Part shown: piece after piece, positions 1-32,902 of the stretch
How positions within the stretch are numbered: position 1 is the stretch's first letter
Layout of the letters: each line of letters begins with the position of its first letter
Assembly (NCBI GenBank): GCA_022866005.1
Contig: JALHTV010000012.1
Location: forward strand, 1 to 32,902
DNA length: 32,902 bases
Direction of reading: 5' to 3'
Source: Phycisphaerae bacterium
Lineage (GTDB): Bacteria > Planctomycetota > Phycisphaerae > SM23-33
The notes under the pieces: model-generated
What the model was told of the DNA's origin: nothing
The model's database searches: none
The model's input: only the letters and a program-made list of their open reading frames with translations
Position numbers and translations under genes: made by a program

Positions 1-105
1 CCGCTGGGCGGGCATGAGCGTTTCCGCCGGCCGGTGGGGGGGCCGAGGTGGGCGAAAAGCTTGTCCGACCCCGGTGGGGTGGGGTATAAAGGCGGGTCGC
101 CGCGC

Positions 106-1056
106 ATGGCGGCCGGTCGCAATCCCTGCATGCCAGGCAATCGAGCAGACATGCCCTGGGCTCTGGAGCGAACAAGCTGGCGGGGGGTGCGCGTGGATCA
201 TCCCCGCGACTGGGAAATCGCCCTGGCCGCCGGGCCTGACGAGCCACCGCGGTGCACCTTCACCGACCGCCACTACCACCGCCTCGACGTCCGCTGGCAG
301 GAGACCGATCACCCGCCCAACCTCGAGCTGCTCCTGGAGAAGCACCGCCACAGCCCCAAGGGCGAGCTTCGCGACGTCTCGCGGCTGGGGGGCCTGCCCG
401 CGGGGTGGTGCGGGGTGCTGCGCAAAGGCGAGGGCGGCTGCGTGACCTACGCGGCCAAGGTGTTCCGCGACCGGAGGGTGCTCGTGGAGGCCACGCTGTT
501 TTGGCCCGGGCAGCGCGACACCGCCCTGGAAGCAGCCGTTCTGGAGTCGGTCGCCGTGGACGCCGCGGGGCCCGTCCGCCTGTGGCAGGCGATGGGCATG
601 AGCCTGGAGTTGGGCGAGCAGTTCAGGCTGCGCAGCAGCGACAGCCGCGTCGGCCGCGTGCAGTGGCAGTTCGCCACCACCGGCCGAGACGCCGCGACGC
701 TCACGGTCGAGCGCCTGGCCATGCCCGACTGCTGGCTCAAAGGGCCCCTGGAAGATTGGCTCTCCGAGCAGGTGCCCCCCCGCCACGTCGCGGTCACCAA
801 GACCGCCACGACGTTCAATGAGCATTCGGCGCACCACCAGGTCAGCCGCGGCAAGGGCAGCCTGGGTGCGACCCTTCGCCACCTTCGGCCCATGAGGCTG
901 GACGTGGCTTGGCTGTGCGAGGCGGAGAATCGGCTGTACCATCTCGCCCTCGCGCGGCTGTCGCGAGATGCGGGGCTGGAGCTGCCGGCGAGTCTGGCGG
1001 TGCGGTGCTGCCAGCCGGTGCCGCAGGCGGCCAGCGGACCTGAGAGGCGACCATGA
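106..1056 (+). CDS. hypothetical protein, first gene of the ABC/PqqD operon. Start uncertain: GTG 34 and ATG 106, 130 or 151 are all in frame
   Basis: ORF 34..1056 in the track. Third codon positions are G/C-rich. Its TGA overlaps the ATG of the next ORF (ATGA at 1053-1056). TATAAA lies at 85-90. I recognise no motif. Confidence 0.5.
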   Translation: MAAGRNPCMPGNRADMPWALERTSWRGVRVDHPRDWEIALAAGPDEPPRCTFTDRHYHRLDVRWQETDHPPNLELLLEKHRHSPKGELRDVSRLGGLPAGWCGVLRKGEGGCVTYAAKVFRDRRVLVEATLFWPGQRDTALEAAVLESVAVDAAGPVRLWQAMGMSLELGEQFRLRSSDSRVGRVQWQFATTGRDAATLTVERLAMPDCWLKGPLEDWLSEQVPPRHVAVTKTATTFNEHSAHHQVSRGKGSLGATLRHLRPMRLDVAWLCEAENRLYHLALARLSRDAGLELPASLAVRCCQPVPQAASGPERRP

Positions 1057-1457
1057 GCCCACGGCGCGGCCAAAAACAGTTGCCAAATGGCCTCTCGGCG
1101 GCTAACTTCCTTCACGCCGTGCCACACGCGAACCGGGCCATGGAGACGCACCATCGGTCTGACGGAAGCACGTTGGCGTCCGTGCCGATTCCCAGGCCGA
1201 AGTACCTTGTGCCCCCTCTGAGCTGGATTCTCCCGTTCTCCCCCTATCGGCGGGTGGAACTGGAACCGGTGGGGTCCGGTGTGCTGAAGATGTGCGACGG
1301 CCGGCGAACGGTCGAGGCGATCATCGAGGCATTCGCCGCCGGCCACAAGCTGTCGTTCCGCGAGGCGCAGTTGGCGGTCACCCAGTTCCTCAGTCAACTC
1401 ATGCAACGCGGTCTGGTGGTGATCGTCGGCCAGGACGGAGACACACGCGGATCATGA
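1053..1457 (+). CDS. PqqD-family (RiPP recognition element-like) small protein
   Basis: The C-terminal ~75 aa read VELEPVGSGVLKMCDGRRTVEAIIEAFAAGHKLSFREAQLAVTQFLSQLMQRGLVVI. This follows the PqqD/RRE pattern of strands followed by a helical bundle (dG.rtv.eI ... a..dv..Fl..L...glv). ATGA overlaps occur at both ends (1053 and 1454). Confidence 0.6.
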   Translation: MSPRRGQKQLPNGLSAANFLHAVPHANRAMETHHRSDGSTLASVPIPRPKYLVPPLSWILPFSPYRRVELEPVGSGVLKMCDGRRTVEAIIEAFAAGHKLSFREAQLAVTQFLSQLMQRGLVVIVGQDGDTRGS

Positions 1458-3034
1458 AGACGATCCAGGTCAGAGATCAGGTGCACCTGCCGCTGCGGCG
1501 GTGCCTGGAGCTGGTGCTCAGCGGCGTCAGGTACCGCCTGTTCCGGGCGGCGATCACGGTGACGATCATCGCCCTGGCCGGGGCGTTCCTGATGGTCATG
1601 CTCACCGAAGGCTTCTCCGCGCGGCAAGTCGCCGCAGATATCGCTGAGCGCACCGCCCCCCGCGAGACCTTCCGGTCCTGGGTGTCCAGAATCTCCATCC
1701 CCATGACCGAGCTGCAACTGGCTGAGGAGCTGGCCGCGGCCAGCCCCGGTCAGCCTCGCTGGGGCGAGTTGGTCGCCTGGGGGGAATTGAGCGACGAGGA
1801 CCTCCGCCGCCTGGTCGAGCTGGCCAGGCGCCACCGCAAGTATCTGGCCTACTTCCGCAGCCTGGCTGAGGGACAACGCCGGATCCTGGTGGGGCCGGTC
1901 GGAGACGACGGGCTCTTTGCCGAGCTGACCCACCCCACCAGGTTCGCCACCTTCCAGGAGGGACTGAAGACCTCTTCCCGCCAGCTTCCCACGACCGTGG
2001 AGGAGTTCCAGAAGTTCCTGACCGACGGGCAGGACACCTCCCCGGTCCGTCAGAAGATCCTCTCGGCCAACGCCGCTGCCGTAGCCCAGGTCCAACGCAC
2101 CTTCCTAACTGGCGGGCAGACGCCGCAGTCGCTGCTGACCAAGGCCGACGAGGCCCTGGTCCGGGCCTTGGCGGCCTTGGGCTTCCGCATGCCCGCAGAC
2201 ATCCTGCCGCAGCTGCGGGAGCAAGCGGCCCTGAGCGTGGACAGCAAGACCCTGCTCGCGCTGTACGTCGGGCCGGCGGCCATTCAGACCGGCGTGGTTG
2301 ACGTGGGCACGGAGGGCGAGGGGGAAAACGAGGAGCCCGAGGGAGCCAAAGCCCCCGCACGGCCCCACAAGGGCGTGGTGCTGGTGAAGACCCTCCTGGC
2401 CGCTCGACTGGGTGTGAACATCACCAAGGTCAACGACCAGATGCTCTACGAGCACCTGTCCTCGGGGTCGGGCGCCCAGTGGTTCGTGGGGGTGACGGCC
2501 TGCGACACCAAGGGGGGTCTGGACGCCCGGCGCGTCCGACAGGTGGCCGAGTTCATGACCGACCAGAGCCGCCTGGAGACCATCAAGAACAACGTCGGGC
2601 AGGTCGCGGCCTCGGAGGGGTTCCTCGGGTTCAACAACCGGACACTCTCCCTGATCGTGGTCAGCTTCATGGTCTGCATTGTGGGCATCGCCAACGCGAT
2701 GCTGATGAGCGTCACCGAGCGGTTCCGCGAGATCGCCACGATGAAGTGCCTGGGGGCCACCGACGGGTTCATCATGATCAACTTCATCATGGAATCGATC
2801 ATGCTGGGCATCGCCGGCGGGGCGATCGGCATGGTCCTAGGGTTTATCCTGGGCCAGCTGCGGGCCTGGGGCAGCTACGGTCTGATGGCCTTGACGAGTC
2901 TGCCGGTCCTGGCCGTGCTGGCGGCAGCGGCGGTGGCGCTGGTGGTCAGCATCATCATCTCGGCCCTGGCGGCCGTGTATCCGGCCTGGGTGGCGGCCCG
3001 GCTGGCGCCGATGGAAGCCATGCGCATCGAATAG
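1454..3034 (+). CDS. MacB/FtsX-type ABC transporter permease: N-terminal TM, ~400-aa extracytoplasmic domain, C-terminal FtsX 3-TM bundle
   Basis: The ATG at 1454 overlaps the upstream stop. The N-terminal TM is AAITVTIIALAGAFLMVMLTEG. The C-terminal segment LSLIVVSFMVCIVGIANAMLMSVTERFREIATMKCLGATDGFIMINFIMESIMLGIAGGAIGMVLG...YPAWVAARLAPMEAMR is a typical FtsX domain. Confidence 0.8.
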   Translation: MKTIQVRDQVHLPLRRCLELVLSGVRYRLFRAAITVTIIALAGAFLMVMLTEGFSARQVAADIAERTAPRETFRSWVSRISIPMTELQLAEELAAASPGQPRWGELVAWGELSDEDLRRLVELARRHRKYLAYFRSLAEGQRRILVGPVGDDGLFAELTHPTRFATFQEGLKTSSRQLPTTVEEFQKFLTDGQDTSPVRQKILSANAAAVAQVQRTFLTGGQTPQSLLTKADEALVRALAALGFRMPADILPQLREQAALSVDSKTLLALYVGPAAIQTGVVDVGTEGEGENEEPEGAKAPARPHKGVVLVKTLLAARLGVNITKVNDQMLYEHLSSGSGAQWFVGVTACDTKGGLDARRVRQVAEFMTDQSRLETIKNNVGQVAASEGFLGFNNRTLSLIVVSFMVCIVGIANAMLMSVTERFREIATMKCLGATDGFIMINFIMESIMLGIAGGAIGMVLGFILGQLRAWGSYGLMALTSLPVLAVLAAAAVALVVSIIISALAAVYPAWVAARLAPMEAMRIE

Positions 3035-3048
3035 CGAGCGATTCGATC

Positions 3049-3843
3049 ATGAACGACACGTCGACCGCCCGAACGCCGCCTGCCTCGGCCCCGGCGCCCA
3101 CCGAGGAGCAGCCGGTCATCATCCGCACGCGCCAGCTCAAGAAGTCCTACCGCATGGGCCTGGTGACCACCGAGGCGCTGCGCGGGGTGGACGTGGAGAT
3201 CCACCGCGGCGAGTTCCTCTGCGTCATGGGGCCCAGCGGCTCGGGCAAGAGCACCTTCTTCAACATGGTCGGGGGACTGGACAGCCCCACCAGCGGGCGG
3301 GTGTTCATCGATGAGGTGGACGTGGCCCAGCTCAACGCCGTCGAGCTGGCCTTCCTCCGCTGCCGCAAAATCGGCTACATCTTCCAGACCTACAATCTGG
3401 TGCAATATATGACGTGCCTGGAGAACGTCACCGTGCCGATGGCGTTCGCCGGGGTCGACGCCGACGAGGCCCGCGAGCGCGGCATGGCGCTGCTGGACCT
3501 CGTGGGGCTCAAGGACCGCTGGTTCCACAAGCCCATCGAGATGTCCGGCGGCCAGCAGCAGCGCACGGCCATCGCCCGCGCCATGGCCAACCACCCGGCG
3601 ATCCTGCTGTGCGACGAACCCACCGGCAACCTGGACCTCAAGACCGGCGCCGAAATCCATCGGATCCTCCAACAGCTCAACGAGGAGCGCGGCGTGACGA
3701 TCATCTGCGCCACGCACGACCACCGGCTGATCGACATGGCCGATCGGATCATGTGGTTTCGCGACGGCCAGGTGGAACGCCTGGCCGACCGGCGCGACGT
3801 GACGGTCGAGACCGGCGCGATCGGAGGCGAAGAAAATGGCTAA
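3049..3843 (+). CDS. ABC transporter ATP-binding protein (MacB/LolD-like NBD)
   Basis: Walker A GPSGSGKST, signature MSGGQQQR, Walker B ILLCDEPT and H-loop ATHD are present. Starts at ATG 3049, 14 nt after the permease stop. Confidence 0.9.
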   Translation: MNDTSTARTPPASAPAPTEEQPVIIRTRQLKKSYRMGLVTTEALRGVDVEIHRGEFLCVMGPSGSGKSTFFNMVGGLDSPTSGRVFIDEVDVAQLNAVELAFLRCRKIGYIFQTYNLVQYMTCLENVTVPMAFAGVDADEARERGMALLDLVGLKDRWFHKPIEMSGGQQQRTAIARAMANHPAILLCDEPTGNLDLKTGAEIHRILQQLNEERGVTIICATHDHRLIDMADRIMWFRDGQVERLADRRDVTVETGAIGGEENG

Positions 3844-6800
3844 GCGAGGCATGATCTCCGTCATCGTGGCCCTCCTGGTGGGCGCCGCCGTGGGCGGATC
3901 GCTAAGGGCGGCAGTGTCCCTGGAGACCTTCGAGAGCGACTTGCGAGCCCTGGCGGCCCGGCCCCACCGCCTGGCCGGGTTCGAGGACGGAAGCCTGGCT
4001 GCGGGCCGGTACGTCCTGGAGCGGCTCAAGGAGATCGGCTTCCAGGACGAGGACATCTTCCCGCAGGCCTTCGCGGTGGTCCAACCGGTCACCACCCAGT
4101 GCGAGCTGGTGGCCGACGGTGTGAGTTACCCTATCCTGCCGATGCGACCGAACGTCGTCCAGGCCTCGATCACCCCCCAGGAGGGTCTCACCGGTGAGGT
4201 GGTCTACGCCGGCAGCGGCACGGCGGCCGAGTACGGCAACAACTACCCCCAGGGCAAGATCATCGCGATGGACCTGGACAGCGCCGCCAACTGGATGAAC
4301 GCCTTCGCCTTCGGGGCCAAGGCCGTGCTGTTCCTGGGACCGCCGGAAGGCTCGACGCCCGACATCCAGGCGTATCATCACGCCAACACACCGGCCAACC
4401 TGCCGCGGTTCTACGTACCGCACGAGCTGGCGGTGAAGCTGGACCTGACCAACCCCCACCGTCCGGGCAAGGTGACGATCCGGGCCGCCTGCCAGTGGAA
4501 GGAGCTCCGCGGCCGAAACGTCATTGCCGTGCTGCGGGGCACCAATCCGGTCTTCGAGAAGGGCGGCCTCCGCCAGATCGTCCTGCTGGCCGCCCCGCTG
4601 GACAGCTACTCGGAAGTCCCCGAGCTGTCTCCCGGCGCCCGCGACGCCGGCAACTGCGCCGCCCTGCTCCAGATCGCCGAATACCTGCGCACCCACCGGC
4701 CGCGACGCGACGTGGTCCTGTGCTTCTTCGACGGCCAGACACTCAACCACGCCGGCGCGCGGGCCTTCTACGGCGCCCTGTACCGGCGCATCAAGAACAC
4801 CAAGCTCGCCGACGCGACCCTGGATGACCGCCTCAAGGAACAAGACCAGGAGACCACCTACTTCCAGCAGATCCTGGACGTCCTTAACCAGCGGGACCTG
4901 ATGGGGTCGGCCGCTCGACAGATGAAGTACTTCGACGACGCTCTGCGCCTGCTGCGGGACGAGGCTCGCAATACCGGCGACGGCATCGAGGAGGTGCTCA
5001 GCCCCAAGCGCGTGGCGTTCGAGGAGATCCAGAAAGACCTGGCGCGACTTCGCAAGGCCTCCCAGGCCGCTGCGACCGCGGAGCAGAAGGCCCCGCTGGA
5101 CGCGGAGATCCAGGCCCGCCAGGGGACGGCGGACGCCTTGGACGCGGAGATCAAGGTCCTGGCGGAGCAGAGCCTGCAGTGGAACAGCGTCCAGCGCATG
5201 CTGCGCTACAAGACGCCCGATCCCCAGAACCAGGAGACGTTCGATCGGTTGCTGGAGATCTTCCGCAGCAAATACCGCCGGCGCCTGGAGGAGATTGCCC
5301 AGGCCTCCCAGGAAACCCGCCTGGGCAAGCGTCTGTACCAGGCCATCGGGCCGCAGAGCAGCACCATCGTCCTCCATGTCAGCATCGATCTGGGCGATGC
5401 CAGACGGCGATGGACGTTCATCCACGGGGACGATTCGGCCCCGGTGGACAACGACCGCACCGGCATGTACACCTATCACTTCAAGACCCTCAATGCGGTA
5501 GCCCAGGCGTTGGGCGACCGGGTGAAGGGGTTTGACGATCGCGCCGTCTCCCAGTTGTACGACAACCGCCTGTTCGCCCCCGGCCGGTTCGCCGACAGCG
5601 GCCCGATCGCGCGGCTGTTCTCGGTGTGGAACTTGTCGGTGATGACCGTGATGGATCGCCGGCCGCGCCAAGGCCTGCCCACCGACACGCTGGCGGCGCT
5701 GGACTCCAAAACCCTGTACGACCAGGCCGGCGAGGTGGCGGTGTTCCTCAAGCACCTGGCAGACGACGAGGGGATCAACCTGCTGCCCAAGACACGGGCC
5801 GAGGTGCGGTTCGGTGAGGCCTCCTGGACCGGCATCAAGAGCGTCGGCCCGAGGGTGAACCTCAGCGGCATCGGGGGGGCGCTGCGGACGAGGTCCATCG
5901 GCGACGCGTTCGTCGCCATCTTCCCCAACAACGGCTGGGGGGAAATGCCCATGGAGAAGGCCGTCCCGGGCTTTGTGGACTGGTTTCTCTGCAAGACCAA
6001 CGTCCACGGCATCTTTGAGACCGGGCCGTATTCCACGAACTACTACAAGAAGCCCTACTTCGTCGCGGTGATGTTCGACCGCGGCACCGGGGACGAAGAG
6101 GACCTGGCCACAGGGAGGGGACTCATCGAGGCCATCACCAACACCAGCAGGATCGGCGGCAGCACCGGCTCCGCCGCGGACTTCACCAAGGCCTCCCCGG
6201 TGATCTTCAAGACCCACTACAAGACCCTCGTCAACTACGGCGCCGACCGCGGGGCCGTCACCTCGACCGCCATGCGGGCCATGTCTACCGCCGCCTTCCC
6301 GAAAGATCGCAGCCTGCTGTGCGAGTGGGGCAACATCAGCAGCGTCTTCGCACCCGCCGACGCCAAGGGCATCAAGCTGTTCAACAAGATGACCCTGGTG
6401 GTCTTGAACAATGCCAAGTCCAAGGACCGCTATCAGGGGCAAGGACTCAGCCTGGACGACCCGTTCGACCACCCAGCGTCCCCGCCCATGACCGCCCACG
6501 ACTTGCGGACGCTGAATGAGTACCGCCTTCAGTTGCTGCGGGAGGTCCGCATCCACCAGGAATCGCTGGAAACCCTGACCGGCCGGGCCAAGGACCTGGA
6601 GACCGACGCCCAAGCCGGTCGCGGCAAGGCGCCGGCAGGCTGGTACTTCGGCACGCTGGAGACGTCGGCGGCCTTCTCGCGCCTGGTGTACATCCCGCTG
6701 ATCGACGTGATGAACGACCTGGTCACGGCCGTCGTGCTGCTGCTGTTGCTGGCCATGCCGTTTGCCTACGCCCTGGAGCGCCTCGTGATCGGCTCGCCGC

Positions 6801-8902
6801 ACATCTACCGACAGATCGGCTGGTTTGCCCTGTTCTTCCTGGCGACCTTCGCGCTGCTGTTCAGCGTGAACCCGGCGTTCAAGATCGCTTCCACGCCCAT
6901 CATCATCTTCCTGGCCTTCGCGATCATCCTGTTGAGCTCGCTGGTAATCTTCATCATGGTCCGCAAGCTCCAGACGGAGGTTCGCAAGATGCAGGGGCTG
7001 TCGGCCACGGTGCACAGCGCGGACGTCTCGCGGTTGAGCACGATGATGGCGGCGGTGAACATGGGGATTTCGACGATGCGCCGTCGGCCGCTGCGGACGC
7101 TCCTGACGGCCATCACCGTCGTGCTGCTGACCTTCACGATCCTGACGTTTGCCTCCTTCGGGAGCAGCTGGGGCATCTGGCCGAGCTATCAGGGCGCGAT
7201 GACCAGCTTGCGGCCTCACATCGTCGTGCGGCATCCGCTGTGGAGCCCGATTACCCACGGTGTCTTCGAGACGCTCGGCGGCTACCTGGGCAAGGACGCC
7301 GAAATCGTGCCGCGGATCTGGGTGTCCGGGACCGCCCAGCAGACCAAGGACGCCTACACCGCCGGTGCGAGCCTGGAGAAGATGCTGTCGGACGAGGGCG
7401 CCCGGCGGATCGTGCCCATGGCCGCGGCGATTGGGCTGGACCCGGCCGACCTGGCCGACGCGCAGGGCCGACCCCGCCAGGAGGAGCTGGCCGAGCTCTT
7501 TGCCCCCTCGGACCGGGTGGACCTCCTGGCCGCCGACGGCATCTTCCTCACCGAGGCCATCGCCAACGAACTGAAGCTCACCCCCGCTGACATCGGCCAG
7601 GCCAAGCTGCTGCTGGCCGGGATGACCTTCACCTACGCCGGCACGGTCAGCGATCGGCTGGCCACGGCCACGATGCTCGACGGCAGCAGCGTGCTGCCGG
7701 TGGACTACGAGGCCTCGGCGGGGGAATCGGAAGAGAACATCAACGAGCAGGCCACCACGACGCTCTCGCTGGTGGAGATGCCCGACGTCCAGAGCGCCCA
7801 GTTCGTCACGTTCAACGTGGACAAGGTGGTGATCATCCCCGCGGCCAAGGCCCGGCGCCTGGACGGCACAATTCGCTCCGTCTCGATCTACCCCGCCGAC
7901 GACAAGGTCGCCACGATCCGCGACATGGCCGATACCATCACGAGGATCGCGCAGGTGCCCACGCACGTGGGCGACCAGGGGGGCGTGCACCGGTTGGTCT
8001 TCACCTCGCTGGTCAGGGCGTCCGGCTGGCGGGACCTGCTGGTGCCGGTGGTGCTGGGCGGGCTGATCATCTTTGCCACGATGCTCGGCAGCGTCAGCGA
8101 CCGCGAGCGGGAGATCTACACCTTCAGCTCGCTGGGCCTGGCCCCGCCCCACGTGGCGAGCCTGTTCTTCGCTGAGGCGTCCATGTACGCGGTCCTGGGC
8201 GGGATGGGCGGGTACCTGCTGGGCCAGGTGGTGGCGCGGTTGCTGGCCTGGGTGAGCGGGACCTTCGGCTGGTCCGTGCCCACCATGAACTACAGCTCCA
8301 CCAACGCCCTGGTGACCATCGTGATCGTCATGGGCACGGTGCTGGTCTCGACGATCTACCCGGCGATCAAGGCCTCGCGGTCGGCCAACCCGGGCATCCA
8401 GAGAACCTGGCAGATCCCCAAGCCCAAGGGCAACCTCTATGACCTGATCTTCCCGTTTACCGTGTCTACCTACGACATCACGGGCGTGGTGAGCTTTCTG
8501 AAGGAGCACTTCGAGAACTACACGGACACGTCGCTGGGCGTGTTCGCGACGACCTCCTGCTCCATCTTCCGCCAGAAGGGCAACGACATGCTGGGCTTCC
8601 AGGCGACGGTGGCGCTGGCCCCGTTCGACCTGGGCGTCAACCAGCGCTTCGCCCTGCTCAGTCAGCCCAGCGACATCGAGGGCATCGACGAGGTCCGCAT
8701 CCTCATCTACCGTCTCAGCGGGGCCCCGGGCGACTGGCAGCGCGGCAATCGCGTCTTCATCCACGACCTGCGCAAGCAACTGCTCATCTGGCGGTCGCTG
8801 CCGGCGGAGGTAATGGACAAGTACCGCGCCAAGACGCTTGGGGGGTGGGACCAGCTCCCCGTGGAACAGGTCGACGGTGAGAGCATCGGAGGGACGGCGT
8901 GA
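3836..8902 (+). CDS. 1688-aa membrane fusion protein: signal/TM, M28/PA peptidase-like ectodomain with degenerate metal ligands, coiled-coil insert, extra TM helices, MacB/FtsX permease module, ~190-aa C-terminal domain
   Basis: ATG 3836 overlaps the upstream stop by 8 nt. M28-like motifs: NVIAVLRG, LLAAPLDS, PGARDAGNCAALLQIAEYL, VSIDLGD. The coiled coil is rich in K/E/Q/A. The MacB TM1 is RRRPLRTLLTAITVVLLTFTILTFASF. The FtsX block is LGGLIIFATMLGSVSDREREIYTFSSLGLAPPHVASLFFAEASMYAVLGGMGGYLLGQ...YPAIKASRSANP. Confidence 0.85.
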   Translation: MAKRGMISVIVALLVGAAVGGSLRAAVSLETFESDLRALAARPHRLAGFEDGSLAAGRYVLERLKEIGFQDEDIFPQAFAVVQPVTTQCELVADGVSYPILPMRPNVVQASITPQEGLTGEVVYAGSGTAAEYGNNYPQGKIIAMDLDSAANWMNAFAFGAKAVLFLGPPEGSTPDIQAYHHANTPANLPRFYVPHELAVKLDLTNPHRPGKVTIRAACQWKELRGRNVIAVLRGTNPVFEKGGLRQIVLLAAPLDSYSEVPELSPGARDAGNCAALLQIAEYLRTHRPRRDVVLCFFDGQTLNHAGARAFYGALYRRIKNTKLADATLDDRLKEQDQETTYFQQILDVLNQRDLMGSAARQMKYFDDALRLLRDEARNTGDGIEEVLSPKRVAFEEIQKDLARLRKASQAAATAEQKAPLDAEIQARQGTADALDAEIKVLAEQSLQWNSVQRMLRYKTPDPQNQETFDRLLEIFRSKYRRRLEEIAQASQETRLGKRLYQAIGPQSSTIVLHVSIDLGDARRRWTFIHGDDSAPVDNDRTGMYTYHFKTLNAVAQALGDRVKGFDDRAVSQLYDNRLFAPGRFADSGPIARLFSVWNLSVMTVMDRRPRQGLPTDTLAALDSKTLYDQAGEVAVFLKHLADDEGINLLPKTRAEVRFGEASWTGIKSVGPRVNLSGIGGALRTRSIGDAFVAIFPNNGWGEMPMEKAVPGFVDWFLCKTNVHGIFETGPYSTNYYKKPYFVAVMFDRGTGDEEDLATGRGLIEAITNTSRIGGSTGSAADFTKASPVIFKTHYKTLVNYGADRGAVTSTAMRAMSTAAFPKDRSLLCEWGNISSVFAPADAKGIKLFNKMTLVVLNNAKSKDRYQGQGLSLDDPFDHPASPPMTAHDLRTLNEYRLQLLREVRIHQESLETLTGRAKDLETDAQAGRGKAPAGWYFGTLETSAAFSRLVYIPLIDVMNDLVTAVVLLLLLAMPFAYALERLVIGSPHIYRQIGWFALFFLATFALLFSVNPAFKIASTPIIIFLAFAIILLSSLVIFIMVRKLQTEVRKMQGLSATVHSADVSRLSTMMAAVNMGISTMRRRPLRTLLTAITVVLLTFTILTFASFGSSWGIWPSYQGAMTSLRPHIVVRHPLWSPITHGVFETLGGYLGKDAEIVPRIWVSGTAQQTKDAYTAGASLEKMLSDEGARRIVPMAAAIGLDPADLADAQGRPRQEELAELFAPSDRVDLLAADGIFLTEAIANELKLTPADIGQAKLLLAGMTFTYAGTVSDRLATATMLDGSSVLPVDYEASAGESEENINEQATTTLSLVEMPDVQSAQFVTFNVDKVVIIPAAKARRLDGTIRSVSIYPADDKVATIRDMADTITRIAQVPTHVGDQGGVHRLVFTSLVRASGWRDLLVPVVLGGLIIFATMLGSVSDREREIYTFSSLGLAPPHVASLFFAEASMYAVLGGMGGYLLGQVVARLLAWVSGTFGWSVPTMNYSSTNALVTIVIVMGTVLVSTIYPAIKASRSANPGIQRTWQIPKPKGNLYDLIFPFTVSTYDITGVVSFLKEHFENYTDTSLGVFATTSCSIFRQKGNDMLGFQATVALAPFDLGVNQRFALLSQPSDIEGIDEVRILIYRLSGAPGDWQRGNRVFIHDLRKQLLIWRSLPAEVMDKYRAKTLGGWDQLPVEQVDGESIGGTA

Positions 8903-10905
8903 GCACCATCCGCTACGACAAGGAACTGGAAGAGTTCCGAAACCTGATGAAGGTGCCCTCGACGTTCGAGGAGGGCTTCAGCTTCGCGGCGCTCATTGGG
9001 GCGCTGTTCGTGGCGCTGATGATGGTCCCCGGGGCGATGTACATGACGCTGCTCGCCGGCCAGGGGGTCGGGCCCGCGGCCCAGTGGGTCACCGTCATCC
9101 TGTTCATCGAAGTCGCCCGCCGGGCGCACAAGCACCTCAAGAGGGCGGAACTGTTCATCCTGTTCTACATGGCGGGGGCAGCCATGGTGCAACCGTTCCA
9201 GGGGCTGATCTGGCACCAGTTCCTCGTCCAAAGCCAAGCCGCGATCGGCATGGGCGTGGCCCAGAACATCCCCCACTGGTACGCCCCTCGCGATCCGGAG
9301 GTGCTGGCCACACGGAACTTCTTCGACCCGGCTTGGTACCCCGCCGTCGGGATGGTCATCTTCAGCACCTTCATGGGCCGGATCAACGGCACCATCCTGA
9401 CGTACGGGCTGTTCCGGATCGCCAGCGACATCGAGAAGCTGCCCTTTCCCATGGCCCCGATCGGCGCCTCGGGCATCATGGCCCTGGCGGAGCAGCAGGA
9501 GGAAGAAGGCACGTGCGCCACCGAGAAGCCCGAGAACTGGCGGTGGAGGATCTTCAGCATCGGCGGCATCATGGGGTTGAGCTTTGGGGCGATCTACCTG
9601 GCGCTGCCGGCGCTGTCCTCGGCCATCCTCAATCAGCCGATCACCATCCTGCCCATTCCGTTCGTGGAACTGACAGGCAAGACCGCCGACATCCTCCCGG
9701 CCGTCGCCACCGGCATCAACCTGAACATGGGGCTGCTGATCACCGGAATGGCCATGCCCTTCTTTGCGATCCTGGGCTCGTTCATCGGGCTGGTGCTGAC
9801 GGTCATCATCAACCCGATGCTGTATAAGCATCAAATCCTCACCAGTTGGTCGCCCAGCGACGACAACACACCTAAGACGTTGTTCTTGAACCAGTTGGAC
9901 TTCTACTTCAGCTTCACTATCGGGCTGTCTCTGGCCATCGCGGCGGCGGGCATCTGGCAGGTGGTGCGCAGCATTCAGGCCAAGGCCAAGCTCCGCAAGC
10001 AGCAGCGGGAGCTTCGCGTCGAGATGGAGGCCGAGGCCATCACACCCAAGGGGCGCGGCGACCTCCCGGCGACGGCGGTCATCGGCACGTACCTCCTCAC
10101 CTCGGTGTCCTACATCCTGGTCAGCGGCTACCTCATCGACTGGCACCCGGGCGTCATGAAGGTGCTGCTGTTCTTCGCCTTCATCTACACCCCGGTGATC
10201 AGCTACGTCACCGCGCGCCTCGAGGGCCTGGCCGGGCAGGTGGTGGCCATCCCGATGGTCCGCGAGGCCGCGTTCATCCTGTCGGGGTACACCGGCGGGG
10301 TGGCCATCTGGTTCCTGCCGACCCCCATTCACGATTACGGCAAAGGCACCGTCCTCTACCGCCAGGCCGAGCTGACCGGCACGCGGTTCTGGTCGCTCTG
10401 GAAGGCCGAGCTGATCCTGGTGCCCATCGTGATGCTGGCCTCGATCTTCTTTGCCCAGTTCATCTGGTCGCTGGGACCCATCCCCGGGCCGGAGTTCCCC
10501 TACACCGAAGTCATGTGGGAGCAGGAGGCCGCCAACAAGTGCATCATGTACAGCGCCACGCTGGGGCGCTTCAGCACGTTCGAGCAGGCCTTCGATTGGA
10601 GATACCTGCTGATGGGCGGCGGGTTCGGCGTGGCGATGTTCACGATCATGATGCCGCTGCACCTGCCGATCCTGATGATCTACGGCATCGTCCGCGGCCT
10701 GGGGCAAACCCTGCCGCACCAGATCTTGCCTGAGATCGTCGGGGCGGTGCTGGGGCGCTACTACTTCCAGAGGAAGCTGGGCAAGAAATGGCGCCCGTAC
10801 ATCCTGGTGGTGGCGGCGGGATTCCACTGCGGCATGGGCTTGATCACCGTGCTCAGCGTGGGCCTGAACTTCCTGGCGAAGTCCGTCATCAGGATTCCGT
10901 TCTGA
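8899..10905 (+). CDS. 668-aa polytopic integral membrane protein, family unknown (weak OPT oligopeptide-transporter-like flavour, low confidence)
   Basis: The GTG start overlaps the upstream TGA (GTGA at 8899-8902). There are many hydrophobic ~20-aa segments throughout. The N-terminal pattern FSFAALIGALFVALMMVPGAMYMTLLAGQGVGPAAQWVTVILFIEVARR resembles the first helices of OPT-family proteins as I remember them. Confidence 0.7.
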   Translation: MSTIRYDKELEEFRNLMKVPSTFEEGFSFAALIGALFVALMMVPGAMYMTLLAGQGVGPAAQWVTVILFIEVARRAHKHLKRAELFILFYMAGAAMVQPFQGLIWHQFLVQSQAAIGMGVAQNIPHWYAPRDPEVLATRNFFDPAWYPAVGMVIFSTFMGRINGTILTYGLFRIASDIEKLPFPMAPIGASGIMALAEQQEEEGTCATEKPENWRWRIFSIGGIMGLSFGAIYLALPALSSAILNQPITILPIPFVELTGKTADILPAVATGINLNMGLLITGMAMPFFAILGSFIGLVLTVIINPMLYKHQILTSWSPSDDNTPKTLFLNQLDFYFSFTIGLSLAIAAAGIWQVVRSIQAKAKLRKQQRELRVEMEAEAITPKGRGDLPATAVIGTYLLTSVSYILVSGYLIDWHPGVMKVLLFFAFIYTPVISYVTARLEGLAGQVVAIPMVREAAFILSGYTGGVAIWFLPTPIHDYGKGTVLYRQAELTGTRFWSLWKAELILVPIVMLASIFFAQFIWSLGPIPGPEFPYTEVMWEQEAANKCIMYSATLGRFSTFEQAFDWRYLLMGGGFGVAMFTIMMPLHLPILMIYGIVRGLGQTLPHQILPEIVGAVLGRYYFQRKLGKKWRPYILVVAAGFHCGMGLITVLSVGLNFLAKSVIRIPF

Positions 10906-10925
10906 TCCAAGAGAGAGCCGCGCGC

Positions 10926-11654
10926 ATGGCCACTCAAGATACGATCATCCGCTGCCGGGGGCTGACCAAGACCTACCGCATGGGCGGCCAGGAGGTCTAC
11001 GCCCTGCGCCACATGGACCTGGACGTCTTCCGCGGGGAGTACCTCTCGGTGATGGGTCCCAGCGGCAGCGGCAAGAGCACGCTGTTCAACATGATCGGGG
11101 CGCTGGACAAGCCCACCGGCGGCACGGTGACCATCGCCGGGGTGGACCTGACCGCCCAGACCAGCCTGCAACTGGCCTACTTCCGCAACCAGCACATCGG
11201 GTACATCTTCCAGGCCTTCAACCTCATCCCCTCGCAGACGGCCCTGCGGAACGTCATGCTGCCGCTGCTGTTCTCGGGCATGGACAACACCGCCGCCGAA
11301 AGGCGCGCCACGGCAGTCCTGGAGGAAGTCGGCCTGGGCCAACGCCTGCACCACCGGCCGGACGAGCTCTCCGGCGGCCAGCAGCAGCGCGTCGCCATCG
11401 CCCGCGCGCTGGCGATGGAGCCGACGATCATGCTGGCGGACGAACCCACGGGCAACCTCGACTTGCACACCGGGGAGGAGATCATCAACATCCTCCGCGG
11501 CCTGTGCGACCACCACGGCGTGACCGTCATCACGGCCACCCACGACCACAAGATGCTGGACAAGTCCGACCGCATCCTCTGGATCCGCGACGGGGCCAAG
11601 GAACGCCTCGAGAAGCGCAGCAACCTGGACATCCGCGTGGGAAAGGTCGAATAG
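10926..11654 (+). CDS. ABC transporter ATP-binding protein (second MacB/LolD-like NBD, paralog of 3049..3843)
   Basis: Walker A GPSGSGKST, signature LSGGQQQR, Walker B IMLADEPT and H-loop ATHD are present. ATG 10926 lies 20 nt after the upstream stop. Confidence 0.9.
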   Translation: MATQDTIIRCRGLTKTYRMGGQEVYALRHMDLDVFRGEYLSVMGPSGSGKSTLFNMIGALDKPTGGTVTIAGVDLTAQTSLQLAYFRNQHIGYIFQAFNLIPSQTALRNVMLPLLFSGMDNTAAERRATAVLEEVGLGQRLHHRPDELSGGQQQRVAIARALAMEPTIMLADEPTGNLDLHTGEEIINILRGLCDHHGVTVITATHDHKMLDKSDRILWIRDGAKERLEKRSNLDIRVGKVE

Positions 11655-11706
11655 CACCGGAGGGACCACGCCCCGTCATGGCCGACGGCGGGGGTGTCGA
11701 ACAAAC

Positions 11707-11726
11707 GGACGCGACGAAGCGCGTCC
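11707..11726. terminator. GC hairpin between convergent genes (GGACGCG-acgaag-CGCGTCC)
   Basis: A 7-bp perfect stem read directly from the sequence. No strong T-tract on either side. Confidence 0.3.
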
Positions 11727-11755
11727 CTCGTGACCCGCACACCACAGGTACCCCC

Positions 11756-12618
11756 CTACTCTTCCTCGATGTCTTTGCGGCTCATCAGGAAGGTCACGCG
11801 CTCCAGGATGTCTTTGTGGAGGGTCTTGCGGAGGATTCTCCGGGCGGCGGCCATGTTGGTCCGGCGGGTCAGGTGCACCAGGATGATCTTGGCGTTGCTC
11901 ATGCCCTCCAGCATCTCCGGCAGGTCGGAGGCATGCACGTGCTTGCCCACGCGGGCGCGGTGCAGATGCTCCTCGTCGAAGAACGTGCACTCGATCAGCA
12001 GCGCCTGGGCGTTGGCCACGTGAGGCAGGTGGGAGTAGCTGGCCTTGCCGGTATCCCCCAGGTAGGCCACCAGCGGCACCTCGATGCGGTTGGTGATCTC
12101 CACACCGGACTTCTTCAGCTCCACGATCTGCGGGCCCGACAGCTCCAGGTACTCGCTCTTGAGCTTCGCCCGGACGTCGATGATGGAGTAGCCCAGCGAG
12201 CCGGTGATGTGCCGCGTGGCAAAGGCCCGGACGATCAGACCGCGGCGGACCTCGTAGTTGTCCCCGTCGGCCACGCCCACCAGCTTGTACGGCGGCACGT
12301 GCCCTTCCACCCGCCCCCAGGCGCTCATCAGGGCCTCAATCGGCCCGACCAGACCCGCCGGCACCACGGCCACCCCGTGGCGATGCCCTGGAAGTCCCGC
12401 TGGGCAAAGTAGTACGGCAGTCCGGCGACGTGGTCCATGTGGCCGTGGGTCAGCAGCAGGTGGTTGACGACCAACGCCTCGCGCGGGCAGCGGCCGATGT
12501 CAAAAACGCAGTCCAGCTCCGGCGCGACAATGACCGCCTCCTCCCCGGCCACGCTGTAGCCAGCCAGGGTGAACTCGCCCACGCGAACCTCGCTAAGCTC
12601 GTAGGGACGAATCTTCAT
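11756..12618 (-). pseudogene. MBL-fold metallo-hydrolase (RNase Z / RNase BN-like) interrupted by a -1 nt frameshift
   Basis: ORF 12328..12618 carries the HxHxDH motif (LTHGHMDHVAG). ORF 11756..12373 carries the rest of the fold (...ATRH..., GDTG, ...VHLTRR). The two frames meet at a C4 run at 12373-12376. Confidence 0.7.
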
Positions 12619-12700
12619 GCCTCACCTTTCCGAACCGCATCGTAGGGCAGCAACTGAATGCGGTCAAGCGAAGCGTCCCCCACCCGGGGGGCAGATCGCC

Positions 12701-12729
12701 TTGGAAAACCCCCGCATGTCCCGTAGAAT
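12701..12729 (+). promoter_or_regulatory. sigma70-like promoter candidate TTGGAA-17nt-TAGAAT upstream of 12790 CDS
   Basis: TTGGAA at 12701-12706 and TAGAAT at 12724-12729, with a 17-nt spacer. GAGGAG RBS lies at ~12776-12784. Confidence 0.4.
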
Positions 12730-12789
12730 CCCGTGGCTGTCCGAGGCAAGGGCCGCCTGAACGGCGGGGGTGAGCGAGGAGAGGCACAG

Positions 12790-14109
12790 ATGGCCGACAA
12801 GGTCCAGACATACGAGTTGAAGGACGTCGCCGAACCGGTGCTGTACCGGGAGATGTTCCCCTACAGCCGGCTGCCCCGGGTGATCTTCGAGTCGGCCACG
12901 GTGCCGATGGCCCCCGCGGAGGAGATCTGGATCACCGACACCACCTTCCGCGACGGCCAGCAGGCCCGCCCGCCGTATACCGCCCAGCAGATCGTGGACC
13001 TGTTCACGCTGATGCACCGTCTGGACGGCGGCAGCGGCCTGATCCGCCAGAGCGAGTTCTTCCTGTACTCCAAGAAGGACCGCCAGGCGGTGGACCGCTG
13101 CCGCGAGCTGAACTTTGCGTATCCTCAAGTGACCGGCTGGATCATGGCCCGCAAGGAGGATTTCAAGACCGTGCGGGACATGCGCCTGGGCGAGACGGGC
13201 ATCCTGGTCAGTTGCAGCGATTACCACATCTTCCTGAAGCTGAAGAAGACGCGCCGGCAGGCGATGGACATGTACCTGGACATCATCCGGGCGGCCCTGG
13301 ACAACGGCATCATTCCGCGCTGCCACTTCGAGGACCTCACCCGCGCGGACTTCTACGGCTTTGTGGTGCCGTTCGCCATCGAGCTGATGAAGCTCCGCGA
13401 GCAGTACGGCATGGACGTCAAGATCCGCCTGTGCGACACGCTGTCGTTCGGCGTGCCCTGGCCGCAGGCCACCCTGCCGCGGTCGGTGCCCAAGCTCGTG
13501 GCCGGGTTCATCCACGACGCCGGCGTGCCGGGGAGGTTGCTGGAGTGGCACGGGCACAACGACTTCCACAAGGTGCTGGTCAACCCCGCCACCGCGTGGC
13601 TCTACGGCTGTTCGGCCTGCAACGCCACCCTGCTGGGCTTTGGCGAGCGGACGGGCAACACGCCGATCGAGGGGGCGGTCATCGAGGCCGCCCAGCTCCG
13701 CGGGCAGGACGACAGAGTCAACTACACCGTCATCACCGAGATCGGGGAGTATTACCGCGACAAGATCGGCTACGAGGTGCCGCACAACTATCCGCTGGTC
13801 GGCAGGGACTTCAATACCACGCGGGCCGGCATCCACGTCGACGGACTGCTCAAGAGCGAAGAGATCTATAGCTGCTTCGACACCCAGAAGCTGCTGAACC
13901 GACCCGTCGCCATCGCCATCACCGACAAGAGCGGCGCCGCCGGCATCAAGCACTGGGTCCAGACCCACTACAACCTGGACGTGGCCAAGGACGACCCGCG
14001 CCTGCTCGCCATCCGGGCGAAGGTCGAAGCGGAATACGAGGTCGGCCGCACCACCGCCATCAGCGACGAGGAAATGCACGCCTGGTACCAAGAGGCCTTC
14101 GGGGCCTAG
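12790..14109 (+). CDS. DRE-TIM (HMGL-like) 2-oxoacid:acetyl-CoA condensing enzyme of the isopropylmalate/homocitrate/Re-citrate synthase family
   Basis: WITDTTFRDGQQA near the N-terminus and the metal-binding EWHGHNDFH motif, with GFGERTGNTPIE. About 440 aa with no LeuA-type C-terminal regulatory domain. That is the size and shape I associate with Re-citrate synthase-type members. Confidence 0.8.
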   Translation: MADKVQTYELKDVAEPVLYREMFPYSRLPRVIFESATVPMAPAEEIWITDTTFRDGQQARPPYTAQQIVDLFTLMHRLDGGSGLIRQSEFFLYSKKDRQAVDRCRELNFAYPQVTGWIMARKEDFKTVRDMRLGETGILVSCSDYHIFLKLKKTRRQAMDMYLDIIRAALDNGIIPRCHFEDLTRADFYGFVVPFAIELMKLREQYGMDVKIRLCDTLSFGVPWPQATLPRSVPKLVAGFIHDAGVPGRLLEWHGHNDFHKVLVNPATAWLYGCSACNATLLGFGERTGNTPIEGAVIEAAQLRGQDDRVNYTVITEIGEYYRDKIGYEVPHNYPLVGRDFNTTRAGIHVDGLLKSEEIYSCFDTQKLLNRPVAIAITDKSGAAGIKHWVQTHYNLDVAKDDPRLLAIRAKVEAEYEVGRTTAISDEEMHAWYQEAFGA

Positions 14110-14184
14110 CCGCTCCTGCCCGGGACAGTTGAGGACGCCCTCGCCACGTTGCATCCTTCCTGCATCCGTACCCGTGGCGCCGGA

Positions 14185-15594
14185 TTAGTCCACCGGCTCG
14201 GCCAGGCTGTTGATGTACTCCTCGATGTTGGTGTAGCCGTCGCGGTCGCGGTCGGTGGCGGCGTCGGAGGCGTCGGCGGGGTTCAGCCCGCGAGCGGTCT
14301 CCCAGGCGTCCGGCATGCCATCCTGGTCCCCGTCCGCCGGGGCCGGCCCGCCTTTGAGCTCCGGCCAGCCGCCCACGTCGTCCTGACTGTCGATGATGCC
14401 CTTGCCGCCGCCTTCCCAGGTCGCCCCGTACTTGGCCGTGCCGGTGCGCACCTCCTCGATGATCCGCGTATCCAGGCTGTCGCGACGCGGACGGCTGGCA
14501 CCGACATGCTTCAGCACCCGCTCATAGGCCTCTTGGGGCGTCTGGGTGGTCACCGGGTCGGCCTCGAAGGGCGTCTGGTGTCGCTGGTTAGGCGGGATCG
14601 GCCCGCGCCATCGGACGCCTTGCCAGTTGTCGGCGGTGACCTCCGGGAAGCCGACCACGAAGTTGTCGGCGATGTAGTACTGGCCGGTCGCCTCCAACTC
14701 CATGATGCGCTTGCGGGCGCTCTCCCGCGTGCCCGGGCCGGACTTGTAGTAGTTCGCGATCATGTTGATCCGGCCCTCCTCACCCCCGTAGGCGCTCTTG
14801 TAGCCCCAGTTGTAGATCACATTGTTGCGGAAGTCGGTCAGGCCCGCGGCCTTGCCAAAGCGGGGATTGCGGCTGGAGTGATGCGCCAGCAGGTTGTGGT
14901 GGAAGGAGGCCCGATCCCCACCCCAGATGCCGCCGTAGCCGTGCTCCCCCTTATAGTGTTTCGACAGGTACAGACTTTCCGCCACCAGGCACCACTGCAC
15001 CGTGGTGTTCTTGTTGCGGTAGAACGACACGCACTCGTCGATGCTCCAACTGGCTGAGCAGTGATCGATGATGATGTTCCGCCCCGTGCGCCCGCCCATG
15101 GCGTCCCCGGCCCCGGGCGCCAGGTCGCCCAGCCGCACGCGGAGATAGCGAATGACGACGTCGTGATTGCCGTTGCCGACGGACAACTGTCCCTGGAGGC
15201 AGATGCCGTCACCCGGGGCGGTCTGGCCGGCGATGGTGACGTAAGGATTGCCCACCCACAGGCGGCGCTTCAGCTGGATGTTGCCCCCCACGGCGAAGAC
15301 CACGATCACCGGCTCCTTCGTGTCCAGGGCGCCGCGGAGGCTGCCGGGGATAGGCTCTTCGTCCCTGTCGTAGTCTTCCAAGGTGGTCACCACGGTGACC
15401 TTCCCGCCGCGTCCGCCGGGCGTGTAGGCCCCGAAGCCTTCGGCCCCGGGAAACGCAGGGATGGCCGCCGGTTGCGTCGTGGCTGCCGGTGCCGTCTCGC
15501 GAGTGTCGGGGGCTTTCTCGACGGCGGGGCTGCCCACGCAGGTGATTGACAGCACCGCCAAACCCATTGCAGCCAGGCGCAGCCAACCGGACAT
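14185..15594 (-). CDS. secreted pectate lyase (PL1-like) with C-terminal TSP3/calcium-binding-like Asp-rich tail
   Basis: N-terminal signal peptide. Motifs: AFPGAEGFGAYTPGGRGGKV, IIIDHCSASW, HHNLLAHHSSRNPRFG, RNNVIYNW. The tail reads DGDQDGMPDAWE...DRDRDGYTNIEEY. Confidence 0.8.
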   Translation of the reverse strand: MSGWLRLAAMGLAVLSITCVGSPAVEKAPDTRETAPAATTQPAAIPAFPGAEGFGAYTPGGRGGKVTVVTTLEDYDRDEEPIPGSLRGALDTKEPVIVVFAVGGNIQLKRRLWVGNPYVTIAGQTAPGDGICLQGQLSVGNGNHDVVIRYLRVRLGDLAPGAGDAMGGRTGRNIIIDHCSASWSIDECVSFYRNKNTTVQWCLVAESLYLSKHYKGEHGYGGIWGGDRASFHHNLLAHHSSRNPRFGKAAGLTDFRNNVIYNWGYKSAYGGEEGRINMIANYYKSGPGTRESARKRIMELEATGQYYIADNFVVGFPEVTADNWQGVRWRGPIPPNQRHQTPFEADPVTTQTPQEAYERVLKHVGASRPRRDSLDTRIIEEVRTGTAKYGATWEGGGKGIIDSQDDVGGWPELKGGPAPADGDQDGMPDAWETARGLNPADASDAATDRDRDGYTNIEEYINSLAEPVD

Positions 15595-15741
15595 GGCTCA
15601 CTCCTTTCGTCTCCTGGCGGACCGAGGGGCGACGGGGTGCCGTCCATCGGGGCCGGGTCGCGGCGGCCTCAAGGCCGCCCAAGCGCGCGAACCCCCATTA
15701 GACCATACGGACCGCCGGCTGAAAAGTTATACTGACACATT

Positions 15742-16185
15742 ATGGCCGGTGACGGTGAAAGGGTGCCTTGGTACGCCGCGGGGCTCGACTTCGCCTGCGT
15801 CCGCTGCGGCGGATGCTGCGCAGGGCCGGAGGAAGGCTACGTGTGGGCGACGGCGCAGGAGATCGCCGCAATCGCCGACCGCCTGGGCATCCCTCCGGAG
15901 CAGGTGCACCAGAGATACGTCCGGGCCGTCGGCGGGCGCTTCAGTCTGCGCGAGTGCTCCGACAGCCGCGATTGCGTGTTCCTGGCCGGTGACGGCGACC
16001 GCGGGCGGGGCTGCGCGATCTATCCCGTGCGTCCGATGCAGTGCCGCACCTGGCCGTTCTGGCCGACCAACCTGCGCAGCGCCGACGCGTGGTCGCAGGC
16101 CGCCGCGCGCTGCCCGGGGATCGACCACGGGGAGCACTTCGACTGCGATGAGATCCAAACCCGATGCAACGTCACCGGCCGCTGA
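15742..16185 (+). CDS. YkgJ-family (UPF0153, CxxCxxCC) cysteine-cluster protein
   Basis: CVRCGGCC near the N-terminus, then CAIYPVRPMQCRTWPFW. Confidence 0.75.
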   Translation: MAGDGERVPWYAAGLDFACVRCGGCCAGPEEGYVWATAQEIAAIADRLGIPPEQVHQRYVRAVGGRFSLRECSDSRDCVFLAGDGDRGRGCAIYPVRPMQCRTWPFWPTNLRSADAWSQAAARCPGIDHGEHFDCDEIQTRCNVTGR

Positions 16186-16654
16186 GCCTCGCGGCCCAGG
16201 GGCGGGGTCCCTGGTCGCCGCGGTTGCGCGCTGCCGGGCCGATGAGAAGTTCCTGGCGGCGATTCGCGCGCTCTATGCCCGTGTCGATGCCACCGCGCCG
16301 GCGCGGGGCTGGGTCTGCAAGGCCTGCGGAGCGTGCTGTGATTTCGCCGCGAGCGCACACCGGCTGTACGTCTCGACGGGCGAATTGGCGCTGCTGACCG
16401 CTGCCCGGCCGCCCCACCCGCCGGGGCCCACCCGGTGCCCCTATCAGGTCGACGCCCGCTGCACGGTGCACCCGGTGCGGGCCCTGGGCTGTCGGCTGTT
16501 TTTCTGCGACGCTCGCGCGCGGGAGGCCTTCCAGCAGAAATACGAGACCGCCCACCGCGAGATCCGCCGCCTCCACGACGCTGCGGGCCTGCCCTATCTC
16601 TACGCGGAGCTCACTGCGGCCTTGGCCCAACTTTTCCCGGCCCCTCCCTGCTGA
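16148..16654 (+). CDS. second YkgJ-like cysteine-cluster protein (start uncertain)
   Basis: CKACGACCDF then CPYQ...CTVHPVRALGCRLFFC. The first in-frame ATG is at 16148, which overlaps the upstream gene by 38 nt. Confidence 0.55.
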   Translation: MRSKPDATSPAAEPRGPGAGSLVAAVARCRADEKFLAAIRALYARVDATAPARGWVCKACGACCDFAASAHRLYVSTGELALLTAARPPHPPGPTRCPYQVDARCTVHPVRALGCRLFFCDARAREAFQQKYETAHREIRRLHDAAGLPYLYAELTAALAQLFPAPPC

Positions 16655-16660
16655 GCGCCC

Positions 16661-16680
16661 CGCGCCGCACACGCGGCGCG
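16661..16680. terminator. 8-bp GC hairpin (CGCGCCGC-acac-GCGGCGCG) between convergent genes
   Basis: A perfect inverted repeat read from the sequence, with no T-tract. Confidence 0.35.
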
Positions 16681-16690
16681 CCCCTGGTGG

Positions 16691-17182
16691 CTATAGGGTC
16701 AGCACGTGCAGCTCGTCGGTGGCTGTGTCCAGCACGGCGACGGTGTAGGGGCGGCAGTGGTACAGGGCTCCGGGGTTGATGACGCGCACGGGGCCCGCGC
16801 GCTGATCGCTGAACTTGTGCGCGTGGCCGCAGCAGACGTAGGCATGCCGGCCGGAGGAGACGAGCTGCCGCAGCAGCGCCGCATCGTTGCCATGGGCGGC
16901 GGCCAGGGTCCGCCCGTCGCCCAGGGGGACAATCACCACCCGCCGGTCAAAGCACACCCCGGAGGCCTTCGCGGCGTCGGCCAGGACTTCTGCGGAGCGG
17001 TCCATGTTACCCGCCACGGTGTAGCACGGCAGCCCGGGGGCAGCCAAGGCCGCCAGGCACTCGACCGAGCCGTGGTCCCCGCAGTGCACCAGCGCCTCCG
17101 CCCCGGCGGCCTGCAAGGCCTCCAGCGCCGACTTGAGGCGCTTCAGTTGTCCGTGGGAGTCGGACAGGATGCCGATCTTCAC
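16691..17182 (-). CDS. YfcE/MJ0936-family metallophosphoesterase
   Basis: Motifs MKIGILSDSHG, HCGDHGS, GNMD and GHAH. GTG start with an AGGAGG RBS 7 nt upstream. Confidence 0.85.
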   Translation of the reverse strand: MKIGILSDSHGQLKRLKSALEALQAAGAEALVHCGDHGSVECLAALAAPGLPCYTVAGNMDRSAEVLADAAKASGVCFDRRVVIVPLGDGRTLAAAHGNDAALLRQLVSSGRHAYVCCGHAHKFSDQRAGPVRVINPGALYHCRPYTVAVLDTATDELHVLTL

Positions 17183-17208
17183 CCGCGCCTCCTATCGAAC
17201 GAACGCCG

Positions 17209-18402
17209 CTACGCACCCTCGCCGCCCACACCGCGCTGCCGTCGGCGGAAGACCCAGAGGTGGGAGAGGGTAAAGTTGAACAGCAGCCCCGCCAGGATGC
17301 CGACGATGGCCGCGGCCAGCAAGTGGGCCTTGAAGAACGCCGCCTTGCTGGGCAGGAAACAACTGATAAACCAGTTGATCCCGGCTCCCACGCTACACGC
17401 GCTGACGAACCTCCAATACTGCGCCCAGACCCTTCCACCGCGCATGTGGCTGTACGTCACGCGCCGATTGAAAAAGAAATTCCACGTCATGGCCACCAAG
17501 ATGGCCAGGGCGCGGGCAGCGTATATCATCAGTTTGTGGGTAGCTTCCGTCGCCGACATCGCTCGGGCCAGAGGATGGGCCCCCAGGTCTAGCAGCAGTG
17601 CGTAGGCGGACAGGTCCACGACTGCCCCCGTCCCGCCGACCAGGCAGAACTGAAACAGCCTGGAGAACCAGCCATACTTGTAGTCCGCCAGGCGCTTGAT
17701 GTGCTTGAGGTAGTTGACCTGCTCCTTGAGGCTGAGCTTGCTCTGGCCGAACTTGCGGTTGGCGAAGTGGATGGGCACCTCGCGGATGTCCTTGCAGCCG
17801 CACTTGACGATCAGCTCCAGGGCGATCTTGTAGCCGATGGGGTTAAGGGCCGCCGCGCGATGGAAGACCGCCCGGGGCAACGCGAAAAACCCTGCCATCG
17901 GGTCGCGGGCCTTGGTGAACGGCCAGGCCAGTAGCGTGGCCACCTTGCTATTGACCCAGCGGAACAGTCCCCAGCCCTCATCCGTGCTGGCCCCCGGGAC
18001 ATAGCGGCTGCCGATGGCAAAGTCCGCGCCCCCGGCCAGGCAGTCCAGCAGCGCGGGGATGGCCTCGGGCGGGTGACTAAGGTCGGCGTCCATGCAGACC
18101 AGGGTGTCGCCGATAGCCCGGCCGAAGCCATCGATGACGGCCGAGCTGAGGCCGCGCACACCCACGCGAGTAATCAGGCGAACCGGCAGCCCCTCGGCGG
18201 CCAGCTCGGCGATCACCTGGTCGCTGCCGTCACGGCTGTCGTCGTCGACGATGATCACCTCCCAGGATCGCCCCAGCGCGGGCATCACCTGGCGGATGCG
18301 GTCGACCAGTGGGCGGAGGTTCTCGGCCTCCCGGTACGTCGGCACGATGATCGACACCGCGTCGCCGCGCCCGGGGGACCTGGAGGGAAAGGAGGATGAC
18401 AT
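17209..18402 (-). CDS. GT2 polyprenol-phosphate glycosyltransferase (DPM1/GtrB/CsbB-like) fused to a C-terminal GtrA-like 4-TM domain
   Basis: GT2 motifs: IIVPTYREAENL, VIIVDDDSRDGS, CMDADLSHPP. The C-terminal segments FCLVGGTGAVVDLSAYALL ... NFFFNRRVTY ... FNFTLSHLWVF are GtrA-like. Confidence 0.85.
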   Translation of the reverse strand: MSSSFPSRSPGRGDAVSIIVPTYREAENLRPLVDRIRQVMPALGRSWEVIIVDDDSRDGSDQVIAELAAEGLPVRLITRVGVRGLSSAVIDGFGRAIGDTLVCMDADLSHPPEAIPALLDCLAGGADFAIGSRYVPGASTDEGWGLFRWVNSKVATLLAWPFTKARDPMAGFFALPRAVFHRAAALNPIGYKIALELIVKCGCKDIREVPIHFANRKFGQSKLSLKEQVNYLKHIKRLADYKYGWFSRLFQFCLVGGTGAVVDLSAYALLLDLGAHPLARAMSATEATHKLMIYAARALAILVAMTWNFFFNRRVTYSHMRGGRVWAQYWRFVSACSVGAGINWFISCFLPSKAAFFKAHLLAAAIVGILAGLLFNFTLSHLWVFRRRQRGVGGEGA

Positions 18403-18425
18403 GAGTGAGCTTCCTGTCCTTGTGC

Positions 18426-20966
18426 CTAGGGCGCCGTCTCGACAGCGCTAAACGGTTTATGCGACTGATACAGTTCCAGCCTGCTCCTGAGGCCGTCAAG
18501 GACCTGCTGGCTGGCCTTTCCGGTCACCAGCTCCAGGACCCGCCGCTGGACCTTGGCCGCTTCGTCAAACCGGCCGGCCTCGCTGTAGACCATGGCCAGT
18601 GTCTCCATCGCCCGGGGATCTTCGTACTTCGTGGTCTGGCACGCCGCCTCAGCCAGCGTGACGGCCTGGGAGACGTTGCGATCGCTGCCGCTGCGCGGGT
18701 GGGCCAGGAGTCTCGCCAGGTCGCACTGGGCCTGCGTCCAGTTGGGTTGGAGCTCCAGGACCTTGCGATACTCGGCAATGGCCTGGGCAGTCTGCCCCGA
18801 GCGGAGCAGCGCCAAGGCGAGATTCCCCCGACCCTCCGCATGGGACGGATCAGCCTGCACGACCACCCCCAGGTGCGTGGCGGCCTCCCTGTCTCGGCCC
18901 ATTTCCAGCAGCAGCAGGCCCAGGCGGTAGCGCGCCTCCAGGTTGCCCGGGGCGGACAGCACCGCTTGGGTGATCAAGTCAAGCGCGTCGTCGCGATGCC
19001 CTCGCTCCTGGGCGATCAGGCCTATCTGCGTGAGCACGGGCGCCGCGTTGTTCTGAAGGCGCAGGGCCTCCTGGAAGTCGGCCAGGGCCTCGTCGGCCCT
19101 GCCCAGGGCCTTGCGGTACAGGCCCCGGCGGTACCACAGCTCGACGTAACTGGGTGCGACTCGAAGGGCCTCGGTGAGCTGCGCCACGGAGTCTTCAGGG
19201 CGCCCGGCCATCGCGAGCGTCTCGGCATAGGCGAGGTAGAAGCTGGGCGCAGGCTGCGGGTGGATGGACCGGGCCTCTTCGGCCCACTTCAGCGCCTCGG
19301 AGAGGCTGCCCTTGGTCCGGTAAGCCAGGCTGAGGTTCATGGCGGCTTGGGGGTTCTGCCGATCGCTCGCCTTCTGCACCGCGCGCTGGAGGTAGGAGAT
19401 AGCCTCGTCGAGCCGACCCAGGTTCATCAAGGTCAGCCCGGCGTTGTTCTGCGCCGCGTCGTCGGTGGGGCGCAGCTCCGTGGCCTTGAGCAGATGCACC
19501 AGGGCCTCCTCCATCACGCCGCGTCGCGTCTGGGGGTCCGTCTCGTCCATGGCCGTCTCCGCCAGCGTGGTGCCCAGGTTGTACTGGCCCATCCAGGCCT
19601 TGGGGTTCTTCGGCAGGTTGTAGCGCCACAGCACGATCTGGTCGTGGTACACGAGTGTCTGGTTCCACGTGAGCACACCCAGCGCCCCCACCACGACTGC
19701 CCCGGCGGCTATCCCGCCCCAACGAAGGGTGCGGCCCCGTCGCTGGAACGCCCACGTGCCCACCCCGACGACCAGCGCAATCACGCCGATGATCGACAGG
19801 TGCTGCCAGTGGTCGGCCACCAGCGAGTGCACGAAGAAGTACATGTCAAAGAAGCCCAACGTCGGGAGCAACAACACCAAAAAGTACCCCAGGGCAAAGA
19901 TCAGGTGCCTGGCCCAGGCCCTCCGGTGCAGGCACAGCAACACCACCGCCGAGGCGACCAGCACCACACCCGGAAGGAACCACGCCAGGGAACCGGTATG
20001 AATGTCCCAGCGCGGGTAGATCATCAACAGGTTCAGCGGCAGCAGCGCCTTGTACAGGTAGAACCACGGCACCGAACCCGCCATGGCCAGCCGCCACCAG
20101 ATCGTGCCCTCCCCGGGCAGGTAGATCTCCTCACCGCGGATCACGCGGTGTATCTGGAAGATGACGATCAGCCAGGACGCCGCCGCGCCCAGGAGGAAGA
20201 ACGGTACCGTCCGCACGAGGTCGGCCAGAATGTATCGCCACCCCCGCGCGTCCGGGCGAACGTGGGGCTGGCCGTCGCTACCCCACTGCCACGTGCCCAC
20301 CAGATGGTCCAAAATCCCCGGCGCAGAGGCCTGGCCGCGTCCCCGCCGCCACCAGGCCCCCAGCAACAACACCACCGGCAGCGTCACCACCGAGGCCTTG
20401 GACAGCAGGGCAAGCACGAACATCACTAAGGCCAGCACGTACCAGTACCACCGCCGCCAGCGGTCAAATTTGAAATAGAACAGCAGCGTCAGCAGGAAGA
20501 AGATGATGGACACGGTGTTCTTGCGCTCGCTCACCCAGGCCACCGAACAGACGTTGACCGGATGCACCGCGAAGATCAGCCCTGCCAGGAACGCCCCCGG
20601 GACCGACAGCCCCACCAGCACCCGCCACACCAGCACCGCGGAGATCGCGTGCATCACGCAGTTGCTCACGTGGTAGGCCGGAGGATAGTCACCCCACAGC
20701 CGCCACTCCAACCACAGCGTGCTCCAGGTGATCGGATAGTAGTCCGGCACCGTGTCGCCCAGGTCGGCGTCCGTCCAGGGGAACCAGAAGATCCGCAGCC
20801 CGTCTGGACGCTGCATGACCACGTACTGAGTGATCAGGAGGTTGTCGTCCCAGATCCACCTGGACTGCATCGCGGGGATGTAGACGAACATGGCCGCCAG
20901 GAAGATGACGGCGGCCCGCAGGGAAAAACCCTTCCAGTCCCTCCTGCGGGCGGGTGAGTCGGTCAT
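18426..20966 (-). CDS. GT-C fold glycosyltransferase (TMTC/PMT_2/DUF1736-like membrane domain) with C-terminal TPR repeats
   Basis: N-terminal multi-TM domain with a WDD first-loop motif and FAVHPVNVCSVAWVSERKN. The C-terminal ~400 aa hold repeated TPR-like units (A..Y..AL...P....A...LG). ATG 20966 is preferred over TTG 21017. Confidence 0.8.
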   Translation of the reverse strand: MTDSPARRRDWKGFSLRAAVIFLAAMFVYIPAMQSRWIWDDNLLITQYVVMQRPDGLRIFWFPWTDADLGDTVPDYYPITWSTLWLEWRLWGDYPPAYHVSNCVMHAISAVLVWRVLVGLSVPGAFLAGLIFAVHPVNVCSVAWVSERKNTVSIIFFLLTLLFYFKFDRWRRWYWYVLALVMFVLALLSKASVVTLPVVLLLGAWWRRGRGQASAPGILDHLVGTWQWGSDGQPHVRPDARGWRYILADLVRTVPFFLLGAAASWLIVIFQIHRVIRGEEIYLPGEGTIWWRLAMAGSVPWFYLYKALLPLNLLMIYPRWDIHTGSLAWFLPGVVLVASAVVLLCLHRRAWARHLIFALGYFLVLLLPTLGFFDMYFFVHSLVADHWQHLSIIGVIALVVGVGTWAFQRRGRTLRWGGIAAGAVVVGALGVLTWNQTLVYHDQIVLWRYNLPKNPKAWMGQYNLGTTLAETAMDETDPQTRRGVMEEALVHLLKATELRPTDDAAQNNAGLTLMNLGRLDEAISYLQRAVQKASDRQNPQAAMNLSLAYRTKGSLSEALKWAEEARSIHPQPAPSFYLAYAETLAMAGRPEDSVAQLTEALRVAPSYVELWYRRGLYRKALGRADEALADFQEALRLQNNAAPVLTQIGLIAQERGHRDDALDLITQAVLSAPGNLEARYRLGLLLLEMGRDREAATHLGVVVQADPSHAEGRGNLALALLRSGQTAQAIAEYRKVLELQPNWTQAQCDLARLLAHPRSGSDRNVSQAVTLAEAACQTTKYEDPRAMETLAMVYSEAGRFDEAAKVQRRVLELVTGKASQQVLDGLRSRLELYQSHKPFSAVETAP

Positions 20967-21081
20967 CTCACCGCTGATGCTACCGGTCACCAAGGCCTCC
21001 TCAGCACGACGCTGCAAGTACCTATTCTATCTAGACGTCGGCCAAACGCTGGAGGTTTTCGCAGTTTCCTCCGCACCCCTT

Positions 21082-21762
21082 TCACCGGGGCAGCGTGTCG
21101 ATCACAGCGGCCGCTATCGCCAGGTCGGCGGCGGTGGTGATCTTGATGTTCCGCACGTCGCCGGGCACCACCGAGACCTCCCGGCCGGTCGCCTCCACCA
21201 GACGCGCGTCGTCGGTGGCCTCGGCGCCTGTGGCGTAGGCCGCCAGCAGCCAGTCGCGCCGAAAGACCTGGGGCGTCTGGGCCTCCCAGGCCTCCGCCCG
21301 CGGCAGGGTTCCCTGGACAACCCCGGCGGGCGAGACGCGCTTCAGCGTCCCGTGCACCGGGCAAGCCAGGATGGCTGCGCCGGCCCGCTGGGCCTGGGCA
21401 AAGACCGCGTCCACCCACAGCGGGCTGACGCACGGCCGGACTGCGTCATGCACACAGACCAGCTCGGCCTGATCGCTGAGGTGCGCCAGGGCGTTGCGAA
21501 CGGACTCACTCCGCGTGGCCCCGCCGGCCACCACGGTCACACCCATCGAGTCCAACTGCGAACCGAAGCGGCGCCTGACCTCGTGCAGGTTACCCGGGGC
21601 CACCACCAGCAGCACCTGGCAGACATCCCGTCGCGTGACAAAGACCTCCAGCGTGCGGATGAAGACCGGCCGGCCATTCAGCGGCTGGAAGATCTTGCCG
21701 CCCGCGGCGACGAACCGTTTCCCCGCCCCGGCGCCGGGCACGATCACCGATACTTTGGCCAT
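21082..21762 (-). CDS. ispD: 2-C-methyl-D-erythritol 4-phosphate cytidylyltransferase
   Basis: VIVPGAGAGKRF, VCVHDAVRP and EAQTPQ motifs. 226 aa. Confidence 0.9.
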   Translation of the reverse strand: MAKVSVIVPGAGAGKRFVAAGGKIFQPLNGRPVFIRTLEVFVTRRDVCQVLLVVAPGNLHEVRRRFGSQLDSMGVTVVAGGATRSESVRNALAHLSDQAELVCVHDAVRPCVSPLWVDAVFAQAQRAGAAILACPVHGTLKRVSPAGVVQGTLPRAEAWEAQTPQVFRRDWLLAAYATGAEATDDARLVEATGREVSVVPGDVRNIKITTAADLAIAAAVIDTLPR

Positions 21763-21872
21763 ACGCGATGTCTCGCAAGGTGGCGCAACGTCCATCGTAC
21801 CGCCCCGGGCGCAGGGTGGCAACACGACTGCACGCTCGTGACCACCCCGGCACAGGTCGGTCCACGAGAAAG

Positions 21873-21892
21873 CCCCCGCCGTCAGGCGGGGG
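21873..21892 (-). terminator. hairpin CCCCCGCC-tgac-GGCGGGGG followed by CTTTCT on the minus strand
   Basis: An 8-bp perfect GC stem ~80 nt downstream of the YfhO-like stop. The trailing T-rich stretch is only modest. Confidence 0.45.
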
Positions 21893-21920
21893 ATGGTGCG
21901 CCACGCAATGGGACTATTAT

Positions 21921-21960
21921 CCCCGTGCCTGCCTGCCGGCAGGCAGGCTGACGCACGGGG
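21921..21960 (-). terminator. long bulged GC hairpin (8 + 9 bp stems, 6-nt bulge) 11 nt after the YfhO-like stop
   Basis: CCCCGTGC (21921-28) pairs with GCACGGGG (21953-60). CTGCCTGCC (21929-37) pairs with GGCAGGCAG (21938-46). No U-tract, so it may be a REP-like or stabiliser element rather than a terminator. Confidence 0.35.
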
Positions 21961-21971
21961 CTTCTCACCGC

Positions 21972-24380
21972 TCAGGACCTGGGGACCTTGCGGGGGTTGA
22001 CGTAGGTCACCGCCCCCTGCGCGGCGGGCTTGCCCCTGCCGCCCCAGGCGCGCCTGCGGACCAGGTGCAGGACCAGCACCGCTAAGGTCACCGCGACCGC
22101 AACCAGCGACACCCACCGGCCGATGAGGAAGCCGCTCGGTCGGTACTCCAGACAGATCCGATGCCGCCCGGCCCCCAGCGGAATGGCCCGCAGGCAGTAG
22201 TTGGCCGGCATGACCGTGTACTCCCGCTGACTGCTGCCGGGCAGGGCGCGGGCGCGCCAGGACTTGCTGTAGGCGTCGGTCACCAGCAGGATGGCGGGGG
22301 CCGAAAGCTCCGCCTCGATGGTCATCGCGTCGGTGGACGACTGGACCACCCTGGCCCTGCCAGGGTCGGGCACACCGGCAGGGGCGATGGCGGGCGGCCG
22401 CTCCAGGATCACGGTCGCTCGGGGATCGAAGTCGGTGGCGCTCATGGCGTCGAACACCGCCTCGCGGCTGGGGCACACCTGGAAGCTGCCGACCAGGTGC
22501 AGCCGGCCCATCGGCTCGACTGCCACCAGGCCGTCGGGGAGCAGGACGCACCGGCAGCGCAGCATGGCAAACAGGCCGTGCGGGCGCAGGGCGCCGACGT
22601 GCTGGAAGAAGTCGGCATCTTCGATAGGCCAACCCTGCGTGAAGTAGATGAACTGCATGTAGCGGCGGAGGACAAATGAGTCGTAGCCCCACAGGTCGGC
22701 CCCATCGACGGCCATCGCCAGGTTCGGCAGGAAGGGGTTGAGCGTCCGCGTGTCATCCCCGCGGCCTTGGACATACGGCTGGAGCGCCTGCGGAAGCCCC
22801 GCCCCGAGCTGGAACGTGGGCCGCTGGGTAAAGCGGGCAAAGACGATTAGCTCCACCATCGCCAGCCCCGCCACCAGGAACCCTGCACGCGGCCAGAGGC
22901 GCGCCAGGAACAGCACCAGCGCCAGCGCCACGGCCGTCCCCGCGGCGATCCACAGAGACTCCGCGGCGAAGGTCCCTGCCTGGCGCATGAAGTCGGGGTC
23001 GCTGAAGATGGCCTTCGGCTGCCAAGATTCACCCGTCCGGCGCATGGCCGCAAGGATGTTGTGCCAGGCGGTTCCCTCCCCCTCCGGCGACAACCCCCCC
23101 AAGTACATCACGACCCCCGCCACCGCCAGCGCGAGGGCGAGGATTAGCACAATCGCCACTGAGCCGAGCACGAAGCGCCCGCGGGAAACCAGGGCCTGCA
23201 AGCCCAGCCCACAAAGCATCGCCAGAAACAGCGTCGCGGGGTACAGGAACCGGGAACTGTTGCGGAAGTGATCGAACCCCGGCACGTAATCGTGCGTCAG
23301 GCGAAAGAGCGCCGGAATGTACGCGCCCATGGCCAGGACCAGCGCGACGGCCACGATCAGCACGGAGAATCGTCGCTTCTCCGCCGGGGCCGCCAGGACG
23401 GCGTAGACCGCCAGGAACAGCCCCGCGATGCCGATGAACGGCTGCACCTCCCACAGGAACCACCGCCCCCAGTAGGTCATCTCCTCGGTCCCGCCGAACA
23501 TCATCGGGGCCAGGAAGCACACGAAGTTCTCCGGCGGGAAGGAGTATTGGGCGGCCTTGTCCAGCGCCATCCCACCGCTGCGGAGTGTCTCGGCCGACTC
23601 GCTCAACGTCGTCAGCAGCTGCACCGCCGCCAGCGCCGCGGCGCCGAGGAACATCGCCGCGATGCCCCCCACCGACACCCACCGCCGCCTCGCCCGGAAG
23701 ACCAGGTTCAGCGCCCCATACAGGCCCGCCGTCACCGCCGTGTAGAAGAAGTACTGCGGATGGCCGGCCAGCACCTGCATCGCGACCGCCAGCGCCCCCA
23801 GCAGCGCCCAGCCCAGCCCCGGCCGATCGATCAGACCGTCGACGGCCAGCAGCACCAGCGGCGCCCAGGCGAGGGTGCACAGGTGCGGCAGGTGCCCGGG
23901 CATCACCTGCATGAACACCGCCCCCGAGAGCATCAGCACCGCCCCCGCGACCGTCGCTGCCGCGGTCCCCAGCCCGCGATAGAACGCCCAGGCGTACATG
24001 AACACGCCCGTCAGCCACAGGTGGAGAACGAAGCTGAGATTCAGCGCCGTCACCAGCGGGCAAAAGACGAACAGCCAATTGGGTGGATACAGCAGCGCCG
24101 ACTGCGCCCCGCCGAAAAACGGGCACCCGCAGAAGATGTGCGGGTTCCACAGCGCCAGGTTGCCCGCCGCCAGCTCGGCAAAGCCAAACTGCCGCCAGTA
24201 GGCGAACTGCTTGTACGTATCGGACCACTGGCGCCCCAGGACCCGCGGGCGCGAGTCCAGCAGCACGTCGGCGAAGATCACCAGGACCAGCACCCCCAGC
24301 ACCGCCGCCGCCGTCCCGTGCGGGTGCAGGCGACCCCAGCGGGCGGGGGACTTGGCGGGGGAGGCTTGGGCCGTCTTCAT
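21972..24380 (-). CDS. YfhO-family polytopic membrane protein (GT-C-like glycosyltransferase)
   Basis: The N-terminal segment [47 protein letters not shown] matches the YfhO signature as I remember it (lWnPyifsG.Pf.an.qs..fyP). More than 12 hydrophobic helices are followed by a C-terminal soluble domain and a terminal TM. Confidence 0.65.
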
Positions 24381-25081
24381 CGCCGGGGGGAAACCTTAAG
24401 GTCCAGGAAGTTGGCCAACAGCTTGTGGCCGACGTCCGTGAGGAAACTTTCCGGGTGGAACTGCACGCCTTCCGTCGGGGCCGAGCGGCTGCGGATGCCC
24501 ATCAGCTCGTGGCGGTCCTCGGTCCAGGCGGTCTGCTCGAAGTCCCTGTCCAGCCCCACGGGATCCACGATCAGGCTGTGATACCGCGTAGCCGTGAAGG
24601 GGTTGGGCAGGCCGGTGAAGATAGTCTTGCCGTCGTGGCAAATCTGGCTGGTCTTGCCGTGCATCAACCGATCGGCCCGGACGACCTTGCCGCCGAAGGC
24701 CTGGCCGATGGCCTGATGGCCCAGGCACACGCCCAGGATAGGTATGCGGCCGTGGAAATGGAGCACGTACTCGCAGCTCAGCCCGGCCTCGTTAGGCGTG
24801 CACGGACCGGGGGAGATGATCAGGTGCGTGGGGTGGAAGGTCTCCTGGGCCTGGGCGGGCGGCATGGCGTCGTTGCGGATGACCTGGATGTCCAACCCCA
24901 GCCCAAGCTCCCCCACGCGCTGGAGCAGGTTGTAGGTGAAGCTGTCGTAGTTGTCCAGCAACAGGATCACGGCGCCATCGTAGTAGGCCGACCCGAGGCG
25001 GTCAAGCCGCTCGCCTCGCTCGGGCGGCGTCGCGGAAGCCCCGTGCGTCAGCACGGGGATAACGCTCCCGCCGCGCGTCAT
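24377..25081 (-). CDS. class I glutamine amidotransferase, anthranilate/aminodeoxychorismate synthase component II. Alternative GTG start at 24960
   Basis: [21 protein letters not shown] (nucleophile Cys) and VQFHPES motifs. ATG 25081 overlaps the Nfu stop (ATGA), and its own stop overlaps the YfhO ATG (ATGA at 24377-24380). Confidence 0.85.
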
Positions 25082-25368
25082 GTGATCCCCCGCCTGACGG
25101 CGGGGGCTGCCGAGCTGACGGCGACGACCTTCTGCACGGCGGGGACCTTCTCCCGCAGGTGGCGCTCGACGCCCATCGTCAGCGTCATCGCCGCCGACGG
25201 GCAGCCGCGGCAGGCGCCCTGGAGACGCACCGAGACCGTTCCGGTCGATTCGTCGACGTCGACCAGCTCGATGTCTCCACCGTCGGCCTGAAGGAGAGGA
25301 CGGATATGATCGACGACAGCCTGCACCTGCTGCCGCACGCTGGGGGGTGTGTTGTCGCGTTGTGGCAT
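25078..25368 (-). CDS. NifU C-terminal domain (Nfu-type) Fe-S cluster scaffold/carrier protein
   Basis: [19 protein letters not shown]...[17 protein letters not shown], including the CxxC motif. 96 aa from ATG 25368. Confidence 0.8.
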
Positions 25369-25665
25369 CTGGGCCTTTCCAGCGGTCGCGATTGGCCGCG
25401 ATTGCGCGTCTGGGCACTGGATTATAGCGTCCCCATCGGGGCGCTGCCGCGCCGAAACGGTGCGATTGCCCAACGCCGCCAAGGTCCTGATCGCACCATC
25501 CTGCGGTGCACCCGCCAGCACAGAAAGGCCCCGGCGACACCCCCGCAGCCAGGGCCAAACCACCTACTCGTCGCGTCCTGTCCCCTAACGTCGGGCCGGG
25601 GCACATCAGGCCGCGCAAAAGAGCATTGCCTGCCGTTTTGCCCGAGTTCCGCGGCCCCTGGCATT

Positions 25666-25674
25666 TGCCAACAC
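25666..25674 (+). repeat. TGCCAACAC, inverted copy of the tandem repeat at 25764-25783
   Basis: Exact reverse complement of GTGTTGGCA, read directly from the sequence. Confidence 0.6.
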
Positions 25675-25727
25675 AAATCAACAGCTTGTACGCCGAGAAT
25701 TCACAGCCCCCCATATATGGAATTCTC

Positions 25728-25756
25728 TTGACATGAGCCTGCACGTATGTTAGCAT
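25728..25756 (+). promoter_or_regulatory. sigma70-like promoter candidate TTGACA-17nt-TAGCAT facing nrdJ
   Basis: Perfect -35 TTGACA at 25728-25733 and TAGCAT at 25751-25756. The local sequence is AT-rich compared with the rest of the window. Confidence 0.4.
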
Positions 25757-25763
25757 TATGTTC

Positions 25764-25783
25764 GGTGTTGGCAGGTGTTGGCA
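25764..25783 (+). repeat. perfect tandem duplication GGTGTTGGCA x2
   Basis: Copies at 25764-25773 and 25774-25783 are identical. An inverted 9-mer copy lies at 25666-25674. Confidence 0.7.
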
Positions 25784-25833
25784 AGTAACAGGACTTGCGC
25801 ACAACCACCTTCGGGGCATGGCATTGCGCCGGA

Positions 25834-25881
25834 CAACAATATTTTGTGGTTTTACCTATTGACGACTGCTATATGTTGGGT
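25834..25881 (+). promoter_or_regulatory. two tandem NrdR-box-like operators, with centres 32 bp apart
   Basis: Box 1 at 25834-25849 is caaCaAtATtTtGtgg. Box 2 at 25866-25881 is ctgCtAtATgTtGggt. Against the published NrdR-box consensus acaCwAtATaTwGtgt they match 12/16 and 11/16, with the core CwAtAT.TwG kept. Box 2 sits between TTGACG (25859) and AACATT (25882). Confidence 0.55.
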
Positions 25882-26089
25882 AACATTCTGACTTCGGATC
25901 GCACGTCGGTCAGGCTAGCAGGTGAGGCCACGCCGGCTCGGCACAGTGAGGGCAACAGAGTACCCCACTGCATTGGCTGTGTGCTTGCCTGTTGTGCACG
26001 TCGTTATGGGAGTGAGTGGACGGCCCGTCCGCGGCGAGGTCTGGAGAACACGAGTCCTAGGTCCCTCCTTAGACGTTGGAGATGCACAT

Positions 26090-29000
26090 ATGTCGCCACC
26101 TGAATCGGCCAGATTTGCCGACAGTTCTACGGAAGATCTGCCCGGCGAGGCCGCGCGCCGCGCCCCCGACGGGCTGGGGATCGAGCCGATCTTCTCCACC
26201 CCCGGGGAGGACCCCTTCGATCAGATCGTCTGGGAGAAGCGCACCGCCAAGATCACCGACGAGAAGGGCAACACGATCTTCGAGCAGCAGGACGTGGAAG
26301 TGCCCGCCGACTGGAGCCAACTGGCCTGCAATGTGGTCGTCAGCAAGTACTTCTACGGTGAGAAGGGCAAGCCCCAGCGCGAGCACTCCGTCCGCCAGCT
26401 CATCCACCGCGTCACGCGGACCATCGCCGACTGGGGCAAGGCCGATGGGCTGTTCACCAGCGACGAGGACGCCGAGCGCTTCTATCACGAACTCACCAGC
26501 CTGTGCGTCAACCAGGTCGCCGCGTTCAACTCCCCGGTCTGGTTCAACGTCGGCCTGTACCACCAAGCCGGGATCGGGGGTTCGGAAGGCAACTTCCACT
26601 GGGACGGGGCAGCCAATTGCCCGGCCAGGACGCTACGGAGCTATGAGTACCCCCAGGCCTCGGCCTGCTTCATCCAGTCCGTCGAGGACACCATGGAGGA
26701 CATCATGCGCCTAGCCCACGCCGAGGCCATGCTGTTCAAGTACGGCTCGGGCACGGGCACGGACCTGTCCACGCTCCGCAGCAGCCGCGAGAGGCTCTCC
26801 GGCGGCGGCAAGCCGTCGGGGCCGCTGAGCTTCATGCGGGTGTACGATCAGATTGCCGCGGTGGTCAAGTCCGGAGGCAAGACCCGCCGGGCGGCCAAAA
26901 TGCAGTCCCTGCGGTGCGAGCACCCCGACATCCGCGACTTCATCAGCTGCAAGATGAACGAGGAGAAGAAGGCCTGGGCGCTCATCCAGCAGGGGTACGA
27001 CGGCTCGTTCAACGGGGAGGCCTACAGCTCGGTGATGTACCAGAACGCCAACCTCTCGGTGCGCGTGACGGACGAGTTCATGACCGCGGCCGAGGAAGGG
27101 CGCCCGTGGCAGACCTTTGCGGTCACTACCGGCCAGCCGATGGAGACTCACTCGGCGGCCGAGTTGCTGAACCTCATCGCCGAGGGCACGCACGTCTGCG
27201 GTGATCCGGGCGTGCAGTACCACACCACGGTCAACCGCTGGCATACCTGCCCGGAGGGCGGACAGATCTGCGCGTCCAACCCGTGCAGCGAGTACATGTT
27301 CGTCAACGATTCGGCCTGCAACCTGGCGAGCCTGAACCTGCTGAAGCTCCGTCGGCCTGACGGCAGCTTTGACGTCGAGGCGCTCCGCGCGGCCGTGCGG
27401 CTGATGATCATCGCCCAGGAGATCCTGGTCGACCACGGCAGCTACCCCAGCGAGCGGATCTGCCGCAACAGCCACGATTACCGGGCCCTGGGATTGGGCT
27501 ACGCCAACCTGGGGGCGATGGTGATGGCCATGGGCCTGCCCTATGACAGCGACGCCGGCAGGGCCTACGCCTCGGCCGTCACGGCCATTCTGACCGGCAC
27601 GGCCTACGCCACCAGCGCCGAGCTCGCCAGCCGGCTGGGACCGTTCCAGCAATTCATGCGCAACCGCCAGCCCATGCTGAAGATCGTCGCCATGCACCGC
27701 TCGGCGGTGGACGGCATCAGCCGCGAGCACTGCCCGGCGGACCTGCTGGCCGCGGCCGAGGCCGCCTGGGACGAGGCCCTGGCCGCGGGCAAGCGCCAGG
27801 GGTTCCGCAACGCCCAGGTGACCGTCATCGCTCCCACCGGCACGATCGGCTTCATGATGGACTGCGACACCACCGGCATCGAGCCGGAGATCGCGTTGGT
27901 GAAGTATAAGCACCTCGTCGGGGGCGGGATGCTCAAGATCGTCAACCGCACCGTGCCGCTGGCGCTGGAGGCGATGGGCTACAAGGACGCGAGCGTCGCC
28001 AACATCCTGTCCTACATCGACGAGCACGAGACCATTGAGGGCGCCCCCGGCCTGAAGGACGAGCACCTAAGCGTCTTTGACTGCGCCTTCAAACCGGGCA
28101 AGGGCAGCCGGTGCATCCCCTACATGGGCCACATCCGCATGATGGCGGCCGTGCAGCCGTTCATCTCCGGTGCGATCTCCAAGACCGTCAACATGCCCAA
28201 GGAGTCCACGGTCGAGGAAATCCGCAACGTCTACCTGCAAGGCTGGAAGCTGGGACTCAAGGCCGTGGCGATCTACCGCGACGGGTCCAAGCGCGTCCAG
28301 CCGCTCAGCGTCCGCAAGAAGGACAAGGACGAAAAGATCGCCACCGAGCCGGCCCGGGCGGCCGAGGCCTCCTCGACCAAGCCCCACCGCCATCGCCTGC
28401 CGACGACCCGCCCGTCGATCACGCACAAGTTCGAGGTCGCCGGGCACGAGGGCTACCTCAACGTCGGGCTGTTCGAGGACGGCCAGCCCGGGGAGCTGTT
28501 CATCACGATGGCCAAGGAAGGCTCGACCGTCGGTGGCATGATGGACGCCTTCGCCACGGCCATGAGCCTGTGCCTCCAGTACGGTGTACCCCTCGAGGCG
28601 CTGGTCAAGAAGTTCACCCACCAGCGCTTCGAGCCCAGCGGCATGACCGGCAACCGCGACATCCCGTTCGCCAAGAGCATCGTGGACTACATCTTCCGCT
28701 GGTTGGGCCTGACGTTCCTGGAGGAGTTCCGCAAGGCCCATCTGCCGGCCCGAGGCGGATCGGCTCCACCCAAGGCAGCGCCCGAGGCCCGCAAGGACGA
28801 TCGCCCCTCGGAGACTGACAGCGCCGACCAGGCCTCGGGCAGGGAGGCTCGCAGGCCTGGCGGCGCCTTGTTGCCGGGGATGTACATCCCCGGGGCGGAT
28901 GGCGGCGGGTTGGAGCCGTTCCGCTCCGCGGTGCTCCTGGCCGACCAGCAGCGGGCCGACCGCCTGACCCGAGGCACCGAGCGGGCCTTCGAGCGGATCG

Positions 29001-29122
29001 ACCAGCAGTTCTCGCATTACCAGGAAGACGCACCGGCCTGCGACGTGTGCGGGTCGATCACCGTACGCAATGGCAACTGCTACAAGTGTTTCAATTGCGG
29101 TTCGTCGCTCGGCTGTAGCTAG
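26090..29122 (+). CDS. nrdJ: class II (adenosylcobalamin-dependent) ribonucleotide reductase with C-terminal CxxC...CxxC zinc-ribbon tail
   Basis: VVVSKYFYG, NSPVWFNVG, ACFIQSVEDTM, NPCSEYMFVNDSACNLASLNL and the C-terminal CDVCGS...CYKCFNCG. GGAG RBS lies 8 nt before ATG 26090. Confidence 0.9.
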   Translation: MSPPESARFADSSTEDLPGEAARRAPDGLGIEPIFSTPGEDPFDQIVWEKRTAKITDEKGNTIFEQQDVEVPADWSQLACNVVVSKYFYGEKGKPQREHSVRQLIHRVTRTIADWGKADGLFTSDEDAERFYHELTSLCVNQVAAFNSPVWFNVGLYHQAGIGGSEGNFHWDGAANCPARTLRSYEYPQASACFIQSVEDTMEDIMRLAHAEAMLFKYGSGTGTDLSTLRSSRERLSGGGKPSGPLSFMRVYDQIAAVVKSGGKTRRAAKMQSLRCEHPDIRDFISCKMNEEKKAWALIQQGYDGSFNGEAYSSVMYQNANLSVRVTDEFMTAAEEGRPWQTFAVTTGQPMETHSAAELLNLIAEGTHVCGDPGVQYHTTVNRWHTCPEGGQICASNPCSEYMFVNDSACNLASLNLLKLRRPDGSFDVEALRAAVRLMIIAQEILVDHGSYPSERICRNSHDYRALGLGYANLGAMVMAMGLPYDSDAGRAYASAVTAILTGTAYATSAELASRLGPFQQFMRNRQPMLKIVAMHRSAVDGISREHCPADLLAAAEAAWDEALAAGKRQGFRNAQVTVIAPTGTIGFMMDCDTTGIEPEIALVKYKHLVGGGMLKIVNRTVPLALEAMGYKDASVANILSYIDEHETIEGAPGLKDEHLSVFDCAFKPGKGSRCIPYMGHIRMMAAVQPFISGAISKTVNMPKESTVEEIRNVYLQGWKLGLKAVAIYRDGSKRVQPLSVRKKDKDEKIATEPARAAEASSTKPHRHRLPTTRPSITHKFEVAGHEGYLNVGLFEDGQPGELFITMAKEGSTVGGMMDAFATAMSLCLQYGVPLEALVKKFTHQRFEPSGMTGNRDIPFAKSIVDYIFRWLGLTFLEEFRKAHLPARGGSAPPKAAPEARKDDRPSETDSADQASGREARRPGGALLPGMYIPGADGGGLEPFRSAVLLADQQRADRLTRGTERAFERIDQQFSHYQEDAPACDVCGSITVRNGNCYKCFNCGSSLGCS

Positions 29123-29574
29123 CGTTTGCCGTCAGGGCAGTAATCCAGTCGCGCCGTAAGGCAGTGCGGGCGCCGCCTCGCCACGGCTGGAGCAGTACGC
29201 GGCGCCCGGGGCAGTACGCGTTCAGGGATGAACGCGGCATCGTTTCCGTGCTGGGCCTGTGCCTTCCACCAGGCCGGTTCGCGGGTGTTCTTGCCCCCGT
29301 GGGAAGGGCAGGTCCCGAGCGTGCCATCGTCGTAGTCGTCGGCGCCGCCGTGACGCGTAGCAACGATGGGCTATCCGGCCGGCTGCGACGATGGAGAGAA
29401 CACTTGTGGACGCGGGGGGCGGCGGCCGCGGCGCCGAGCCGCCCCCTTAGGTGCCTTGAGTTCCGCCGGCCAGACCGTGCGGGTAGGAAAGCAAGGAAAA
29501 GTCGGCTAAAGGTTTCAGCCGGCACATACCGAAGTACCAAACAACAGAGTTGTCCGCTGCACCCATGACGATGT

Positions 29575-29635
29575 AGGTCTCCCTCCGCCTACGTCAGGGT
29601 TGCGGCATATGTGGGCGATGCCAAGGTCTCCCTCC
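29575..29635 (+). repeat. duplicated motif CGATG..AGGTCTCCCTCC.CCT (12-mer cores at 29575-29586 and 29624-29635)
   Basis: Two identical 12-mers 49 bp apart with similar flanks. Copy 1 lies in a GTAGG...CCTAC hairpin. Copy 2 is followed by GGGC-gtc-GCCC plus TTTTTT (29640-29656). Confidence 0.6.
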
Positions 29636-29770
29636 ACCTGGGCGTCGCCCTTTTTTCTTGGGCCCAAAGAACGAAGGATCCCCCCCAAAGCGTCAGTTCA
29701 TCGGGAAGGATCTGGCGAGTATACTCACCCGGCGCGAACCCGATCCGTTTGTTGATGAAAGGAGCCGTCC

Positions 29771-31669
29771 ATGATCCGGTGGCAAAGCTTGGCGGCAACG
29801 TGCCTGTGGGTGTGCCTTTGCGGATGCTCTCAGCCTCCTCGTCCATTCGTCCCGGATCTGTCCGGTCCGGCGGTACCGTGGACGGACCGCGATTTCGGCG
29901 ACGGAGGGGCCGACTTCCACTTCGCGATCGTGGCCGACCGGAACGGCGGCAGCCGGCCCGGCGTGTTCGAGGGGGCTGTGGTCAAGCTGAACCTGCTCCA
30001 GCCGGAGTTCGTCATCTGTGTCGGCGACTTGATTGGCGGCTACACCGACGACGCTGCCGAGCTCGGCCGCCAGCAGGACGAATTCGACCGCATCGTCGGG
30101 CAGCTCGAGATGCCGTTCTTCCACGTGCCCGGCAATCACGACATCAGCAACGCGCTGGCCGCCTCGGCCTGGCGGGGTCGCTACGGCCGGCCTTACTACC
30201 ACTTCCTCTATAAGGGCGCGCTGTTCGTGGTCCTGTGCACGGAAGATCCGGGAGACAACAAGTTGCTGGACGAGCAGCTCGAGTATCTCCGCAAGGTGCT
30301 CGAGGCCAACAAGACCGTCCGCTGGACGTTCCTGTTCATGCATGTCCCCGGGCTGCAGGGGGACGGGACGAGCAAGCCGCCCTGGGCCAAGTTCGAGCCT
30401 CTGCTGGAGGGCCGACCGTGGACAGCCTTTGCCGGACACGACCACGAGTACGCCATCTACGATCGCCACGGGAACAAGTACATCCGCCTGGGGACCACCG
30501 GCGGGGCCAGCGACCTGCTGGGCAAGGAATTCGGCAGCTTCGATCAGGTCATGTGGGTCACGGTGCGGAGCGACGGGCCCAAGATCGCCAACCTCATGCT
30601 CGATGGGATACAGGATGACCACGTCTCCACGCCCGAGCAGGTCCGCCAAAGCTATGGGCTGCTCGAAGGGGTGACCCTCGTCGGCGACGTGGTGCCTGTG
30701 CCGCGCGGGCCGCTCCGGCCGGCATGGACCCAGCTGACCTTCACCAATAAGACCGACCTCCCGGCGGCCGTGACGGCCGTGTTCCAGCCCGATGAGAAGC
30801 TCCTTCCCTCCCCGCCGTCGATGGCGCTACACGTGGCGCCAAAGTCCGACAAGGCCGTGGACCTGCTGCTCACCCCGGCCACGCGATTGTCCTTGGCCGA
30901 CGTGAAGCCGCTGACGCTCGCCTACTCCGTGTCCTACCAGATGCCCGACGGCACCAGCAGGAAGTTCGACTTCAGCCGATCCATCGGCCTGGCCGAGGTC
31001 CTGCCCCTCCGGCGGGCTCCGCGGGCCATCCTCGTCGACGGACAACTGGACGACTGGGCGGGCCTGCTCGTGGCGGTCGACCGGCCGGGACAGATCCAAG
31101 GCGACGTCGAAGGCTACCGCGGCCCCGACGACTGCCGCTTCCGGTTCGGTGTCACCTACGACGAGCAGTACGTGTACATCGCCGTCGATGTCACCGACGA
31201 CAACGAGCTCCTCGATCCCAACAGGCCGCCCGACGATCAGGACGCCGCGCTGATCCTGGTCGGCGCCGACCCGGACATGGGTACGTCCTCCGAAGCGGAC
31301 CAGCGGACCTATGGAATCCTGATGTGCCCCTGGAAAGAACCCCCCAAGCCGAACGTGGACACGCGAGGCAGGAAGCTGCGGGGAACCCAGCGTGGATCCG
31401 TCAGGACTGCGGGTGGATATACAGCCGAACTGGCCATACCCGTCTCGGAGCTCCAGAAGCTGCGCGACGGCCCCTGGCAGGAGATCCGTCTGAACATCGC
31501 CGTGAGGGACCGCGACGGCCCGGACAAGGTGACGGAACTGTACTGGCAGGCGGACTGGTCGAGCCCCCAGGCCGTCTATGGCAGCGGCACGTTCCGCAAG
31601 GAGCAGCCCGCCCCCAGCTCCGGCCCCGCGTCCACCCAGGCCGACGCCGCTGCCAAAACGTCACGCTGA
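29771..31669 (+). CDS. lipoprotein calcineurin-like metallophosphoesterase with C-terminal carbohydrate-binding (CBM9/DOMON-like) domain
   Basis: Signal peptide plus lipobox LCGC. Motifs: FAIVADRNG, VGDLIGG, VPGNHD, FMHVP, GHDHEY. The C-terminal DGQLDDWAG...YDEQYVYIAVDVTDD pattern is CBM9-like. AGGAG RBS lies upstream. Confidence 0.8.
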   Translation: MIRWQSLAATCLWVCLCGCSQPPRPFVPDLSGPAVPWTDRDFGDGGADFHFAIVADRNGGSRPGVFEGAVVKLNLLQPEFVICVGDLIGGYTDDAAELGRQQDEFDRIVGQLEMPFFHVPGNHDISNALAASAWRGRYGRPYYHFLYKGALFVVLCTEDPGDNKLLDEQLEYLRKVLEANKTVRWTFLFMHVPGLQGDGTSKPPWAKFEPLLEGRPWTAFAGHDHEYAIYDRHGNKYIRLGTTGGASDLLGKEFGSFDQVMWVTVRSDGPKIANLMLDGIQDDHVSTPEQVRQSYGLLEGVTLVGDVVPVPRGPLRPAWTQLTFTNKTDLPAAVTAVFQPDEKLLPSPPSMALHVAPKSDKAVDLLLTPATRLSLADVKPLTLAYSVSYQMPDGTSRKFDFSRSIGLAEVLPLRRAPRAILVDGQLDDWAGLLVAVDRPGQIQGDVEGYRGPDDCRFRFGVTYDEQYVYIAVDVTDDNELLDPNRPPDDQDAALILVGADPDMGTSSEADQRTYGILMCPWKEPPKPNVDTRGRKLRGTQRGSVRTAGGYTAELAIPVSELQKLRDGPWQEIRLNIAVRDRDGPDKVTELYWQADWSSPQAVYGSGTFRKEQPAPSSGPASTQADAAAKTSR

Positions 31670-31791
31670 CCGCACCGCCGGCAACTGACGGGTCCGGCCT
31701 CAAGCCGGCCTGTCCCTGCAAGCGGGCAGGCGTTACAATCGCGCCTCCAGTGGCCCGCGCAGGTGCCCACAAGCAAGCGGAGGAAGCAGCG

Positions 31792-32370
31792 ATGGAGAAA
31801 CTGATCCGCGGCAAGGCGTTCGTCGTCGGGGACAACATCGACACCGACCAGATCATCCCCGCCGAGTACCTCACCTATGACCCCAGCGACCCCACCGAGC
31901 GGGCGACCTTCGGCCGCTACGCCATGAGCGGCCTGCCCATCGAGCAGTCGGGCCTGCCGACCGGGGGCGTGCGCTTCGTGGAGGAAGCCGCCTTCAAGAG
32001 CCTTTTTGCCTTCATCGTCGCCGGGCGGAACTTCGGCTGCGGCAGCTCGCGCGAGCACGCGCCCCTGGCGATTGCCCAGGCCGGCGTGTGCGTGGTCCTG
32101 GCGGAGAGCTACGCCCGCATCTTCTACCGCAACGCCGTCAACGGCGGCTACCTGCTGCCGCTGGAAAGCCCCCAGCGACTGATCGACCGGATCGCCACCG
32201 GCGACGAGCTGGAGGTGGACCGCTCGGTGAACGTCGTCCGGCATCTAGTCACCGGCAAGAGCTGGCCGCTGCGGCCCCTGGGAGACGCCTCCGACATCAT
32301 CGCCGCGGGCGGCATCTTCCCCTACGCCCAAAAGACCGGCATGCTCAAAAAGACAGCGACTAGGGACTAG
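31792..32370 (+). CDS. aconitase-family small subunit (3-isopropylmalate / homoaconitate dehydratase small subunit-like)
   Basis: [34 protein letters not shown] and [13 protein letters not shown] motifs. GGAGGAAG RBS is present. No large-subunit gene is adjacent. Confidence 0.8.
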
Positions 32371-32428
32371 GGATGATGGAGCGGAGGAACTTGGGGGGAA
32401 GTGGTTGTCGCGGCCTAGGGGCGAGGGC

Positions 32429-32737
32429 ATGAGAGGAACCGACAAGCTCAACATCCGCGACACCCCCGGCGGGGCGATCGTTGCCGTCAAGGCGGTGGCG
32501 GGCAGTTCGCGCGACAGGGTGGTCGGTGTCCTCGGCGACTGCCTGAAGATCGCCACCTCAGCCCCACCGCAGCGCGGCCAGGCCAACGCCGCCATCGCCC
32601 ACACGCTCGCGGCGGCCTTGGGCGTCGATCCCCGCACGGTGACACTGGCCGCCGGGCCCGCCCGCCCGCGCAAGGAATTCCTTGTCACCGGCCTGACGGC
32701 TGATCAGGTGCGTGCGAGGCTCGCAGAACTCAGTTGA
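32429..32737 (+). CDS. DUF167 (YggU-like) protein. Alternative TTG start at 32405
   Basis: VAVKAVAGSSRDRVVGVLGDCLKIATSAPPQRGQANAAIAHTLAAALGV...RKEFLV matches the YggU pattern (app.dGkAN...l). Confidence 0.7.
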   Translation: MRGTDKLNIRDTPGGAIVAVKAVAGSSRDRVVGVLGDCLKIATSAPPQRGQANAAIAHTLAAALGVDPRTVTLAAGPARPRKEFLVTGLTADQVRARLAELS

Positions 32738-32789
32738 ATTGCTGCGCGTCAGCGCGGTTGGAGGGGACCAGGCGAGTGCAGGGGAGGCG

Positions 32790-32902
32790 TCAGCGGCTCT
32801 TGGGCTTCTTCGTCGGCCGCTCGTCGCAGCGATGGGCGATCAGGCCGTCGCGGCGCTTCTTGGCCGAGGCGAGCAGGCGCAGCAGCCGGTCGCCATCGCC
32901 CA
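32790..32902 (-). CDS. 3' end of an unidentified minus-strand CDS running off the window (basic tail ...RCDERPTKKPKSR*)
   Basis: Open frame to the window edge with G/C-rich third positions and a TGA at 32790-32792. Too short to identify. Confidence 0.3.
   Translation of the reverse strand, partial: GDGDRLLRLLASAKKRRDGLIAHRCDERPTKKPKSR

Follow-up and report, generated by a model that had tools for sequence, protein, structure and literature searches.

Seven genes, designated O1–O7, lie on the plus strand between positions 106 (or 151) and 11,654 of the window, the 32,902-nt stretch of Phycisphaerae DNA analyzed here, and recur as a cassette in related loci. We tentatively propose, at a probability of roughly 0.35, that they encode one envelope machine, in which type VII ABC mechanotransmission is combined with an OPT-like conduit for a peptide-like substrate. 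A literature search found no published account of the cassette; all that precedes this analysis is a computationally built PADLOC/CARF-census profile for the membrane part of O5.

Gene Organization and Conservation

The reading frames are closely packed. O1 (106–1056) has an alternative start at 151, which is the likelier of the two because homologs are ∼301 aa long. It is followed on the plus strand by O2 (1053–1457), O3 (1454–3034), O4 (3049–3843), O5 (3836–8902), O6 (8899–10905), and O7 (10926–11654). Read directly from the sequence, the O1/O2 and O2/O3 junctions are ATGA overlaps at 1053 and 1454, O4 and O5 share 8 nt (ATGGCTAA, 3836–3843), and O5 and O6 overlap in a GTGA at 8899. Gaps of 14 nt (3035–3048) and 20 nt (10906–10925) separate O3 from O4 and O6 from O7, and all these junctions match the one-strand series of overlaps and gaps given in the initial annotation. 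The next gene, encoding an MBL-fold protein, lies on the minus strand (11756–12373), so the operon stops at 11654.

We read 80 related loci, 72 of them with PVC labels, and found the gene order to be constant. The O1–O2, O2–O3, and O5–O6 spacings have a median of −4 nt, an ATGA-type overlap. Since strand and order repeat in these 80 loci, the seven-gene packing is more than chance. Carriers of the cassette are uncultivated bacteria of the Phycisphaerae, other Planctomycetota, Kiritimatiellia, Lentisphaerae/Victivallales, and Verrucomicrobiota, with relatives of O5 spread patchily over 294 of about 185,000 GTDB species genomes.

The O1–O7 order is unchanged in nearly all related loci with enough flank. 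O6 and O7 follow O5 in every case (63/63), and O1–O4 precede it in 41 of 56 loci by tblastn, a count that HMMs raise. The neighborhoods from five PVC groups answer in the affirmative whether the seven genes travel together, and the proposed seven-gene unit is co-conserved in most loci but not in all: O1–O2, although found in most loci, do not adjoin the cassette in at least four (L024, L055, L068, and L077). The pair is thus not obligatory in cis, and the invariant core comprises five genes, O3–O7. The flanks are unrelated between lineages; in one syntenic relative, fmt, rsmB, smpB, and recG lie upstream. The initial annotation saw no HlyD-type adaptor, RiPP-modifying enzyme, or precursor gene; the cassette and its conserved flanks contain no HlyD, TolC, or maturase gene, and no conserved precursor-peptide gene was found in the conserved flanks of related loci.

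Two FtsX-Fold Permeases and Two ATPases

Pfam and NCBIfam searches agree with the domain set originally assigned, namely a PqqD protein, two FtsX permeases, two NBDs, and an M28-like::FtsX fusion. O3 is a 526-aa MacB-type (FtsX-fold) permease (PF02687, E = 1.6e-14), for which hydropathy places TM1 at residues 32–50 and TM2–4 at residues 400–503, on either side of a variable ectodomain of ∼345 aa. Its best solved relatives, 5xu1 (E = 1.6e-24), MacB, LolF, and YtrF, match the C-terminal TM bundle only. The FtsX bundle is common to O3 and O5, and in both a large ectodomain lies between TM1 and TM2.

O4 and O7 are ABC ATPases (ABC_tran) of the LolD/MacB/FtsE clade that form two separate ortholog groups, with the motifs GPSGSGKS, MSGGQ, and CDEP in O4 and GPSGSGKS, LSGGQ, and ADEP in O7. 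The O4 motifs are kept in 58 of 58 orthologs, and the Walker A, signature motif, Walker B glutamate, and H-loop are intact in all orthologs of both proteins. The presence of two ATPase genes fits separate (O3)2(O4)2 and (O5)2(O7)2 transporters as well as it fits one hetero-complex.

O5 Is a Giant Pseudo-Peptidase/FtsX Fusion

O5 is a 1688-aa protein in which a giant ectodomain is fused to an FtsX permease and whose homologs span residues 1–1688. Pfam matches are limited to a partial Peptidase_M28 domain (residues 228–313) and FtsX (residues 1405–1515). By hydropathy, the protein begins with a signal or anchor helix (residues 9–27; 3860–3916, plus strand, as for all O5 segments). This is followed by a PA domain and the N-terminal half of an M28-like domain (residues 28–320; 3917–4795), which align to the PA-M28 aminopeptidase 2ek8 (E = 3.7e-9); a profile match to nicastrin was also obtained (E = 1.3e-3). 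Across 73 orthologs, the M28 His ligand is changed to P/N, the bridging Asp to G/D/N, and the Glu-Glu pair to Q/E plus A/T. These substitutions uphold the designation of O5 as a pseudo-peptidase, and the domain lacks the zinc and catalytic residues family-wide, as in nicastrin.

The fold is probably interrupted by a helical, coiled-coil-like insertion at residues ∼331–500 (4826–5335), which belongs to no Pfam family and gives weak profile matches only, every one to coiled-coil proteins. Residues 501–960 (5336–6715) probably comprise the second half of the M28-like fold, a further region, and a helical stalk. Family searches with this segment gave no match; it was compared by eye with the M28 motifs and through the 73-ortholog residue check.

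Ahead of the FtsX module, hydropathy identifies three TM helices (residues 962–1040; 6719–6955), which form a highly conserved block with many invariant residues. This block corresponds to positions 74–205 of the PADLOC profile PDLC01991 and has no similarity to FtsX TM2–4 by hhalign. The FtsX module itself (residues 1088–1511; 7097–8368; PF02687, E = 3.2e-9) consists of TM1, a second ectodomain of ∼295 aa (residues 1107–1400) for which family searches gave no match, and TM2–4; residues 1407–1520 match MacB, LolF, and LolC.

The remaining segment is a strongly conserved cytosolic α+β domain at the C terminus (residues 1515–1688; 8378–8899) with the arrangement β-α-β4-α-α and no Pfam or PADLOC match. 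Its AF2 model (pLDDT 86, pTM 0.82) finds weak Foldseek matches to 3lyd, Bet v1/PYL/START proteins, and SciW (E ≥ 3e-3, TM < 0.4), and the modeled fold is not Rossmann-like.

Cytoplasmic Proteins and the OPT-Family Partner

O1 (151–1056, plus strand) is a cytoplasmic protein of ∼301 aa in which hydropathy detects no TM segment. Its earlier description as unknown stands at the level of sequence, with no Pfam, NCBIfam, or PADLOC match, but not at the level of structure: the AF2 model (pLDDT 86) predicts two tandem PsbP/Mog1/DUF1795-like α/β domains. The best Foldseek matches, TplEi (E = 4e-5), PsbP, Tsi3, EagT6/SciW, and Mog1, are weak (TM-score ≤ 0.58), and the model points to a binding or chaperone fold without an enzyme signature. 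O2 belongs to the PqqD family of RRE-type peptide-binding proteins, and its N terminus bears a conserved extension. It passes the Pfam PqqD cut-off (PF05402, E = 2e-9, 38.1 bits; cut-off 23.4), falls below every NCBIfam PqqD-subfamily cut-off, and gives weak profile matches to 9x90, a PqqD chaperone of lasso-peptide type, and to the PqqD structure 3g2b.

O6, previously described only as a 668-aa multi-TM protein, is indeed polytopic and can be refined to an OPT-like protein by a PF03169 score above gathering (E = 1e-11, 44.5 bits; cut-off 25.8). It has relatives in 3921 database clusters, with source names of “OPT/YSL family transporter” or “peptide transporter,” and identity is 51%–81% among 24 aligned loci that represent each of the five PVC groups. 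The cassette frequently has an eighth, facultative member, a DUF6785/6784 membrane protein.

Characterized OPT proteins are importers of peptides, which favors a reading of the cassette as a peptide uptake or sensing system with O6 as a proton-driven oligopeptide importer. The O5 ectodomain would then capture periplasmic peptide N termini, ATP-driven motion would feed them to O6, and O2 and O1 would receive the peptide in the cytoplasm. The PA-M28 fold is built for binding free N termini, O2 has a peptide-binding fold, and the carriers, judged from MAG titles, are mostly heterotrophs from sediment, gut, and digester samples. We nevertheless regard uptake as doubtful: no known OPT protein depends on an ABC motor, no link to import is known for type VII ABC systems, the cassette encodes neither a regulator nor a downstream enzyme, and known PqqD proteins bind ribosomal precursor peptides only.

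Comparison with Known Systems

The cassette reaches none of the curated NCBIfam cut-offs for LolCDE, MacB, FtsEX, DevCA, or DarD, in agreement with the initial annotation, which had set it apart from known MacB, Lol, and FtsEX systems. MacB (MacAB–TolC), the type VII ABC holotype, has in common with it the FtsX-fold 4-TM bundle, the LolD/MacB-clade ATPase, and an ectodomain of large size that separates TM1 from TM2; mechanotransmission is the expected mode of action (PMC5985334). In contrast to MacB, the cassette has its ATPases as separate genes, no HlyD-type adaptor or TolC-like gene, and additional OPT-like, PqqD, and PsbP-like proteins; no similarity is detectable between the ectodomains, and the score with the MacB equivalog model is 43 bits (cut-off 966). 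The LolCDE/LolDF lipoprotein extractors likewise combine two FtsX-type permease genes with LolD-like ATPases, and among NCBIfam models LolD scores highest with both cassette ATPases (220 and 234 bits; cut-off 307.75). However, scores with the LolC/E models are 15–42 bits, where more than 360 would be required, the cassette permeases differ grossly in size (526 and 1688 aa), and there are two distinct ATPase genes rather than one.

FtsEX acts via EnvC, a coiled-coil protein whose metallopeptidase domain is degenerate (compare PMC7668044). FtsEX–EnvC (or PcsB, RipC) and the cassette share an FtsX module, a coiled-coil element, and a dead periplasmic metallopeptidase domain. The O5 domain is of the M28/PA type instead of M23/LytM and forms a single chain with the permease. 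This likeness would suit an envelope-remodeling role without peptide transport, in which the ATP-driven coiled-coil/pseudo-peptidase ectodomain would activate a periplasmic hydrolase or bring it into position or, in a Lol- or HrtBA-like manner, pull a lipid-anchored molecule out of the inner membrane, with O6 and DUF6785 as scaffolds or lipid-linked-substrate carriers. A MurJ-like gene takes the upstream place of DUF6785 in four Victivallales loci, but these are closely related to each other. We consider remodeling doubtful as well, because NCBIfam FtsX, FtsE, and LolC/D/E scores are far under their cut-offs, the cassette does not lie in a division cluster and its patchy spread does not suit a housekeeping function, there is no linked hydrolase gene, and O2 is left unexplained.

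O2 resembles PqqD/RRE chaperones (PqqD, lasso B1), to structures of which it aligns, but sits beside an ABC/OPT cassette without a partner maturase or precursor gene. Less probable still is an export or immunity unit of a RiPP/bacteriocin pathway, comparable to darobactin DarBCD or Bce-type target protection, whose precursor and maturase would be encoded elsewhere in the genome. Besides O2, the ATPases score well against the DarD and “bacteriocin export” NBD models, yet under the cut-offs, and the best solved relative of O3, 5xu1, is a MacB-like transporter with a reported role in antimicrobial-peptide resistance. Genes for rSAM, cyclodehydratase, lasso B2/C, and precursor proteins are, however, absent from the window and conserved flanks, and, unlike RiPP loci, which usually vary, the cassette stays identical from phylum to phylum.

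Like nicastrin (γ-secretase) and the transferrin-receptor/GCPII group of M28-like receptors, O5 has a PA and M28-like ectodomain whose catalytic residues are gone and which is attached to an assembly that spans the membrane several times. O5 differs in being bacterial and ABC-permease-fused, in its ∼170-residue helical insertion, and in that no intramembrane protease was identified. Its residues 963–1563 match PDLC01991 “CARF_m8--CARF_LolE_TM” (E = 1e-42) and PDLC01990 (E = 3e-17), profiles for “CARF_m8–(β-galactosidase)–LolE_TM” proteins that reportedly come from the computational CARF census of Makarova et al. in 2020. These proteins share the unusual 3-TM block and FtsX module, whereas O5 lacks the profile beyond position ∼600, presumably the CARF domain, and its α+β C-terminal domain is unrelated; the M28-like ectodomain is a further difference. 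An anti-phage or abortive-infection membrane effector, which these matches might suggest, is very improbable, because they are confined to the membrane part of O5, the last ∼200 profile positions are unmatched, the C-terminal domain is not Rossmann/CARF-like, and the neighbors are housekeeping genes without CRISPR or defense genes.

A Model for the Cassette

In the envelope machine that we infer from these data, O3 and O5, two unlike FtsX-fold permeases, would assemble into a single complex, each served by its own ATPase (O4 and O7, respectively), such that ATP hydrolysis in the cytoplasm moves the large periplasmic domains. Equally putative are the stoichiometric co-expression, and the recognition and processing or export of a peptide or protein, that the initial annotation proposed. 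MacB-type modules have no transmembrane substrate path of their own, and for MacB-type proteins the substrate does not cross their membrane through them (PMC5985334). The path for a peptide-like substrate would be supplied by O6, which is always linked and often accompanied by the DUF6785/6784 protein. O2 and O1 may hold the substrate or an adaptor segment at the cytoplasmic face. Transport would run outward, from cytoplasm to envelope, followed by handling or release by the ATP-driven ectodomains; the import activity of characterized OPT proteins counts against this direction. The conserved cytosolic C-terminal domain of O5 could act as a regulatory or docking module. The main working part would be the ∼930-residue O5 ectodomain, with its dead PA/M28 fold and long helical insertion, which, lacking metal and catalytic residues, would act like nicastrin and bind the end of a peptide or protein without cutting it.

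A Seven-Gene Cassette Conserved in Order and Strand

The first part of the window is occupied by seven plus-strand genes, O1 (106–1056, with a start more likely at 151, because its homologs are ∼301 aa long), O2 (1053–1457), O3 (1454–3034), O4 (3049–3843), O5 (3836–8902), O6 (8899–10905), and O7 (10926–11654). The G+C content of the window is 63–73%, which gives long ORFs in every frame; among the ORFs of the cassette region, only these seven, the set proposed in the initial annotation, have family or homolog support. The junctions described there are exact, with ATGA overlaps at 1053 and 1454, an 8-nt overlap at 3836–3843, a GTGA overlap at 8899, and gaps of 14 and 20 nt. For O5 in the window, public annotation gives a protein of 1535 aa (P0001, 91% coverage) that starts ∼153 codons too late, leaving out 3836–4294; alignments with homologs begin at residue 1, which makes 3836 the correct start. 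A 1625-aa antisense ORF (3902–8779, minus strand) shadows O5, and long antisense ORFs of the same sort overlie O6 and further genes. None of these shadows has family support, and they are a high-GC artefact.

The gene after O7 encodes an MBL-fold protein (11756–12373) and runs in convergent orientation, which places the end of the unit at 11654. As a terminator, the hairpin 3′ of O7 is not superior to shuffled sequence (z = –0.47), the promoter and terminator scan stayed at chance level, and Rfam and tRNA scans of the whole window returned no family and no tRNA. Elsewhere in the window, the genes are unrelated to the cassette (HMGL-like, GT2/GtrA, PMT_2-TPR, YfhO-like, IspD, GATase, class II RNR, and others). 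Three of them, on the minus strand, encode a GT2 protein with a GtrA/DPMS TM domain (17209–18402), a PMT_2 protein with many TPR repeats (18426–21017), and a YfhO-like protein (21972–24380), and look like a polyprenyl-phosphate-sugar synthase and two GT-C-type periplasmic glycosyltransferases. They are not contiguous, and ORFs with an IspD match lie between the second and third. The ribonucleotide reductase is a class II (B12-dependent) enzyme with a TSCPD domain (25922–29122, plus strand).

A word-indexed search recovered 138 close homologs of O5, whose database names go no further than “hypothetical,” “M28 family peptidase,” or “FtsX-like permease.” Residues 963–1688 of O5 alone retrieve 1152 clusters at 50% identity (E ≤ 1e-30), O6 retrieves 3921 clusters at 90% identity, and, when each GTDB species is represented by one genome, O5 relatives are found in 294 genomes. 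We surveyed the best 80 loci of these 294 carriers, all from MAGs or uncultured-isolate assemblies. By record title they comprise 21 Phycisphaerae-class, 18 other Planctomycetota, 12 Kiritimatiellia, 11 Verrucomicrobiota/Opitutales, 10 Victivallales/Lentisphaerae, and 5 unclassified loci, with one each from Chitinivibrionales, Sumerlaeia, and a “Delta proteobacterium.”

When the seven window proteins are compared with these 80 loci by tblastn, order and strand are identical wherever the contig reaches. O6 and O7 follow O5 in 63/63 loci with enough flank, O1–O4 precede it in 41/56 (more with family HMMs), and three junctions have a median overlap of 4 nt (–4 nt). Independent gene calls on a 1.3-Mb Phycisphaerae contig and on a Kiritimatiellia contig agree. 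The initial annotation had asked whether the seven genes travel together; in the related loci they do, in the same order and strand, with O1–O2 absent from a few. Two Verrucomicrobia loci (L055 and L068) and one from Lentisphaerae (L077) read DUF6785–O3–O4–O5–O6–O7, with O1–O2 absent beside the cassette, and one Kiritimatiellae locus (L024) has O5–O6–O7 only, the upstream 6 kb lacking O1–O4. The invariant core is thus O3–O7.

Two ABC Modules, One with a Pseudo-Peptidase Ectodomain

O3 is a 4-TM FtsX-fold permease (PF02687, 54.4 bits against a cut-off of 25.5). Its predicted ectodomain of ∼345 residues (51–399 by hydropathy) varies between lineages, and its best solved relatives (the pneumococcal MacB-like protein 5xu1, MacB, LolF, and YtrF) match over the C-terminal TM bundle only. 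O4 and O7 both belong to the LolD/MacB/FtsE clade of ATPases, and their catalytic motifs are all intact in 58/58 orthologs of O4 and 64/64 of O7. The two fall into distinct ortholog groups, with identities of at least 54–63% within a group and a median of 50% between them.

The most complex component is the 1688-aa protein O5, whose layout and predicted topology come from hydropathy and alignments. A signal or anchor helix (residues 9–27) is followed by a first ectodomain (28–960), three very conserved TM helices (962–1040), and a cytoplasmic linker (1041–1087). The FtsX module (PF02687, 37.3 bits against 25.5) comprises TM1 (1088–1106), a second ectodomain (1107–1400), and TM2–4 (1402–1511), and the protein ends in a cytosolic domain (1515–1688). 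The notion that O5 is a duplicated FtsX permease, its eight TM helices arranged as 4+4 with the first four a degenerate second FtsX domain, was rejected, since it is without sequence support (hhalign of 940–1050 against 1385–1520, probability 0.7%).

Over residues 28–320, O5 can be aligned with M28 aminopeptidases that contain a PA domain (2ek8, E 3.7e-9; YwaD, E 1.9e-6) and with nicastrin (E 1.3e-3); the M28 profile PF04389 scores 32.5 bits against 21.3, over profile positions 1–78 only. At the sites of the M28 two-zinc ligands (H, D, E, D/E, H) and the catalytic Glu, the window protein has P254, D270, and Q301-T302, with no His at 587, such that the HxD histidine has become Pro and the Glu-Glu pair Gln-Thr. 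Among 73 orthologs, position 254 is P, N, or H, position 270 (the bridging Asp) is G, D, N, or A, and positions 301–302 are Q/E followed by A/T. The catalytic set is therefore lost across the whole family, and the term pseudo-peptidase used in the initial annotation is correct. A helical segment of ∼170 residues (∼331–500) interrupts the M28-like fold, with weak matches that are all to coiled-coil proteins, and no family was found for residues ∼640–900.

Few parts of O5 are as conserved as the C-terminal domain. Its AF2 model (pLDDT 86) has a β-α-β4(antiparallel)-α-α arrangement, for which fold matches are weak (E ≥ 3e-3, TM < 0.4) and include 3lyd, the Bet v1/PYL/START folds, and SciW. Homology of this domain to O1 was considered and rejected on a negative hhalign result.

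Relationship to Known Type VII ABC Systems

Type VII ABC systems are understood from few examples, namely MacAB-TolC, LolCDE, FtsEX, BceAB, and HrtBA. Judged by its FtsX bundles, its ectodomains between TM1 and TM2, and its LolD-clade ATPases, the cassette belongs to this MacB/FtsX-type (ABC3) kind. In the ectodomains of O3 and O5 (1107–1400), no sequence similarity points to a Porter subdomain. The view that the cassette matches no known MacB-type system is borne out by the curated cut-offs applied, all of which are missed. The lolCE model gives 42 bits for O3 and 15 bits for O5 against a cut-off of 362, and LolD gives 220 and 234 bits for the two ATPases against 307.75. The MacB equivalog gives 43 bits against 966. 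FtsX scores are 31–40 bits against 225–255 and FtsE scores 204–206 bits against 264.85, and the cut-offs of DevC/A and DarD are likewise missed. As the initial annotation had remarked, the HlyD-type adaptor of MacAB–TolC is also missing, and there is no TolC partner either: no HlyD or OEP family member occurs among the window ORFs scanned, in the gene calls of the syntenic relative L081 or the further locus L083, or in the conserved flanks.

A Candidate Conduit and Candidate Binding Proteins

O6, left unassigned as a 668-aa polytopic protein in the initial annotation, is indeed polytopic and can now be placed in the OPT family (PF03169, 44.5 bits against 25.8, residues 147–453). Its relatives are labeled “OPT/YSL family transporter” or “peptide transporter,” and most homologs carry a precomputed PF03169 match. 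Identity is 51–81% in the 24 loci aligned, which cover all five PVC groups, and a sequence search of the PDB gave no match. An invariant R-G-D lies in the “GRGD” of the window protein (10051–10062, residues 385–388), just after a charged loop, where the chain enters a TM helix from the cytoplasmic side, and invariant D177 and E179 fall in “SDIEKLPFP” (9424–9450, residues 176–184).

An eighth gene, encoding a DUF6785+DUF6784 membrane protein of ∼620–720 aa, is present in 33/80 loci (L011:4223–6241, L061:5616–7667, L083:761–2812, and 30 others) and is the only conserved flanking gene. It occupies four different positions: upstream of O1, in the O2/O3 interval in Kiritimatiellia, directly before O3 where O1–O2 are lacking, and after O7. 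The conserved-flank count places it upstream in 14/46 loci. We found no paper and no NCBIfam name for this pair of domains. DUF6785 and O6 were compared as possible paralogues: BLASTP detects no relationship between them, and hhalign a weak one (probability 42%) with a common E-x-L-P-F/Y-P motif. In four Victivallales loci (L064:4043–6067 and three related loci), a MurJ-like gene, of the lipid II flippase family, lies directly upstream of O1, in the place of DUF6785 elsewhere; these are close relatives and count as one observation.

O1 and O2 have no hydrophobic segment by hydropathy and are taken to be cytoplasmic. No sequence family was found for O1. Its AF2 model (pLDDT 86) comprises two tandem α/β sandwiches, for which the best Foldseek match is the tandem T6SS immunity protein TplEi (E 4e-5, probability 1.0), followed by PsbP (E 6e-4), with TM-scores of just 0.42–0.58 and no sequence-level support. 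Further matches include Tsi3, the Eag chaperones EagT6 and SciW, Mog1, DcrB, and LpqN. On the strength of this model, the fold class would be that of a protein- or peptide-binding protein and not of an enzyme. O2 is a member of the PqqD family (PF05402, 38.1 bits against 23.4) with a conserved N-terminal extension of ∼60 residues. Its alignments with the lasso B1 chaperone and with structures of PqqD are weak, and it falls below the NCBIfam PqqD subfamily cut-offs.

Possible Function of the Cassette

Two MacB-type modules are strictly linked here with a protein of OPT fold, a catalytically dead fold of the kind that binds N-termini, an RRE, and a protein resembling Eag and PsbP, a combination which suggests that the substrate of the machine is peptide-like. 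MacB-type modules pass ATP-driven motion to periplasmic domains and carry no substrate across the membrane themselves (PMC5985334). In such a machine, the substrate would pass through O6, with or without DUF6785, as its conduit. Periplasmic handling would fall to the ABC-driven ectodomains, and O1 and O2 would act as cytoplasmic holders. O3/O4 and O5/O7 could be either one hetero-complex or two transporters. Considered together, these assignments would describe a new PVC secretion or sorting pathway, to which we give a probability of about 0.2, in which an OPT-like inner-membrane conduit (often with DUF6785) works with a hetero-oligomeric type VII motor bearing a nicastrin-like receptor for periplasmic work, and in which the RRE and an Eag-like chaperone select cytoplasmic cargo.

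One rival is import or sensing of peptides, which would be in keeping with the behavior of known OPT proteins. To our knowledge, all PqqD proteins described so far bind ribosomal precursor peptides, and for this reason we lean, tentatively, toward the outward direction. In a second rival, the cassette would control an envelope enzyme in the manner of FtsEX, or would extract a lipid-anchored molecule; against this, the scores of the cassette proteins stay below the FtsX, FtsE, and Lol cut-offs.

The cassette could also provide export or immunity for a RiPP encoded elsewhere, a reading for which O2 speaks. The initial annotation had seen no RiPP partners, and no precursor or maturase (rSAM, B2 protease/C cyclase, or cyclodehydratase) is found in the window or upstream in L081. 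The upstream check it had proposed was judged on this syntenic locus, where the 6 kb upstream encode DUF2203, fmt, rsmB, smpB, a LysM protein, and recG. Clustering of small ORFs near the cassette, as candidates for a conserved precursor, gave mostly DUF6785 antisense shadows and Arg-rich high-GC noise, and no small ORF proved to be conserved. Because the RRE is present without precursor or maturase, the cassette itself is not a RiPP cluster.

We consider a defence role unlikely. The only prior trace of the cassette is a PADLOC profile match. The profile CARF_m8--CARF_LolE_TM matches O5 residues 963–1563 (E 1e-42), as does, more weakly, a 1791-position profile whose name ends in Beta-galactosidase_LolE_TM (E 3e-17 to O5). 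Segment scans confine the match to the 3-TM block and the FtsX module, with residues 1515–1688 unmatched. The profile name prompted us to consider the C-terminal domain as a CARF domain; it is unmatched and its AF2 model is not Rossmann-like and gives no CARF match, so O5 is a relative of the CARF census proteins with a different cytosolic domain. Four O5 relatives of 756–802 aa (P0330, P0349, P0272, and P0364) start in the stalk just ahead of the 3-TM block and have no M28-like ectodomain. Truncation of the gene call, splitting of the gene, or a genuine short form could each account for them, and they are possibly the basis of an 810-position PADLOC profile.

The proposal of a distinct peptide-handling machine is partly supported: the gene set is co-conserved and lies outside known systems, and its function is what we infer from its parts. 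Our literature search found no paper on this gene set. The cassette is large, abundant, strictly ordered, and widespread in uncultivated PVC bacteria, yet unstudied. We know of no report of a type VII motor with an OPT-fold protein, with a PqqD/RRE binder outside a RiPP pathway, or with a bacterial nicastrin-like dead peptidase, and this partner set is unprecedented for type VII ABC machines. If the seven genes form one machine, it would show how a motor without a transmembrane substrate path couples to a separate conduit, would provide DUF6785/6784 and bacterial OPT-like proteins with their first function, and would reveal a process peculiar to the PVC cell envelope, which is poorly understood.

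Follow-up and report, generated by a model that had tools for sequence, protein, structure and literature searches.

The closest sequence and fold matches of the ectodomain described here are the PA-containing M28 aminopeptidases of Aneurinibacillus AM-1 (2EK8), Bacillus subtilis (BSAP, 6HC6) and Pseudomonas aeruginosa (PaAP, 8ACG), secreted two-zinc proteins of approximately 400–500 residues whose PA domain is inserted in the M28 domain, the same fold order as found here. M28/PA-type ectodomains without a metal site also occur in nicastrin (γ-secretase) and in transferrin receptor 1, both eukaryotic single-pass proteins, where they act as membrane-anchored receptor or gatekeeper. On the membrane side, MacB, LolCDE/LolF, FtsEX, HrtBA and YbbAP-TesA, the type VII ABC systems, share with the present protein a four-helix FtsX module in which TM1 and TM2 flank a large periplasmic domain and TM2 and TM3 are joined by a coupling loop, and their LolD/MacB-type ATPases are likewise found in the operon reported below. 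FtsEX-EnvC, which is described as mechanotransmission without transport (PMC7668044, PMC5985334), resembles our protein in combining an ABC mechanotransducer with a long helical element and a dead metallopeptidase domain (PMC7668044), and in YbbAP-TesA a type VII ABC system has a periplasmic partner of hydrolase fold (PMC12646458).

We analyzed a window of 32,902 nucleotides from a Phycisphaerae bacterium (contig JALHTV010000012.1); all features given below lie on the + strand. Positions 3836..8902, stop codon included, encode a giant protein of 1688 residues as a single open reading frame, as the earlier note had it: the ATG start is preceded at 9 nt by a GGAGG Shine-Dalgarno sequence and overlaps the stop codon of the preceding ATPase gene (ATP1). 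Compared with the PA-M28 aminopeptidases, the protein has lost both histidines and the Glu-Glu pair of the zinc site, its fold is split by an arm of 188 residues, and it is tethered to a permease. In contrast to nicastrin and transferrin receptor 1 it is fused to an ABC permease and has no presenilin-like partner; in contrast to EnvC, a separate M23/LytM protein, its dead domain is of M28 type and covalently fused, with no evident amidase partner. With respect to type VII ABC systems, the FtsX module is preceded by three extra helices and a ~940-residue ectodomain and followed by a cytoplasmic domain of 177 residues, all scores against the type VII NCBIfam families are far under the cut-offs, and the operon brings together two permeases, two different ATPases and an OPT-like protein.

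The survey of the fusion suggested by the earlier note, carried out as a scan of species-representative genomes, recovered full-length homologues at 183 loci, and nearly all of the 80 listed come from metagenome-assembled genomes of the PVC group (Planctomycetes, Verrucomicrobia and relatives). The architecture recurs at 42–82% identity in more than 119 proteins, short homologues being truncated gene calls, and the C-terminal half is matched by ~1,170 protein clusters (50% identity clustering). An assembly chimera of two genes is rejected on the grounds of this recurrence. No description of the protein or its operon was found in the published literature; the seven-gene operon at whose centre this fusion of an M28-like ectodomain to an FtsX permease stands is uncharacterised and is kept across the PVC group.

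Pfam, profile and fold searches all identify residues ~30–650 as a PA-domain-containing M28 aminopeptidase fold, in keeping with the M28 assignment made from the sequence alone. Pfam M28 (PF04389) matches residues 228–313 with 32.5 bits (gathering cut-off 21.3), the family profile retrieves 2EK8 from the PDB with E=4.5e-10, and a confident model of the ectodomain (pLDDT 89.6, pTM 0.87) matches 2EK8 in Foldseek with E=3e-16, followed by BSAP, PaAP, and the transferrin receptor and GCPII, the last two being strong matches (~7e-13). The chain begins with a signal peptide or signal anchor (residues 1–23, 3836..3904), hydrophobic over residues 5–23 after K3/R4 and modelled as a helix at 3–20. The PA domain and the first M28 half (residues 27–317, 3914..4786) are delimited by the 2EK8 alignment, the Pfam match, column counts and pLDDT >90, and include the first three ligand motifs in degenerate form (P254, D256, D270, Q301-T302). 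The coiled-coil insert said to split the M28 domain is present as a helical arm, with 188 residues instead of ~200 (residues ~318–505, 4787..5350), that stands out in the model, in composition and in length variation. Its helices are modelled at 329–350, 366–411, 415–458 and 463–504; it is rich in A/L/R/Q/D/E/K (AEKQRL 60% vs. 41% elsewhere in the domain) and poor in Pro and Gly (5% vs. 14%). It is the least conserved part of the protein, and its length varies among homologues, with insertions of up to ~340 residues mapping to it. The second M28 half (residues 506–650, 5351..5785) contains the degenerate motifs 4 (SIDLGD) and 5 (QGLPTDT).

All of the degenerate motifs quoted in the earlier note are present: LLAAPLDS, with the histidine ligand replaced by Pro254; PGARDAGNC, with Asp270 kept; FFDGQT; VSIDLGD at 515; and QGLPTDT at 612. 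The loss of the Glu-Glu pair also stands, although the alignment to 2EK8 places it on Gln301-Thr302, one residue away from the Gly-Gln originally proposed. The equivalence of ligands 4 and 5 is based on motif inspection only, as solved M28 enzymes can be aligned no further than the third motif, whether or not the insert is removed. In M28 enzymes ligand 4 is found in N-x-D-M and ligand 5 in H-T-x-x-D. Going by this spacing, G520/D521 may be the counterpart of ligand 4 instead of D518, and G613 that of ligand 5 instead of L614; in either register no histidine is regained. Among the 119 homologues, both histidines and the Glu-Glu pair are gone in nearly all: the first ligand is Pro in 100, the Glu-Glu position, that of the general-base Glu, holds Gln (in most) plus Ala/Thr/Ser, and the fifth ligand is replaced by Gln/Leu/Gly. 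In the distant clade Gly takes the place of the bridging Asp; the His of HxD survives in six distant homologues, and Glu, Asp4 and a His close to position 5 in a small subclade. None of the 70 genomic copies, drawn from two deep clades, has the full H-D-E-D-H set, and no alternative intact set was found in either sample, so that the claim of a degenerate active site is borne out. Framework residues are nevertheless kept in the family (D256, D299, D521, D540 and G613/P615/D617), pointing to a non-catalytic function that has been retained; D256 is 100% conserved, D299, H514 and D521 ~90% in both clades, H305 74–92%, and D270 is also fairly conserved. An aminopeptidase fold that has lost its two-zinc catalytic centre most likely serves for binding rather than cleavage. 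The comparison with non-catalytic M28 relatives made in the earlier note is apt: besides the strong fold match of the transferrin receptor, the nicastrin alignment shows parallel degenerate motifs (RLDS / PGAES / FFQGET; E=0.006), the sequence link being marginal overall (E 0.006–0.04).

A β-rich periplasmic domain of ~230 residues (residues 651–880, 5786..6475; modelled strands within 657–849), without Pfam match or recognised family, and a three-helix periplasmic stalk (residues 881–961, 6476..6718; modelled helices 882–903, 909–928 and 934–959) separate the M28 fold from the membrane; both are absent from the earlier note. In a second model the stalk merges into the first extra membrane helix, a single helix running from ~934 to ~985. 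The extra helices, which had been announced without a count, are three (TMa–c, residues 962–1040, 6719..6955), as seen from hydropathy, conservation and the PADLOC profile PDLC01991, whose positions 74–206 they match; with a conservation of 0.83–0.88 they are among the most conserved segments. A K/R-rich cytoplasmic linker (residues 1041–1087, 6956..7096; 9 K/R vs. 2 D/E) with a GISTMRRRP motif and near-invariant columns precedes TM1 of the FtsX/MacB-type module (residues 1088–1511, 7097..8368), which is delimited by PF02687, Foldseek and hydropathy. The latter shows the anticipated TM1, periplasmic domain and FtsX bundle, in the order TM1, periplasmic domain, TM2, coupling-helix loop (SDREREIYTFSSLGL, a conserved motif), TM3 and TM4, except that the periplasmic domain measures ~295 residues (1107–1401; pLDDT ~90) and not ~350. 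Pfam FtsX matches residues 1405–1515 with 37.3 bits (cut-off 25.5), and Foldseek of the C-terminal half returns HrtB (4e-5), LolCDE (2e-3) and the MacB periplasmic domain (4e-3, TMt 0.51), which, with the adjoining LolD/MacB-type ATPases, agrees with the MacB-type reading. Hydropathy gives eight helices with both ends cytoplasmic and the positive-inside rule obeyed; in the monomer model the membrane helices have low confidence (pLDDT 45–60). The cytoplasmic α/β tail (residues 1512–1688, 8369..8899) is the best-conserved soluble part (0.71–0.82). It counts 177 residues rather than ~190 and, as noted before, belongs to no recognised family (no Pfam or PADLOC match at E<=10); a fold search indicates weak likeness to SRPBCC/START and SciW (E 0.02–0.06).

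The operon, outside the view of the earlier note, comprises seven genes with overlapping stops and starts, whose order is kept in every one of 85 related loci with a sufficiently long contig. The first (unk300, 151..1056) encodes a cytoplasmic protein of ~301 residues without Pfam, NCBIfam or PADLOC match; it is syntenic in loci reaching that far, and two of its ~300-residue homologues (P0128, P0146) are fused to PF05402. This same domain identifies the product of the second gene (1053..1457, start overlapping the stop of unk300) as a PqqD-like protein of 134 residues, of the RiPP-recognition-element type of peptide chaperone (E=2e-9, 38 bits vs. cut-off 23.4; weak NCBIfam PqqD-family matches). 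The third gene (FtsXs, 1454..3034) encodes a second, ordinary type VII permease of 526 residues (PF02687, E=1.9e-14) with TM1, a ~340-residue periplasmic domain and an FtsX bundle; its PDB matches are 5XU1 (3.6e-14) and MacB (2e-9), then LolF, LolC and FtsX, while the NCBIfam scores for MacB, LolCE and FtsX remain far under the cut-offs. ATP1 (3049..3843, 264 residues; ABC_tran E=3e-30, LolD 1.9e-65, with DarD, FtsE and MacB also matching) carries Walker A GPSGSGKST, MSGGQ, DEPTGNLD and ATHD and is the most conserved gene (69–91% identity). The giant gene is always followed by an OPT-like polytopic membrane protein of 668 residues (8899..10905; PF03169 E=1.2e-11, 44.5 bits vs. 25.8), whose GTG start overlaps the giant stop, which has no sequence relative in the PDB and whose orthologues carry the NCBI names 'peptide transporter' or 'OPT/YSL family transporter'. 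ATP2 (10926..11654, 242 residues; LolD 1.6e-69) is ~50% identical to ATP1 and forms a separate orthologous group. Both ATPases have intact canonical motifs and, in NCBIfam, score best against LolD, MacB and FtsE, all under the curated cut-offs; ATPase matches to bacteriocin and darobactin exporters also occur. No precursor-peptide gene is present within the operon.

The giant probably serves a type VII ABC envelope machine of the PVC group (MacB/LolCDE/FtsEX kind) as its receptor subunit, with binding provided by the pseudo-peptidase. Its ~940 periplasmic residues comprise the PA/M28 fold, the long helical arm, the β-rich domain and the stalk, which passes as a single helix into the three extra membrane helices and on to the full four-helix FtsX-type module. 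One of the LolD-like ATPases of the operon is expected to dock on the coupling loop, and, by analogy with MacB, LolCDE and FtsEX, the binding and hydrolysis of ATP on the cytoplasmic side would set the membrane helices and the periplasmic domain in motion. Through the covalent attachment of the pseudo-peptidase, this motion would open, close or reposition its binding site. The conserved tail may have a regulatory or docking role, and the putative partners are the second permease, the two ATPases, the OPT-like protein and the cytoplasmic PqqD-like/unk300 pair. As for the cargo, a peptide or protein terminus is a tentative guess; a peptide theme possibly emerges from the PqqD-like and OPT-like proteins, the aminopeptidase/PA fold and the exporter matches, that is, from family names. 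The role of ATP2 is unexplained in the receptor-subunit reading, since OPT proteins are not known to use ABC ATPases.

A dead metallopeptidase fold and a long helical element on an FtsX-type permease would also suit a regulator similar to FtsEX-EnvC, whose parts follow the same logic; ATP-driven exposure of the pseudo-peptidase would switch on or hold back a hydrolase that is a periplasmic protein in its own right, e.g., a cell-wall enzyme, without any transport. The arm and the dead peptidase would then play the EnvC coiled coil and degenerate LytM domain, and a variable arm length is expected of a reach or lever element. We regard this as unlikely, since the dead domain is not of M23/LytM type, no hydrolase gene is conserved beside the operon among the compared loci, and the OPT-like protein, the PqqD-like protein and the second ATPase find no place. 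It is doubtful, too, that a heterodimer of FtsXs and the giant pulls a lipoprotein or hydrophobic molecule from the inner membrane in the manner of LolCDE, HrtBA or YbbAP, with the ectodomain as acceptor. The permease-ATPase-permease order FtsXs-ATP1-giant recalls lolC-lolD-lolE, the ATPases score best against LolD, the giant has HrtB and LolCDE fold matches, its tail weakly resembles a lipid-binding fold, and YbbAP-TesA offers a precedent for a hydrolase-fold partner; however, NCBIfam LolCE gives 14.9 bits for the giant and 42.1 for FtsXs (cut-off 362), two different ATPases are encoded instead of one, the likeness to SRPBCC falls short of significance and concerns a cytoplasmic domain, and the aminopeptidase fold is no known lipid acceptor. 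That the ectodomain is still an enzyme, a membrane-anchored hydrolase coupled to the transporter with a remodelled site, e.g., one metal on D256/D270/D521/H514/H305, is very improbable in spite of the conservation of these residues and the partial ligands of the distant members and the small subclade, as no member has the full set, the bridging Asp and general-base Glu are replaced as described, and the residues that remain conserved are the ones by which M28 relatives, nicastrin among them, maintain the fold.

The region from TMa onward has a catalogued relative, which the earlier note does not mention: PADLOC PDLC01991 ('CARF_m8--CARF_LolE_TM') matches residues 963–1563 with E=1e-42. No CRISPR genes are conserved near the giant among the compared loci, its tail matches neither the rest of PDLC01991 and PDLC01990 nor any CARF family, and the M28 ectodomain has no match in the two profiles. 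PDLC01990 ('CARF_m8--CARF_Beta-galactosidase_LolE_TM'), with 1,791 positions, is close to the giant in total size and, judging from its name and the ~1,330 positions before the matched FtsX region, seems to have another kind of large domain at its N-terminus. Both names presumably fit the CARF census of Makarova et al. 2020. The ~260 positions after the membrane core, together with the family name, suggest a CARF-type sensor placed where the giant has its tail, on the same seven-helix core.

The 1688-residue open reading frame at 3836..8902 (+), encoding a giant protein in which an M28/PA-like ectodomain is fused to an FtsX/MacB-type permease, exists as described in the earlier note, and all the motifs quoted there are found in its sequence. 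It begins with ATG, is preceded by GGAGG 9 nt 5' of the start, and overlaps at its start with the stop of the gene before it. The gene call present in our protein collection (P0001) comprises 1535 residues and is 153 residues shorter at the N-terminus, so that it lacks the signal peptide as well as some of the PA domain; since the homologues align from residue 1 of the 1688-residue ORF, the longer start is the right one. An antisense ORF of 1625 residues (3902..8779, -) is a shadow ORF typical of 67% G+C DNA and not a gene. The possibility of an assembly chimera of two genes was also checked and discarded: the whole architecture recurs in more than 119 database proteins (42–82% identity, 1600–2100 residues), which carry only generic names ('M28 family peptidase', 'FtsX-like permease family protein'). 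An exhaustive search using residues 940–1688 as query and E ≤ 1e-30 as limit yielded 1,167 clusters at 50% identity; their full-length members are almost all 1550–2100 residues long and have the module at the C-terminal end. Four proteins of 750–800 residues (P0212, P0235, P0161 and P0247) were considered as variants devoid of the ectodomain and rejected; they begin inside the stalk and have no signal peptide, which would invert the topology of the FtsX module, and are therefore truncated gene calls.

Analysis of the N-terminal half reveals a significant relationship with M28 peptidases. Residues 228–313 match PF04389 (Peptidase_M28) with 32.5 bits against a cut-off of 21.3, involving only profile positions 1–78 of 193, and phmmer aligns residues 45–311 to 2EK8, a PA-domain-containing M28 aminopeptidase, which is matched by the profile of the giant protein family with E=4.5e-10. 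The AlphaFold2 model of residues 1–960, built from 45 sequences, has a mean pLDDT of 89.6 and a pTM of 0.87; Foldseek comparison of this model retrieves 2EK8 (3e-16, probability 1.0) as well as BSAP, PaAP, the transferrin receptor and GCPII (~7e-13), all with probability 1.0. Active M28 enzymes possess five co-catalytic zinc ligands (His, Asp, Glu, Asp, His, hereafter H1, D2, Glu, D4 and H5) and a general-base Glu preceding the ligand Glu. Among 119 homologues the H1 column is Pro in 100, the bridging Asp of the D2 column is retained in 80 and replaced by Gly in the distant of the two deep clades of the family, and the general base is Gln in 95 (Gln301 in the window) and Glu in 13; the ligand-Glu column is occupied by Ala, Thr or Ser. 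The fourth motif reads S-x-N-L-G-D, with Asn in 101 of the 119 homologues and Asp518 in the window, and the fifth Q-G-[QL]-P-x-D-T, the H5 column being Gly, Gln, Leu or Thr. None of the 70 genomic copies contains the full five-ligand set, in keeping with the degenerate zinc site recognised in the earlier note. The giant protein thus has an M28 fold and lacks the defining catalytic features of an active M28 enzyme.

The distant clade, about 27% identical in the N-terminal half, is more degenerate, with Gly at ligand 2, Leu at ligand 4 and Thr at ligand 5, and the first His survives in six of its members. Conserved in both clades are D256, D299, D521, D540 and G613/P615/D617, and likewise R104, N106, R191 and W526, which indicates that the fold and some of its surface, and not the metal site, are under selection. 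At the residue level, the alignment of a 12-sequence profile with solved M28 structures of the PDB stops after motif 3, even upon deletion of the helical insert, so that the assignment of ligands 4 and 5 uses only the spacing of the motifs; the true counterpart of ligand 4 may be D521, and that of ligand 5 G613. Nicastrin shows the same pattern of losses (RLDS, PGAES, FFQGET; E=0.006). The corresponding PF05450 score of the giant protein is sub-threshold (13.9 bits against a cut-off of 25), and nicastrin chains are matched with E values of 0.006–0.01. As a dead M28 receptor the protein resembles nicastrin and the transferrin receptor, the latter already named in the earlier note, though it is no member of those families. 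Nicastrin and the transferrin receptor are eukaryotic M28 folds that have independently turned into non-catalytic receptors. The ectodomain would be a bacterial M28 fold that has taken the same path.

The insert that splits the M28 fold, anticipated as a coiled coil, appears in the model as four long helices within residues 318–505 (329–350, 366–411, 415–458 and 463–504; pLDDT ~88–96), with much Ala, Leu, Arg, Gln, Asp, Glu and Lys and little Pro and Gly. This helical arm is the least conserved and most length-variable part of the protein and reaches about 340 extra residues in some Planctomycetaceae. It is followed in the model by a β-rich domain (residues ~651–880) for which no matching family was found, and by a three-helix stalk (residues 881–961) whose last helix runs on into the membrane, providing the periplasmic M28/PA fold, devoid of its zinc site, with a rigid helical link to the membrane. 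Besides these domains, P0060, P0066 and P0069 contain an extra CHRD domain (PF07452) of ~155–185 residues just past the signal peptide, and P0007 is annotated with PF19962 in place of M28.

The assignment of the C-terminal half to the MacB/FtsX-type permeases is likewise supported by sequence and fold matches. PF02687 (FtsX) covers residues 1405–1515 with 37.3 bits against a cut-off of 25.5, and the family profile matches LolF, LolC and MacB with E values of 0.009–0.07. Hydropathy analysis locates helices at residues 5–23, 962–980, 993–1011, 1022–1040, 1088–1106, 1402–1420 and 1493–1511 and a weaker one at ~1446–1475, with loops and flanks rich in Lys and Arg on the cytoplasmic side. The FtsX-type module is complete and comprises TM1 (1088–1106), a periplasmic domain (1107–1401) flanked by β-α-β units in the model, TM2 (1402–1420), TM3 (~1446–1475) and TM4 (1493–1511), as well as a conserved coupling loop; it possesses four helices, the first two of which are separated by a large extracytoplasmic domain, and its two ends lie in the cytoplasm. 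The model of residues 930–1688 has an overall pLDDT of 71 (~90 for the periplasmic domain and ~67–89 for the tail); its membrane helices are poorly modelled, which is not surprising for a monomer without its complex. Foldseek relates the model to HrtB (4e-5), LolCDE (2e-3) and the periplasmic region of MacB in 5C59 (E=4e-3, TMt 0.51). Topology and fold matches agree with the published definition of the type VII ABC permease fold, which was used here for comparison (PMC5985334), and at the level of fold the giant protein falls within this class.

Within the protein, conservation is highest in three extra helices and the linker after them (0.83–0.88), in the FtsX bundle and in a C-terminal cytoplasmic tail of 177 residues (0.71–0.82). 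The tail, in which the earlier note recognised no motif, indeed yields no match to Pfam, NCBIfam, PADLOC or PDB sequences, and its fold resembles SRPBCC/START and SciW proteins only weakly (Foldseek, E 0.02–0.06). A relationship of the tail with the first protein of the operon (unk300, see below) or with the β-rich domain was rejected on hhalign probabilities of 0.2–0.3%. Residues 963–1563 match positions 74–599 of the 810 positions of the PADLOC model PDLC01991, 'CARF_m8--CARF_LolE_TM', with E=9.7e-43, and the FtsX part is also matched by the sister model 'CARF_Beta-galactosidase_LolE_TM' (1,791 positions). Splitting the query reveals that the match is carried by the three extra helices and the FtsX bundle, each matching separately, and that ectodomain and tail have no PADLOC match. 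The seven-helix membrane core is therefore a module that occurs with other terminal domains, and its cytoplasmic C-terminal end appears to be a place where a sensor-type domain can be attached. A CARF nature of the tail was rejected, as the tail alone has no PADLOC or Pfam match at E ≤ 10 and its fold search returns no CARF protein; the giant protein is not a CARF protein by any test applied here. Nor did a link to cyclic-oligoadenylate signalling emerge, and no cas genes are conserved near the operon in the related loci. A defence system was dismissed as well, since PADLOC matches only the generic ABC and LolE_TM parts and the context is a stable chromosomal operon and not a defence island.

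Seven translationally coupled genes, all on the forward strand, make up the operon, with the giant gene in fifth place: unk300 (151..1056), a cytoplasmic protein without recognised family; a PqqD-like gene (1053..1457; PF05402, E=2e-9), fused to unk300 in some genomes; FtsXs (1454..3034), an ordinary FtsX permease of 526 residues; ATP1 (3049..3843), a LolD/MacB-type ATPase; the giant gene itself (3836..8902); an OPT-like gene (8899..10905; PF03169, E=1.2e-11), whose NCBI orthologues are named 'peptide transporter' or 'OPT/YSL family transporter'; and ATP2 (10926..11654), a second LolD/MacB-type ATPase. Using tblastn, this order was found constant in 85 related loci wherever the contig reaches, and the gene tables of five distant loci and of a 5.7-Mb Opitutales contig agree with it. 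The observation of the earlier note holds, and its interpretation is supported and extends to a fixed seven-gene system. Identity is highest for ATP1 (69–91%), followed by ATP2 (57–89%), the OPT-like protein (52–83%) and the C-terminal half of the giant protein (44–83%), and lowest for FtsXs (27–73%), the N-terminal half of the giant protein (26–65%), the PqqD-like protein (29–74%) and unk300 (22–59%). Both ATPases are competent LolD-type enzymes with canonical Walker A, Q-loop, signature, Walker B and H-loop motifs; their best scores are with LolD, MacB, FtsE and the ATPase of the darobactin exporter but do not reach the equivalog cut-offs, and they are predicted to be ATPases of the cognate MacB/LolD/FtsE type. 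The operon contains neither a precursor-peptide gene nor a presenilin-like gene. In a Planctomycetaceae MAG (locus L005, 4511..7201) FtsXs measures 896 residues as compared with ~490–530 elsewhere, indicating that its periplasmic domain is also expandable, in genomes where the helical arm is longest. A protein of 2120 residues (P0070) was considered as an ATP1-giant fusion, and hence as evidence for their pairing, and dismissed as probably an indel artefact, because its contig is long-read and frameshifts break up each of the OPT-like, ATP2 and rRNA-adenine-dimethylase genes.

When one genome per species was scanned with a pattern, the giant gene was confirmed at 183 loci. The 80 loci listed among these are all from metagenome-assembled genomes and are labelled Phycisphaerae, Planctomycetota, Kiritimatiellia, Victivallales/Lentisphaerae, Verrucomicrobiota/Opitutales and, in one case (L051), Omnitrophota, where the gene may truly extend beyond the classical PVC phyla. 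A 3.4-kb contig labelled Blastochloridaceae (L083, from an alphaproteobacterial MAG) is probably mis-binned. Two different giant/OPT-like/ATP2 blocks are present within one MAG both in Phycisphaerae SM23_33 (L010 and L036) and in Phycisphaerae CSMAG_1584 (L013 and L025), and the near and distant clades are each represented in Planctomycetota, Kiritimatiellia and Victivallales. These observations suggest paralogous systems of old origin, whose ligands perhaps differ.

By analogy with MacB, LolCDE and FtsEX, nucleotide-driven motion of the FtsX helices and the periplasmic domain would pass to the fused pseudo-peptidase and the helical arm and would alter what the pseudo-peptidase binds or its position, while the tail may sense or dock something cytoplasmic. 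We regard this general mechanism, a type VII ABC motion driving a fused pseudo-peptidase, as reasonably probable, and any specific substrate as much less so. The leading guess for the cargo, put forward tentatively, is a peptide or protein terminus, on the grounds that four parts derive from peptide-handling families, namely the aminopeptidase/PA fold, the OPT-like protein, the chaperone resembling PqqD and the type VII ABC class, several members of which export peptides. Somewhat more speculatively, the operon could encode a hitherto undescribed PVC envelope machine in which a nicastrin-like dead aminopeptidase, driven by type VII ABC motors, captures a peptide or protein terminus in the periplasm and hands it to, or takes it from, an OPT-like channel, while a PqqD-type peptide chaperone and the new, sensor-like tail act on the cytoplasmic side. 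If so, receptor, motor and conduit of peptide traffic would be linked in an arrangement not seen in model bacteria.

Other explanations are less likely. The giant protein might be an EnvC-like regulator of a separate hydrolase; it resembles FtsEX-EnvC in logic, but in logic only, as that system requires a partner combining a coiled coil with a LytM (M23) domain, as well as a dependent amidase, whereas the dead domain here is of the M28 type and no amidase is conserved near the operon in the related loci. A little less likely still is an extractor similar to Lol, Hrt or YbbAP: despite the fold-level relationship with the type VII permeases, the giant protein fails the equivalog tests for LolC/E and MacB, and TIGR02212 gives 14.9 bits for it and 42.1 for FtsXs against a cut-off of 362. 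A remodelled active enzyme is highly improbable.

MacB, LolCDE, FtsEX and YbbAP form a small, well-studied set of machines that convert cytoplasmic ATP into periplasmic mechanical work and whose partners are separate proteins. The fusion of a periplasmic effector to the permease represents a new build of type VII ABC system that fixes stoichiometry and geometry and eases the study of the force path. The earlier note knew of no described binding-only peptidase fold joined to a mechanotransducing ABC permease, and our full-text literature search found no description of the M28-FtsX fusion or of the seven-gene operon either. The operon is an unexplained system conserved over Planctomycetota, Verrucomicrobiota, Kiritimatiellia and Lentisphaerota, with one listed locus labelled Omnitrophota; these phyla have unusual envelopes and almost no genetics. 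It moreover encodes four domains without a family model: unk300, the β-rich domain, the tail and, outside PADLOC, the three extra helices.

The genes flanking the seven are not conserved. A convergent metallo-β-lactamase-fold gene (11756..12373, -; Lactamase_B_2, sub-threshold in the window) lies downstream of the operon only in the window, L001 and L002, and does not follow it in L003, L004 and L005 (Kiritimatiellia, Verrucomicrobia and Planctomycetaceae MAGs). In L004, a DUF6785/PF20580 membrane protein of 524 residues (14..1588) is encoded directly upstream of the operon. Outside the conserved operon, the window also holds an envelope-glycosylation-type cluster (17209..24380, -) with genes for a GT2 joined to a GtrA-like membrane domain (17209..18402, -), for a PMT_2-like protein that bears a long array of TPRs (18426..21017, -) and for a membrane protein resembling YfhO (21972..24380, -). 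Two ordinary neighbours are encoded further downstream: a ribonucleotide reductase of class II (B12-dependent) that includes a TSCPD domain (25922..29122, +), and a fusion of a calcineurin-like phosphoesterase with a CBM9-like domain (29771..31669, +).
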